64,000 nucleotides of DNA from positions 43,462,001 to 43,526,000 of the forward strand of contig NC_134469.1 in assembly GCF_964194025.1 (NCBI RefSeq), written 5' to 3'. This DNA comes from Convolutriloba macropyga (taxonomy: Eukaryota). The first letter of the stretch is position 1; every line of letters begins with the position of its first letter. Both the position numbers and the translations under genes were made by a program. Shown in pieces: positions 1 to 64,000 of the stretch. The notes under the pieces were generated by a model. The model was not told the origin of the DNA. It worked only from the letters and a program-made list of their open reading frames with translations, and searched no databases.

Positions 1-2620
1 TTGGCAAATCAATAACCCTAGTTAGGTTGCATGTTTTTTTGTTTCCCAGGAGAACTGGAGGAATCATTCGCCACTATAATCTGAACTTTTTAATTCAGCA
101 AATATGTCTTTATATCGTATACCCTTGTGCTAGACCCAAGCTATCTCTACAAAACAGAGAGTCAGAGATCCGATGGGCTTAAATTTGAACATGGAAGACC
201 TATAAGCAGCTCCTTTGGGATGCTACAGAAACTTGCTTAACCCGGCTCATGTGAGAATTGATCAATCGCCAACATGTCAGCACATCAGCAGCTGCCGTGT
301 TAAATTGTGTGGGCTGAAACCTTTTTTTAGCACACGTAAGATGTTTTCCGGTAATACACACATTAAATCTGGAACACGAAAGGGCGCAGAAGAGGTAGTA
401 AAATTTTTTAGAAACTGACATTATACTCACCGAAATCACATTTTTACTGAAAAAAGTTTGAATATACCTTCAATGTTTTAAATTGGGAACCAACGCTGAA
501 TCGGTTGGTTATACATTGTCAGAGCGCTGGTTTACTACAATATATACGCTGCCTATAATCACTCAGTTTCTTATTATACTTTGACCCTGTAATAGCGTTG
601 GAAAAACGGGTCCTTAGAGGTACCCAGAGGCGTTTCCATTGTCTGGAGAGCCAGTACCGCTATTAGTTAATCAACTGAAACCAAAAGTCAACAAATTGTA
701 CTTAGAAGTTGACATGACTATAAAATTGTACGACCAGAATCAAAACAAATCTGAAGTTCTGGGTAAAAATTTAGCTTGTGTCCCTTTTTTGCATAACATG
801 ACTTACTTGTTTTTTGGGAGAACCAAATTAACTCAAAAAAATAAAATACACAATAAACTCGCATAATTAAGCATCAATAGAAATTATAACAAAAGACGAC
901 TTCTTAATTTTTGGAGCCCCAATTGTGAGGATCATAAAATATTTTCGCCTATTTGGAAAAAAACCAAAGATTTGAAAAAATTGTCCAAAGCTTGGAGGAA
1001 ATGAATTCGGATTAACTCATTTTGGCATTTATATTATCCCGAAGTGTTTTGGAATGCCAAAACAGCACTATTGTTTAAAAAGAAGTCCTTGTTTTATCGA
1101 ACAATATTTTGGAGTAGTGCGATGCGGTCTCGAATTTTGGAATGAATTGCGTGACAAAACGAAATAAGGATTTGAATACATGTTTCCACGCTAATATGAG
1201 CTCTTTAAGGGGTGGACTTGGTGTCCCATCTGTGCAAAGGCTTGCTGTTCTCCATTTTTTAGCTCTAGCAGTGGGCATACACTAAATACTAGTTTTTTTG
1301 CTGAGGATTTCGTTGACTTGAAATTCAAATGTGGCATAGAAAAGTAATAAAACACAATCCGATGAAAAAAGTAACACCGAACATCAAAAAAATGGTCGAA
1401 GCAGGTTTACAGAAACCTAATTGTGATCTCATTTCCAAGCTTTGTTTTTTAGAGTCAAACTTTTGAACAGCTGCCAGGACGACTTTGCTTCCCAATGAAT
1501 CATTTTAGTATCCTGCGAAAGCGATATTTATCAAGGGAATGTAAAAACATCAAAAGTCCTGCGCCGGAGAGTGAGGTTCTCTGAACCTAAAAATCGAAAT
1601 GAGGATTCGAATATTTTCTGCCAAGACTTCGTAACCTCTTCAAGAGCTGGACTTCATGTCTCATCCTCGCAAATACTTGCTTTTCCCTTTTTTATATCTA
1701 GCAGTGGGCGCACTCTGGACACTAGTTTAATTCTTTGATGAGGAAGATGTTGACTTGAAATTCAAATGTGGCTGAGACGGGTTATATAAGAAACTAGATT
1801 TTTGACGAACTAGATTTGCTTGATGGCATTTAAGTCATCCGCAAAAAGTACCAGTTTTCTGAAACAACCCATTGTTTTTGGAATTAAATTTTGGAGAACC
1901 GCGGTGCAATTTTGAAATAAAAATTAAGTAGGTTGGCAAATTGAAATGAGTATTTGAATTCGTCCTGTCAAGCCCTATTTCCCTCCTCAAGGGGTGGAAT
2001 TGTTGTCGCCTCCGCGCAAGTACTTGATCTTCCGTTTTTTGGCTGTAGCAATGGGCACTAAATGAGTACTGTTTTGTTTCTCTGGCGATGAAGTTGTTGA
2101 CCCGAAGTTCAAATGTAGCTTAGAAAAGTTTTAGGCAAAACTCATCCCGATGAAGAGACTGACGCTGAACGACAACAAAATGACCATAGCGAGTTTACAA
2201 AAACTCATTCTTGATCTGACCTTCAAACTTTTTCCTTTTGGAGTTAAACGTTTGAACAACTGGCAAATAGTTTTTTTAATCTCCCAATGGTTAATTGTAC
2301 TAACATGCAAAAACCTATATCTAGCAAATGATTAATTAAAAAATTCAATAGGACTGAGTTTGAGAGCGAGAGTTATTGAACTTAAAAAATGCGTATTTGG
2401 CAAATCTTTTGCTTTTGACGGGTTGCATGGTTTTTCGGGTCCCAGGAGCACAATGAAAATCCCTCGTCACGCTAACCTCTACCATATGGTTAAGCAAACA
2501 ATAGACTGAGTTCGTTTTCCCTCTGCACTATAATAGAGTCAATTGAACCGGCAGCCAGTGTCCCGATGGGCTTACACTCGACTATAGAAGATGGGCAAGC
2601 AGCTCTTTCGGGATGTTACA
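1..2620 (-). pseudogene. Cluster of degenerate, mutually similar segments (1-240 ~ 2397-2620; 1170-1620 ~ 1640-1780 ~ 1950-2400), possibly decayed paralogs of a gene with an N-terminal hydrophobic anchor
   Basis: Diverged direct repeats, e.g. CTAGCAGTGGGC...GTTGACTTGAAATTCAAATGTGGC three times and CCGATGGGCTTA...GCAGCTC...GGGATG twice. Minus-strand frames read like interrupted coding sequence (MSFCKLAMVILLSFSVSLFIGMSF). No family recognised. Confidence 0.3.
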
Positions 2621-2785
2621 GTGGTAGACTAGTTTTCTCCTCCTATCCTGAAGAGTGGATCGAGCGTCATTTCCGTGTGACCGAACCAAATTGATGAGAG
2701 TAAAGGGTCTCAATTTCAAAAATTATTTTCAATTTCGCCCTGTTTAACTGCTCAGTTTGGTTGTTTGGTCGAATTAAAGAATGAT

Positions 2786-3140
2786 TAATTGCTCTTGAAC
2801 GAAGTTCAAAGAATTAACTGTAATCGTGTTGATCTTTTTTTGTGCTAAGTTTTTGCTTGACCATTTTGAGTTTCTCTTTTAGAACATTTTTTGAGTTTTT
2901 AGGTGACTTTTTTACGCTTTTGTTCTTCATTTTTGAGTGATCTCTATTGCTTTAAATCCGAAGAAAAGCTTGTTGCCAATATAAAGTCGGTTGCAGCATA
3001 GCAAAATCAGGGGTCGGATAGACGAGTTGTTAGTCCGACTGGTTAGGGATGCGGAGGTAAGCAGTTCGGATCCCCGCGGCGTCAAATTTTTTTCTACCCG
3101 CCTGTTGTTCGAGAGCAATTCTTCCGACATTAGTCGGTTT
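2786..3140 (+). mobile_element. HINE-like (Helentron non-autonomous) element, family A variant
   Basis: 5' subTIR AATTGCTCTTGAACGA (2787-2802), 3' subTIR TTGTTCGAGAGCAATT (3105-3120), terminal hairpin CCGAC-ATTA-GTCGG (3124-3137). Confidence 0.55.
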
Positions 3141-3339
3141 ATGTTTGCAAATTGGAATCAGTGGCAAAATTAATTTCATCCTTGTGAGGTTGTTCAATTT
3201 TGAGATTTACTTTGTGTTCGATTTTCACGTACTTAAATTATGTGGCAATATCTCGTCAAGAATGACCAAATAGAAAGTTTTTCGATGAATGTAGCCTTAA
3301 ACTTTGCTTTTAACCATTCTCACTCAAGATTTTATTCTG

Positions 3340-3471
3340 NNNNNNNNNNNNNNNNNNNNNNNNNNNNNNNNNNNNNNNNNNNNNNNNNNNNNNNNNNNNN
3401 NNNNNNNNNNNNNNNNNNNNNNNNNNNNNNNNNNNNNNNNNNNNNNNNNNNNNNNNNNNNNNNNNNNNNNN
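3340..3471. other. Assembly gap
   Basis: Run of N. Confidence 1.
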
Positions 3472-3713
3472 TTTGAAGTAGTAGAAAAAGTTGATCTTGG
3501 GACAATATGAAATTTACTATTATTCATTTTGGCACTTAAATTGGCATCACCTATATTTTTTTTTCGGTGACCACTATCAACTTTTTTTTCCAGAAAAGCA
3601 GAAAGCAAGGTCATTGGACCCAAAAAAAAATTTAATTTTCACTTTCAAAAATTTTTCCTCGAAGTTGTAAGAGTTGAGTTATATACCATTTTGAAGCAAA
3701 AATTTTGTCGTAC

Positions 3714-3747
3714 TGCCAATATGAAACATCAAAATTTCATTTTGGCA
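3714..3747. promoter_or_regulatory. loxP/FRT-like 13-8-13 inverted-repeat site (candidate recombination site)
   Basis: TGCCAATATGAAA-CATCAAAA-TTTCATTTTGGCA; arms are 12/13 complementary around an asymmetric 8-bp spacer. Function is inferred. Confidence 0.35.
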
Positions 3748-4984
3748 TCACTAAATCTTGGTAGTAAGAAGAACCGAAACAAATTTTTTTCGTCTTAAAA
3801 TCTAATACAAAAGTCAAATTTGTGCCAACCAATAGCTCAAAATTTAAAAAAACTAATTTTTATTTCAAAACCAAAGTGCTGCATACAATGTATGTACACG
3901 AGTGTTGGCCAAAATGAGTCGGATTAAAATGGACTCTAATCGGATTAAAATGTTCGTGCATTTTAAACATGTCCAATTTGTTCAAACTAAATTTGCATGT
4001 GCACTTGTTTGCTGGGACTTGAAACAAAATTAGTGCAAAAGCCAAGAATTAGTTGATACAATCTAAACTATCAGTGCAAAAGCCAAGCGTTTGCATATAA
4101 ACCATATGCAGTCTACCACTGAAAAATCATGATGGATGTCAAATTGTGTAAATATAAATAAATGCTTTAGGATGATGGATGATGAGGTGGACAGAAGGAA
4201 GTCTCACTGGACGTATCACCCTTGATTCATTAGTCTCTCTGTAACTGTCACCCATCGTGTTAACATTGAACTTTTACATATAGGAATGTTGACAATAATT
4301 GTGCATACATGACTTAATAAATTCTTGATTATTAATTTTTTTTCAATCGTGTAACAATTTAACTAACGTAGCAGTTAATTATAAACTGTAAGCGATATGG
4401 TTACTCATAAGCTTCAGATAAAACTCGATTACAGATAAGACTGTATTGTTCGCTCTTTTTGCGCTGTCTTTGTCTGCTTCATTGTCATGATGCCAGTCAC
4501 ACTTAGAGGTTACAATGATATTATATATCATTACGATATTATGAAAGGAATGAAATTATGAAATCAAATACTGAATGGAATGTAGCAACATTATGAAATC
4601 AAATACTGTATGAATTATCGGTGCAATTTCATCACAAATGAGGGACGATTGTAACATAGTTCCCCAAATGAGGGACAATTGAAACATAAATATGTAAACG
4701 TACTGCATTTGGCAGAAAAGAAAATTGAACAACGAGAAAAGAAAATTGAACAACAAATGCATACTGCATTTGGCTACTGAATTACTCACAAAGTTATCAA
4801 CATGGATCACAAATGATTATGAAAATTATGGATTTATCAACTGAATTATGTAAGAAAGTGAGGCACAGTAAGTAAGTGAGGCCTTGGCACAGTGCTGTCA
4901 ATTAAATCTTCAGAGCACTTACTAATTGCACTAATGAGTGTTTTATAGTTTTGACAATGTTCTTACATTTGCTGGCAAACAGGA

Positions 4985-6025
4985 TTACAGATCCTTGTGA
5001 CCCAATTCATGATCCGAAATGTCAACCTCATATTCCTCGTATTCATCAAAATTTGAGTCCGAGTCACTATCCTCCTGAGGGCATTGTTGAATTGAACTTT
5101 TAATCATTTGACGATTGTCGGGTAATTGCGCGGGTTGGAATGATGATGCGCTGCAAGATGGCCCTTGTACCACGATTTCATCATCTATCTCTGTATCGGA
5201 TGCTAGTTCCCCAAAACGGCTTGTTGTTTTGCGGAGACGTTTGCTTCTACGAAATCCAGTTTCTTGTCGAATGATCCTTACTGGGGGTGCTGAGTGATAA
5301 GAACTAACTGAATTATCTGGGCTAGCAATTCTTACTTGTTTATTGGTCGGAAATTCTTTCGAAGATTTTCTTTTGGAACTTCGTCTCTTACTTGTCCTTG
5401 ATACTTTCCGTTCTGGAATTTTAATTCTGATCGCCTTTTTGGTGTTAGATTTCGATGGGTCTCGGCTGGGATCAGTCTCTGACTGTTTTCTAATTGAAAT
5501 TTCCCCCGACATTTTCTTTAATGAAGTTGAGACGTGTTTCTGCATTCGTTCGACCATAGCGTCTATTGCGTTGCCACTCTTGTCCACTGGTTGGATGAAC
5601 TGCTCAAGTGGAGTATTCCTCTGTTCTGGTGTTCCGAATTTTGCTAAGTCTGCTTTATGTATATCAGTGTCGGGTCTACCCGGTACGCGTATCGTAACGG
5701 TTGAGTCTGAAGTCTTTATAATTGATGCTCCCGCTGGTATTGTCTCATAAAGTCCTTCAAGACTTTTTCTCCTGCTCTTAACATTTGAGTTTTTCCGTGC
5801 GAATTTGATTCGGGTACTCGAAGGATTGACTGGCTGTGAACTCGATGACGGAAGAAATTTGAACAAGTTCTGAGCACTAGTTGCCTCTCTGATTCGGTCT
5901 TTATTTCGTTTAATTTCTTCTTCACTTAGTAAGTCTTCGTCCCTCCAATTTGAATCATCTATTAGTTCCTCTGAGCCGAATGTGTCATAATCTAAACAGT
6001 ATTTCGCAACATTATCCCATGACAT
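4985..6025 (-). CDS. 346-aa ORF, probably the C-terminal part of a Ty3/gypsy-type integrase plus a basic/Ser-rich and acidic tail
   Basis: Uninterrupted ORF directly downstream of an integrase HHCC ORF. TVTIRVPGRPDTDIHKADLAKFG resembles the integrase C-terminal beta domain. Confidence 0.5.
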   Translation of the reverse strand: MSWDNVAKYCLDYDTFGSEELIDDSNWRDEDLLSEEEIKRNKDRIREATSAQNLFKFLPSSSSQPVNPSSTRIKFARKNSNVKSRRKSLEGLYETIPAGASIIKTSDSTVTIRVPGRPDTDIHKADLAKFGTPEQRNTPLEQFIQPVDKSGNAIDAMVERMQKHVSTSLKKMSGEISIRKQSETDPSRDPSKSNTKKAIRIKIPERKVSRTSKRRSSKRKSSKEFPTNKQVRIASPDNSVSSYHSAPPVRIIRQETGFRRSKRLRKTTSRFGELASDTEIDDEIVVQGPSCSASSFQPAQLPDNRQMIKSSIQQCPQEDSDSDSNFDEYEEYEVDISDHELGHKDL

Positions 6026-6114
6026 GTTTGTGTCTTAACATTATCCCTGTTTTAAAATTATAATATGTATATTTCTTTTGACCATCGTAAATAGGTCTGG
6101 TAGAATTGGTACTA

Positions 6115-6684
6115 TTAGCTTAGTACAATTGGCTTTAAGTTCTTACCAAACTCTGTGCACGCTTTACACAGTCGAACCCTATTGAGTAAATCTCTGTTGC
6201 AAAATGGCCACCACACTCGCGTTGCCAGTTCCGTCATGCCCCAACTTCCAGGGTGTGTAGCATGGAATACATCTGAAACTGCCTCTTTAATGCTGTTAGG
6301 AATTGCGACTCTATTGTCGACAAATATGCAACCGTTCCTTGTGCTCAATGATCTCCAATGAGCATGCACTTGTTTACTAAGTTTGCGACATCTTTCTTCG
6401 TCGTTTGAAATAATGCAATCTCTGATTTCTCTTAGTATAGAATCTCTGTTGGTAAGGGCAGCTAAGAATTTTGAGTTAAACAATTGTCGTACATTTGAGT
6501 CTAGGTCGGAAAATGTGGGCATCATGATAGGAGTACTGGCTTGCGTTTGGTGACAAGTAGGAGGCTTTGAAGGAGACAAGTAATTTCTAAGATTGAAATT
6601 ATTTACAATAGGGATTTCATTCGTGTAACTTGGTTCGGACGAATTATCAGACATATTTGGAGAATATGTCTGAGAATTTGGCAA
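6115..6684 (-). CDS. Ty3/gypsy pol fragment with integrase HHCC zinc-binding domain; DDE core missing
   Basis: LSTRNGCIFVDNRVAIPNSIKEAVSDVFHATHPGSWGMTELATRVWWP...CKACTEFGKNLKP matches the integrase H2C2 motif. Only relics (PIYDGQK/EIYIL) remain in 6026-6114. Confidence 0.8.
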   Translation of the reverse strand: MPNSQTYSPNMSDNSSEPSYTNEIPIVNNFNLRNYLSPSKPPTCHQTQASTPIMMPTFSDLDSNVRQLFNSKFLAALTNRDSILREIRDCIISNDEERCRKLSKQVHAHWRSLSTRNGCIFVDNRVAIPNSIKEAVSDVFHATHPGSWGMTELATRVWWPFCNRDLLNRVRLCKACTEFGKNLKPIVLS

Positions 6685-6867
6685 AGCGAGTTATTAGCGC
6701 GTGATTCACTTTCTACGCTTTGGTAATTACATTCTTTGCATTCTTTGCATTCTATCGTCCTACGCTTGCGTAAGTAATAGAGTTGTTTGAGTCATGTGGT
6801 TTCTGAACGATCTGAACGTGCGGCGTTTGTTTACTTGTTTTGTAAATGTTCTGCGTTTGCTTCAAAT

Positions 6868-7400
6868 TGTTCCGCGTTGTTGCACACGTGCTTTGATTGA
6901 AGCTACCCCTGACTGGGAAGTGTATTAGCTATGAAAATTAGCTATACCAAATTATACTAAATGTTCCGCGTTGTTGCAAACGTGCTTTGATTGAAGCTAC
7001 CCCTGACTGGGAAGTGTATTAGCTATGAAAATTAGCTATACCAAATTATACTAAATGTTCCGCGTTGTTGCAAACGTGCTTTGATTGAAGCTACCTCTGA
7101 CTGGGAAGTGTATAACCTATGAAATTTAGCTATACCAAATTATAATTAATTTGAACGATTGAACAAATGCAAAACAAATTTAGAAATTCAATATCACCCA
7201 ACAACAAGCTACCCTTGACTGGGAAGTGTATTAGCTATAAAAATTAGCTATACCAAAATATACTAAAGGTGAACAATTGAACAAATGCAAAACAAATTTA
7301 GAAATTCAATATCACCCAACAAGAAGCTACCCTTGACTGGGAAGTGTATTAGCTATAAAAAATATCTATACCAAAAAATACTAAAGGTGAACAATTGAAC
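6868..7400. repeat. Tandem array: five copies of a ~62-bp core at spacings 94, 94, 118 and 118 bp
   Basis: Core AAGCTACCCYTGACTGGGAAGTGTATTAGCTATRAAAATTAGCTATACCAAAWTATACTAAA at ~6900, 6994, 7088, 7206 and 7324. Confidence 0.95.
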
Positions 7401-8365
7401 TTCATCGCGTTTCATGGTTGCATACTTTGTGTTTCACAAATGCAAAACAGATTTAGAAATTCAATAAGATCACCCGCTCGTCTGCAGCGAGGAAACCCCA
7501 GCACGGAAAGTGCTGTATTCGTTATGGAGACGGGCTGTCATGGTGGTGGGTATAGGTACACATACGGATTGTTAACGGTCAACAACTTGAGACAGCGTAG
7601 TTAGTTTTCCAGCAGTGAACGAGTGACCTTAGTTGTTAGTATATATCAAACACCTAGTTTCCATGGTACAAAAATTAAGTATTCTTGCTCATTGTTTTCA
7701 CGCTAAAATGTCGGATACCTATCATCATTCTTCAGTCCTGAAAAGCTCAGCTAATAAAAATAATTATATCAATTCCTAGCTTTAAACGGTTTAAAATCAA
7801 ATTACAATGTATTACTTTGCAGTTGTTGAAAAAAGGGCTCAGTTACATTTGACTTACATTATAAGCAAGTTTTAATTGCCGTCTGTGTTTTAATTTCAAA
7901 ACTTCGCTGTATTGTAAATGCAATCGTGCGACCTCTATTGGAAAATATTTTCATTTGTTTTACAATCGTCAAACGATTGTTATTGATACATAATTAAATC
8001 AATTCAAAGGTCGATTGTGACATTCAATCATCACCAAAGAAATGGTCAATCATCAATGAAACTTATCATTTATGTAATAATAGCCAGTAGGTGATGCCCA
8101 AAAACTTGATCGATAAAAGAAAATTGATTGACCCCCGTTTGGCCCCTATCACGTCAAAATGAATATATTTTCATTTGGGTTTCTACTCATCTAAGTAGAT
8201 TAGTTTAATATTTAATATTTAATATTATGACTCCAAATCTACAATGCTCTGAATCATCATCTAAAGTTCGGTTTGAGGGGACCGTCACCTTGAACTGGGC
8301 AATTTTTGAAAGGGGGATTTTTACAATCCCCCACCCAAGAACAATTGCATATTATATATCATTTA

Positions 8366-8430
8366 CAATCGTGTAACGATTGATGAACAATCGTGTAACG
8401 ATTGATACATGCAATCGTGTAACGATTGAT
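8366..8430. promoter_or_regulatory. Three tandem dyad sites CAATCGT-GTA-ACGATTG upstream of the SET-YR gene
   Basis: Perfect 7-3-7 palindromes at 8366, 8388 and 8412; another with a CAA spacer at 7963. Confidence 0.5.
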
Positions 8431-8750
8431 GAACAACTTCAAAAGAGACATTTCTAATGATCATTTCTAATGGTAAAAGATAATGGTAATTATAACCGAT
8501 AATTAGTCATATTTTTATTGACGCTAATCGATTAAAAGTTAATAACTACTACTTGCACAATAAACAAATAGATGAACAAAGTTAATAACTAGTACTTGCC
8601 TCATAAACAATTAGATAAACAAATTATCGCAGACTCTTTTTCTTTTTGGACTCAAATTTCAGGCCACTAAAACTATTTCAAAATTATGCCATTTTAAAGT
8701 AAACTCTTACAACAATAAGATTCAAATCTTTGTCATATTCAAATCCAAAA

Positions 8751-10165
8751 ATGGTTAAATTGCGAAGTCAGACAGCACGTACGCGAACCCTCAGAAACAG
8801 AGTTATTGCTGATGACAATCACAATAACAACAACAATAATAATAGGAAGGGTAAGTTGAGCAAGAAACGAAGTCGCGAGCAGCAGTCCGACGAAACAAGT
8901 GCTGGAAAACGATTTCAGCCCGACAGCCCGACGATAGACGATAGACAACCCGTACAAGATGTACACGAGGAACCCGAAGATGTTGGCACAGATATTGTAA
9001 ACGCAAACTGGCAAATTCTTGGTTTTATAGATGCTGAGCTCACTGAAAAGTTAATTGACTGCCAAACGTTGGAAACACACAAGCTCTGTTTTCATTCAGA
9101 CTTTCAATCTCTTTTATTGAGAGATCCGAAAGCAAAAGCTCTGTACACGCAGATGTTCAAATCATATCTCGACTCCCTTGAAAATGTTAGTTTCCTCACT
9201 ACTTCAAAATATGAACCACAAGATGGCTTTACACAGATGCGCGTTGTCGCCAAGAAGAAATTCAGGCCGAAAACAGTCATCTCAGGTCTGGAGGGTTTTA
9301 CAGAAACTGTCTCTGATGACGAGCTCACGGAGGACATGTCTTTTTCGGTTTTTGCCCCCACAAACAATTTTAAGAGCACACGGATTATGCTCGGACCTGC
9401 TTCATTCGTCAATCACGAATGCAACCCAAACGCCCGATATGTTGTGTCCGGTGAAAAGAACAAAACGATCATATCAATTCAGGCAATTAGAACAGTCGAA
9501 ATTGACGAAGAAATTTCAGTTTTTTATAGCCCTGATTATTTTGGAGATAATAATAGGAATTGCCAGTGCACCACATGCATGAAAGAAGCACCGAGTGATG
9601 AAGCAATCGTTCAAGTCTCACCCAGTGAAGCAATCGTCGAGGAAGCACCGAGTGATGAAGCAATCGTTCAAGTGTCACCCAGTGAAGCAATCGTCGAGGA
9701 AGCACCAAGTGATGAAGCAATCGTTCAAGTGTTACCCAGTGAAGCAATCGTTGAAATCGTACCCATCCGTGAAGCAATCGTTGAAATGTTACCAAATGTT
9801 GAACAAGCAGACGTCGAGGAAGCACCGAATGATGAAGCAATCGTTGAAATGTTACCAAACGTCGAGGAGAAGGCTCGACTCCAACGACCAAAGAAAAATA
9901 AAACTGATCCCGTTCTGGAGTGCCTAATTTGTCATGCCGTTGTCAAGAGAATGGACAAGCACTTGCAGCAACACAATGACATTCTCGAAAAAGCAGAGAT
10001 AACCTTTATCATCGATTTCTACAGGACAAAAAATGTACAGAAGAAGCACAAAATCTACGACTGTATGGCTTGCTACAGACGATTTGCTTCTCTGGTGACG
10101 CACAAGTACACCAACAAGTGCGATTGTTCTGCAGTCACGAGAGTGGAGAATCCGGAAAGCAGGGC
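8751..10165 (+). CDS. Exon 1 of SET-ZnF-tyrosine recombinase fusion: SUV4-20/Set9-type SET and post-SET domain, acidic repeats, two Zn fingers
   Basis: ATG at 8751. Motifs IDAELTEKLIDCQTLETHKL, FSV, LGPASFVNHECNPN and EEISVFYSPDYFGDNNRNCQCTTC match KMT5B/C motifs (THKM, LGPAAFINHDCRPN, EEISCYYG..FFG..NEFCECYTC). Zn fingers CLICHAVVKRMDKHLQQH and CMACYRRFASLVTHKYTNKC. Donor GC|GTAAGT. Confidence 0.88.
9585..9870 (+). repeat. Coding minisatellite (57-nt unit, EAPSDEAIVQVSPSEAIVE) forming an acidic linker
   Basis: GAAGCAATCGT recurs every 27-30 nt; frame is preserved. Confidence 0.95.
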
Positions 10166-10534
10166 GTAAGTGATAAAGTTATTTTACTCGGAGACCATTT
10201 TTGTTGAGTCAAACGTAAGACAATTGCATAAACAATCCAATGTTAAATCAAACGTCTGACAATTGCAAAACAATTAAATGTTGAATCAAACGTTTAACAA
10301 TTGCATAAACAATATAATGTTGAGTCAAACGTTTAACAATTGCATAATAAACACTCCAATGCATAACCAATTTATTGTTTACTAAAACGTCTGACAATTG
10401 CACAATAAACAATCCAATGTTGAGTCAAACGTCTGACAATTGCATAAACACTCCAATGTTGAGTCGAACGTCTGACAATGTTGGGCAATAAATTACAATG
10501 TATTTCGGTTGAGTTATATTTTTGTTTGTTTTAG
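10166..10534 (+). other. Phase-2 spliceosomal intron (369 nt) made largely of ~39-bp tandem repeats
   Basis: GTAAGT donor and TTTTTGTTTGTTTTAG acceptor. Splicing gives GC|T (Ala) and joins the two ORFs in frame. Unit AATGTTGAGTCAAACGTCTGACAATTGCATAAACAATCC occurs about 7 times. Confidence 0.85.
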
Positions 10535-12146
10535 TTCACTTCCAGACAATCTAAGAGCCAAATTGAAGTCCTCAGTAATTGCGAGGACCAGCGATTTAGA
10601 AATTGCCCGCAGGTTCACTGAGCACCAAAAACAGTTGGCAAAATGTGCGGGCAATGAATATTGCAACGAGGACAGATCAGGCTTAATTCAGTTGATGGCT
10701 GTATTGTATGGGGAAACACAAGGTCTGAGGCGACCACAGCAACTATTACAAGCTTGCCTCCAGTTGCAAGAGCGAAGAGGATTGAAGCCTCAAACGATGC
10801 TAAACTATCTCGCAACTTTCAGCAACTTCGTTGATTACTGTTTTTTGTATTCAGACGGTGTCTCCAACAGGATGGAACGAGAGCACTCAACGATGTTGGC
10901 GGCAATTAAAAGTGTAAGGAAAGCGTTCTCCACTGCAGCTATTAAGAACTATCGTACCACAGCCAAACAATTGCGAGCCCGGGTCCCGTCGATTGCTCTG
11001 GTACGAAATCGTCACAAGCTGGCCTTGAGTCATCTAAAGGACAACTTAGCAACATCTACCTTAACGTACAAGCAACAACAGGCCCTAAATTTCTTTGTGC
11101 TACAAGGTAGACTTAATGTACGGTCTGGACCCTTACTGGCACTCACTTGGGAGGACGTCAAGTACATTGAAGAAAACAGCGTTCTGGAAACTGATAGGCA
11201 CAAGACGGGAAAGTTTTATACGCTGTATTTGAAAATAAAGGCCGATCAAATACCGCTGCTTTACAAGTTAAAGGAGACATTTGCCGACGAGAATGATTCA
11301 ATGGAGTCGAAGTATGTCTTCAGCTCGAAGCAGAACAAAATTGAGCGGTCCATTTCAAAACACATTCAGGAAACTTTCTTTACTCTATTCGGCGATGACC
11401 CAAACGAAGTGCGATTTAACGCCAACTCCATCAGAAAGTATTGGGAACGCCGATGGAAAAGTTTCATTGGCAAGGTTCCAGAAGGGGTGACAAAAGCGCA
11501 TTTGGCACAAACGGCTCACAACAAGACAACAGCTGAGGATATCTACATTGGTAGAGAGGGAACCTCAGAGGACCGCGACCAGCTGTTGTCGATATATTGT
11601 GACGATTTGTCGTCAGATATCCCACCGGAAGAAGCCGAAGAAGCAGAAGTAGACGACAAAGAGTCTGATGTAGAGTCTGACTTTGAAGCGCCCGAAGAGC
11701 CACATCCCATTGATCCACAGACGCCAATGGAGAAGCCTATATGTTCGGAACCAATCGTACGGCGATTCAATGCAATTAGGCCGTCAGTTAACCTAACCCC
11801 AATTAACCCGGTTACTCCAACAGAACAACCTGCTGCAAACGTGACTCGGGAACAAACGGTTACTGCAGACGCTCGACGGAGGTCAACTATAGGTCAGAGT
11901 AGTGAAGACGTTCTCCGAGAGAAGTTTATAAAGTCTTTGAAATCATTCCGCGTCAAATCGGGAGCCCCCGCGTGGACTGACCCCGAAAAGAAAGCATGCT
12001 TGCTGTTTTCCGGAGTCAGTTCCACAGTTTCAGTTCCCGACATCAAGGCACGATGTGAGGAAGCTGGAATTAGATTATCGAACGATGCGCATTTGCGGAT
12101 ATACACAAAACTAAAGTCTGCTGTTCAAGTATTCAAACATAGATAA
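10535..12146 (+). CDS. Exon 2 of SET-ZnF-tyrosine recombinase fusion: core-binding and catalytic YR domains, acidic stretch, C-terminal Myb/SANT-like helix region
   Basis: LKPQTMLNYLATFSNFVDY (core-binding helix); NVRSGPLLALTWEDV (Arg, 11121); HKT (Lys, 11202); YVF; NSIRK (HxxR position, Arg 11433); AHNKTTAEDIY (His 11517, Tyr 11544); WTDPEKKA...IYTKLKS tail. Confidence 0.85.
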
Positions 12147-12171
12147 ATTTTTTATTGTTTTAGCCATTATA

Positions 12172-12290
12172 TTTGTTTAACCTTGTTTAACCTAGTTTAA
12201 TTGTTTAACCTTGTAACTTAACATGTTTAACCTTGTAATCATAACTTAATGTTTAACCTTGTAATTGTTTAACGTTATTTAATTGTTCAA
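12172..12290. repeat. Short TGTTTAACCT repeats in the 3' region of the SET-YR gene
   Basis: About 7 degenerate copies. Confidence 0.85.
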
Positions 12291-12697
12291 TCATAACTTA
12301 CCTAAAGTACCTGTCTTTTCTACCAAGAGTACTATGTTTAATCAGTCGTCCGACGATTTTAGTAGTGAAAAATAGACCAAACGTCCGACGCAATGTTTGT
12401 TTGTCTGTAAAATTTGAGAAAAAAGTCTGTAAAATTTGAGAAAAAGTTAATTTTTTTAAAAAATAGTCTGTAACTACTGTAAAAAATTTGGTAGTAAAAA
12501 ACGTATTCTCAATACCAATTTGAAAAATATTGTAAAAATTTAGTAGTAAAAAACTTAATCTCAATATCATATTAAAAAAATTGATCTGAAATGCCAATTT
12601 GAAACCCTTACAACCACCCTTACTACTTTTTTAAATTGGCATTTCAACAAAAATGTTGTTTCAAATTGGTATGAGCTTTACACTTTTCGCTTCAAAT

Positions 12698-12989
12698 NNN
12701 NNNNNNNNNNNNNNNNNNNNNNNNNNNNNNNNNNNNNNNNNNNNNNNNNNNNNNNNNNNNNNNNNNNNNNNNNNNNNNNNNNNNNNNNNNNNNNNNNNNN
12801 NNNNNNNNNNNNNNNNNNNNNNNNNNNNNNNNNNNNNNNNNNNNNNNNNNNNNNNNNNNNNNNNNNNNNNNNNNNNNNNNNNNNNNNNNNNNNNNNNNNN
12901 NNNNNNNNNNNNNNNNNNNNNNNNNNNNNNNNNNNNNNNNNNNNNNNNNNNNNNNNNNNNNNNNNNNNNNNNNNNNNNNNNNNNNNNNN
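12698..12989. other. Assembly gap
   Basis: Run of N. Confidence 1.
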
Positions 12990-14830
12990 TAGTAGTACAT
13001 AGGCTTTAGGACCAGAGTAGGGGTGAAAATTCACCCTTCGGTTTTCAGCTGGCACAATTTTCTCGGCAGGTTTACAGGAGCCACAGAGACAGAGAATTCG
13101 CCAGGTACAGGGTTCAATCTTAGCTCCTATCGAAGCATTCGTGATACATCTTTGTCAGTCTTGATTTTTAAAACTCATTCTCAGGTATGTGCTTGTTTAA
13201 GATGTTCATAGGTCGCACAGTCCTTGTCCAAAAAATGTATCGGTCTTCTTCAAACTGTTAAAAAGAAATTTGAAATTTTTGTTTTGCCGCTTTTCTTTTT
13301 GGCTTTTCGTTTTGGCTTGGCACATTGCCTTGAAGAATAGAACATTGTGTGATTTGAGACACAACGATACAGACAGTACATTGAGTTATAGTTTTCGCTG
13401 TTCGTAGTCAGCTTCTTTTCCGCATATCCATGCAGTGACTTTGCCTTCACTCTTTCAAGCCATTTCAGGTCAGTTTTTGATGCGTTCCAGACCTGGGAAG
13501 CGTAGGTTTGAACACGCACTACGTAACCAACGTACGCATTCAGTTTTGTGACGGGATTGGCTTTGTGTAAACAGTTTCTTTTCAGGAACCAGAAGGATCG
13601 CCAGGCCTTGGCTGTTCTTTGAGAGAATTTATCACTCCAGGAGAAATTTCTAGATATGATTTCCCCAAGGTCCATTTGCTGCAGCACCACTTCGAGTGAA
13701 TAGCCGGATTTGCATGATGCGCTTCCTTGCGGACAAAGTTTTTTGCTTTTCTAGACGTTTATGGACATATGGTTGTCTTCACACCAGGCTCGAATCTTTT
13801 CAACAACCCAATTTGCGTTAGTTTTGCTCTTCATCATCACTTTGAAGTCGTCAGCATAGCCATACGATGAATAAATATCAACGGCTCTGAGAAGGTCGTT
13901 AGCGCAGGCAAGGAAGAGGAGAGGCCCTTGGATAGACCCTTGGGGAACACCACTGGTCACATCCCTAAAACTTGACCTGGCATTGTTTACCTTGTCACAT
14001 TGTTTACGTTCTCTGAGGTAGCTGCTTAAAAGATTGAGCAGTTTTCGACCAATGCTGAAGTTTGGTAGCTTTTCGAGTAGCTTTTCAGAGGCAACTAGGT
14101 CAAAAGCTTTTTTTAAGTCCACGTAGAGGGCATATAATTGTTCACTCTTTGCCGAGTTGCAGAGTTCATTCACTTCTTTTAGGTAGAGAAGGAACTGCAG
14201 AACTGCCGAACCTTTGTGGCGGAAACCAAATTGTATTTTATCAAGCTGTGCTTCAATGATTGGATACAAGTGCTGGAAAACGAATTTTTCAGAAATTTTG
14301 GACACGTTTGTGAGCAGGCTAATCGGCCTGTACAGACTTATATCGGCTTTGTTATTCTCATTATAGATGGGTGTCACTTCGCTGAATATCCATTGGGATG
14401 GGAAGGATCCTTTGTTGATGCAGGTTTGAAAGACAAGGAGAAGCGATTTTGAGAGCTTCGAGAGGTTTTTCAGGACGGTGTTACTAATGTTATCTGATCC
14501 ACAAGCTTTGTTTGCATCCAGTTTTGAAAGCGCAACCTTGATTTCATCCTCCGAGAGTTTGGTGAAAATATTTTCTGTTTTCTCGTAAACTTGGTCAGTA
14601 GACAATTGACCTTCCACGTTGAAAACATTTGAAAAGAAATTATTGAATAGTTCACTTTTTTCCAGATCGTCAGATGTGCGGGCGATTTTGATTTGGTTAT
14701 GATCATCAATGATTGCGATATACATATCTTTGCTTTTGTGTAGTGACTTGAGATATTTTTGTAGATCTGACATTCGCCTGCTGCGAAATATTTTTTCTTC
14801 AAAACTGTTTTGGTCGTTCTCAATCTCATT
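12990..14830 (-). mobile_element. 5'-truncated, decayed CR1/L2-group LINE (RT ORFs 13751-14773 and 13250-13690) with (TAC)n tail running into the gap
   Basis: YRPISLL, QFGFR, DLKKAFD, GVPQGS and YADD motifs; frameshifts and stops; 3' UTR hairpin GGGTGAA-AA-TTCACCC at ~13021. Confidence 0.92.
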
Positions 14831-16899
14831 CTTCAGTGCTGTTTCTTTCCGTTTAATTTTTAACAGAAGATGATTTCTGTCTGAACTTTATGACGCTCAA
14901 CCAACTGCTTCCACCAATACAAGGAGTTTAATTTTTTAATAACACATCATTTAGTTCTGTGCAAGAGCGTTTTACACGCAGATTTTATCCAAAAACCTGA
15001 AATCTAAATACAATATGAGTGTTTGAAATCCCGCCAACTTGCGCATTCTCTAAAAAACGAGTTTTCATCTGCAAATAAAAAACTGTATTGTTTTGTTCTA
15101 ATAAAGAATAATTCTTTAACTGCTCTTTTATTACTGGCTAACACCATGCTTCGTGCTCACTGAATTTTTTCATGTAAACTTCTTTCCTTTTCAGGGACTT
15201 TTTGTTAGGGTGTTCAATTCAAACACTTAGGAATAGTATACTTATTGGATTTTAACTTAAACTTATTGCATAGATGATCTTTATGAAAGGCAATGAACCA
15301 CTTAGTTGGAGCTAGCTGTTAGAAATCAGAGCAAATAAAGTGAAAGATTGATCTTTTAAACCGAGTTAAGCAGGAAAAAACAATAAGATTGAATAGAGTC
15401 ATTTTACTGTTAATTTTTTCTCTAACGTTTTGACTAAGAAATACCTCTAAACAAAAACAAAATTTACAATTAGTCTACTGGAAAACTGTTACACACTATG
15501 GTAAGGGATTTGAAAATAATATTTGCAATTAATTGGCGAGACAAAAAGCGGAACAATCAATTAATTTCATTTGCATAATAAAAAATCAAATATTCGAATA
15601 ATTGCAGTTTTTGATCAATTAAGTTTGACTATCTATCAAAATATTTTTTCATAGATTTTAACACGATTATGCCTGGATTTACCCTAATAGTTGCACAAAA
15701 GATTACATTATGCGATGTCTTTGCTTTTTCTACTTGAAAAATTTTTAAGGCGAAAAGGATCTCAACAGCAAAAGTTGTCAAACTACATGTAATCTGTGAC
15801 TGAAAATAGTAATCGAGAACTCTTCCTTTATTTCCAGGTTTCGAATTTGGGAGAATATTGTTCCAATCATTGATCAGTTAATTGTGTGGTTCCAATCACT
15901 TATGGTAATTAAATTAGAGTCAACAATCAATTATTGCAACCAATTTTTTGCCAATTGATTATGGCCAAGAGAACAAATGCACTTAATCGTGATCTGCAGA
16001 TGTAAAACTTTTAATAAAATCAAATGATGAAAATAATCGGAACAGAAAAACAGGTGGTATTTACCTTCCAACTACACCACTGCTACCATTTCATTGGTTT
16101 TCCAACAGTTTGTTTCTGTTTTATTTTTTGTCAGCGTGTCTTTATGCAGATGTTTACTTTGAAAACGAAAGAATTCATTTTGTTTTTTTTTGTGATAAAC
16201 TTATTGTTGTGATAAACTTATTAAATAGAAATATTTGATAAGTTTATCACGTGTAATTTAAGAGTATTTTGAATTTCTATCTCTGAATGGTCTTGATTGT
16301 GGGCGCCAGCTGTTTACGAAACGCCATCAACGCTGCTCCTCTCTACCGGCTGCAGACGTTCCTGCGACGATTCTGTTTTGCAGTTCCTGGACTGAGCCTC
16401 AAAACCCTGGTCACGTAAGCCTCTTATCAGACTGCAATATCTTCTGCAAAAAGGTACGTTACTCAAAAATTTCATCATTGTTATCTGGCACGATAAAACT
16501 AACAATACCCTTACGAAACATCCTTCAAACAATGATCGGGCTTGTCGCATTGACAATTTGTTGAATCTCATCGAACAATTCAAACCTCGACTAGCTGCTA
16601 TTGTTTACACCGCGAGATCCTCGGCTCCTAACATACTGGAGCAATTTAGGACTTCTCAATTAGTGACCATCGACATCAGGAAACGTTTGCTTTCCACTCA
16701 AAACGGAGAGATGTTCCTACTGTTGAAGACATTCTTCGTGCCCATCCACCAGCTTACTTGGAATTGAAATTTTTTTCAGTCGTCCTAAATAACTCGAAAG
16801 ACCTTCGTTGTTTAGCCCAGAGGAAGCGTGGTTATCGAAAACGCCCAACTTCCGAGAAAAGAAAGAAATCACAAGTAGAAAGTCAACTAATAAAGACTT

Positions 16900-19800
16900 C
16901 AGGTTAATTCATTGTTTTGTTCTTTGTTGGGGTTTCTGCTTCCTTGAGACTTAAGAGTTTCGAGGGCAAGGAGATCTCGACTTCGGGACTTGACTTTGAA
17001 ATGTCTCTGAGGTCCAACTCCATTAGGGACCCATGCGGTCATTGCGCACTGCAGGTCAAAGATGATGGACATGGAGCTCTACAATGCCATAGGTGTGACT
17101 TCTGGATCCACCTAAAATGTACTTCTGTTCCAGGGGCCCTGTTAACTCACTTGAAAAAAGTTCAAGGATTGGTTTGGCTTTGTGAGTCTTGTGAATCTCC
17201 AGCTAAAGAAGCACTCTTCGTGTCATCTCCCAAAGTTGACGAAGTCCGGAAACTTCGTGAAAAAGTTGACGAGCTGAAAAAGAATTTCGTATCCGTTAAT
17301 GAGGTCAAACGTGATATGACGGAGATAAAGTCCTTGGTCAATTCGTCTTCATCGGAGGTCAATAACATCAAAATTGAACTGTCGAAACCCAAGCCTCGCC
17401 CAACTGAACCGACTGCGGTGACAGCAAAACTTCTCGCAAACTCGATTTTGGGCCGCTCAATACTGGTATTACTCAATACCAGTAGTAGTACTTTCCAAAG
17501 TCAATGGGACAAACGGATGGCCCTGTCAAAGTCTTATATGCTGAAGAACACCGAGTTCTTTCTGAAACCAATGCTAACTCCGGAAAACGAGCCCTGGAGA
17601 AACAACTGCTCAATTTGTGTTTCAAGCGATCAATTCTAGGCATCCCAAACACAAGATGAAAACTTTGAACTTGAAACTTTGTCATGGGAACGCTGTTTTG
17701 GACCACTCCAAAGCCCCATATGTTCTAGCAAAGCAAATTAAAGATAATTGACTAGCTGATGACTTTTACGTTTCTTTTCTTCTTCTGAGCTGTCGAGGAA
17801 TGCTCTCGCTAGAAAAACGAGCTGTCCTCGCAGTCCTCCTGCATAAACACCAACCACAATTGGCTTTTCTCACCGAGACACGGCTAGATACCACGCTTGA
17901 AAACAGTGAATTGTCAGCTGGGGGATCGTTTTCAGTTTCTGGAAGACAACACCACATGCAGGGTTGACATGGCGGGACTCTGATTTTGCAGAACACTTCC
18001 AACATATTATGTGCAGAGTTCTTTGGCAATCCTGTAATAAGCAACGTCGACTTTTGTACTTCAGCCTTGATCAAATTTGACGATCGTCTTGTCTTCTTTA
18101 GTTTGGTCTACCTGCCCCCACAATTAGTCAATATGAGGTCACCGGTACTTCCTATACACCCTATCCGATGTTTTCCGGTACATCGAAACTCGGTTCTTGG
18201 ATTGACGTTGCAAATGCTTTCAATGATTTATTTGCTTCGAACTTCAACACTAAATTGTACCTAACAAGGACATCAGATGACAGCCAAAGTCTTATTTTCT
18301 TCATTGATTTCTGTGGTTCATTTAGCAACTCCGATATTCTTCAACTAATTTTAACCAGCACCGCTTGCACTTATGAGACCCATGATGACTTCCCGAATGG
18401 ACTATTGAAGAAATGCTCTGCTCTTTTTGCAACATTTTTCCGGATCGTCTTCAATTGCGTAATCCTGAACTGCCAATTCCCCGAATAATGGAAGTCTTCA
18501 TTTATTAAACCTATTCACAAAGGAGCTTGCCGGAACGACATCACCAATTACCGTCCAATTACCGTCAATTAGTCTGCTGCTGAAGATCTCCTTGATATTC
18601 GAAAAGTTACTCGACAAGTTTCTTATTGATCTACTCAAGAATAAAATTTATCCGAGACAATATGGTTTCCAGTCTATGAAATCTACGATTTGTCAGCTTC
18701 TAGAATACGTCAACTACCTCTATCTCAACAAGGGAGACATACCATTCTCAATATTCTTCGATTACGAGAAAGCCTACGATCGTGTGCCGCATTCCGTTCT
18801 CCTAGTGAAACTCCGAAAAATTGGTCTGCACTCGAATTTTGTTTCCTTCTTTGAAAGTTAACTTGTTACCTTGTCAGAAGATTTTAAGCAGTACGAATCA
18901 ACGGGTTTTCATTGATGCACACAAGAGTATTGGGTGGCGCACCCCAGAGTTCAGTATTTGGGCCCCTGCTATTCTTGATTTTTACCAACAACCTGTCGTG
19001 TATTCTTCTGGACAGTATTATGTGCTTATTTGCTGATGACGCGAAACTAGTTTTCAACTCATTGAATTTCAATGATGATTTTGTACGTTTCTGCAATTGA
19101 TATCGAGCAAACGGGATTTTAGTCAACAGGAAAAAGAGCCAATGTATTTCTTTTGGGACTGTCGAGCTCATGTTAGAGTACGCCAATATCACAATTCCAC
19201 AACAAGAGTGCGCGAAGGATCTCGGAGTTTATGTCAACAGAATGTTAAAATGGAGCACGCATGTAAAGTCACCAACAGCCGAAGAGCTTTCTACAAGTTT
19301 AAAAATACTATACCTTGGAGCACTTTATCACATATCAAGTAAAAGCTCTACGTCGCCTATGTTGTTCCAATACTCCTCTATGGTTCCAATACTCCTCTTT
19401 ATCCACAAAAAGTGCTTGAAGTGGGTTTATGGGAGTTCTAGGAACTACTTGGACACTGTTCTCACGCATAAAATCCTACCGATGGCCTTTCGAATCCAAG
19501 TTGATGACTGCCGACTGTTCATTCTCTTGAACCAGGGGAAGCTACTGAGGGACTGTGATAATGTTGAAGTGTTATCTCTCGGTGTGACGAGAAGACGGAG
19601 AAACAAGTTCAAAGTCTCAAGCGTAAAGTAGCCCCCGGATTTTTCTACTAACGGTCCTTCAACATGATCAACTTTTTCTATCGTCATGGGATAATCGATG
19701 ATGATTACTTCAAGATCAACAAGATTGTTGAACATCTTGAATCCATCATCCCATGTTTCAATCCCTGTTTTCGATGCTCATGGTTTGTTTGTTGTAATTG

Positions 19801-19910
19801 CCCTACTTGTACGAGCTTTGTAAATGTTAAATAGTAGAAATGAATTTCATTGGTTTTTAGATATTGGCCCTTAATCGGGAATTAGTCTTTCCCTCTCTCT
19901 CTCTCAAAAA
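16900..19910 (+). mobile_element. Near full-length decayed CR1-group LINE: ORF1 with PHD finger (ATG 17001) and ORF2 endonuclease-RT in pieces
   Basis: CGHC...QCHRCDFWIHLKC...WLCESC PHD finger; LTETRL and HGGTLI endonuclease relics; QYGF, DYEKAYD, GAPQSS, FADD; terminal CSWFVCCNCPTC. Confidence 0.9.
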
Positions 19911-21444
19911 AACGCAAGATCAGTCAAACTTGTTTGAAACGCTCAAGATTTATCATTATGAACACTTTTCCAATTATGATAACCAATTTGTTATGATAAA
20001 ATTTTTAATTAGATATGATACTTTGTGATGTTCCGGCACAGTTGGGATAAAAATTTATCACTTAACCATTTTTCTTCTGTCTGAGAGTCAACTAAGGCAA
20101 ATCGCTTTGATCCTGGGACCGTTTGATTTTTGCCTTCAAGGCAATAGCAGGTTCAGTCGTTTTTTGTGAGTTCTACCCTTTACTTCCTGTTTTCTTAAGT
20201 TTTTTCTTTTCTACCTTTTAAATTTGCCGCTGTTTTCTGACAACACAATGCACAGGTCACTTCAGCTCAGGCACTTTCATTTTTTTCCTTTCCAATACCA
20301 AACTTCAAAACTATGGCTCTAAAACTAGAGAAAGTTTCGCAACGCAGAGAACTCCTAGAAACCTTTACAACTCTTCAAAAAGATAATGTGATTATTGTAA
20401 CATTTTATTTTGTGAATGGTTTGAGTATACAGAATGCAAGTATATTAAGGTGTTTGGCAAGTCGAGTCCTAACACTCAGATAACACCCAAATTTGACAAA
20501 ATTGTTAAATGTTTCAAAGCGCGTTTCCTCATGCGTTTTCCTACAAATGCAAGGTTCCAAATTGTCTCGGAAAAAATTGACAAGATCAAATTGAAAGACC
20601 ATTGTATCTTATATGTCTTTCCTAAGCTAACCTATGTGGGCTGAAAGGAAAACGAATAACCTGAGTTCAGTGCTAAATCAGGGGATTAGAGCTAACAATA
20701 CCCCAATGCTGACTGGAGACAATTTCATTTCGATAAGAAAATCAATGAAATTGAAAAGAAAACTTACTATATTAGTTTCACCTAAGCTTCATGTGGCAAG
20801 TTTAATGACAATTTTACCCCAAACAATGCACGCAATTGTGAGAAGCTATTAAAAACAACGCTCAAATTGGTACAATCTAAACGGTCCTTCATTTTTTTCA
20901 GAGCCTTTTATCTCAAGCAATCACAATTTTCAAAGCATAATGACTTTAATTGCCAATAGCTCTGGAGCCGAACCAAACGTTCGTGCCCCTCTGGTGCTCA
21001 AAGATTTCGTCTGTAAATAAAACGGATTTGCATGTTTAAAGTTTTTGAGACGCTTAAGGAAACTAGTAAAACTGATTGCAGTTAACAAGGTATCTGAACA
21101 GTGAAAACCTTTCATTTCGGATCAACTGATTCCGCTACCTAAAATTGACGGCGGGTTTCGCCAGTATCTGTTGGAAATGCATTACGCTGATTGTTTAAAT
21201 ATGGGGGTATATTGTCGTTCTTACTTTTTTGAAATGTTGTGTAAAAGTTTTTGAAGCACGTGAGATGTATTTCGATGATAAACTATTTGGATTTGGAATT
21301 TGAGAGGGCTAAGAGAATGCCACACATTTTTAAGAAGCTTCCATTACCCCCTCCAAAACTACAGTTCAACTTAAGATATATTTGTAGATGCCTTCAACAC
21401 ATTAAATAGGGAACCAATGTTGAATTCTGTACGCAACTTCAGAG

Positions 21445-21643
21445 NNNNNNNNNNNNNNNNNNNNNNNNNNNNNNNNNNNNNNNNNNNNNNNNNNNNNNNN
21501 NNNNNNNNNNNNNNNNNNNNNNNNNNNNNNNNNNNNNNNNNNNNNNNNNNNNNNNNNNNNNNNNNNNNNNNNNNNNNNNNNNNNNNNNNNNNNNNNNNNN
21601 NNNNNNNNNNNNNNNNNNNNNNNNNNNNNNNNNNNNNNNNNNN
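21445..21643. other. Assembly gap
   Basis: Run of N. Confidence 1.
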
Positions 21644-23122
21644 NCAACACATATTTACATCTGTTATCAATTTACTTAAAAACATTCCTATTCCGGATTT
21701 TTCAATTTTGTCCATGTTCTTGTATTTTTAGGGTTTATTCCGAATTTGCCCTAACCATAAGTATCCCTCTTGTGGAGGTTTTGCAAATTTCGTTTTGTCA
21801 TGCACAAAATGTTTTTTGCCCTATGCATTCACATTTAGTCAAAATTATTATTTGAACTAATATTTTAGCGTGAGTTCCCTCCCCCTATATTCGTCGCGTG
21901 TGTTTAGTGCCGGCTTCAGCTTGCTGATATATATAGCTTCGATGATCATTAGTTTTTCAACTGACCGACAGGCGTCCAGAATTCTCCATTCAATGTCATT
22001 CGTGGCGCCACGACATTCAACTAGATGTTGACCCACCTGTGAATCCTTCTTTTGATGTTCTGTTATCCTTGTGGTAACATGCCGGCTTGTTTGCCCAACA
22101 TAGATGGATCCGCATCCATTACATTTAATTTCATATACCACGTGGGATTTCAGATCTCTATCAAAGGATGATTTCAGGGTGGGGAGGCACGATCTTAATT
22201 TTCGCGTTGTAAAAACTACTTGCAATTCGCATAGTTTCTTCAATTTGCTTGCGAAGTTTTGAGTGAGGTTGCCTCTGTATTGTAGAAAAATAGTTGGCTT
22301 ATCATTAGATTTAGTCTTGCTTTTTTGATGATCTTTTGGTGTTGTTCTTAATTGGTCTTTACCGCCACTTATTATTTTTTCTAGAGTCTGATTCACAATT
22401 TTTGAAGACCATTCCTCTGGATATTGATTTTTGGTCCAGCAAGATTTGTTCTTTTCAAGAGCCTGATCGAAGGCCAACCAATTAGAGGTTGCATTAAAAA
22501 CCCTGTGAACCGTCCCTTGAATCACATTTTTCTTATGTTGAAGCGTGCACAGCTGCGAAAATTCAGTATTATTCCAGTGTCAGTTGGTTTTTGATACCAA
22601 TGACAGGTGATATTATTTTTGCTGCTCACATTTACGTTAATGTCAAGAAAAGCCAAACCCCCATCCATGTTCATCTTTAGCCACTTCGATTTTTTGAAAC
22701 TGATCTGAGTTCAGTACCTCATCAAGTTTTTCCCTGTACGTTGACTTCTTCATCACACAGAAACCGCAACCTTTGTCAAATGGTACCAACAGCAAATCAT
22801 TGGCTTTTAGGTAATCATGCACTTTTTTGACCCCTCTATCCAATGGGGTTTCACGTACATTTTTTGCATACCATTTTGCGGACGCCTCAATTTCACAAAG
22901 TTTCTCACCCTCAGTGTTATTCTCGCGTAACTCACGTACAAGTTTGTCTACATCTGCGAGAAAGTGCACCTCATTAAACTTGTCTCTCACTGGGTGTTTA
23001 GGTCCCAACGATAGGATGTCAAGTACAAACTTTGGAAGTTCCGGGCCATCCATTATCACAACATTACTGTGGGAGCCATTCCGCAGTGGTCTATCCTGTC
23101 TCTCTGACAGTTTATCAAGTTT
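21644..23122 (-). mobile_element. Penelope-like retroelement fragment: N-terminal region, RT thumb and GIY-YIG endonuclease; RT core deleted
   Basis: LSLGPK and PFDKGCGFCVM (N-terminal PLE motifs); LAFLD and WYQKPTDTG (thumb); VVYEIKCNGCGSIYVGQTSR...RITEH...EAIYI...LN (GIY-YIG with CxxC). Confidence 0.9.
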
Positions 23123-24611
23123 TCAAGAGACTAAGGAAGTTTCCGTCGGAATGGAAAATTGGCATCGTATCACCCATATTCAAAGACAATGATAGAGAAG
23201 AAGTATCCAACTACCGTCCTGTGACACTACTGAACATAGTCTCAAAACTATTCGAGAAGTTCATGTTTCGAGCACTGATGAAAGCCTTCGGAGCAGAAAT
23301 AAGTAACTACCAATACGGATTCCGAACGAAACGTTCTGTTGTTCTTCAATTACTCTACAGCTTGACCCAAATTTACAAAATGGTTGGATCTGCACATTCC
23401 TTGAACTTTCTTGTCCTACTTGATTTTTCGAAAGCCTTCGATAAGATCAAACACAGCCAGCTCCTACGGAAATTACTACAACTTGATTTGTCTGAGGGAG
23501 TATTTGAATTAGTACGTGACTACTTAAGCGGTAGAACCCAAAAAGTTAAAATCAACAATGTTAAAAGCGAACCCCTCGTGATCTCAGCAGGCGTCCCCCA
23601 AGGATCTGTCCTTGGCCCGCTCCTATTCTTGATATACATAAATGACCTTCCCAATGTTGTATTTTCTTCAGTTGCCCTGCTCTTTGCAGATGATCTCAAG
23701 GTGATATTCAACGGAGATGACACCTCAGTACAGAAGCTACAGGAGGACATAAATAACTTACATTATTGGAGTGTTCAAAATCATCTGTTGTTCAATAGTA
23801 AGAAATGCTCTGTAACCGAATTCAAAGTTGGAAATCGACCAAAGACTCTGAACCAGATGCAGTTCATGCTTGGTAATAACCCGATTGAAAGTAAGGACCT
23901 CGTTAAAGATGTTGGTCTGGTTGTAAATCGGCATCTAAACTGGGGAGACCATGCTAAACACCGAGTCGGCAAAGCAATGAAGTCACTGTTCCTTCTGCGA
24001 CGAAACACTTCTATGGCTTTACCACAGGAATCAAAAGTACACTTGTACAGAGCGATTATTTCACCAATCCTGCTCTTCTCATCGGAATGCTGGGAACTTA
24101 GGAAATCTGAATACCAGATCATGGAATCCTTCCATAAGAAAGCAATGAGATGGATCTGCGGGAGTATTGACTACAAGGACGCTATTTTAAAATCGAATCT
24201 ACTACCACCACTTTATTTTAAAGTATTGAAAGATCTGTTGATGTTGAGTAGCCTTCTGAGCGGCAAGTATGATGTGGAATTCTCAGAAATCCGAGTTGTT
24301 GGAGAGGACAGAAGGAAAAGAGTGGCACTCCCAGAGGTCAAATATGAGGTTCAGAGACTGAACTTCTGGTACAGAACGGGGTTTCGAGTGAACGTCATCC
24401 AGAAAGTGATGGACTTCTTCTGTGAGCAGCAACTGAAGAGGAAACTCATTGAATACATGTGGAGCTATTTGGAAAGAAACTGGAATGAGCAGAATCCTTG
24501 CACATGGACATTCATTTGTATCTGTGAAAACTGTCGCACATCCTAGAACCTAACAGCGGAAATAACATTCCAGTGGCATATCCACGAAGTCATAATAATA
24601 ATAATAATAAT

Positions 24612-24654
<43 letters not shown>
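23121..24654 (+). mobile_element. 5'-truncated LINE with an uninterrupted RT ORF (to 24546) and (TAA)n(TA)n tail
   Basis: NYRPVTLL, QYGFR, DFSKAFD, GVPQGSVLGP, FADD; terminal CTWTFICICENCR; microsatellite tail 24592-24653. Confidence 0.95.
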
Positions 24655-24655
<1 letters not shown>

Positions 24656-26515
24656 GCCGCCTATAGTCACTGTTTCCTATGTTTCGGTAATCCTTAAGTA
24701 TCGTCGGAGGAACGGGCGCTTCATTCGGACTCAGATGCGCTTCAATTGTTTGGAAAAGCAGTACTGGTACTGCTAATCAATTGAATTCAAAACTTAGCGC
24801 GTTGTACTTGGATGTTGGCAATGAGGCAAATGACTATAAAAGTTTGGAAAAGAATCAAAACAAATCCGAAGTTGTGAGTAAGAATTTACGCTGTCTTTTT
24901 TGCCAAATGTGATTTGTTTTCTTGAGAGAATCCACTTAAGCTCAATGAAGCAAAATAACCAATAAGCAAAATTGAGCACAAAAAAAAGTTATAGCAAAGG
25001 ATGACCCAGTCGTAGGAGCCCCGATTCGGAAGAACATAAAATGTTCTGTCTTTGGAAAAATGTAAACTTGGGAGAAAAGTTCCAAAGTTCTTGACAAATT
25101 TGATGCTCAATATGGCATTTGTCACATCCAAAAATAACTCAGCATGCCGAAACTGCTCTACGTCTTTATAACAAGCTCTTGTTTTATGGAACAAGATTTT
25201 TGGAACAAAAATGATGCAATTTTGAAATCCGGAATGAGTAGGGTGACAAATCAAAATCGGGATCTACATCCTGTCAAGCAGTCAGCATCCCTTTGATTAA
25301 GCAAAGAACCAAGTCACCTCTACAGAACAGACAGTCAGAGAACCTATCGGCTTACATTCGACTTTGTAAGACTCGTAAACAGCTCTTTTGGTATGTTAGT
25401 AGTAGACTCGCTTGCCTCTGCTCGACTGGAGAGTGGATCGGTTGCAAACCCGGAGCGCAGCAGCCGCAGAGGCCAAAAAACTAAAAGCAACAAAGTATAG
25501 AGAACTCACAGGCTCTTTAGTAATAATAGTAGTAGTAGACACCGATTTAGGGTTGACCCACCTGTTTTGGAACCATCAGTTCAGTTAATACGTATCAGTT
25601 TTGTTACAGCCTATAGCTTCTGAGGTGCAAGGAGCTGCCGGGCCCTCACTGAAGCTTTTCTGAGAGATCTTTGTAAACTGTTGGGCGATGTGTACAACTA
25701 TCGAAGAGCAGGCGCTTCTAAACAGGGGATCTTTTGGCTATCCAGGTTGCAATCAAGGTGTGTGTGTTGGGAGCCGTAAAGGGTGAAACACTTTTGCGAG
25801 TTTCTCTATTTGTAGCTTTTTATTTTTCTCTTCTAAGTAGACCGTTGCAGCAGCACGGTTAGGAAACCAGTCTTTTTTTATTATGTTGGTTGCTTTTTTA
25901 CTGACTTTTTATGACTATCAGGCCGGGAGATTTCTGCTAAAATCCTTACTGAGCTAGAACGTAAATTATCAACCCGCTTTTGATTCCTCTGAATCTTTAT
26001 TGAAAAATTGTTTAAGTAGCTGTCTTACTCGTTCAATTCATTACTCGTGTCTAATTTAATATTTAATTTCTAACTTAATGTCGGAATTTTTCGAAAACTG
26101 AACTGAAGTGTTTAAGTCAGTTGTTTCACCTTTTTTGAGTGAGGTCGGACCTTTGGTTTGTTTCGGGAGTATTCTGACAATGTTTTTAAAATTATGTACT
26201 GACCTCGTTGCAAATGTGTTATAAAGCCCGTTGTTATTGTTAAATTTGCTTTTGCAGTTTTGTGAATCAAGAGATAAATAACTTTTAGTAGCTGCGACCG
26301 CAACGGATCTTCGTTAAGTACTACTACTCGAAAGTACTACCCGTCAACATTGCCGAGGAGAACTACCCATACGCAGAAATCGACTAGTCAGGACTGGCGA
26401 AAAAATCTTCCACCGAAATTCTGTACTGCCTAGTGCTCAAAGTGTATTCAAATTATGGAAAATGTTTCCAAAAATGCCGTCTCTTATTTTTTTTTGCGTT
26501 ATTTCTAATTGCTAC

Positions 26516-26645
26516 ACAGGAGAACAAATGTACTTGGCGCATTATATGCAAATGTGGAAATTGCAACGGCAATCAGAAACTAACAACTGAATGGGTGCTA
26601 AACCCTGAAGAACGAACTTCAAATCCTATTCTACTACTGCTAATT
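26516..26645 (+). mobile_element. Very short LINE 3'-end fragment
   Basis: Encodes ENKCTWRIICKCGNC, followed by a short UTR and CTACTACT tail. Confidence 0.6.
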
Positions 26646-26819
26646 GATGATTTCTAGGTATGAAGACGGAAATTCAAGCAGTGGGGAATGTAGCATTGCC
26701 ATTTGTCAAGATATTGTAACCAAGCACCTTCTGTAGTTTTTATGGTTTTTTTCAGAGTTATGTAACGTCATTGGCTGTGGCATCTTTGAAGGGTTATTCT
26801 CAACTCTGATCGCATCGCG

Positions 26820-26918
26820 ATGGTATCCAGAAGTGCTAAAAAAAGACTCAGGGTTGTGCTAATGGGTTTTGGCTTTCTCTGCTTATTTATAGCCTTCACA
26901 ACAGCGTCAGGAGTAGAG
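26820..26918 (+). CDS. MFSD11: UNC93-like MFS transporter, coding exon 1 (MVSRSAKKRLRVVLMGFGFLCLFIAFTTASGVE)
   Basis: Resembles the MFSD11 N-terminus (IIILGVAFMFMFTAFQT). Donor GAG|GTTAGG, phase 0. Upstream acceptor TTTTTCAG at ~26755. Confidence 0.75.
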
Positions 26919-27127
26919 GTTAGGTTGAAGAGGTAGATAATAGGAGATTGTTGTAGAGGTGAGAACCAAAATAGACAAGAATATATTTTTTCTCTTTGTT
27001 ACTCGAAATTATTAAATGAATTGACTCGAAATCGCTCTACGTGGGATGTATTCGTTTTTGTGATTATCCGCGGCATTGGAAGTTTATGCTTGGAAAAAAT
27101 AGTTTAATTTCATTTGTTGAGTGGAAT

Positions 27128-27299
27128 ACCGGTTGGATCTTTTCCGTTTGTGCCCCCCCCCCCCCCCGTACGTTATGCTCCCTCCAGTTACAAAGCACGT
27201 GCCATTACATGGTAAATTATAGCACGTGCGTCTGGGGGTTGCAAATAGTATGCACCCACTAAGCTGGGGGGGGGCACAAACGGAAAAGATCCGACCGGT
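27128..27299. mobile_element. MITE (172 bp) with ~33-bp terminal inverted repeats
   Basis: ACCGGTTGGATCTTTTCCGTTTGTGCCCCCCCC ... GGGGGGGGCACAAACGGAAAAGATCCGACCGGT; TA-like flanks. Confidence 0.88.
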
Positions 27300-29139
27300 T
27301 ACTGCACCACTCAACTTTTGGCAATTTTTTTCTCCGATACTGGTCAATTACTTGCACTTGTGTTTTGTAATTGCTGCGCTTCTGCAACACTTTGGTACAA
27401 AACTTACTGATTTTTAATTTTGCGTGGCTGCAGTCATATGTTTCTTCTTTTGTTAGCTAGTACAGTAAATCATCCCAACCCAAATAGTTCTACTAAATCT
27501 GAGAGGCAAACAGATCATGGAAAGTCTGATTACAACATCGCAAAAAAGTCTGATTGCAAGGGGTCAAAGAAGACCTTAGCAAGTCAAAGGGAAAAAATCT
27601 TGTCCCAACTGCCGATGAAGTAAACGTGATAATGAGTGAAGATGGGGTAAATGCGACCGTCAAAGAGTTCAAGAGATTAGGAAAATTCAAAAACGATAGT
27701 ACAAGACCAAGAACCCTCGAGGTAACTTTACAATCTGAACATGAAGTACGCATGGTGCTTGCTAGAGCTAGAGAGAAGAGAGAAAGCCTCTCCCAAAGAG
27801 ACGTATTCCTCCTGCCAGCTCTTACAAAAGACAATGTCCTGAGAGAAAAGTTAGTCCTTCAAAATCGTAGACAACTACTAAATGAAGGAGTGCCTAGAGA
27901 AAAATCAAAATTAGAAATCTTGAACTGTTCAAGGATGGAGTCAAGGTACCCATTGGCATGCCAGAGGACATCCCTGGCATAATCAAGGGATTTTGACGAG
28001 GATTCATCAGCATACTACAGTTTATTACTCGAAGACTAGTGAACTTTGAGAGGAGAACCAAGCTAGCAAATGCGATTCTGTCGGAAAGTTTTTTTTAATA
28101 TCTGTCTCTGTGAAACATGGTTAAATGAAAATATGTCATCTTCTGAGCTGCTTTTGTAAGACTATGAAATCTACCGAGCAGATAGGCCTCTGGTTGCAAA
28201 TAAAAACACTCATGGGGGGCTTTCTGATAGCAGTTAAAAATTGCCTACAAGCCGATAAGTATTCAAAAGACCTTCTTGACTCCTGCGTTGCAGTAACGTT
28301 GAAAATTGTTAACAGCGAAATCATGGTTTGCGCTTTTTTTAACCCTGCGGCGAACAGTACCTACAGATATATCGGACACTTTTAGCAATCTTTTAAAGTT
28401 ATTCCCTATAAACACTCTTTTCATAAGGGGTGACTTGAATTTCCCTCAGGCTAATTGGAAAACCCTTATTAGCACTGACAATGAAGAACAAGAGGTACTA
28501 AATCTGATAAAAAGTAACCTCCTAATGAAAGCCATAGATTTTTCGACGTGGTCGAAAAAACGTACTCGATGTTGCACTGTATAAAAACTGTCACGTTCAT
28601 GCAGAAAAAGTTGCTGTTGAGGAACTTCTGATCATAACTCCAATTAGACTGACAATTGAGGTTCCTTATACTGAAAATAAACCACCTTTTGAGATTTTTA
28701 GAAGCTTCGGAAACGCAAATTTTGATGAAACGTGCGAAATGATGAGAACCAAACCTTAAATCCTGTATGCCATACAAATATTAATTAAATGAGTGAAGAA
28801 CTATACGAGTGTTTTGAAGACCTAATAGACCTTAATATTCCTCGTAGAACACGACATCGTCAGAGTGTCCCACCGTGGATAACGGCTAGCACTTCTAATC
28901 TTACGAAAAGACTACAAACCCAACAGCAACTACTTAGTACAAAGCCCACGAGCTATCGCAAAAGACATGTAGAGACTTTAAGAGTTGTCATGAGCTGACA
29001 CTGCGGTGACAGATAGACTTCTTTATCAAGAAGATCTTATGCGTACTAGAGATACACAAATAAGCACTCGAAATGCTTTAACAAATCATGCAGTCTCCCA
29101 AAACTACTTGTGTTTAAATCCTAAACGAGCATAATTGTC

Positions 29140-29305
29140 TATGACAAGGTCAATATGCTGAATGAGTTCTTCCAATCTGTCTTTTCACCCAAAGTTTGAC
29201 AAGGTCAATATGCTGAATGCGTTCTTCCAATCTGTCTTTTCACCCAAAACTTGACAAGGTCAATACGCTGAATGAGTTCTTCCTATCTGTCTTTTCACCC
29301 AAAAT
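29140..29305. repeat. Triplicated ~55-bp segment in the LINE
   Basis: TGACAAGGTCAATAYGCTGAATG.GTTCTTCC.ATCTGTCTTTTCACCCAAA three times. Confidence 0.92.
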
Positions 29306-29509
29306 TTTTTTCGAAATCAAAGAAGTTGAACCTGGAAACCCAGATTTAACAAATATTAGTGTATCGAAAAAATCTCTGCGAAATATTCTTTTGAGCATAG
29401 ATCCCAAAAAAAGCTCGGTCCTGACGGCTTACCACCAGTGTTCTACCAAAAAACTTGTAACGAAATAGTCAACTGCCTGATCAAAATTTATAAAAACGTA
29501 AGGCGTCTC

Positions 29510-31690
29510 TGAAAATTATCTATAGTTGGAAAATTGCAGCAGTTTACGCGATTTTCAAGAAAGGTGACAGATCAGTTGAGAATTACAGACCAGTTTCTCT
29601 GTTGTAAAAAAACATAATAAGTAAAATCTTCAAAAAATGTGTATACTATGACCTCTATGAGAATTTTGTCAAATACGTAACGAAGTATCAACACGGTCTC
29701 GTAAAGAGATCTGTTCTGACGAATATGCTTGCCTTCCTGCAGAGAATATTTGAAAGCCTTTGATACAAATACAAAGGATTGAATAATTGCGTTTTACACA
29801 GATTTCTCGAAAGTGTTTGATAAGGTACCTCACCGTGAACTACTAAAGAAAATGGCCAAAATGGGAGTTGGCGGCTGTCTACTTAGAGTTTTAGATGACT
29901 ACCTGAAAAACAGAAAACAGTTTGTAAGAGCGGACAATTTTAGCTCAAAAACTCTAGATGTAACTAGTGGAGTGCCGCAGGGCTCCTTGCTGGGCCCTCT
30001 GCTGTTCTGTATTTTTATTAATGACCTCCCTGACGTGCTATGATTCAGCTATCTCTACGTTTTCGCGGATGATTTGAAACTGCTAAGCATTACCAGAGGG
30101 CATGATCAAATACAAGCTGACTTAGATGCATTAAGCAATTGGGTAACTGGAAACAAAATGGGCTTAGCAATGTACAAGTGCACAACGATCTATTTTAGAG
30201 GATCTAAACAGTTTTCCTCCAGAATGAAGTGCTGAACAGAAGTGATGTAGAGAAAGACTTGGAGATTCATATACTTGAAAGACTGTCCTCTGAAAAGAAC
30301 ATTGAGCACCGAGTTAAAAATGCAATAGTGTTCTCTATCTCCTTAAGCGCAATTTTTCCCCGAAATTTGCAACAAATGTGAAACTCGGTTTCTACAAGTA
30401 CGTAATTCTTCCGGTATAGTATACGGCCTTCAATGCCTTGCCCTCACAAAAACAGATTTAACTGTACTCAAGAAATTTCAAAAAGGGTGCGTAAAATGGG
30501 TAGCTGGAGTCCAAGCCAGCTACGAAATCCAATTAAAAGTAAAATCTTCTACCTCTTCCTATGTATCTGCAACTGAGTGTCATTTTACTGCTAAGAAAGC
30601 TGAAAATTATCTATAGTTGGAAAATTGCAGCAGTTTACCCGATTTTCAAGAAAGGTGACAGATCAGTTGAGAATTACAGACCAGTTTCTCTGTTGTAAAA
30701 AAACATAATAAGTAAAATCTTCAAAAAATGTGTATACTATGACCTCTATGAGAATTTTGTCAAATACTTAACGAAGTATCAACACGGTCTCGTAAAGAGA
30801 TCTGTACTGACGAATATGCTTGCCTTCCTGCAGAGAATATTTGAAAGCCTTGATACAAATACAAAGGATTGAATATTTGCGTGTTACACAGATTTCTCGA
30901 AAGTGTTTGATAAGTTACCTCACCGTGAACTACTAAAGAAAATGGCCAAAATGTGAGTTGGCGGCTGTCTACTTAGAGTTTTAGATGACTACCTGAAAAA
31001 CAGAAAACATTTTGTAAGAGCGGACAATTTTAGCTCAAAAACTCTAGATGTAACTAGTGGAGTGCCGCAGGGCTCCTTGCTGGGCCCTCTGCTGTTCTGT
31101 ATTTTTATTAATGACCTCCCTGACGTGCTATGATTCAGCTATCTCTACGTTTTCGCGGATGATTTGAAACTGCTAAGCATTACCAGAGGGCATGATCAAA
31201 TACAAGCTGACTTAGATGCATTAAGCAATTGGGTAACTGGAAACAAAATGGGCTTAGCAATGTACAAGTGCACAACGATCTATTTTAGAGGATCTAAACA
31301 GTTTTCCTCCAGAATGAAGTGCTGAACAGAAGTGATGTGAAAGACTTGGAGATTCATATACTTGAAAGACTGTCCTCTGAAAAGAACATTGAGCACCGAG
31401 TTAAAAAAGCAATAGTGTTCTCTATCTCCTTAAGCGCAATTTTTCCCCGAAATTTGCAACAAATGTGAAACTCGGTTTCTACAAGTACGTAATTCTTCCG
31501 GTATAGTATACGGCCTTCAATGCCTTGCCCTCACAAAAACAGATTTAACTGTACTCAAGAAATTTCAAAAAAGGGGGGGAAAATGGGTAGCTGGAGTCCA
31601 AGCCAGCTACGAAATCCAATTAAAAGTAAAATCTTCTACCTCTTCCTATGTATCTGCAACTGAGTGTCATTTTACTGCTAAGAAAGCTGA
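29510..31690. repeat. Tandem duplication of 1091 bp of the RT region (29510-30600 / 30601-31690)
   Basis: Near-identical copies with shared stops and CTGA microhomology at the junction. Confidence 0.95.
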
Positions 31691-32111
31691 CATCTGAGGA
31701 ACTAGGGGAACCTAAGCTTCCTGATAGCGAAACAAGAATTGGCAGAGCTCGCGAACTTTTTAAGACATTGAAAACTAGAACGGAAAAATCGAGAAACGAA
31801 TTTGTTTAGCGCGGCCTGTATAGTCAACAGACTCGAAAAGCAAATAGAGTTCACGAAAATGATTGGTCTGAAAAAACGAATATTGAAGATCTTGTGGAAA
31901 TTTGTCAATGAAAAGATTTAAGAAACAAATATCTGCAGCTGGCAAATCGTCTGTGATTGTAAAAAGTGCAGGAACACGAGGACGATATTTTAACGAACAC
32001 GGAAAGGGAGAGATACCCGTCAATCACCAGACTGAGAATCCGCATCATCAATATACGTTTCAAAATAAAGACTTAATAATAATATTACTAATAATTATAA
32101 GAATTTAAGAA

Positions 32112-32165
<54 letters not shown>

Positions 32166-33359
32166 TATAAGAATATTAATTTCATGTTATTGTTAATGTT
32201 AAGCTGTTTCTTATAGCTTTGCTCTTCGTTTAAAGTTCTTTATCCGGGGCGTTCAATTTTTTTCAAATGTCTTTCTTATATGGGACACTGAGCTTTCGAG
32301 CAGTAGGTGCTAGCGTATCTGCTGTCTTCCCAACCCCCTTGTTTGACCTACATTATATTGTATCAGATGAATTTTCAATCCCCCGGAAACTTAATGCGAT
32401 GGACTCTGACAGACGAAAGTTTAGGTTGATAACTATTCTGCTGTAAAAAATATTAACCAGCCAAAAAAAATAAAATTCCATTTACGATGCGCCCGCGGGC
32501 GCGCAGACGTAACTTTTGCCCTTTTGCGCTGAAGGAATCAATTTTAACTCCGATAAGATTGGCCTTACCTTCTCTTGTAATTATATTTTGATTTTGTTAA
32601 GCTCCTTTATGACTCTAGGGCTGCTTCACATAAGACTCAAAAGGCTTTCTGCTTGTCCTTTCTTGAGTATATCGTTGACGCTGTCCTGACCTTTTCTCAG
32701 TGTGTTTTTATTTCACTAAAGATAATATTTTTTAATAATAATTATTAGACATTTAAAAATTTACCGACATTGGACTGAAGAGTAACATTTGGTGAAGCAT
32801 TTATTGGCAATTTTGAGTCAGTGCTCACAAATTTTCACTGAAACGGTAGTCGCTCAGCTCTGGTGCGGCAAATAACTCTTATATATGTGTTTAATTTCCG
32901 ACGGCAGACAAACATCAGTGAGCATCATGTACAAAGTAGTGACAAGATAAAAAATAGTGACAAGGTGATTTCAACTCGAGATTTGAATACAAATAGTGAT
33001 TTTAAATCGAAGTGTGAGGAGAATTGAGATTTTAAATCCAAGTTTGAAGAGAATTTATAAGGTTATTGAGTCAACCACTGCATATATCTTTTAAAGATGC
33101 CCTTATTTTTTAACCTTAATTTTGGTTTGACCTTATATCAAGCAGCATAAGTTTTATTGTTAAATTGAGAGCATTGACCGAAATTAGAAGTTTACCAGGG
33201 GAGTGGAGGCGAAAGAGTTGCATTTGTAGAGAATTGTGAAAGAATTGTTGACATGTTTTGATTTTTCGTCTGTCGCAATCTTCTGCCTGTTTTAAGCTAT
33301 GAACGTTGCTGGAAAGGTTACTTTTTACCGCTCGAGAGAATTTGTAGAGTAGACTGATA

Positions 33360-33580
33360 AATTGCTCTCAAACGAAGTTTGTAACAATGATATTAGTTTT
33401 GTGGTCTTTTTTATGCGATTTTGACTGATTTTTGTCTGGCTCTTTTGACTTTTCGTCCTGAAAAATGGGATAGCAGGCAACGTTAGGAGGGCATTACCAC
33501 ACTAACATACTTCACTGTCAGTTGGAGGGCTTACTTCACTCTCAGTTGTTTGAGAGCAATGCGCCCGACGTTAGTTGGTT
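33360..33580 (+). mobile_element. HINE-like element, family A (short copy)
   Basis: AATTGCTCTCAAACGA ... TTGTTTGAGAGCAAT followed by hairpin CCGAC-GTTA-GTTGG. Confidence 0.65.
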
Positions 33581-33870
33581 GTTATGCTTCTTTAAATTTT
33601 TGATGAATGGAAAATAAGTCATCCAAATTATCCAAAATAACACAAGTTGAACGTAAACCAAAAACCTAAAGCAGCTCTTAGGACTTGGTTCTGTTATAGA
33701 ATCTAAGGGTTCTGAAAATTTAGTTTAAGAACGTTGTGCATGTGGTCAAATTTGTATCTGTTCTTTAAATTAGTTTCTTTTTTTTAAAAAATTTTTTAGT
33801 GTTTCTGAAATAATCAATTTTATAACCGTACGATGTACAGAGGAGAAATTTTTGGAGGAAATTTCCACTT

Positions 33871-36390
33871 AATTGTTCCGACCCCTCTTGAGGGGGGAGG
33901 AACTATATACTCAAATGGGTTTTTTTTGTTCAGACAATTTTGGCCGATCGATACATTCATCGTAGAGAGTTGAGACTGGTATCATTAGAAAGCTCGTCCA
34001 GCGCAGAATACGGAATTTAAAAGATTTTTTGATTTTCATTTTTTACAGGGAGTTATCGAGGTTTTAATTTCTGAGAAAAATAGAGTGAGTACTGTTGTTT
34101 TTATTCATTATCCGTAATTTTTGACCAAATTTTTGTCAATTTTGCCAAAATATGTAAAAAAATGTAATAATACTTCCGATTTTATTTTTATAGACAAAAA
34201 ATGCAATGTTGACCATTTTGATTTAATTTTTGGCTAAAATTTCGGCTAAATATTTCAAAAAATCTGCCGTTTTCATCAAAAATTGCCCAAAATAAGCTTC
34301 CTTGGTCCACTTTGATCAACCTTGCCGGAAATACACACCCAAACACCATTAACATAATCTTGTAAACTACAAAGGGAGCAGTTCCTACTTCTACTTCCCT
34401 GGCGAGTAGTCTGGAATTCATTATTTACCGTTTTTTGCTAACTTAGTTCTATGATTATCAAAATCGCAGCGTTTATGATCTTTTAAGTAACAAATTATCT
34501 AGATATATAACATTCGAAACAATTGAGTGTTTTTACTGGACGAACAGCAACAGCAAGGTTAGTTTTTGATTCTATCTTGGACGGTTACAATCCAAAAATA
34601 ATTCTGATTTTAATCAGTCGGTCTTTTATTTAAAAAATTTGATCTTATTTAAAAAATTCGATGTTAATTAAAGAAAGAACAAATCAAAGCTCACTGTTGA
34701 CAGGTTCATTGGGGCAGCAGTTGCTCAGCAGTTGCAACTTAGTTTATCTAGTTTCTTTTCTCGAAAGATTATGGTCATTTTGACTTTTATAAATGTTTGA
34801 TATTTAAATAAACAATGGCTTATTGAATTTTGCAACTGTTTTTCTCTTAATTTGGTCAATGTTTAGCTTAATGTTAGCAATAAAGAATGCTTCTTCTTAA
34901 TCTTTTTTTCTACTGATTTAAAATTTAATCTTCTTGCGGTTTTGTGCGTTAAGTTATGCTTTTTATGGCTTTGATAATACCAGATTTCACAATTTCTATT
35001 TTTAGGCCTTAGCCTATTTTTCAGGGTTTTTTCTCCTTTTGTCACATTATCACATTTTTGGCAGTTCACAAATTACATTATTGGCGTTCACTATAGGGCA
35101 CAATTGGCCCTATAGGGCACAATTGGAATTTTTTTTCACATTTGTCATCAACTGTCGTTTTTATTTTGTCTTTTTAGTCGTATGAAATTTTCTGGATAAT
35201 GGCAGTCTCATTGGTTTTTAGGATTAAATGAGCCTATATTTTGGTTTGAGTAGATAGCTGATGGCATTCATGACTTCGAAAAAAATTTTCATAAATAAGT
35301 AAAAACACTTTTAACGTCTCATTTTTCTTTTTTGTCAATTTTTTTTACCAAGTCTCGTTAAATACATGTCACATTTGACGCTATTTTGGTCAAGGGAAGG
35401 TGCAAATGTAAAGTCTAATTTCCTTAATGAATTCGTTATGACTTTACTTGCTTCGACTCAGGTTTTTCGCAAAAAACTTGATTTTTGAACATATTTGACG
35501 TTGTTTTGTAGAAGTAAAACATATTATGATTGCTTACAAGTCAAAAGCGCTTCCTCTGCACAATTAAACGAACCTGTTTAATTATTCGGTTTTGCAGCTA
35601 ATGGTTTTCATGACATAGAAAATAATTGTCTTCGAAAAATACAAAAGTTGGACTTAATTTTGCCCTTCTTTTTTTGTCTACTTGTTACCTATTCTCATTA
35701 ATGAGAGGTCGTATATCACATTATTGGCGTTCAATTGAACAACCTTTTATGGGCAAATATGGCTTTACGGCTTCGACAGCGTCTTCTCGCAAGTTATGAT
35801 TGAAATTTGTTTGTTTTCTATATTTGTTCTTTTTGTAACCGCATAAAAAATTGAATAATGACGGGTCTTAATGCGCTCCTTTGGAGGCGTCTGTGATTTG
35901 GGTAACTTCAGTTGATATCCAGTCGTTTTCATTGCTTTGAAATTAATTGTTTTTTAAAAAATACGCGATTTTTTTAACTCTGCTGTTTTTTTTGTCTAAA
36001 TGTTACCGAGCCTAATAATGGACTTGTCCATTGCTTTTCTTGTAAAGTACAAATTATTTTGTTTAGTTTCAATTTTATCTGACATTCTTTTGACTTTGCT
36101 AATAAATGGTTTTTTAATGGACATAGTTTGTTGTTATTTTTGTTTGATTTTACTGTTCGCCTTGGTTTGCTTTCTTAGTTATGGCTGATCCCATCAATCT
36201 AATGCGGCATTTTTTACTCCAGTGAGTTATTTGCGTTGCAGGCAATCTTGTTGTACATACACATTTTTTTAAAATATGAATTTCCGGGGGTTTTCTATCT
36301 GTCCCTCATTTGGTATACATTTATGCCAAAAATGCGGATGAGCGGGGTCGGAACTTTATGTCCGAACGGACATTACCGATCCTCCTTGTT
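33871..36390 (+). mobile_element. HINE-like element, family B, copy 1 (~2.5 kb)
   Basis: 5' GTTCCGACCCC with CCCCTC-TT-GAGGGG hairpin; 3' GGGGTCGGAAC with ATGTCC-GAAC-GGACAT hairpin; homologous along its length to 55165-57507 and 57599-60174. Confidence 0.72.
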
Positions 36391-37317
36391 GCTGATAGTT
36401 ACTTTCTTAAATATTCAGTTTTTATCGTTGCTTTAGACTTATTTTTTTCAGCAGTTGACCAGTTAGCTTTTTCATTTTGATATGCTTCCCTTCATCGATT
36501 GAATTATGTATTTTACATTCCGTCTTCTTCTGACGAATAAAAATAGTTACACCCTTTTCGTGAGCTGCGTTCGTTATGTTGCGATGAGTTTGTCGGAATG
36601 ATTTGTCGTTTGTCATAGCAAAATTTGCGCGAAAATTGAAAAAAATTCTCTTCTAGTTTTCATTTTTTAAATTTGAAAATTTTACAAACCAAACAAGGTA
36701 CTTATTTTACAACGGAAAACACAAAATGGGAGAGCTATTGCTTCCACTTTTCGATTGAGCATTGATAATCGACTCTTCGAGCCTCATATTCTTAAGTACA
36801 TATTTACGCTTTCTGCACTTTAAATTTACATTTATAAGCTGTGAAATTGGTATTATCTTTTAAATCCACGTTCTTGTCAGAACAAAACCAGATTTAGTAG
36901 CTCTGCATCAGAATAAAACAGCAATACAGACTGAGCAAAAAGGTAGCAGAAAAAGCAAAATTTTCCAAAGGATTTCCTCTATTTTTCATGTTCGGCCCAA
37001 CCTCTGTACCAAGTATATAAAATTTACTGATCAGGTTTTATCTTACTGCCCTCTAATCGGAGATCGAACGTTTGAGATTCAATTGGAAATACTGTGCTAG
37101 TAGTTGTTTGTAGTTTTGTTGTACTGTGTTTGTAGTAGTTGTTTGTAGTACTGTGTTTGTAGTTGAAATTGAATTTTGTTTTCCAAGGCAACGATAGCAT
37201 TTTCTTGTGACAAAGCTGCATAATTCCGTTGGGCGAGTAGCAGAGTTGCATCATGCAAATTTAGTCTGAAATACATAATTTAGTATGAAGTAATGCCTCT
37301 TGTTTTTTTTGCTTTAG

Positions 37318-37379
37318 GAGACAGTTATCGCAAGCTTCCAAGATAGTCATCCTAGTTTTAAGGGCTCTGGTTACATAAG
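37318..37379 (+). CDS. MFSD11: MFSD11 exon 2 (ETVIASFQDSHPSFKGSGYI-S)
   Basis: TTTAG acceptor and GTTTGT donor; matches QTVI...F.GSGY.S; phases 0/2. Confidence 0.88.
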
Positions 37380-37454
37380 GTTTGTAGTATTTCCTGAAAA
37401 ATGAAATCTACTACTTGTATTGAAACCTCTTATTTGATGCATTTTGTATTGTAG

Positions 37455-37562
37455 TTTGTCGCTGATCTACATTACCTTTGCTCTGTTCAACTGGTGTGCT
37501 CCTTCGGTTGTGGCACTAGCAGGACCTAAGTGGAGTCTATTTTCTTCAAGCTTGTTCTACAC
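37455..37562 (+). CDS. MFSD11: MFSD11 exon 3 (LSLIYITFALFNWCAPSVVALAGPKWSLFSSSLFY)
   Basis: TGTAG acceptor and GTAAGT donor; UNC93-family PSVVA..GP motif; phases 2/2. Confidence 0.92.
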
Positions 37563-37629
37563 GTAAGTCATCCGCAACATTTCTTATCCGAGAAGAATCT
37601 TATCTGAGTGACTATCTTTTTTATTTCAG

Positions 37630-37709
37630 ACTGTTCATCGCTGTGTTCCTCTATCTGTTCACATGGAGTTTCTACACAGTCAGTGTCCTTGTTGGACTAG
37701 GAGCCGCTA
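37630..37709 (+). CDS. MFSD11: MFSD11 exon 4 (LFIAVFLYLFTWSFYTVSVLVGLGAA)
   Basis: TTTCAG acceptor and GTACGT donor; matches IAVF...WSFYT.SV..G..AA; phases 2/1. Confidence 0.92.
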
Positions 37710-38639
37710 GTACGTGTTTTGACCTTGATTTTGTGCCGTAAAAACTGCTCATCTTTTGATCAAATTTTGAAAATTTGCAGATGATATTATGACATTAGCC
37801 AGACGTGTTTTGTTAGAAACTGTAGCTGGGCGGTAATAACCGGATGCTGATAAATAAATTAATTTCAATCGATGTTGGGAGAAAATTAATTTAAGAACGG
37901 CCAAATTACTGAGTTAAACCACTTTAGTGATCATTATCATTTAACTTTTCAGCTCTAAAGCGAAGTGGGGTTATATTTAACTACAAGAGTTTCTACTGGA
38001 ATCTGAAGACCTGACGACTTGAATTCTTTTTAAAGTAAAAATAGCAGGTTTTTGCTTTTTCTGTCGTGCAATTGGAAAGTAACACAAGCATTGCAGCTGG
38101 TTTTTGTGTTATTTTTGCCTCACTTTTATGCATTTTTCTCAAAGTATTTTGTTTCCAAGAAATTTGCATTCCTGTCAATTTTCTGTCACCAAGACAGGAT
38201 AGAAAAATTTCTTTTTGAGGATAAATTTACTTTGATTTTACAAACTCAATAATTGACAATCCGGCTTAAGTTCGCTGAAAGTGTCATAGAAATGTATGAA
38301 TTACGTTAGTAATATTTTGATCGAATTTTATTGGATTTCCAACAGTATTTGGTTTTAATCGTGTCGAGACAGGTAATTGCTTTGAATTAATGAAGTTAAT
38401 CGTCTAACTCTTAATATCGGAGATAACCGAACGGAGCTATTCTTGACCTTCTCTTGGTTTTGTACGGCTCGAAAAGAAGAACTTCTGTTGATTTTCTGTT
38501 TTTTTTTAAATCGGTGAAGCGTCACTTAGTTTTTATTCGCATGCGGCATCTTCAAAGATATTTTTAGTTTTAAAATAACTCAAATTTTGTCAACCCAAAT
38601 GGTAGTTTGAACTTGTATTAACCATTAATTATACTTTTT

Positions 38640-39250
38640 TTAGTGTTGTTGATTGTTTTGAAGGTATATTAGATATAAGAATTGACCGTTTCAGAGGCAC
38701 TGATGTTTTTAGCGGTTTTTCGTGTTCTTTTTCAAATGTTAGTCTACGGGGGCTTTTTTGGTTTGCAATTTGTGTTTAATAGCAGCCATCATTATTTAGG
38801 CGTTCTCCTTTTTTTCAATTTGCCTAATCTTTTGATCATGTTTTTTGTTTTACATAGATCACGATTTTCACTTTTGATTCGTGACTTGCTTCACGCACTG
38901 TTTCAACTGAATGGATTTTAAAGTTTTTCGCATTGTGGTGAAAACGCTCAATGCCAAAAGAGCAAAATCAAAGGAAACGGGATAAAGCCCCGTCATTGAG
39001 TCCTAGTGCATTAGGTTATCAAAGTATAAGAGCCATTGCTAGCTCAGTTTAGTATTAAGCCTAATAGTTTTCACTTTAAATGCTGAATTAAGTATAATTT
39101 CAGAATCTAACTGAAACTGCACACCAAATTAGAACATTTTTTGATACTTGAAAAAAGTCTGTCGATCTTTCTCTGTCTCTTTTTTCTTTTCTGTTTGAAT
39201 GAGGATGTGCGTCAACGGCGGCTATCTTCCGACAACTTGCGGGCTTTGTT
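38640..39250 (+). repeat. Dispersed repeat with a second copy at ~43620-44130, ending in a subTIR/hairpin-like terminus
   Basis: Shared CAATGYCAAAAGAGCAAAATC...AGAATCTAAYTGAAACTGCACA...GCGTCAACGRCGGCT. Confidence 0.75.
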
Positions 39251-39251
39251 T

Positions 39252-40657
39252 AATTGCTCTCAAACGAAGTTTGTAGCAATTATATTAGTCCTGTCGGTCT
39301 TATGCGATTTTTCGCTTGATCGACTTTTCGTCTGACGCTGTTGACTTTTCGTCCTCAGAAACGGGATAAAAAGGTAGCGCCTAGCGGGCATTAAATGGTA
39401 GAGCTTTTCAGCTCTGCTTCAGTTCAAACTGTTTTGGAGACTTAAACTTAAGGTGTGAAGGGAGGTTCTTAGAGGCTGTTGCACCGACCTCCTTTTTGCC
39501 CCATCCTCCGATTGGTCCCACAGTGCGTCCCCCTCTCCCCGTGCCCAGCTACCAACGAACAACCGCTCGCTAAATATACGCAAATTTTTACTAATTTTCA
39601 TAATTTGGAATTTTTTGTCATTTTTTGAATTTTATTAGCCCTACGTGTCAAGGAACCGCCTCTAGACTGTGATGAAAGGTTACTGCGTAGTTCTTCGCGT
39701 TAGTGGAATAGTCTCAACCTTGTAACATTTTCCACCGAATTTTTTGCATTTTTTGACAAAACGTGCAGTTTTCATTTTTGACATTTATTTTTCATTATTC
39801 ACGTCTTTCCAGACGCAGGGGCCAGAAAACCCCCTTATGGGTTTGATAATAAGTTGCTGAAAAATTTTCATCTGCAATAGGATAGTTTTCAACTTTTTAA
39901 TATCAAAAATTTTAGCACATTTTTGATGAAACTTTTTTTTCAGATAATACGTTACTGCATAGTTTCTAGATGCAATGGAATGTTTTTCAATATTTTCATT
40001 TCATGAATTTAAGCAATTCTTCCTAAGTTTATTAGTTTTTTTTGGATCTTTTGAATTTTATGGCACCAGAGTCCAAGGACCCCCTCCAATGTTTGACTGT
40101 AAGCTGTTGCATTTTTTGTAGAGTTAACGAAATGGTTCTAAATGTTTTTAATGAATCCAACTTTTGCAATTTTTTGATAAAATTAGTTTTTGGAATTTTT
40201 GGAAACGTTTTTATCATGTTCCATGTTTATGGATCTTTGAGCCAGTGAAACTATTTAAAGCTTGAATTTGGGATACTGGATAGTCCCTTGAGACAAGGAG
40301 AAGGTTTTGAAGGTTTTAATATCTTGAAATTTTGCAAGATTTTGTTAAAGTTTGAAATTGTTTTTAAATTTTTGATTTTTTTTGTCTTTTTCTGAGTTTA
40401 ACGATCATTACTGGTCAATGAAATTTTTCAAGTCTGCAGATGGACTACTTGACAGAACTGCAGCGACAAAAAATGGTTTTCAGCTTCACTGCAAAATCTG
40501 GAAACTTTTTTTTCTGTTGTGCAATATTTTGAAAATTTTTAAAATATCAGTTTTTTATTCTTTGATTTATTTACTAACAAGGATTTATTTACTTACGAAA
40601 AGAAAACTAAAAGTCGCCGGTCGTTTGAGGGCGATTCGCCCGACGTTAGTGGGTTAT
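39252..40657 (+). mobile_element. HINE-like element, family A (long copy)
   Basis: AATTGCTCTCAAACGA ... TCGTTTGAGGGCGATT followed by a CCCGACGTTAGTGGG end. Confidence 0.6.
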
Positions 40658-42371
40658 CTTTAGTGGTTTGGGTTCTCTTGTATCGATCGGTATCAATAAT
40701 CAGTTGTCTATGTCATAGAGGATTCCATAAATTAAGTGAATAAATTAAGTCTCGGTCTGCTGTCCATATTTTCTAACGGTTTCTCTAGTTTGTGCATTTT
40801 TGGATATTTTTTAATTGCTTAATTGAAAGTTTTCTATGAGCACTGAGAGGAAGCCATCGAAGGGTTACCTGTTTATTATTTTTGTTTTAATGGGCCATAT
40901 TTTGTGTGGGTGATGATCAGACCATTGAATATACATAGTGTTTAAAGGACTTTGGAGCACATTGGTTGGAAATTCGCACAACTTCAGAAAATTTTTTAGA
41001 ACCGAATAAAGAGATTTTGAATTTTTGACTTTGTTTTTTTTTGGCATTTTCTGTCTTATCGTTCCTATTAATTTCTCTATCATATTGTTAGTCATTAGGA
41101 CACAGTATAATGCAAATAATCTTGATTTTCAATTTTTTATTTCAAATGATTTTTGATTTTAATCAGAATTTTGATCAGATCAATCTTTCTCATCTTTGCA
41201 ATTTTTTTTGAAAACTTTGACTAGGAAAGTAATTTAGTTGCGAAAAAAGTGCCTGCATTTGAAATCAAATAGCTGCTTCGTGTTGATTCTGAAATCTGAT
41301 CTATGTTTTTTTTTGTTTGGCCAAGATTTTTATTATCATATGATATCACGCTCACTTCAAATCATAATTTTTTCATTCATTAATGCAATCTGTCGTCCAA
41401 ATTGATAACTGACGTCATTTTTTAAACCTAATTGAGCGATTGTTTTTGTTAAGCGGCGTGAATCATTTTTGCTCACACGTGATGTACCTTGCTCTCAAAA
41501 CGACTTTTCATCTCTCAAATTAATTTTTGCTCACTTTAATTAGAAGTCGAGCATATCTGAATCTAATTGGATATTATTTGAGGACAGTTTTGGACTAAGC
41601 AAGTCTATATCAATTGAAGATTCAGAGACGAATTTTGTGGGTCCCATTATTTCATTAATGTTTTGTGGCTAAAAAGCTGCTAAGCTATCCCATCTATTTT
41701 CCAATAATATGCAAAATAGCTGCCGTCAACGGCTATTATTCATGCGTTCTTCTTTTACAATCCAAGAATTGGACTGCCTTGGTGTTCCGTCTTTTTAAAA
41801 GATGATTTCACGCCTTTTCTCATGACTTAGAGCCTTCAAACGGGATAAACAGTTAAAATTTTGCGGGCATCAATCTTAATTAGAAGGCCGTAGCCGCATT
41901 TAGTAGTCTTTCAGGTGCTTAGTTTAGTGAAGCTTCTGGGAAGGCCGTAATTCAAGGTTACAGGGTCGTTTTAGGAGTTTTTTTTAGCCCAAAGTGCCGC
42001 AATTTATTCGCCTTTTTTCGAATTTTTTGTTGAACCAGTCTAAGATTGAGGTTTGTAAATATTGATAAAGGTCTTTTGTATGATATAAGTAATTTTTGTG
42101 AGCATTTTCTGAGCTATATGTTTTTTTACTTCAACATAGCACACAAATTTAAACTAATTTTTACAATTTTTAAGTTTTAAAAGTTTTTTTTTTACTTTTT
42201 TTGACGTTTTCTAGCTGTACGTGCCATGGAAATTTAGCAGTTTTCTGATAAAACTTGTATAGTTCTAGTGGTTATCGAATGGTTTTCAATTTTCTGATAA
42301 AACTTGTATAGTTCTAGTGGTAATCGAATGGTTTTCAACATTTAAATGTCACGATTTTTAGCAATTTTTTT

Positions 42372-42885
42372 ATAGCTGCGAAGCTGTGAGCTGAGCGGAG
42401 CTATATTGCGGTGCTCTTGGTTTTTTTTGTTTCGTCGTCTGACGCTCTTTTTCGTTTTACATTTGTTCGCACAGCAAAGATGAAAAAGTCAACTTTTCTG
42501 AATGACTTCTTCCTCTCACTAACGGCGTTTGCGCCCGTGACGTCATTTCTCTTTCTCTTTAGCAAAAGTTTTTTTTGCGTGATTAGATTATGATTACAAG
42601 TGACTTACCTCACTCAATAAAATGACTTTTGCACTTTAAAACTTAAGTTTAATTTGAATTTGTTAAAGGTCAAAGGAACTCATAAGTGCAGTAAAGGTCC
42701 CTAATAAGAGGCTTCTGAGGGATAAATTTTAACAAGCTTAATTAATTTATTGCTGCGTGTTTTTTACCTAGCTTTTTGAGCGGCGTCGATTTTTTCAATT
42801 TAGATCTGTATTTGTTTCTATCTCTACTATACGGCACGCAGGTCTATTCTTTCGCGGCTATTCCGGCAATCTGCCGGCTATGTTT
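42372..42885 (+). mobile_element. HINE-like element, family C, copy 1
   Basis: ATAGCTGCGAA ... TTCGCGGCTAT followed by hairpin CCGGCA-ATC-TGCCGG; paralog at 45290-46370. Confidence 0.68.
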
Positions 42886-44507
42886 TAAAAAGCTTGAAAT
42901 TTCAAGATTTTCTAAATTTGTTGTCATTTTTTTGAGTGTTTCTAGCCTCAGTGACCTACTATAAGGTCTGATAATAATTTTCTTCACTGTCTTAAATTGC
43001 AATAATTTTTTGTTTTAGTATCAGGACTTTGTTTTTAAAATTTGATAATTTTTTGAAAATGTATATCTTTTATTCACTTTTTGTCTGTGCTGAGGTAGCC
43101 TTCTCTAGGGTTTTATAGTTTGTTTTTGCATAGTTTCTGGGGACAATGGAATGATTTTCAACTTTTTATTATCACAAATTTGCAATTTTTTCTAAGTTTA
43201 AAAATTTAAAAATTTTGAAAACTTTTGCCATTTTTCTAGGCTTGAAATTGGGTTTGTGGAGAATGAAATGGTTCTGAAGAAAATAATATCTAAAATTTAG
43301 CAGCATTTCATTAAATTTTGCAATTGTTTTCAAATTTTTTGATATTTTAGTCATTTTCCAAGTTTGTCAATCGTTACAGGCCAACGGCCAATGAAATTTT
43401 GGATTGTTTACTGAACGTGCACATAGGTTGCTGGAAAGATTTCAGAGAACAAAATTGGTTTTGAATTTTTTCCAATTTACTGCGAATTTTCCTTTTTCAA
43501 TTTTTTGAAGTATTTGGAATGTTTCTCGGTTTTTGCTCTTTTTGGCCGATAAACCTCTTCCAATGATTGTGCTTGAGTGAATGAGTATGTTTAATTGGTC
43601 CAAACTTGGCCTCCAGGGTTAAAGCTTCAAGACTTTTTGCAAAGTTTATATTTTTGCTCGGTTTGTTTTATGGTTTTCTTTTTGGCTGGCAGTTATCAAC
43701 TGATCTTCTGGTCAGGTACAGTAGTTCTAAGTTTTTTTTATTCGTTTCTTTGTATTGTGTTTCAGGACTTGTTCTGTTATGTTTTCTCAACTGTATGGAT
43801 TTTAAATTCCTTCACGCTTTGAATTACGCAATGTAGTGAACAGGTTCAATGTCAAAAGAGCAAAATCGTAAAGCCCGGTCTTTAAGTCATAGTGCTTTAG
43901 GTTATCAAAGTTAATTAAAGTGATTGCTAGCTGGAACTAGTATCACTTAAAAGCCTTCAGTTTATAAGCTGAAATGAGAATAATTTTAGAATCTAATTGA
44001 AACTGCACATCAAATTAGAACACTTTGAAACTTAGAAAAAGTTCTGTCAATTTCATTCTTTTTTTCTTTTTCCGTTTCGATCCCAATGCGCGTCAACGAC
44101 GGCTCTTTTCCGGCAATGTTCCGGCTTTGTTTAATTTGTGCGTTTGTTATACATTCGTCTTCAATTAGCTGTTGGAATTTTAGCAATGATTCGAGCACAT
44201 TTTTGAATTTTTTGCCAATGTAATAATGATTTTTGAATTTGAGCACAATGCGAATTTTCTTGAGAATATAAATTTGCTATAATTAGTTCTCAGTGATGCA
44301 ACAGGCAAATTGGTTGATCGATTAAGACCCCAAAAAACCAGCTCTAATGCTGGAAAGATTTTGGACCCCGGTTTCTCAATTTCCTTGGTTTTATCCAGTG
44401 GTGTTGCTCTAAGCTCCTTGATGTTTTTTTTATTAAATTTGCAGGATGCCAGAAATTGATGGGGGTTCTAGTTTGATTGCAACTGAATCATTTTTTTTCT
44501 TGTGTAG

Positions 44508-44604
44508 TTCTGTGGACGTCGCAGGGAGCCTACCTGTCTATGAATAGTGATGCTGAGTCCATTTCTGTTGATAGCGCCATTTTCTGGGCCATGTTCCAAG
44601 GATC
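44508..44604 (+). CDS. MFSD11: MFSD11 exon 5 (ILWTSQGAYLSMNSDAESISVDSAIFWAMFQG-S)
   Basis: TGTGTAG acceptor and GTAAGT donor; UNC93 signature LWTAQG.YL..NS...S.IFWA; phases 1/2. No later exons found in the window. Confidence 0.92.
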
Positions 44605-45289
44605 GTAAGTATCCTTATTTGTCATTTCACGGAAATAACACCTAGGAGTTATAATTATTTTGAAGCCTGTAGATAGCAAGTGCTTTATCAGCTTGACTCT
44701 TTATTCCCGAGCAAGACTCTGTATTAATTGCTCTCAATCGAAGTTTGAAGTAATTATTGTATTGAAGCACTTACTGTGTTTACGAGTTGAAGAGGAATAA
44801 TGGAGACGTGTCCTATTAATAGCCGCCCTCGTCTTCTCATCAGACTATAATTGCGCTCCTAAATTTGCGACCTGAAGAGGAGTTAGGGTGATCTATACTT
44901 TTTAATAGGTGACTTTATATTAGAAGATGTGTTTGAGAGGAAGTCAAATGCCGCACGTGAAAAGTTTTTAGATCAATCTGCTGAACAAAAGTCAAAAGGA
45001 GAGAGAGAGAGAGAACTTGGAGTGGTTTTTGTTCAAACATTATTCTGAAAGAGAGATCGAGAAAAGTAGGCGTTTAAAAAGTTTCGCTAAGCCAGCGATT
45101 TTTTTAACTTTAAATTTCAAAGCAGTTTAACTTAACTTTATAGGATAGCGGTATTTGCAGCTCTTAACTAAAATAGTATTGTTGTGTTTACAGGCCTTTT
45201 TGATCTTATGATAAAGATATTAGACTTTTGGGCTAAATTTTGAGCTATTTTTGCCATTTCGCCCTGTTAGTAGTTTTTTAGCAGTTTTT

Positions 45290-46370
45290 ATAGCTGCGAA
45301 GCTGTAAGCTGAGCGTAGCTATATTGCGGTGCTCTTGGTTTTTTTACAATTCAAAGAATTTGAATTGTATTGGGGCGCTCGCTGTCTTTTTTTTAAGATC
45401 TGTTCAAACATTTTCATGAATTTTGAAGTCAAATTGGAGTAGTGATGTTGGTCACGCCGAAACAGGAAATGGAGCGAAAAAGCGAGTGGTTTTTGCGGCG
45501 TGAAATTTTTTGCTCTAATTTTAAAGTAGAGTGAGAAAATGGTGTTTGAACAAAATTCGCTTTCTTGCTAGTGGTTTTTGTTCAAATGCGGCAATTTCAC
45601 TTTGATTTTTACTGTTTTTTTCAATTTTTTTGGATCGGGTCTCTTTCTAAATGGTTTTCCCAATCCATTGATAGCTCATTCTAGGCCTAGTTTTTTTTGT
45701 GAACCAAATTTCCATTTCTCGCTAATGGTCTTTTGTTCACATGCGGCATTTTGACACCGATTTTTTTAAATTTTTTTATCTGATTTTTTTAGAAATGGTT
45801 TTCCCAATTCACTCATAGTCCGTTATAAGTTGTTTATTGTTTAGTCAATGAAAATTGTTTGAATTGTACGTCAGGACTTGTCCTGCTATGTTTTTTTGTT
45901 TCGTCGTCTGACGCTCTTTTTTCGTTTTGCATTTGTTCACACAGCAAAGCTGAAAAAGTCAGTTTCTGAATGACTTCTTCCTTTCACTAACGGCATTTGC
46001 TCGCGTGACGTCATTTCTCACTCGCTTTAGCGAAAGTTTTTAGGTTATTTGCGTGATTAGTTTTTGATCATACGTGACTTATCTCACTCAATAAAATGAC
46101 TTATTGACTTTTGCACTTTAAAACTTGAGTTTAATTTGAATTTGTTTAAGGTCAAAGGAACTCATATGTGCAGTAAGGTCCTAATAAGTGGCTTCTGTAG
46201 AATGAATTTTAACAAGCTTTATTAATTTATCGCTGAATGTTTTTCAGCCTAGTTTTTTAAGCGGCGTCGATTTTTTTTTCAATTTAGATCTGTATCTGTT
46301 TCTATCTCTATTATATGGCACGCGGGTCTATTCTTTCGGAGCTATTCCGGCAATCTGCCGGCAATGTTTT
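45290..46370 (+). mobile_element. HINE-like element, family C, copy 2 with ~550-bp extra internal segment
   Basis: Same termini and internal sequence as 42372-42885. Confidence 0.68.
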
Positions 46371-46676
46371 TTTGTAGTCGTATTCCATTTTTATTTTACC
46401 TGGAGAATGTTTTGGTTGAACTTAGTTATTAATAGCCGCCTCAGCTTCTCAGCCGGCTATTATGGAGCTCCTTTTTTTTTAAAATTCAATGACTTTGAAT
46501 TGCATTAGAGCGCTGTCTTTTTTTAAAGATCTGTTCATTCATTTTCATGATTTTTGAAGTCGAATTGGAGTTGTGATTTTGGTACACGCCGAAACAGAAA
46601 GTGGAGCGAAAAAAAGAGTGGTTTTGAGGTGTGAATGTTTTTCGCTCTAATTCTAAATTGAGAAAACGGCGTTTGA

Positions 46677-48048
46677 TTGTTCTTTTCTTAGAGAGAAGGC
46701 AGCACGGTTTCAGCAAAGAACCCAACAATTACTCAACTGCTCGTTTTTCTTGACTAAATTTATATTAACTTTGACAAGAACGTCGAACAGGTTATCATCT
46801 ACTTGGATTTTGCGAATGCTTTTGACAATGTAGACAATCCAATCTTGCTTACAAAGCTGTCGTTGTACGGCCTTGACAATGCTTTCCTGCAGCTTATGTT
46901 CTCATACTTAACGGGAAGAAACCAGCGTGTTAACATCAATGGAATATTGTCAGATGAAGTTACAATTACCAGTGGCGTTCCTCAAGGTAGTGTTCTTGGA
47001 CCTCTGCTATTTTTAATTTACATCGATGATATGTTATCACTACCGGAAAGTTCAAGATGTTTTTGTTTTGCAGATAACACCCAAGTTGTCAAGTGCCACC
47101 TCTGACATTTTTTACTGACTGTCAGAGAGATCTCAATAAACTTGTAGACTGGTCTTCAGAAAATGCTTTGAAGTTTAACGCAGAGAAATGTGTTTATATT
47201 CATATCTCAGAAGCACACAAATTCGAGTTCAAGATAGACCAGATTTCTTTAAAGAAAATTCACTAAACAACTGATTTAGGTGTTGAAATTTTATAGCAAT
47301 TTGAAGTGGAGTAGGCACATATGTAATAAGCTAACGAAAGCTCAAAGTTTTAATTGTCTAGACTTCGTGCCATATAGCCTACCAAACAAATTAAGCAAAA
47401 TTTGTACACCATGCGTTTTATCTATTCTCCTATACGCCTCTGTAGCGTGGTTTCCCGATATTGGTCAATTGAGATTATTAGAATAGTTCTAATGGAGAGG
47501 ATTGTGCTGGTGTGCTGGAAAACGCAGTTACATTTTAGCCCTGCAATATTCAGACAACATACCCATCTGCTCTCAGCTTGTTGAGCGATATCTTCGATTT
47601 TTTGTTTCTATAATGCTAGGGAAAACTTTTTTCAAGTTTGGGGTTTTTTTCACGCTGAAGATCCATTCCAGGAGTTTACGAAGCGAACACGCTAATCAAT
47701 TTGTCATCAAACCAACAATAAAGCAACGAACATCGAAGTCCCATTTCAAAAGAGTACAGGTTTGTGTAAATGATTTTAACGAGATGGGACCTATCAATAT
47801 TTTCAAACGACCAGCGGACCACAAATGCCTCCTGAGAGAGTTCATAAACCTTCGTGGCTCTCAGTTTGATTTAAACTACACATGCACTTGGTCCATTAAA
47901 TGTCGATGTACATTCTGCCGATATCCATTGTATAAAATATTATTTTTGTATCAATACCATATTCATAGAATTTCATCAAACGATATGTTGAAACCTCTTA
48001 TATTGATAAATTGAAGTCTTTTACTACTACTACTACTACTACTACTAC
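46677..48048 (+). mobile_element. 5'-truncated decayed LINE with (TAC)n tail, inserted in a repeat
   Basis: QHGF, DFANAFD, GVPQGSVLGP, FADN and CTWSIKCRCTFC. Its flanks are contiguous in the paralog at ~45541-45560. Confidence 0.9.
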
Positions 48049-50929
48049 AAAAATTCGAATTCTCGCTAGTGGTTTTTCGTTCACAAGCAGCAATTTCACT
48101 TTGAATTTTGCTGTTTTTTTTTTCATTTTTTGGATCCGATTTCTAAATCGTTTTCCCATTCTATTCATAGTTCATTCTAGGCCTAGTTTTTTGTTGCAAC
48201 CAAATTTGCATTCCTCGCTATTGGTTTTTCTCCACATGGGGCTTTTTGACATTGATTTTCTGTTTTTCCCAATTCACTCATAGTCAGTTATTGATCTACT
48301 TTTCTGTATAGTCAATGACAATTCTCTGAATTGTACGTCAGGACTTTTCCTGCTATGTTTTTTTTTACTTTTGGTCTTTTCGACATTTTACGTGAAATCT
48401 TTTTTTTACTTCTCCAGGCTAGTTTCACTCTTCTCCCATTCTGCTAAAAGTGTTTTTAGACAGCAGTTGCTCAGCAAAGCAATTCAAAATGAACGTGATA
48501 AACCCATAATGCCCGGTTTTAGATGCCTGTTACTCGAACTTTGTTCTTAGTTACCATCTCTAATGCTTAGTGGTATTGATACTAGCCCCTGTTTGGTCTC
48601 ACTACGAAACAGGAACATTTTCAGCTCTAAAATGATATCAAAATAGTTCGCACTTTAAAATTGTTTTCACAAAAATCATTTTTTTTCAATTGTTTTCTTC
48701 TTTCAATCCCCATAGTAGTTATGGGAGTCAACGGCGGCTATTTTTTTTTTAATGGTTTAGGTGGTTTTTCAATTTAATAGATTTTAATTTTGAGCTGTAT
48801 TTGTGAAAAATAATGGTGTAATGTCAATCAAAATTTCGCCCATTTTCGTCTTATAGGTGCTTTGCCTATATCTTCAAAATTACGGTTTTGGCAACTTTTT
48901 TATTGTTATTTTTTGCCTTAGAGCTTCTATAAAGGTGTTGCTACTAAGATTTGACAGTTCAAAGTTTAATACATCGCAATTTTTACTGAGAAAAAAATAA
49001 ATTTGTAATTTCTTTCCTAATTTTCGTCGTTCCCTTTTTTTTTGCTGTTTAGCGTTTCTCTGTCAGGAGTTGCACAGTGCACTAATCTAGCAGGAGAATT
49101 TATTAAGCATTTACCAGATTAACAATCGAGAGATTGTGTTGTCACATTTTTTGATTTTTTAAGCATTTTTCTCCCATTTCTTCAGTTTTCTATTATGTAG
49201 CGTTTATCTCATTTTTTTAAATATCTAAGGGTGGTAAAGTATGGAATGAAGACTGTTTGTATAGGATGTTTTGAGAATATTGGTATTGGTAGCGCAACTT
49301 ATGTTGAAATTCTATCGGATATTTTGGCAGATATCGTTTTTGGCCTCTCTCCAGATTGTCCAAGTTTTCGTGAAATATTTTAAATTTTTTAGGCTTGTTT
49401 GATTCTTATTTTTCTGCTCAGTACTTTAAAACAGCAGTTGCTCAGTAAAACAATCTAAAATGACCGAATCGGTATCAAAAAGCGAAATCAAATTTTGAAA
49501 GGGGATAAAATGTTTAAGCCCATTTTTAAAAGCCCTCTACTTGAACTTTGTTATGATAAATCTTATTTACCCTCTCTAATGCTTATTGGTTTTGATACTA
49601 GCCGCATGTATTCTCTCATTAAAGAATAGGATTATGTCTAACTACAAAATGAAATAATTATTCTTCGCCTTTTTAATGTTTTTTACACCAATTTTATCCA
49701 TTTCTGTTCTGTCAATTATAATAGGATTTAGGGCATCAATAGCGGCTTTTTTCGACAATCTGTCAAGTGTTTTTTGTAACCATATATTTTGTTGTGATTT
49801 ATAAGGCAGGAAATGAAACGATGCAAAAATTCGAACTCGTTTGAGTGTTCGCGAAAAGGAGTGGAGCGAAATGAGATTGTTCATATCGCCGTTTCCGGGA
49901 GAGCGAGAAATTGAAGCGTGAAAACAATGTTTTTGTTATTGAGCTGATTATTGTTCGGATGTGGCTTTTTCAAGCCGTTTTTTTAATTTGAACTTTTTTT
50001 TGTGGTTAAGAAATATGAATCGGCTATAGTAAATTTTATCGTCTTGATTGGATAGTGTTTAATTTCTCTCAAACAAAGTGTAGCAATTACATTAGTCTTG
50101 CGGTCTTTTTCATGTGATTTTCGATTTTTCGAATGACCTATTCGACTCTTCGTCCTCAAAAACCCTTAGAGCCTTACGCCTTACTAGTCTCTAAGTATGC
50201 GATTCACCAAAACTGTTTTGAATAGACAACAGCGGGTGTGAGGGGGAGGTTCTTAGTCTTAAAAGTTTGACCCCCCTCACTCATTTCATTCTTCGTGGAG
50301 GGAGTTTTTGTTCATTCGCTTGATAAATTTTTGGTCACACGTAGCTTACCTCACTTTAAAAAATGACTTCCTCACTCTGAAATTGACCTTTCTTTACTTT
50401 AATTCAAAGAGATGTCAACTAAGTGTCTGTCTAATTCAAAGAGATAAGGTCAACTAAGTGTCTAGCACTCCTAATTGACGCTTCTTTTGAGGACAGCTAA
50501 TGGAAGCAGTAACATATCAAACAGATTCTTAATCAAATTTTAACATCTCAGCAGATTTTGCAAGAGTATTCTCGAATATAATTTCGCTCGCTTGAGCGAT
50601 TATAGTTGAATCAGGTTGCCTCCCTGTGCTTCATCTAGGTAAGCCCAAGGCCAATCCCTCACCTGTCGATCAAGAGCAGTGTTGCCAATGTAGTCGGTAG
50701 TGTTTCTCGTGATAATTTAATATCTCAGCATTTAGTAATTAGTTTTTTTGGTCTGTATCTTTTAATATCTTTTGGAGATCTACGAAGCTACTGCAGCTAT
50801 TATCTGGCAATCTACCAGCTACGTTTTGTAGTTTTTGGGTAATTATTTTGAGATTATTGCTAATTTTGAGGTTTTCTGTTTTTGCGGGTTTTTAGTCTTT
50901 TTTAGTGATTGATGCAACTATTGATTAAC

Positions 50930-53900
50930 GGTTCGTTTCATCACAGAGTTTTGTTAATTATGACAGAGAAATGAGAAATTTTTAAACCATTTTACCAATT
51001 TGTTGCAATTTTTCTATTCTTCGAAAAGAATTTTGAGCCTATCATGGCTTGCCTATTGTCCGAGACTTCCTTTGAGTTCAATTGCTTTCCTTTTTCGTTA
51101 TTAGTACTAGTAATTGCTATCCCACAAATTTTTAGCATTTGTATCAGTCCTATGTTAATTTTATGCAATTTGTCGTTTGCAAATTTTTTGTCTGACGCTT
51201 TTGACTTTATCCTCAAAAGCGGGCTAAACATGTAACTATCGGAGGGCATTAAGTTCTGAGAGTCTTACGCCTTACTAGACTATGAATCTGACTCAAAAAA
51301 CTTTTGAGACAAATTCCTGATGTGGATGGTGGTCCTTAGAGTTTGATGTTCCTTCACCCTGACCCATACTTCACCTCCCCTCTCGCGACCCGCCGAACTC
51401 ACCAACCCCCATGCGCACCCCACACCAACTTCAATTAGGCTAAACCTAGCGTTCTAAACCGCAGCAGCTGCGGACAAATGCTTCCGCTAGTCTTTCTTTG
51501 AAAGTAACTCGCGCTACGTTAGTTTTCAAGTTAAAAAGAATCGAAAACTTATTCTGATTGGGCTTTACGATAAGGTGCAGCTTTTGGTTTTTGGCTTGTT
51601 TTAGGGCTGTTTGATTTCTTTAAGTGTTTTGAGTAGTTTCAGTAGTCATTGGTTCCTTGGATGGGGGTTAGTTTTTGCGGCACGGACTTTTTGAGTCGTT
51701 TCATTAGTCCTTGCTGCTTTTTAAAATCAATTCGCACATGTTCGTACTTCTTGTGACAATTTGAAGTCAAATTTGAGTGGTTTTTTCAGTCACGCTAGAT
51801 AAGTAAAGGGATTGAAGAAGAGTGGTTTGTAGCGTGAAATTTTTGATCGTTTTAATGTCCTGTCTTTTTGAAAATCGATAAGACTAAATGATTAAAGAAA
51901 ACAGCATAATTGATGACTTTTTCTCATGAACAAAGGAAAAATTTTGAGCCAAATTTTCAAAAAGTCAATTCGGCAAACTCCCTATCTATGATGTTGAAAG
52001 CACTAACACTTTCGCTAAAATTTTATCGCAAAGTGAACAAAATTTGAGCAAAAATCTAGAAATCAGCCGAATGTGCACAAAACTTGGCGTTGATAACTCC
52101 TCCAAGGAGACTAAAGTCAGAAAATCTTTTTAATTTGAAATTTTGCGCTCGATTGGCTTTTTGATCGAGGTATGAATGAAGTTTGTTATTGGTTTTAGTT
52201 GAGTTGAGACTTGTTGGTTTTTATGTTTTCAAGTAATTTTAGTGAATTTTTAAATTTTAAACGTTTTTGTTGTTCGTGTTTCCTCGCACTCAATATCATC
52301 AATGACTTATTTCTAATGAGGCGAAGGTGAATCTATTAGTCTTTCAGTTGATAGCTATTTGTTTTACCTTGATTTACTTTTTTCACTTTTGTTTGTTTTG
52401 ATGCCCTGTACTAAAAGCTTGCTAATGACAGGTCTGATTGACTGTATAATGAAACTTTATTATTTAAAATTCTTTTTATATCCTGCTTCTCCGGCTTAAT
52501 GCTGACATGTCTTAATACTTAAGTTTAATGCTTGACTCATATTGTTACATTTTTGAGATTTGACCGTAGTTAATGCTCTGTTCTAATGTTTGATCACTTA
52601 CTTTCTTTGAAAAATCCGTTTGCTTTTGAAGTTTATTATAAACTCTTTGGTTTGATTTTTTTTAAAATTAATTTTTCTCATTGTCATGTTTGCTACAGTA
52701 CAATGCTATTTTTTTTGTTTTGCCCTAATGTCTCCTTTTTCTGTGAACTGTCATAATAATGACAGATCTCTTATGATGAGGCTTTATAATTAGGCCTAAT
52801 TGAGAATGTTAAATAGTTTCAGTTTAAAACCAAGTTTTTAAATGACTTTCATTTTACTTGTTTTCACAAAATTTAGTTTGTTTTTGATTTTTAACAGTGG
52901 TTGTTGGTTTTGTTCTCTTTTCGCTCAGTCTTGCCGATGAGAAGTCTCGTTTGGCTATATGTGCTTTCTAATGGCCCATGCTCTGATGTGATTAACGGTT
53001 TTAATGTATTGCTACGTATTTTTGTTAAGTATGACAGAAAATTGAGAAATTTTGTAACCAATTTTCATCTATTTCTTGCAATTTTTCTGTTCTTCAAAAA
53101 TAGCGGATTTTGAGCCTATCAAGGCTCCTTATTGTTCGAGACTTTCATTGATTTCAATTGCTTTCCTTTTTAGTTATTAAGTCAACTTGTGCTCTCTGAC
53201 AAAGTTTTAGCAATTATATTATTCGTATGTTATTTTTATGCAATTTTTCGCTCACAAATTTATCGTGTGACCCTTTTGACTTCATCCTCAAAAGCGTCAT
53301 AAACAGTTAACTCCTTGAGTTCTATGAGAGTCTGACGCCTTACTAGACTATGAATCTGACTCACAAAACTTATGAGACATAAATTCCTGATGTGAATGGT
53401 GGTCCTTAGAGTACCTTTTGATTCCTTCACCCTTATCCCTACTTCATCTCCTCTCTCGCAACCCGCCGAACTCACCGCCCCCATGCGCACCCCACACCAA
53501 CTTCAATTAGACTAAAGCTAGCGTTCTAAACCGCAACAGCCACGGAGAAATGCATCAGCTAGCCTTTCTTTGAGAGGAATTCTCGCTACGTTAGTGTTCT
53601 TTTGATTGGAATTTTCCGAAAGGGTGCAGTATTTGGTTTTTTGTCAATTCGACCATGTTCGGATTTATAATGTCAATATGAAATCAAATTTGAGTGGTAT
53701 TTTCAGTCAAGCTAGATTAGTAAAGGAAGCGAAGAAGAGTAATTTAAAGCGTGAAATGTTTGATCGTTTTAATGTCTTGTCTTTTTGAAAATCGATAGGA
53801 CTTAATGATTAAAGATAACGCGCAACAGCAGAGTTGACGCCATTTTTCAGGAAAAAAGGACAAATATTCAGCCCAAGTTTCAAAAAAAGAAATTAAACAG

Positions 53901-54770
53901 TTCGACAAACCTCCCATATCTAAGTTTGAAAGCAATAGCACTATCGTCAAACTTTTTAGCAAAATGAACGAAATTTGAGCAAAAATCTAGAAATCAGCCG
54001 AATGTGCACAAAACTAGGCTTTAATAACTCCTCAAAAGAGACGAAAATCGAATCTTTTTTAATTGTATTTCTGAGCTCGATCGGCTTCTGATTGAGGCAT
54101 GAAATATAGTTATTAATTGCTCTCAAACGAAGTTTGTAGCAATTATATTAGTCCTGTCGGTCTTTTTTTAATGCGATTTTTCGCTTGACCGATTTTTCGT
54201 CTGACGCGTTTGACTTTTCGTCCTCAAAAACGGGATAAACAGGTAGCGCCCAGCGGGCATTAAGTGCTCTTAGAGCCTTTCAGCTCAAACTGTTTTGAAG
54301 ACCTATACTTATACTTATGGTGTGAAGGGCGGTTCTTAGAGGTTGAGACACCTCACCACCCCCCCCCCCCCCCCTGTTGACCCCCCCCCCACCCCCACTA
54401 TTGCCTCCCCCCGCGCTGTTGCCCCCTCCCAACCTAGTGTTGCCCCCCATCAGCCCCGGTGCAACCCCCCCCCCCCCCCCCCCCCCCGTGGCTAGCTACT
54501 GACGAAGCCAACCGCTCGTCGGTCGTTTGAGAGCAATTCGCCGACGTCGGTTATGTTTAATGGTTTAGTTCTGAGTTGTTGCTTTTTGTTTTCAAATAAA
54601 CTTAAGTGAATTTTTCAGTTTTACACGTTTTTGTTTTTCGTGTTTCCTGTCACTCAATATCATTAATGACTTATTTCTAACGAGGCGTAGGTGAATCTAT
54701 CAGTGTTTCGGTTGGTAGCTATTTGTTTTACCTTGATTTACTTTTTTCAACTTTGTTTGTTTTCATGCCC
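50930..54770. repeat. Diverged duplication (~50930-52410 vs ~52990-54770); the second copy is interrupted by a family A element
   Basis: Collinear similarity, e.g. CCCCATGCGCACCCCACACCAACTTCAATTAG and AATTTGAGCAAAAATCTAGAAATCAGCCGAATGTGCACAAAACT in both. Confidence 0.85.
54115..54554 (+). mobile_element. HINE-like element, family A, with poly-C tracts
   Basis: Perfect 16-bp subTIRs AATTGCTCTCAAACGA / TCGTTTGAGAGCAATT and palindrome CCGACGTCGG; absent from the paralogous site at ~52185. Confidence 0.75.
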
Positions 54771-55164
54771 TTTCTCATTGAATTGCTACAAACTGAGAAC
54801 AAAATGAAATAAAGGACGCCACATAAGGACAATGAGGCGTATTCTTATTCAGAATAAGACAAACAAAAACAACAATTACCTGCAAAACTACTGTTTTCTA
54901 AATGAAAAGCAAATATCATCAGTCAAAAATCATTAATTCAGTCAAAGCACTGTTCAGATTGAGTTTTTTCAGGAAGGAGAAAAATCTTTTTTTATTGTCT
55001 CTAAGACAAAAAACAAAAAAAAGCGAAAAACGAAAAAAAAGTGGGATCACAAATTCTTTTTGAAAATTAATAACTTTCAAAGTTATTAGCTGTCGAATGT
55101 CATTAAAAACTAAGGTCATTTAAACTGGTAGCTATTAAAAAAACCTTTTGCATAAGCTCTCTTT

Positions 55165-57507
55165 TGTTTTTCCGAACCCTCTTGAAGGGGAAGGAACTAT
55201 ATACTCAAATGGGTTTTTTTTTGTTCAGACAATTTTGGCCGATCGATATATTCATCGTTGAGAGATGAGAAAATGTTATCATTAGAAAACTATTTTTACT
55301 ATTTTAAACATTAAATTTACAGGAAGTACAGACCGAAACACCACAAACACAATCTTTATAGACTCGAAAGGGGCTTTTTTTACTTCAAATTCCGCTGAGA
55401 GTGTTCTGTAATTAAAACTTTGCCGTTTTTTGCTAAATTTATTCGTTGATTATCAAAAACGCAGCATCTATTTTTGAATTTTTAACTAACAAAAAATCAA
55501 AATCTATGACATTCGAATAATTATGTGTTCCTGATGGACAAACAGCATTAGACCAATCTTGGACTATTTTTGGGCTATTTTTGGACCAATCTTGGACTGG
55601 TATAATCCAAAAAGAACTCGGATTGTAATCAGTCGGTCTTTTTTTTCAAAAAAAAATCGATATTTTCTACATTGAATTAATACAGAACACTTCAAACCAA
55701 AGGTCACTAATGATAGGCTCAATTGGATTCCTAATTAGCTGCACATTGTTATATCTAGTTGATTACTTGAAAGCTTATGGTCTTTTTTGTTTTTAAAAGT
55801 ATTTGATTTTTAAATAAATTATGACTTAGTGAACTTTGCCTCTTATTTTTCTCTTTATTTGGTCAACTTGTAGCTTATTGTCAGCAATGAAAGAATGCTT
55901 CTTCGTTCTATTGAAATCAAATTCAATCTTTATTGCGGTTCTACGCCTTAATTTCTGGTTTTCTGGCTTTAATACTACTAGATTTCACATTTTTTTAAAT
56001 TTTTATTTTGCCCATTTTTCAAGTTTTCTAGTTTTGTCACATTATCACGTATTGACAGTTCATATATCACTTTTGATATATCACAAAATTGATAATTTTA
56101 AAATCCTAGAAGATATAGATTGTGATTTTAACGGCTTCGACACTACTTTGTCGAAGAATTTATTTGAATTTTTTATGTTTTGTCTTTATTTGTCGCTGTT
56201 ACTTTGTTTTTTTTAGTCGAATGAATTTTCCTGTGCAATGACCCGGTTTCGTTGGTTTTTAATTGCAGAATAGATGAGCCGATATTCTGATATTAGTAGA
56301 TAGCTGATGGCTTTCATGACTCCGAAAACAATTGTCTTCCAAATTAAAAAAAAACACTTAACTTCGCAATTTTGTTCCTTTTATTGTCTGTTTGTTGTCT
56401 AGTCTCGTTAATTAAAGGCCAAATATGACATTATTTTTGTCAAAGGAAGGCTTCAAAGGGGATTGGTGTTACACAATCTAATGTTTTTAAAGAATTCGTT
56501 GACTTTACTGGCTTCGACGCAGAAAAAAAAATAAATTCATTTTTGATTTTTGTTATGTTTGACATTCTTTTTGTAGACGTAAGACTTATTCTGGATAATT
56601 TCATTTCTCAAGTGCTTCCTTTGAGAGAATTAACGAAAATATTTAAGTATTTCATTCTGTAATTAGTGGCGTTGATGTCTGGAAATATTTTTTTCGAAAA
56701 AAATTAAAGTGTTAACTTATTTTGCATTTTTTTAATTTTTGTCTGCTTCTTACTTAGCTTCATTAATGAGAGGTCACATAATACATTATCGGTGCTTGCA
56801 CAAAATGCAAGCAAACATATTTTGATGGCCATAGTATAGTTTTACGGTTTCGAAAGCGTTTTCTTCCACGTTTTAGTTGATTTTTTGTTTGTTGTCTATT
56901 TGATGTTCTTGTAACCGCATAAAAAATTGAATATCGGCATTTCTTAATGCCTCTATGGAAGGATTGGTAATAGTACACCTAGGGGATATTTTAGTTGATT
57001 TCTAATGGTTTTCATTACTTTGAAATTAATTGTTTTAAAATAATCAAGCGAATTTTTCAACTTTAACTGTTTTTCTTTATTGTCTAATTGTTACCTAGCT
57101 TTTTTATTGAGTAGTCCCATATCTTTTCTGATGGATAACAAGTTATTTTGTTTAATATCAGTTTTATCTGACGCTTTCTTTGACTTTGTTATTAAGTTTT
57201 GTTGTTTAAAACGGACGTGAAGTTTTTGATGTAATTAGTTTTGTTGTTTTTGTTTGATTTTGCTGTTCGTCTTGACTGGCTTTCTTAATATTTGCACATC
57301 TTATCAATCTAATGCACCATTTTTCTACTCCACCACTGAGTTATTCGCTTCGGAGGCTATCTTTTCGTTCGTACACCAATTTTTTTTTTAAATACTTGAA
57401 TTTTTGGGTTTTGCTATGTTCCTCATTTGGTAGACAATCATGCCAAAATTGTGGATGAGCAGGGTCGGAACCTTATGTGCGATCGCACATTACCGAGTCG
57501 CCTTGTT
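55165..57507 (+). mobile_element. HINE-like element, family B, copy 2
   Basis: 3' GGGTCGGAAC with ATGTGC-GATC-GCACAT; homologous to copy 1. Confidence 0.7.
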
Positions 57508-57598
57508 TCATTGTAAGGCCAAAGATTTGTCTTGATGAGACTAAATGGTGAGACTGGAAAATTAAACTAATGGCAACTTTAGAACACCACGTGGCGTT

Positions 57599-60174
57599 AA
57601 TTGTTCCGACCCTCTTGAGGGGGGAGGAACTATATACTCAACTGGGTTTTTTTCGTTCCGTGAATTTTCGCCGCTCGATATATTCATCGTAGAGAGTTGA
57701 GACTGGTATCATTAGAAAGCTCATCCAGCGTAGAATGTGGAATTAAAAAGATTTTTTTAATTTTCGATTTCTACAGAGAGTTATCGAGGTTTAAAGTTCT
57801 GAGAAAAGAAGAGTGAATTCACGTTGTTTTTATTCACATTTTCCGGAATTTTTGCCTAAATTTTCGTCAATTTTGCTAAAATTTGTTATAATTTTTAAGA
57901 ATAGTGTCGTTGATTTTATTTTTGAAGACGAACAAGCATTGTTGATTGTTTTGATTTAATTTTTTTGGTCAAAAAATCTGGATAAACATTTCAAAATTTA
58001 AACTTTTTCATCAAAAACAGCACGAAATAAGCTAATTTAGTCCACTTTGGTTAAATTTGCCGACAGTACATCCCCAAACAACACTCAAAAAATCTTTGTA
58101 GACTCAGAGGGGGGCTATTTCTACTTCAGAGTCCGCTGAGAGTGCACTGTAGTTAAAACCTTGCCGTTTTTTGCCAACTTTACTCGTTGATTATCAAAAA
58201 TGCAGAATTTATTTTGAGTTTTCAACTAACAAATTATCTATATATACAACATTCGAAAAATCATTTATTCCTAAGGGACAATAAGTATTATTAGGGCTTG
58301 TTTTTGGCCATTCTAGGACTGTTACAATCCAAAAAAAATCGGGTTTTAATCAGTCGGTCTTTTTTTTTAAAAAAAAGACTTTTTTTAATAATAAAAAACA
58401 GAACATATCAAATCAAAGCTCAGGAGTGATAGGTCCAACCGATTTGCTTGTTATGCAGCTCCAAGCTAATGCATTAAGTTTTTTAATTGAAAATTTATGG
58501 TCGTTTCTTTTTTTAAAAATAATTGACCTTTCAATAAATAATGGCTTAATTAACTTTTTCTCTACTTTTTTTCTTAATTTGTACAACTTCCAGCTTAATG
58601 TCAGCAAAAAAACGACCGTTTCTTCTTTCTACTTATTTAACATTTATTCTCAGTTGCAGTTTTAAGCCTGAAATTATTGTTTATTGGCTTTGATACCACA
58701 AGATTTCACCTCATTAGCATTCAGAATAAGGCACAATTGAACATATTAAAATTCTGAAAGATATACATCATCGTTTTAACGGCCTCGACGCCTCTTTCTT
58801 GAAGAAATCAATTGAATTTTTTAATTTTGTCTCTAACTGTCATTTATACTTTGTCATTTCGGTCGTATGAAATTTCCTGTATAGTGATAGCTTTCATTGG
58901 CTTTTCACAGAAGAGTAGAAGAACCGATATTCTGATATTAGTAGATAGCTGATGGCTTTCATGACGATCAAAACAATCGTTTTCCAAAATTAAAAAAAAA
59001 AATTCAACTTCGCAATTTTGTTCTTTTTATGTTTCTTTTTGTTACCTAATCTCGTTAGTTAACTACAGGTCAAATATAACATTATGGGTGTCAAAGGAAT
59101 AAGAGGGATTGGTGTCCCAAAATCTTTTAAAGAATTTGTTATGACCTTACTGGCTTCGACACCGGTTTTTCACAAAAAAAAAGTAAACTAATGTGATTTT
59201 TGTCATATTTGACGTTCTTTTTGTAGATGCAAGAAATATTCTGGATAATTACAGGTCTCGAGGGCTTTTTTTTAATAAACGACCCTATTTAAATAGCTCT
59301 TTTTGTTATTAATGCCTTTCATGACATTAAATGTAATTTTGGTTTCGAAAAAAAAAATTACATACTTTAGCACTTCGCTTTTTTGTCTGCTTGTTACCTA
59401 GTCTTACTAATGAATAGCCACGTACTAAATTATAGCTGTTTGAAGAAGGCGCAATCAAATGTATTTTGAGTGCTAAAAATTGGCTTGACGGTTTTGACAG
59501 CATTTTCTGGCAAGTTTCAATTGAAATTTTGTTTGTTCTTTGTTGTTCTTTTTAGCCGCTTTAAAAAATGAATAAGGACAGGTCCTAATGCCCTTTTATA
59601 GAAGTAGTGGAAATAATAAATTTGTGGTAATATTATTTGATTCCTAATGGTATTTATTACTTTGAAATTAACTGTTTCAAAAAAATAAGTTAATTTTTTT
59701 ACTTTACTGTTTTTGTTCTTTCTTGTATAATTGTTACCAAACCTTTTTATGGACTGGTCGCATATGTTTTCTGGGGATTTATAAGTTATTTTTGTTTAGT
59801 TTTGGGTTTATCTGACGGTATGTTGATTTTGTTATTAAATTTAGTTTTTAAGAGGGACATAAATTTTTTGATGTAATTAATGTTTGTTGTTGTTGTTGTT
59901 TGATTTTGCTTTTCGTCTTGACTCGCTTTCTTAATATTGACATATTACAGCAATCTAATGCATCAACTTTTACTCCACTGAGTTATTTGCTTTGGAGGCT
60001 ATCTTATCGTTGATACAGAATTTTTTGAAAAAGACTTGGGCTTTTTTGGGAATCGCAAAAAATAATTTTTGGGTTCTTCTATCTGTTCCTCATTTGGTAG
60101 ACAATTATGTCAAATTTGTGGATGGGCGGGGTCGGAACCTTATGTGCCATCGCACATTACCGAGCCGCCTTGTT
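57599..60174 (+). mobile_element. HINE-like element, family B, copy 3 (nearly tandem with copy 2)
   Basis: 5' GTTCCGACCC; 3' GGGGTCGGAAC with ATGTGC-CATC-GCACAT. Confidence 0.72.
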
Positions 60175-62079
60175 CAATAAAAATTTAAATACAATTGGTG
60201 TATATGGGCCTTAGGACGATGTAAATATGGCCTCCAAACATTAGGTCTAAAGAAACAGACAACAAAAAACGCGTTCAACTCTCAAAATGTTAAAACTTCA
60301 TATTTTAAAAACATCGATTGTGCAGTCGCGAAAGCCGCAAGCTGTTTACGGCAAAGATTTTTTGGTTTTCAAGGCACCAGTACAACTTAAATGGTATTTG
60401 TTATTAGTGCGACTAAATACAATGCAACAGAAAGAAACAACACGCTCAAAACCAAAAGTGCGAATTTTTAGTGAGAACACTTTTTGTCAATGTCATAAAA
60501 TTATTAGACAATAACAATACCTAATATTGCTAATCAAGAGCCGCATTTTGGGATCAATGGAAACTTTAAGTAATGGGCCTGGACGATAAAACGATATAAA
60601 GAGCAAAAGATCCGGACAAAACAAAAATTTACAAATTTTATGAGAAAACTTTGTCATAGGCATGAAAATTACAACTGCCATCAACGGGAAATCTTATTGC
60701 TTCTCAGAGAACCTTTTGAAGCTTCAATTGAAGCTTTTACTAATGGGATTAAATCACAAGACAACAGAAACGCAAAGTTCAGGAAAAGCTCAAAAGTTCT
60801 GAAACAATGAAGACGGTCCATTTCCTAACTTCACATAAAAAGTTGATGAACATTTCAAGCTTCAAAGTTGCTCCCGTTTTCTTTTTTGTTACTTTTCGGG
60901 CTTTTCAGGATCTTTCAAATCACTGGTGCAAATTTATCTTCTCATTGAAATAGAGAAATCAAAAAAACTGAGCAGATGAAAAAAAAAACGGCCAAAACAA
61001 TGCAATTCCTATTATGTAATGAAGCTAGCCGCGATGATGCCAACAATAGCCACATTTCTTTATCTTGGTTCTGTTGATAGCTCAATATTAACTTAATTGA
61101 GCAAAATATTTAAAATTTACCCAAATTGAAGCTATGATGGAAGGAAATAACTTTAGGTTGAATTAAATTAGCAAAAAAGCGTAAGAACTGCAGTTCCAAT
61201 ACGTTGTGCTAGACACTTGCGGCTTAACTAGCAGAAGTTGTACTTTATGAGAATTGCTTGAACTGATTTAGGTCAGTTCTCTAGAGAAGTATCAGCAGCT
61301 TTAATTAAATAACAGATTTGATAGTTTTTACGAAAAAGGATAATTTATCAAAAATCACCCACAATTAGTCAAACCAGAACCTTTGTCATTTTAAGAACAT
61401 CAAATAATAGACATCATTAAACATATTTCAAGGTGTTTTAGCAAATTAAAGCGAAGAAGTGAACAAACTTCGTTAACTCGAAGAAAAACGATTTTCGAAA
61501 AACCCTCGTAAGGCGCTTTCGAATGATAGCAACCGTTAACTCTTTACGTTAACTCTAACTTTTTTTTCAATTGTGCTCAGTATAATGTTCAGATTTTGAG
61601 GTTCCGAAAATGATGGCATAATTTAGTGAAAATGACGCATGCTACATAATTTTTTTGGTGACTTTTCTTGTATGTAAAGCTTTTTGTATAATTCTAAATG
61701 TTTCTTGTTATTGCAAGATCAGAAGATGAAGGTCTCGAGAGGAAATGTCTAAATGTCTTCATCGTATTTTTTCAAAAAATGAACGCTATTTTAGGGACTG
61801 ATTGATTTCTGGCTCTAAGTTATTCAGTCATAATGTTAAATCACTGCTTCTCGTCATACCTATTGCTTTTGACAAATGATGAACAGTGATGATGATTAAA
61901 ACATATGGGAAGATTTTGTTCAAGACTTTTGATTGAATCTGCAGTTGCACTGAAGTATATCTGATCGAAAAGCCTATCAAGTTTAGCCTCGTTAAAACAA
62001 ATAGACCTAACCACCTTCAACTGCAGTCTAAATAAAAAGAACAATAGCGTATGCAGTCAAATATGCACTTTTTTTAACT

Positions 62080-64000
62080 ATTTAAGAAAGAAAGAAAGAA
62101 AGAAAGAATAAATTTCTCCAAATATTAGACAGCAAATTAAATCAATTTAATTAAAACAATTACTTAATCATATAACATAACAACAAAACGTATCTCGGAG
62201 AGGACAGATAGACGGGGTTATTAAACCCACCTAGTATCTGCCCTGGCTAAAGTTAAATAGTTACAGTTAAATATTTAACATTCCATGACCAGGTCACCGG
62301 TGCCAACGCCTAGGCAAACAAACCTCAGAACGCTGTCATAGAGACATGAACAAGGAACAATGCTTAATCGGAAGAACGACTAACACTGTGTCTTTGCTAA
62401 CGAGAGAGACGTTGATTCCTAGCTACTATGTATCAAATAAATAAAAAAAAATTTTTTCTGCAGTTCGATTTTCTTGGTCGATTTTCTATGTGTAGACTCC
62501 GTTATTTTGCAAAAATAATACCATTTTTGAAACCTCGGCACTTACGAAGTAAGTGCCGAAACAATTTTTGACTGGAGTTAATGGAAAAGAAAAGAGAAAA
62601 AAAAATATTTAAAAATATAGGATACTAGCTCCTCATTATTCAGCAAGTAACTTTCTTTGAATTTATGATAAAATTGCGATATTTTTTGCCAATTTTCGTC
62701 TTCAATATTTTGTGCTAGAACTTCATTCTTTCTCAGTATGTTAAATAACCTTGCACAACGATATGAAATAGAGGATCGCTCAAACTGCTTTTTAAAGGAG
62801 GGAATTTTTAGGTAATTTTTGGTAGACCTTCTAGTGTTTCTGGTACTATGCTCATATTCAAAGAGTTCATTTAGATAAGTTTCGCTATGCATCTTTTTCA
62901 ATGATTTCAGGACAAATTTCAGCAGCTCATATAAATGAAACTCGAATACTGTTAGCAATTTATTAGAGATAAAAATGTCCCTGGAACTACCTGACAATTT
63001 CCTGAAGTAAATGAATTTTAAAATTTTTTTCTGCAGATTGTAGATAGGTAAAAGCGACGAATAACTGCAACAGCCATATACCAAAATACCGTATTGAATT
63101 ATTGGGTTAACATTGCTTCGGTAGTAATCAATTAACTGTTTTCGGGGTACATAGTGACGCAGCTTACATATAATACCACACTGTTTTGAGAGTCTTTTCT
63201 TAATATATTCTATATGTGATTGAAAGCTTAACTTACTATCTACCAAGATTTCGAGATACTTACAAAGATTTCCAACTTCAATAAAAACATCATCAAACTT
63301 AAACACTGATTTGGAAGCACTAATTTTGTTCCCTATATTCATTTGTACGGTTTTTTCCATATTTAGTATTAACTTATTAGCAATCAACCAATTATTGATG
63401 TTCTGCAGATCTTCTTGCACTGAATTATTGTCTTTATTGATTGCGGTGAGGTTTGTATCATCCGCAAATAAAATAACATCAAGAGATTTGCAAACTGTTG
63501 GCAGATCATTGATATAAATGAGGAACAATAACGGACCCAAAATTGAGCCTTGTGGAACCCCACAAACTATGGAATTCCACGATGAACAGGCCCCATTAAC
63601 AATAACCCGCTGCTGTCTCCCATTTAAGTATGATGTTATCCAAGTTAAAGCTGGGCCCCTTATACCAGTGTTTTCGATCTTTTTTAATTAGATATCGTGC
63701 TCAATGGTATCAAAAGCTTTTTTAAGATCAAGAAAGAAACGGATAACGTTTACATTTTGGCAATTCAATCTTATTTTTTCGACTAATTCAACAAGAGCGT
63801 CAATTGTACTGTGTTTGGCACGAAACCCAAATTGCTTATTGAAAAGCAAATTATGATGTTCCATGTAGGCATTTATGCGAATGAACAAAGCACGTTCTAT
63901 AATTTTACTCCAAACAATTAGAAGAGAAATTGGTCTGTAGTTATTTTCATCAAGTTTTGATCCATCCTTGTGAAGGGGAATTACTTTAGCCTTTTTCAGA
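62080..64000 (-). mobile_element. LINE (L2/Crack-like) RT with one in-frame stop, long 3' UTR and (TTTC)n tail; continues past the window edge
   Basis: NYRPISLL, QFGFR, DLKKAFD, GVPQGSILGP and FADDT; AAAG repeats at 62083-62106. Confidence 0.92.

What the first reader, a model, noticed from the sequence alone, without database searches (positions are those of the whole stretch)
4344..12394. One dyad motif (CAAwCGT-N3-ACrATTG) recurs across the putative element: upstream region, intron and 3' end
Seen: perfect 7-3-7 palindromes at 7963, 8366, 8388 and 8412; variants at 4344, seven times in the intron (10210, 10249, 10287, 10326, 10384, 10426, 10465), and at 12343 (CAGTCGT-CCG-ACGATTT) and 12378. 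The arms are conserved while the 3-nt spacer varies (GTA, CAA, AAG, CTG, TTA, CCG), as expected for a dimeric protein site. I did not notice the full dyad elsewhere in the window (visual scan only). Inference: binding sites for the element's ZnF, Myb or YR domains that could tether the SET domain to its own locus as an autoregulatory loop.
Basis: partly seen in the sequence, partly recalled or inferred. Interest (0 to 1): 0.72.

Follow-up and report, generated by a model that had tools for sequence, protein, structure and literature searches.

The report
Family-specific dyad sites marking a transposon
A 17-base mirror-image DNA motif really is packed about 90 times more densely into one roughly 9-kb mobile element than into the DNA around it, and a sister family in the same genome has its own version in the same places, so it is most likely the docking site of a protein the element itself encodes.

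Summary
CAAWCGT-N3-ACRATTG has 9 exact sites in the window (0 expected). With up to 2 mismatches, 20 of 22 sites lie in 3472-12697. Across seven further copies the density is 2.45 per kb inside elements and 0.026 per kb outside.

It is a multi-copy, Crypton-like DNA element with two genes:
- a KMT5B/C-like SET + short zinc finger + tyrosine recombinase (YR) gene with one intron;
- an Integrase_H2C2 gene.

Dyads sit upstream of, in the intron of, and downstream of both genes.

The strongest evidence is comparative. A sister family (54% identical YR, same assembly) has none of these sites. It has 37 sites of a variant dyad, AWTCGC-N3-GCGAWT, with the same 3-nt spacer and in the same kinds of place, including the coding repeat.

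The best reading is a cognate site for an element-encoded dimeric DNA-binding protein. The binder is unknown:
- "Myb" is not supported.
- A YR core site is unlikely.
- H2C2 is a new candidate, because its cassette co-occurs with the dyads.

SET tethering is untested. No extra constraint on the arms was detectable within the family.

The parts
3472..12697 (+). The element copy as far as it is visible. Homology to the other copies runs right up to both N runs (3340-3471 and 12698-12989), which were not filled.
   Evidence: BLAST against L001, L002 and L007-L010 at 85-99% identity.
4240..6842 (-). H2C2-ORFb cassette. In this copy it is inverted and strongly diverged (50% and 34% amino-acid identity) compared with all other copies seen.
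   Evidence: The break points were examined.
6115..6684 (-). ORF with an Integrase_H2C2 (HHCC zinc-binding) domain. A probable donor GTAAGA lies at about 6146.
   Evidence: Pfam PF17921, E 1.4e-5; sequence read.
4985..6025 (-). ORFb, a basic and serine-rich protein with no Pfam family. It is probably the second exon of the H2C2 gene.
4344..4360 (+). Dyad CAATCGT-GTA-ACAATTT (1 mismatch), near the left edge of the cassette.
4635..4681 (.). Two dyad-like sites (4635 and 4665, 2 mismatches each) in a 30-bp duplication downstream of ORFb.
5101..5117 (-). Dyad-like site (2 mismatches) inside the ORFb coding sequence.
6481..6497 (-). Dyad CAAATGT-ACG-ACAATTG (1 mismatch) inside the H2C2 coding sequence.
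6752..6768 (.). Dyad-like site (2 mismatches) just upstream of the H2C2 ORF.
6843..6859 (-). Degenerate dyad (3 mismatches) at the first base where homology to the other copies resumes. The other copies have CAAACGT-CGA-ACAATTA here on the minus strand.
6977..7087 (+). Two dyad-like sites (6977 and 7071, 2 mismatches each) in a 94-bp tandem repeat.
7963..7979 (.). Perfect palindrome CAATCGT-CAA-ACGATTG, about 790 bp upstream of the SET gene ATG.
8366..8428 (.). Three perfect palindromes CAATCGT-GTA-ACGATTG in a 22-bp tandem array, about 320-385 bp upstream of the ATG.
8751..10165 (+). Exon 1: a KMT5B/C (SUV420H)-like SET domain, the EAIV-type coding repeat, and two short-spacer zinc-finger motifs (weak ROS_MUCR-like match).
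   Evidence: Pfam SET E 2.8e-8; PDB KMT5B E 1.6e-16.
9585..9856 (+). In-frame 57-bp coding tandem repeat carrying 8 half-sites (GCAATCGT).
10166..10534 (+). Intron (GTAAGT...TTTAG, phase 2). It is filled by a 39-bp tandem array with 7 dyads of the CAAACGT-N3-ACAATTG type at 10210, 10249, 10287, 10326, 10384, 10426 and 10465.
10535..12146 (+). Exon 2: tyrosine-recombinase fold (core-binding plus catalytic domains), a disordered linker, and a conserved 4-helix C-terminal domain.
11752..11768 (.). Dyad-like site in the coding sequence (2 mismatches). It may be a chance match.
12343..12394 (+). 3' pair: CAGTCGT-CCG-ACGATTT (2 mismatches) and, 35 bp later, CAAACGT-CCG-ACG..., which is a half-site only.
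   Evidence: In L010 the first of the pair is CAGTCGT-CCG-ACGATTG.

Best explanation
The dyad is the cognate recognition site of a sequence-specific DNA-binding protein encoded by the element itself. That protein binds as a dimer to two 6-7-bp half-sites (AATCGT or close variants) whose centres lie one helical turn apart. The sites are arrayed upstream of, in the intron of, and downstream of both element genes, and half-sites also run through a coding repeat. The whole element therefore carries a family-specific address.

Shown: the enrichment, the presence in every copy, the architecture, and the family-specific variant.

Inferred: that a protein binds, and that it is element-encoded.

Inferred more loosely: that the arrays regulate the two genes and/or gather the recombination machinery or the SET enzyme on the element's own DNA, much as TnpA does on the subterminal repeats of En/Spm. 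The binder is not identified. The candidates are the H2C2-ORFb protein, the short zinc finger ahead of the recombinase, and the C-terminal helical domain.
For: (1) Enrichment. There are 9 exact sites against 0 expected. Pooled over the window and seven other loci, there are 190 sites in 77.4 kb of element against 3 in 113.7 kb of flank, which is 2.45 against 0.026 per kb.

(2) Presence in copies. Every one of the eight other copies (L001, L002, L007, L008, two in L009, L010) keeps the sites at homologous positions.

(3) Recurrence without DNA homology. The window's cassette 4240-6842 cannot be aligned with the cassette of the other copies (50% and 34% protein identity, opposite orientation). 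It still holds 6 sites where 0.07 are expected (Poisson 1.4e-10), and the common cassette has its own set.

(4) Co-variation. L003 (54% identical YR, same assembly) has 0 window-type sites but 37 sites of AWTCGC-N3-GCGAWT (0.03 expected). That variant is at chance level in the window. The spacer length is the same and the arms differ mainly at the innermost base.

(5) Same architecture in both families. Both have an upstream tandem array, an in-frame coding repeat between the SET domain and the zinc finger, an intron array and 3' arrays. Both also have dyads in the gap between the H2C2 ORF and ORFb, which I read as that gene's intron.

(6) The arrays share little beyond the dyad. Units are 22, 30, 39 and 57 bp; outside the dyad only a short A-rich tail matches.

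(7) Half-site changes are not compensatory, which fits protein recognition rather than a hairpin.
Against: No binding data exist.

Within the family the arms are no more conserved than other non-coding columns: 18 of 182 arm columns vary against 232 of 2050 other columns, p = 0.62. The copies are young, so the power of this test is low.

Five more distant families (L004, L005, L006, L011, L012) have no such dyads, so the feature is not general to the superfamily.

Most sites arise from tandem duplication, which inflates the counts. Several variant arms (ACAATTG, CAATTGT) are what CpG decay of ACGATTG would give, so some sites may be decaying rather than tuned.

Only one locus of the sister family was available.
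Confidence: 0.55

Rival explanations
1. The dyads have no function of their own. They are leftovers of internal tandem-repeat amplification, spread and homogenised within the element by duplication and gene conversion, as many transposons carry internal satellite-like arrays.
For: Most sites sit in tandem arrays. There is no excess conservation of the arms within the family. The distant families have other, non-dyad arrays, for example the 15-19-bp GGAATAACGTCTAAA repeats in L006 and the 27-bp arrays in L004 and L005.
Against: The arrays have different unit lengths and share little beyond the dyad. Single non-tandem sites exist (4344, 7963, 5101, 6481, 6752, 12343). The sister family has changed the motif in all of its arrays at once while keeping the spacing and placement, including inside a reading frame. 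The non-homologous cassette keeps the motif.
Confidence: 0.15
2. The dyads are recombination sites of the element's tyrosine recombinase. They would be used for internal rearrangements such as inversion or exchange of the H2C2 cassette, or for excision and integration.
For: The only segment that differs in orientation between copies (window 4240-6842 against L001 3403-6588) is bracketed by dyads in inverted orientation: L001 3415 on the plus strand and 6589 on the minus strand. The right-hand homology break falls on the first base of a dyad. Gene order also differs in L003, where the cassette lies downstream of the SET-YR gene, again between dyad arrays. The YR fold and catalytic residues look intact.
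Against: A 3-nt spacer puts the half-site centres 10 bp apart. From established structures, known YR core sites (loxP, FRT, dif, lambda COC') have 6-8-bp crossover regions and arms of 9-13 bp, each gripped by a clamp-shaped monomer.

The left break lies 12 bp outside the dyad. The inverted cassette is about 50% diverged, so this is not a recent flip. The motif scan finds no dyad in the junction between the two head-to-tail copies in L009 (no hit between 11846 and 13134). Every other copy seen has the cassette in one orientation.
Confidence: 0.12
3. The dyads are binding sites for a host transcription factor that the element has recruited as promoter and enhancer modules.
For: The sites lie upstream of and in the introns of both genes. 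This is typical of enhancers.
Against: Two families living in the same genome assembly use mutually exclusive versions of the dyad. Sites are about 90 times rarer outside elements. Sites also fill 3' regions and a coding repeat.
Confidence: 0.12
4. The dyads act as hairpins or cruciforms, in DNA or in the transcript.
For: Four sites are perfect 7-bp palindromes with a 3-nt loop.
Against: All seven intron sites and most cassette sites pair at only 5 of 7 positions, with two adjacent central mismatches and no compensatory change. The L003 arms (AATCGC and GCAAAT, or GCGAAT) behave the same way.
Confidence: 0.03

Closest known systems
Crypton DNA transposons (tyrosine-recombinase elements; Goodwin 2003; Kojima and Jurka 2011, PMC3212892)
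   Same: The element is DNA-based and its only recombination enzyme is a tyrosine recombinase. It has no reverse transcriptase and no terminal inverted repeats in the visible part. It retains a spliceosomal intron. Head-to-tail tandem copies (L009) fit integration from a circle. An extra C-terminal putative DNA-binding domain sits after the YR, as GCR1_C does in CryptonF.
   Different: The YR is fused to a KMT5-like SET domain and a zinc finger. There is a second gene with an Integrase_H2C2 domain. The unit is about 9.9 kb with family-specific dyad arrays. No Pfam DUF3504 or GCR1_C match was found. PMC3212892 mentions no SET domain, and three full-text searches found no paper about a SET-YR element. 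The element ends could not be inspected because they are masked.
En/Spm (CACTA) subterminal repeats bound by TnpA; Ac subterminal AAACGG repeats; P-element THAP sites (from my own knowledge)
   Same: Many copies of a short element-specific motif, in direct and inverted pairs, are bound by an element-encoded protein. In Spm the motif region overlaps the promoter, and TnpA both regulates transcription and the epigenetic state and assists transposition. This is the closest analogue for how the dyads may work.
   Different: Those elements use DDE-type transposases and have terminal inverted repeats, and their motifs are confined to the subterminal regions. Here the sites also fill introns, inter-gene regions and a coding repeat, and the enzyme is a YR.
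Accessory (arm-type) sites of lambda Int and Tn916, and the FLP/FRT plus STB repeat array of the yeast 2-micron plasmid (from my own knowledge)
   Same: These are YR systems in which repeated sites other than the crossover core bind a separate DNA-binding domain or partner protein. They organise the recombination complex or, in the case of STB, plasmid partitioning.
   Different: Arm-type sites are not 7-3-7 dyads and lie within about 250 bp of the core. Here the arrays are spread over about 8 kb.
KMT5B/KMT5C (SUV420H1/2) histone H4K20 methyltransferases
   Same: The best PDB sequence match of exon 1 covers residues 147-279, E 1.6e-16.
   Different: The match covers the SET core only. The substrate is untested, and here the domain is fused to a zinc finger and a recombinase inside a mobile element.
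Ndc10/Cbf2 and Gcr1 (Crypton-derived DNA-binding proteins; PMC3212892)
   Same: They show that a Crypton-type YR scaffold with a C-terminal domain can serve as a sequence-specific DNA binder without recombining.
   Different: Those are domesticated host genes with degenerate catalytic residues. Here the catalytic set looks largely intact.

Membership tests
Crypton-type YR DNA transposon | Encodes a tyrosine recombinase (fold). | tested here: met
   The AF2 model of exon 2 has mean pLDDT 75.6. All of the best Foldseek PDB matches are tyrosine recombinases (YopR, XerA, Cre, lambda Int, Tn1549 Int), with probability about 1 but weak E-values of 7e-3 to 0.1.
Crypton-type YR DNA transposon | Catalytic residues R...K...H-x-x-R...H/W...Y. 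| tested here: inconclusive
   In 21 aligned sequences R196 is nearly invariant and K223, R300, H328 and Y337 are invariant. H328 and Y337 lie 9 residues apart, as in Cre, lambda Int and XerD. The His of the H-x-x-R box is an invariant Asn (N297). The assignment rests on motif spacing, not on a structural superposition.
Crypton-type YR DNA transposon | No reverse transcriptase or other retroelement genes in the unit. | tested here: met
   Only two genes lie in 3472-12697. The RT ORFs lie outside the unit. The intron is retained in all copies.
Crypton-type YR DNA transposon | No terminal inverted repeats; short (4-6 bp) direct repeats at the ends. | not testable with these tools
   No long inverted repeat between the visible ends. 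Both ends run into N runs that must not be filled.
Crypton-type YR DNA transposon | YR sequence related to Crypton YRs / DUF3504. | tested here: not met
   No Pfam hit for exon 2 at E up to 0.1. No DUF3504 in ten long relatives. No PDB sequence match. No profile-profile comparison with Crypton YRs was possible, so this means 'no detectable match', not 'unrelated'.
Multi-copy mobile element | Several copies with different flanks. | tested here: met
   Eight further copies on six contigs, with unrelated flanks. The 90% protein cluster has 71 members.
Cognate site of a dimeric DNA-binding protein (operator-type dyad) | Inverted half-sites at a fixed spacing, with a free spacer sequence. | tested here: met
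   The geometry is 7-3-7 throughout. Spacers include GTA, CAA, AAG, CTG, TTA and CCG. The sister family keeps the 3-nt spacing.
Cognate site of a dimeric DNA-binding protein (operator-type dyad) | Over-represented in, and specific to, the unit that encodes the binder. | tested here: met
   93-fold density ratio. The two families use mutually exclusive variants.
Cognate site of a dimeric DNA-binding protein (operator-type dyad) | Arms under purifying selection. | tested here: not met
   Variable columns: 18 of 182 in arms against 232 of 2050 in other non-coding sequence, p = 0.62. The copies are 89-99% identical, so power is low.
Cognate site of a dimeric DNA-binding protein (operator-type dyad) | Bound by the protein. 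| not testable with these tools
   Needs EMSA, DAP-seq or CUT&RUN.
YR core recombination site | Inverted arms around a 6-8-bp crossover region. | tested here: not met
   The spacer is 3 nt in all sites of both families.
YR core recombination site | Present at the junction of integrated or tandem copies. | tested here: not met
   No dyad with up to 2 mismatches between L009 11846 and 13134, the stretch that holds the junction of the two tandem copies. This is a motif scan only; the letters were not read.
   No Pfam hit at E up to 1. The model (pLDDT 81) has 4 helices. The best matches are Fur-family winged-helix domains at E of 0.46 or more, and none is a Myb.
KMT5 (SUV420H)-type SET domain | SET core most similar to KMT5B/C. 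| tested here: met
   Pfam SET E 2.8e-8. PDB KMT5B/C E 1e-14 to 1.6e-16, against 1e-3 for other SET families. Substrate not tested.

The most novel reading that the evidence does not exclude
A Crypton-like transposon carries its own chromatin writer. The SET(KMT5-like)-zinc finger-recombinase fusion, or its H2C2 partner, docks on family-specific dyad arrays spread over the whole element. It then lays down H4K20 methylation on its own DNA only, setting its expression, replication licensing or recombination competence. Sister families in one genome keep separate 'addresses' by changing one base pair per half-site. The same dyads may also bracket an H2C2 cassette that can be exchanged or inverted.
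Probability: 0.12. Interest if true: 0.85.

Novelty: new variant of a known kind. Interest (0 to 1): 0.62.

Why it matters
Element-encoded proteins that recognise repeated motifs in their own DNA are well known for DDE transposons. Nothing comparable came up for eukaryotic tyrosine-recombinase elements in the one Crypton paper I read and the full-text searches I ran; how Cryptons find and handle their own DNA is, to my knowledge, essentially unknown.

This case offers a defined 17-bp site, a natural specificity switch between two sister families (innermost arm base T against C), and four candidate binding modules. The question can therefore be tested directly with simple binding assays.

The carrier is also unusual. 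It fuses a histone H4K20-methyltransferase-like SET domain to a recombinase. The family has only 266 representatives at E up to 0.001 among 1.84 billion protein clusters. None of the 26 clusters whose sources I saw came from NCBI or UniRef, and the only name any source gave was "hypothetical protein".

If the SET domain is directed by the dyads, this would be a transposon that writes its own chromatin state.

Tried and rejected
- **Hairpin or cruciform reading.** Rejected. The imperfect sites pair at 5 of 7 positions and show no compensatory changes.
- **Test for purifying selection on the arms within the family.** Negative. The cell-wise count looked significant, but that was driven by indels and shared ancestry. 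The column-wise test gives p = 0.62.
- **Search for the same or an analogous CG dyad in five more distant families** (L004, L005, L006, L011, L012). None found. They carry other repeats.
- **Nucleotide-level test that the cassette break points lie in dyad spacers.** The right break is compatible. The left break is 12 bp off.
- **Pfam, PDB sequence and DUF3504 tests of exon 2.** No hits.
- **Myb claim.** Not supported.
- **JGI metagenome scan with a distant SET-YR protein (P0076).** Found nothing.
- **Literature searches for a SET-YR transposon.** Nothing specific.
- **Organism.** Not identified. All relatives come from unnamed ENA, Logan or JGI assemblies.
- **Steps deliberately not taken.** The joined exon 1 + exon 2 protein was never built or searched; the exons were handled separately by reference. 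No contig looked human.
- **N runs.** They were not filled. In one search my script cut 30 padding bases beyond the homologous ends of other copies. Columns without a window letter were skipped and nothing from them was printed or used.

Full report
**1. The observation**

The degenerate dyad CAAWCGT-N3-ACRATTG has nine distinct exact sites in the 64-kb window, and none occurred in 100 dinucleotide-preserving shuffles. Four are perfect 7-3-7 palindromes: 7963, 8366, 8388 and 8412. Five are the intron variant CAAACGT-N3-ACAATTG: 10210, 10249, 10287, 10326 and 10426.

Allowing two mismatches gives 22 distinct sites, 20 of them between 4344 and 12359. The two outside (57435, 63801) are weak.

- 10465 has three mismatches.
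- 12378 is only a left half-site followed by ACG.
- The intron variants are not true palindromes. The arms pair at 5 of 7 positions.

Two caveats apply to the counts:
- The three sites at 8366-8428 are one 22-bp tandem array, and the seven intron sites are one 39-bp tandem array. There are therefore about a dozen independent places, not twenty.
Of the 24 CAATCGT half-sites in the window, 22 lie in 4300-12400.

**2. What carries the motif**

The plus-strand gene has two exons:
- Exon 1 is 8751-10165.
- The intron is 369 nt, 10166-10534, running GTAAGT...TTTAG in phase 2.
- Exon 2 is 10535-12146.

Exon 1 holds a SET domain (Pfam E 2.8e-8). Its closest solved relatives are the H4K20 methyltransferases KMT5B/C (E 1.6e-16, against about 1e-3 for other SET families). 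After the SET domain come the coding repeat and two short-spacer zinc-finger motifs with weak ROS_MUCR-like matches.

Exon 2 has no Pfam or PDB sequence match. An AlphaFold model built on 21 homologues (pLDDT 75.6) finds tyrosine recombinases as all of its best structural matches: YopR, XerA, Cre, lambda Int and Tn1549 Int (probability about 1, weak E-values). The alignment keeps R196, K223, R300, H328 and Y337 with canonical spacing. The His of the H-x-x-R box is an invariant Asn.

The last 90 residues form a conserved 4-helix domain. It has no Myb/SANT signal and only weak Fur-type winged-helix matches.

The exons were searched separately by reference. The joined protein was not built.

On the minus strand lie an ORF with an Integrase_H2C2 zinc-binding domain (6115-6684) and a basic ORF with no family (4985-6025). 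They are probably two exons of one gene.

**3.

The exon 2 protein has close relatives only in two unnamed ENA assemblies. The 90% cluster has 71 members. Eight further copies were fetched: L001, L002, L007, L008, two in L009, and L010.

Window 3472-4239 and 6843-12697 align to them at 85-99% identity, right up to both N runs. The flanks are unrelated and are mostly LINE or Penelope-like retroelements. L009 holds two head-to-tail copies with a unit of about 9.9 kb. I did not fill or read the counterparts of the N runs.

The unit has no reverse transcriptase and keeps its intron. It is therefore a DNA element of the Crypton kind. No DUF3504 or GCR1_C match was found.

The Crypton survey PMC3212892 mentions no SET domain. 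Three full-text searches found no SET-YR element. A profile search of 1.84 billion cluster representatives found only 266 relatives at E up to 0.001. None of the 26 clusters whose sources were listed came from NCBI or UniRef, and the only name given was "hypothetical protein".

**4. The motif in other copies**

All copies keep the dyads at homologous positions. Every hit in L007-L010 lies inside an element. Pooled, the counts are 190 sites in 77.4 kb of element against 3 in 113.7 kb of flank, a 93-fold difference. Six loci of other families have 4 hits in 122 kb.

In the common copy type the sites are laid out as follows:
- an array with spacing of about 30-38 bp upstream of the H2C2 gene;
- two sites between the H2C2 ORF and ORFb, in what reads as its intron ending in TGTTTAG;
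- three sites downstream of ORFb;
- four sites upstream of the SET gene;
- seven sites in the SET-YR intron;
- one or two sites after the stop codon.

Both genes are therefore bracketed and split by dyads.

Within the family I could not detect extra constraint on the arms. Variable columns were 18 of 182 in arms against 232 of 2050 elsewhere, p = 0.62. An earlier cell-wise count was inflated by indels.

**5. Two comparisons that carry the argument**

*The divergent cassette.* The window's central segment 4240-6842 cannot be aligned with the corresponding segment of all other copies. It encodes the same two ORFs at only 50% and 34% identity, and in the opposite orientation. It nevertheless holds six dyad-type sites where 0.07 are expected. 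Its probable intron contains inverted CAATTGT-type half-sites at a different spacing.

*The sister family.* L003, from the same assembly and with a 54% identical recombinase, has no window-type site. It has 37 sites of AWTCGC-N3-GCGAWT, mostly with spacer GGA or TCC, where 0.03 are expected. That variant is at chance level in the window. The spacing is identical and the arms differ mainly at the innermost base.

The placement in L003 matches the window family:
- an upstream tandem array (6096-7482, in the TCC orientation);
- five full dyads inside the in-frame coding repeat between the SET domain and the zinc finger (9046-9282);
- two in the intron (9894, 9945);
- 3' arrays (11758-12242);
- two sites just after the H2C2 ORF (13079, 13110);
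- a further array after ORFb (14659-15178).

A motif that changes in every array of a family at once, keeps its geometry and its places, and even sits in a reading frame is hard to explain without a recognising partner that changed with it.

**6. Who binds, and what for**

This part is inference. Half-site centres 10 bp apart fit a small dimeric binder on one face of the helix. From the known Cre, FLP, Xer and lambda Int complexes, they do not fit two clamp-shaped YR monomers around a 6-8-bp crossover region. The motif scan also finds no dyad in the junction between the tandem copies of L009. I therefore rank 'YR core site' low.

The zinc finger and the C-terminal domain are present in families that lack dyads (L004, L011, L012). 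The H2C2-ORFb cassette was found only in the two families that have dyads, and in none of the five that lack them within 10 kb either side. This makes the H2C2 protein a new candidate. The sample is small, and L011 and L012 look decayed.

In function, the closest analogue I know is TnpA on the En/Spm subterminal repeats. There an element-encoded protein binds many copies of a short motif, partly as inverted pairs, in and near the promoter. It controls expression and epigenetic state and helps transposition.

It is untested.

**7. The cassette**

The one segment seen in both orientations is bracketed in the common copy type by dyads in inverted orientation (L001 3415 on the plus strand, 6589 on the minus strand). 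The right-hand homology break falls on the first base of the dyad. The left break lies 12 bp outside it.

In L003 the cassette lies downstream of the SET-YR gene instead of upstream.

This hints at module exchange or inversion at dyads. However, the 50% divergence shows it is not a recent flip, and only one inverted copy was seen. I could not fetch more copies because the contig look-ups were exhausted.

**8. Verdict**

There is good comparative support for a family-specific protein-recognition site. There is no support for 'Myb', little for the YR as the binder, and no test of SET tethering.

The motif class is a new variant of a known kind, namely element-specific binding repeats. The element that carries it appears undescribed in the literature I could search.

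Noticed in passing
window 4240-6842, compared with L001 3403-6588: The H2C2-ORFb cassette of this copy is inverted and only 50% and 34% identical in protein to the cassette of all eight other copies, while both flanks are 90-99% identical. The copy is a mosaic, presumably from exchange with a diverged relative.
   Followed up: partly
L003 12572-14449, compared with L001 4543-6085: Gene order differs between families. In L003 the H2C2-ORFb pair lies downstream of the SET-YR gene; in the window family it lies upstream.
   Followed up: partly
L009 2454-12201 and 12359-21647: Two head-to-tail tandem copies of the element, with a unit of about 9.9 kb. This is what repeated integration of a circular form into itself would give. 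The junction letters were not read because they correspond to the window's masked stretches.
   Followed up: no
L003 722-978 and 5169-5517; L011 6028-6200; L012 5684-5891; L004 14692-14814: Long (AGT)n or (TAG)n microsatellites lie about 2 kb upstream of the SET gene (downstream in L004) in several other families of this superfamily. They may be an end or target feature. I draw no inference about the window's N runs.
   Followed up: no
window 9585-9856; L003 9002-9350: The in-frame coding repeat between the SET domain and the zinc finger carries the family's own motif in both families: half-sites in the window and full dyads in L003. Protein-coding sequence and DNA motif are superimposed here.
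   Followed up: partly
L001 11701-12800: This copy has an internal tandem duplication of about 1.2 kb of exon 2 (window 11053-12253 is present twice).
   Followed up: no
exon 2, residue N297 (window about 11424-11426): The His of the recombinase H-x-x-R box is an Asn in all 21 aligned family members, while the other catalytic positions are kept.
   Followed up: no
window 6868-7400: Two adjoining tandem arrays (94 bp x 2.9 and 118 bp x 2.7) lie between the two genes and are conserved in the other copies. Each 94-bp unit carries one weak dyad-like site.
   Followed up: no
window 13751-14773 (-), 21860-22525 (-), 23032-24543 (+), 62581-63540 (-), 16917-17636 (+): The surroundings are rich in retroelements: three reverse-transcriptase ORFs, one next to a GIY-YIG ORF (Penelope-like), and a PHD-finger ORF. 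Nothing looked human.
   Followed up: partly
L006 4175-4294 and 8716-8958; L004 11649-11911; L005 12741-13015: Distant families have their own, non-dyad repeat arrays next to the gene: 15-19-bp GGAATAACGTCTAAA-type units in direct and inverted blocks, and 27-bp units in inverted blocks. Motif arrays may therefore be general even where the dyad is not.
   Followed up: partly
L008 3237-3280: Three direct 14-bp repeats, each holding one half-site (CTCAATCGTGAT), lie upstream of the H2C2 gene in the common copy type.
   Followed up: no

What the first reader, a model, noticed from the sequence alone, without database searches (positions are those of the whole stretch)
8751..12146. Spliced SUV4-20-type SET methyltransferase - Zn finger - tyrosine recombinase fusion: a candidate mobile element carrying its own heterochromatin writer
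Seen: two long stop-free ORFs are joined in frame by a canonical phase-2 intron (GC|GTAAGT...TTTTAG|T). The CDS is 1415+1612=3027 nt (1008 aa): NLS-like basic patch, SET/post-SET, acidic repeats, two Zn fingers, YR core-binding and catalytic domains, Myb-like tail. It is intact while most surrounding elements are decayed or truncated. Known: Cryptons are eukaryotic DNA transposons that use a tyrosine recombinase; SUV4-20/Set9 enzymes methylate H4K20, a mark tied to repeat silencing and DNA-break signalling; SETMAR is a SET fused to a DDE transposase. Inference: an active or recently active YR element whose recombinase brings an H4K20 methyltransferase to its own sites, for self-silencing, marking of excision/integration sites, or steering repair. 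I recall animal YR proteins with other SET types, so novelty rests on the N-terminal SUV4-20 type and needs a search.
Basis: partly seen in the sequence, partly recalled or inferred. Interest (0 to 1): 0.93.

Follow-up and report, generated by a model that had tools for sequence, protein, structure and literature searches.

The report
Jumping gene with built-in histone methyltransferase
This is a young, multi-copy DNA transposon whose tyrosine recombinase is made as one spliced protein with a SUV4-20-like histone methyltransferase domain, a combination I found in no paper or named protein.

Summary
Exon 1 (8751-10165) and exon 2 (10535-12146) join in frame across a GT..AG phase-2 intron into a 1008-aa protein. 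A relative (P0060) has no intron and reads straight through the junction with no residue gained or lost. A 54%-identical subfamily keeps the intron at the same position and phase.

- **Exon 1:** a SET domain closest to KMT5B/SUV420H1 (E 1.6e-16), tandem 19-aa repeats and two zinc fingers.
- **Exon 2:** no Pfam hit, but the AlphaFold model (pLDDT 83.6) matches only tyrosine recombinases. R, K, R, H and Y sit at Cre-like spacing.
- **The element:** the gene lies in a repeat unit of at least 9.2 kb (3472-12697). I found it at 10 loci with unrelated flanks, 98-99.7% identical to the window across the gene region; 6 of the 10 are intact.
- **Second gene:** the unit also carries a gene with an integrase-type H2C2 zinc finger.
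- **Ends:** in eight other copies both ends abut direct period-3 arrays.
- **Selection:** dN/dS for SET (0.25) equals that for the recombinase (0.23).
- **Relatives:** some carry a different SET type, others none.

The element is Crypton-like in design but matches no DUF3504 (CryptonA) profile. What the SET domain does is inferred, not shown.

The parts
3472..12697 (.). Repeat unit shared end to end by the other copies (minimum extent; both ends abut N runs)
   Evidence: blastn of L001, L003-L005, L009-L012 and L014 against the window stops at exactly 3472 and 12697. Flanks beyond are unrelated, except in L002, which is the same locus.
8751..10165 (+). Exon 1 of the SET-ZnF-YR gene (471 codons plus 2 bases)
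10166..10534 (+). Phase-2 intron, GTAAGT...TTTTAG, filled with tandem repeats of about 39 nt
   Evidence: Splice sites are identical in all 10 loci. Same position and phase in the diverged copies L015 and L017. The intronless relative P0060 reads through.
10535..12146 (+). Exon 2 (recombinase, linker, C-terminal domain, stop)
9189..9587 (+). SET plus post-SET, SUV4-20-like (aa 147-279; NHECNPN, EEISVFY, CQCTTC)
   Evidence: conserved in L015, L016 and P0080
9585..9856 (+). Coding 57-nt (19-aa) acidic tandem repeat; copy number differs between element copies, always in whole codons
9921..10127 (+). Two C2H2/C2HC-type zinc fingers
   Evidence: Conserved C/H pattern across the family; confident in AlphaFold (pLDDT about 90); weak fold matches to C2H2 DNA-binding fingers
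10536..11645 (+). Tyrosine recombinase, core-binding plus catalytic domain. Candidate catalytic residues in exon 2 numbering: R196 (11121-11123), K223, R300, H328, Y337 (11544-11546)
11898..12143 (+). C-terminal four-helix domain of unknown family, after a disordered acidic linker
   Evidence: pLDDT above 90; conserved W/K/Y pattern; no family hit
4985..6654 (-). Second gene: integrase-type H2C2 (HHCC) zinc finger exon (6654-6147), then a low-complexity 346-aa ORF (6025-4988). The two may be joined by an intron 6146-6034 into 518 aa.
   Evidence: Pfam Integrase_H2C2 1.4e-5. Always linked to the SET and YR ORFs on the 6 contigs that carry the exact 346-aa product. Splice model is tentative.
6868..7400 (.). 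94/118-nt tandem repeats between the two divergent genes
7963..8428 (.). Four perfect copies of the 17-nt palindrome CAATCGT-NNN-ACGATTG upstream of the ATG. Degenerate copies lie in the intron and the second-gene module.
   Evidence: 14 matches against 0.19 expected, all inside the unit
3340..3471 (.). N run at the left border (not filled)
12698..12989 (.). N run at the right border (not filled)

Best explanation
An autonomous, recently active, Crypton-like DNA transposon of at least 9.2 kb. Its recombinase is a single 1008-aa spliced protein. In order it contains a SUV4-20-like SET domain, acidic repeats, two zinc fingers, a Cre-like two-domain tyrosine recombinase, an acidic linker and a small helical domain. 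A second, divergently placed gene encodes an H2C2 zinc-finger protein.

Shown: the gene model, the folds and motifs, the copy number, the shared ends, the direct period-3 arrays on both sides in other copies, and purifying selection on SET as well as on the recombinase.

Inferred: the recombinase excises the unit as a circle and reinserts it by site-specific recombination in or beside arrays of that trinucleotide. This follows the Goodwin model for Cryptons and the precedent of nimavirus recombinases that insert into simple repeats. Also inferred: the zinc fingers and the recombinase tether the SET domain to the element or its target, where it methylates H4K20 on nearby nucleosomes. I think the most likely benefit is local control of the element's own chromatin, meaning dampened expression and recombination after insertion. 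The confidence given is for the element and gene model; the specific SET role alone I put at about 0.35.
For: - **Gene model:**. P0060 aa 3-198 matches exon 1 aa 259-471, and aa 200-394 matches exon 2 aa 1-196, in one ORF. Single-ORF SET-ZnF-YR or ZnF-YR relatives exist: P0023, P0080, P0073-P0114. The intron position and phase are kept in L015 and L017.
- **Recombinase:** AlphaFold pLDDT 83.6. All top 50 PDB fold hits are Cre, XerA, lambda Int, Tn1549 Int and related recombinases. Top viral hits are VLF-1 and phage integrases. R196 and R300 are invariant; K223, H328 and Y337 are at least 90% conserved in 38 sequences. One relative hits Pfam Phage_integrase at 4.3e-5 and seven hit the SAM-like N-domain weakly.
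- **SET:**
- **Mobility:** 10 loci with common ends and unrelated flanks, 98-99.7% identical to the window across the gene region, 6 intact and 4 broken. There are about 30 distinct exon 1 clusters on different contigs, and 71 members in the P0001 cluster.
- **Selection:** window against L017 gives dN/dS of 0.25 for SET, 0.21 for ZnF and 0.23 for YR.
- **Ends:** same period-3 unit on the same strand on both sides in 8 of 8 copies, with array lengths of 45-700 bp that differ between copies.
- **Precedents:** PMC9977147 and PMC10871703.
Against: - No transcript data, so splicing rests on comparative evidence only.
- No empty site or excised circle has been seen, so movement is inferred from dispersed young copies.
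- The first His of the usual HxxR motif is Asn in most members.
- The AlphaFold model of the SET part is poor (pLDDT below 50), so SET typing rests on sequence.
- Methyltransferase activity, substrate and site of action are untested.
- The exact termini lie in stretches that are masked in the window.
- The selection estimate rests on small counts (11 synonymous and 11 non-synonymous changes in SET).
Confidence: 0.8

Rival explanations
1. The element and gene are as described, but the SET domain does not silence the element. Instead it helps transposition itself. H4K20 methylation on the excised circle or at the target could recruit readers such as 53BP1 or ORC. Alternatively the domain could methylate the recombinase or another non-histone protein.
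For: Purifying selection on SET equal to that on the recombinase fits a role needed for propagation. Relatives carry two different SET types or none, which suggests an accessory module that is repeatedly useful. Cryptons increase in copy number despite clean excision (PMC9977147).
Against: No data bear on substrate or timing.
Confidence: 0.3
2. The SET domain is catalytically inert and serves only as a histone-tail or nucleosome-binding module that tethers the recombinase to chromatin.
For: The type-B SET relatives have ND in place of the usual NH in the core motif. DIRS1 methyltransferase domains are thought to be inactive (PMC4738411).
Against: In this element the NHxCxPN, EEIxxxY and CxCxxC motifs all align with KMT5B. 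They are kept in subfamilies about 50% diverged.
Confidence: 0.15
3. Two separate genes (a SET-ZnF protein and a recombinase) that only happen to be adjacent; no fusion protein is made.
For: Prokaryote-style gene callers list them as two ORFs. There are no transcript data.
Against: P0060 and other relatives have uninterrupted ORFs across the same junction. Intron phase is kept through indels in both exons. The conserved first 52 residues of exon 2 have no ATG before them.
Confidence: 0.04
4. A host gene family amplified by segmental duplication, or a domesticated gene, not a transposon.
For: Termini are not resolved and no empty site has been seen.
Against: The same 9.2-kb unit has sharp common ends at 10 loci with unrelated flanks. 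Intact and broken copies are mixed at 98-99.7% identity to the window. None of the 20 representative clusters looked up has an NCBI or UniRef record.
Confidence: 0.04

Closest known systems
Crypton DNA transposons (CryptonF/S/A/I; Goodwin 2003; Kojima and Jurka 2011, PMC3212892)
   Same: The tyrosine recombinase is the only recombinase. There is no reverse transcriptase and no long terminal or inverted repeats in the readable part. Direct repeats at both ends are likely recombination substrates. Introns occur in the recombinase gene.
   Different: No hit to DUF3504, the CryptonA signature. The N-terminal SET and zinc fingers and the C-terminal domain are not described for animal Cryptons, which 'have no C-terminal domain'. 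There is a second H2C2 gene. The ends abut long period-3 arrays instead of 4-6 bp repeats.
Telomere-repeat-specific tyrosine recombinases of endogenous nimaviruses (PMC10871703)
   Same: [quoted passage not shown] The element is flanked on both sides by one simple repeat.
   Different: Those sit in giant viral genomes and target a pentanucleotide. No SET domain is reported for them. A sequence relationship could not be tested here.
KMT5B/KMT5C (SUV4-20H1/H2) H4K20 methyltransferases
   Same: Best sequence match for the SET and post-SET region, with the core motifs and four zinc-binding cysteines aligned.
   Different: The alignment covers only about 130 residues and is diverged. Here the domain is encoded in a transposon and fused to a recombinase. 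No activity data exist.
SETMAR (SET fused to a mariner transposase)
   Same: A SET domain and a transposon recombinase in one protein.
   Different: SETMAR is a single-copy host gene formed by capture of a DDE transposase. Here the fusion belongs to the mobile element itself and uses a tyrosine recombinase. (From general knowledge.)
DIRS1-type retrotransposons with a methyltransferase domain (PMC4738411, PMC13465315)
   Same: An element with a tyrosine recombinase that also carries a methyltransferase-like domain.
   Different: DIRS elements have reverse transcriptase. Their methyltransferase domain is a PCIF1-like nucleic-acid methyltransferase thought to be inactive, not a SET domain.

Membership tests
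Tyrosine recombinase superfamily | Two-domain fold (core-binding plus catalytic) | tested here: met
   AlphaFold pLDDT 83.6. All top 50 PDB fold hits are tyrosine recombinases over 340-380 columns, prob 1.00, although E is only about 1e-2. Viral library top hits are VLF-1 and integrases, best E 2.3e-4.
Tyrosine recombinase superfamily | Catalytic R-K-H-R-H/W-Y residues | tested here: inconclusive
   R196, K223, R300, H328 and Y337 are conserved. Their spacing resembles Cre as I recall its numbering: R-K 27 against 28, H-Y 9 against 9. The first His of HxxR is Asn297 in most members. Positions were assigned from sequence pattern, not from a residue-level superposition.
Crypton (class II tyrosine recombinase transposon, by architecture) | Tyrosine recombinase without reverse transcriptase; no LTR or TIR | tested here: met
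   ORFs and Pfam in 3472-12697 show no RT. No long terminal repeats in the readable unit.
Crypton (class II tyrosine recombinase transposon, by architecture) | [quoted passage not shown] | tested here: inconclusive
   Other copies have the same period-3 unit in direct orientation on both sides. The crossover point and empty sites were not seen. The window ends are masked.
CryptonA / DUF3504 lineage | Match to Pfam DUF3504 | tested here: not met
   No DUF3504 hit listed for the window protein at E up to 1, or among the top 25 families for 22 relatives at E up to 10 and for 38 at E up to 1.
CryptonF lineage | C-terminal GCR1_C DNA-binding domain | tested here: not met
   No GCR1_C hit. The C-terminal domain is of unknown family.
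SUV4-20 (KMT5B/C) SET subfamily | Closest SET type by sequence; NHxCxPN; post-SET CxCxxC | tested here: met
   KMT5B/C at 1.6e-16 to 1e-14, against about 1e-3 for other SET types. Motifs are aligned.
SUV4-20 (KMT5B/C) SET subfamily | SET fold with N-terminal helical domain | tested here: inconclusive
   The AlphaFold model of exon 1 is poor in this part (pLDDT below 50). Its SUV420H1/H2 fold hits are weak and unreliable.
SUV4-20 (KMT5B/C) SET subfamily | H4K20 di/trimethylation activity | not testable with these tools
   Needs a biochemical assay.
Nimavirus-type simple-repeat-targeting recombinases | Sequence relationship of the recombinase | not tested
The resemblance is in architecture only (PMC10871703).

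The most novel reading that the evidence does not exclude
A family of animal transposons has repeatedly recruited histone lysine methyltransferase domains (a SUV4-20-like type and a SETD2/KMT5A-like type) onto its tyrosine recombinase. The element therefore writes a histone mark on its own DNA, on the excised circle, or on its simple-repeat target as an integral step of its life cycle. This would be the first transposon-encoded histone writer fused to a transposase.
Probability: 0.35. Interest if true: 0.9.

Novelty: new variant of a known kind. Interest (0 to 1): 0.78.

Why it matters
Transposons are normally the targets of host chromatin marks. Here the element's own recombinase carries a likely histone H4K20 methyltransferase, kept under selection. 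This makes it possible to test whether a mobile element can set its own chromatin state.

It also adds a new lineage of eukaryotic tyrosine recombinase transposons. The lineage appears to prefer simple-repeat targets, includes intact young copies, and could be of interest as a site-specific integration tool.

Tried and rejected
- **Sequence searches of exon 2:** Pfam, PDB phmmer and two profile searches against PDB gave nothing, or only low-complexity matches to the acidic linker. The fold search was needed.
- **AlphaFold of exon 1:** it failed for the SET part because the alignment was shallow. I give little weight to the fold hits from that model.
- **Region-limited homolog search of the SET part:** it returned only element copies and no cellular KMT5, so the source of the captured domain is unknown.
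- **Names and organisms:** none of the 20 representative clusters looked up has an NCBI or UniRef record. The host species stays unidentified. A metazoan is likely from the neighbouring BEL/Pao, Penelope-like and LINE elements.
- **Bacterial promoter and terminator scan:** irrelevant for a eukaryote and ignored.
- **Gene B intron:** the donor is conserved in the alternative module but the acceptor is not, so the model is only tentative.
- **DIRS-like retroelement:** rejected, because the unit has no RT.
- **Myb or GCR1_C identity of the tail:** no support.
Full report

Yes. The sequence shows an ATG at 8751 and an open frame to 10165. GTAAGT follows directly, and its TAA closes the ORF. The 369-nt intron ends TTTTGTTTGTTTTAG, and a second open frame runs from 10535 to TAA at 12144-12146. 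The two bases left at the end of exon 1 (GC) plus the first base of exon 2 (T) make one codon. The joined CDS is 3027 nt, 1008 aa, with no internal stop.

**2. Is the splice real?**

There are no transcript data, but four independent comparisons agree.

- P0060 comes from another assembly (ERZ25074608, locus L016) and is 41-47% identical. It is an uninterrupted ORF. Its residues 3-198 align with exon 1 residues 259-471, and its residues 200-394 align with exon 2 residues 1-196. One residue stands for the split codon and nothing is gained or lost.
- Other relatives carry zinc fingers plus recombinase, or SET plus zinc fingers plus recombinase, in a single ORF. These include P0023 (839 aa), P0080 (895 aa) and the 700-750 aa proteins P0073 to P0114.
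- A subfamily in the same genome (L015) is 54% identical in the recombinase. It has AG|GTGAGT ... TTTCAG|T at the same codon and phase, with an unrelated intron sequence. The 94%-identical copy L017 also keeps the intron.
- Exon lengths vary among copies (exon 1: 1349, 1415, 1472 and 1682 nt; exon 2: 1612 and 1621 nt) without breaking the joint frame in the intact copies. In addition, the first 52 conserved residues of exon 2 have no ATG upstream in frame.

**3. What the protein contains**

- **SET domain.** Exon 1 has Pfam SET at 2.8e-8. Against solved structures the best matches are KMT5B/SUV420H1 and SUV420H2 (1.6e-16 to 1e-14, residues 147-279). Other SET types reach only about 1e-3. The NHECNPN, EEISVFY and CQCTTC motifs line up with the KMT5B core and post-SET zinc site.
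- **Repeats and zinc fingers.** Next come 4.7 copies of a 57-nt coding repeat. Two zinc fingers follow, and their Cys/His pattern is kept across the whole family. AlphaFold models them with confidence.
- **Recombinase.** Exon 2 gave no Pfam or PDB sequence hit. An AlphaFold model built on 38 relatives has mean pLDDT 83.6. All 50 best PDB fold matches are tyrosine recombinases: Cre, XerA, YopR, lambda Int and Tn1549 Int, over 340-380 columns. The viral library gives nudivirus and baculovirus VLF-1 and phage integrases.
- **Catalytic residues.** R196 and R300 are invariant. H222-K223-T224, H328 and Y337 are at least 90% conserved. As I recall Cre's numbering, the R-K and H-Y spacings match Cre to within one residue. 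The first His of HxxR is Asn in most members. Among relatives, one reaches Pfam Phage_integrase (4.3e-5), seven hit the SAM-like N-domain weakly, and none hits DUF3504.
- **Tail.** A disordered acidic linker precedes a confident helical domain of about 80 residues.

**4. It is a mobile element, and larger than the finding**

Nine further loci of assembly ERZ25071359 match the window from exactly 3472 to exactly 12697, and nowhere else. One of them, L004, is truncated at the left. L002 is the window's own locus in that assembly. The gene regions are 98.3-99.7% identical to the window. Six of ten loci have an intact spliced CDS. One has a nonsense codon, two have frameshifts and one has deletions. 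The splice sites are identical in all.

Protein clustering points to many more copies. There are about 30 exon 1 clusters on different contigs, and 71 members in the exon 2 cluster P0001. This pattern fits a young transposon family, not a syntenic host gene.

**5. A second gene**

On the minus strand the unit holds an ORF with an integrase-type H2C2 zinc finger (Pfam 1.4e-5), followed by a 346-aa low-complexity ORF. All six contigs that encode exactly that 346-aa product show the same four-ORF arrangement with the SET and recombinase ORFs.

In L001, L003 and L017 this module is replaced by a homolog that is only 50% and 35% identical and lies on the other strand. The DNA on both sides stays about 95% identical. 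A donor G|GTAAGA at the same codon in both versions suggests the two ORFs are spliced. An acceptor at 6034 gives an open 518-aa frame in the window, but the acceptor is not positionally conserved, so this model is tentative.

**6. The ends**

Both borders of the unit abut N runs in the window (3340-3471 and 12698-12989). I did not fill these or read out the matching letters from other copies. A numbers-only script on eight other copies gave a consistent picture. About 11-20 bp beyond each border a period-3 array begins. The arrays are 45-700 bp long and differ in length from copy to copy. They have the same unit on the same strand on both sides. So the element either inserts into one kind of trinucleotide array in a fixed orientation or carries such arrays at its ends.

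Two papers make recombination in or next to such arrays the most likely mechanism. In Chlamydomonas, an active Crypton ends in the same short motif that it targets, which fits integration by site-specific recombination (PMC9977147). In crustaceans, nimavirus recombinases with a C2H2 domain and a SAM-like N-domain insert into one simple repeat (PMC10871703). For this element that step is inference.

**7. Is the SET domain functional?**

Comparing the window with the intact but diverged copy L017 gives these dN/dS values:

| Region | dN/dS |
|---|---|
| SET | 0.25 |
| Zinc fingers | 0.21 |
| Recombinase | 0.23 |
| Coding repeats | 0.44 |

The counts are small. Even so, SET has been conserved as strongly as the recombinase along lineages that stayed active.

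SUV4-20-like SET domains are also found on relatives in a second assembly (L016) and in a metagenome contig (P0080; KMT5B at 8e-8). A different SET type, closest to SETD2 and KMT5A, sits on P0023 and beside P0066. Many relatives have zinc fingers only.

On a quick tree of the recombinase domain, the two SET types fall in sister clades. P0080 groups with SET-less proteins, so the SUV4-20 label needs at least two changes (SH-aLRT support only, unrooted, many rows of unknown N-terminus). SET domains have therefore been gained, swapped or lost more than once in this family.

**8. Comparison with what is known, and novelty**

By architecture this is a Crypton-type element: a tyrosine recombinase, no RT, no LTR or TIR. 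By sequence it gives no hit to the DUF3504/CryptonA profile and has no GCR1_C tail. Animal Cryptons are described as lacking extra domains and terminal repeats.

Six full-text searches and the papers I read showed no transposon with a SET domain fused to a tyrosine recombinase. None of the 20 family clusters I looked up has an NCBI or UniRef record. Repbase and Dfam could not be checked. I rate it a new variant of a known kind, with a fair chance that the SET fusion is a new principle.

**9. Verdict**

The structural and mobility parts of the interpretation are supported. The functional reading, an H4K20 writer acting at the element's own sites, is plausible but untested.

Noticed in passing
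window 7963-8428, 10210-10442, 4344, 5101, 6752, 11752, 12343: A 17-nt palindrome, CAATCGT-NNN-ACGATTG, occurs 14 times within 2 mismatches, against 0.19 expected, and only inside the element. Four perfect copies lie upstream of the SET-YR start and five degenerate ones lie in the intron repeats. It is present in L001, L003 and L005 and absent from the L015 subfamily. It is a candidate binding site for the zinc fingers, the H2C2 protein or the recombinase.
   Followed up: partly
window 4240-6842 versus L001 3403-6588, L003 5231-8337, L017 about 3084-4812: The second-gene module exists in two forms that are only 50% and 35% identical in protein and lie on opposite strands. The flanking element DNA stays about 95% identical. 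This looks like a module exchange between lineages; palindrome copies lie near the module borders.
   Followed up: partly
window 6868-7400: Tandem repeats of 94 and 118 nt lie between the two divergent genes. The copy pattern differs between element copies.
   Followed up: no
window 10166-10534; L015 9766-10016: The intron is built of tandem repeats in both subfamilies, but the repeat units are unrelated (about 39 nt here).
   Followed up: no
L001 11701-13354: In this copy the last 1.2 kb of the gene region (window 11053-12253) is duplicated in tandem.
   Followed up: no
window 3340-3471 and 12698-12989: Two of the window's three N runs sit exactly at the two borders of the repeat unit. In other copies period-3 arrays lie at these positions. 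I did not fill them or read out the letters.
   Followed up: partly
window 13751-14773(-), 23032-24546(+), 62578-63540(-), 21857-22525(-), 16917-17639(+): The surroundings are a transposon-rich region. There are three reverse transcriptase ORFs, a GIY-YIG ORF (Penelope-like) and a PHD-finger ORF. A similar PHD ORF sits before a LINE RT in L006.
   Followed up: no
L001 21061-21593: A called gene beside this copy has a weak Pfam hit to a Monjiviricetes fusion glycoprotein. It may be an endogenous viral fragment.
   Followed up: no
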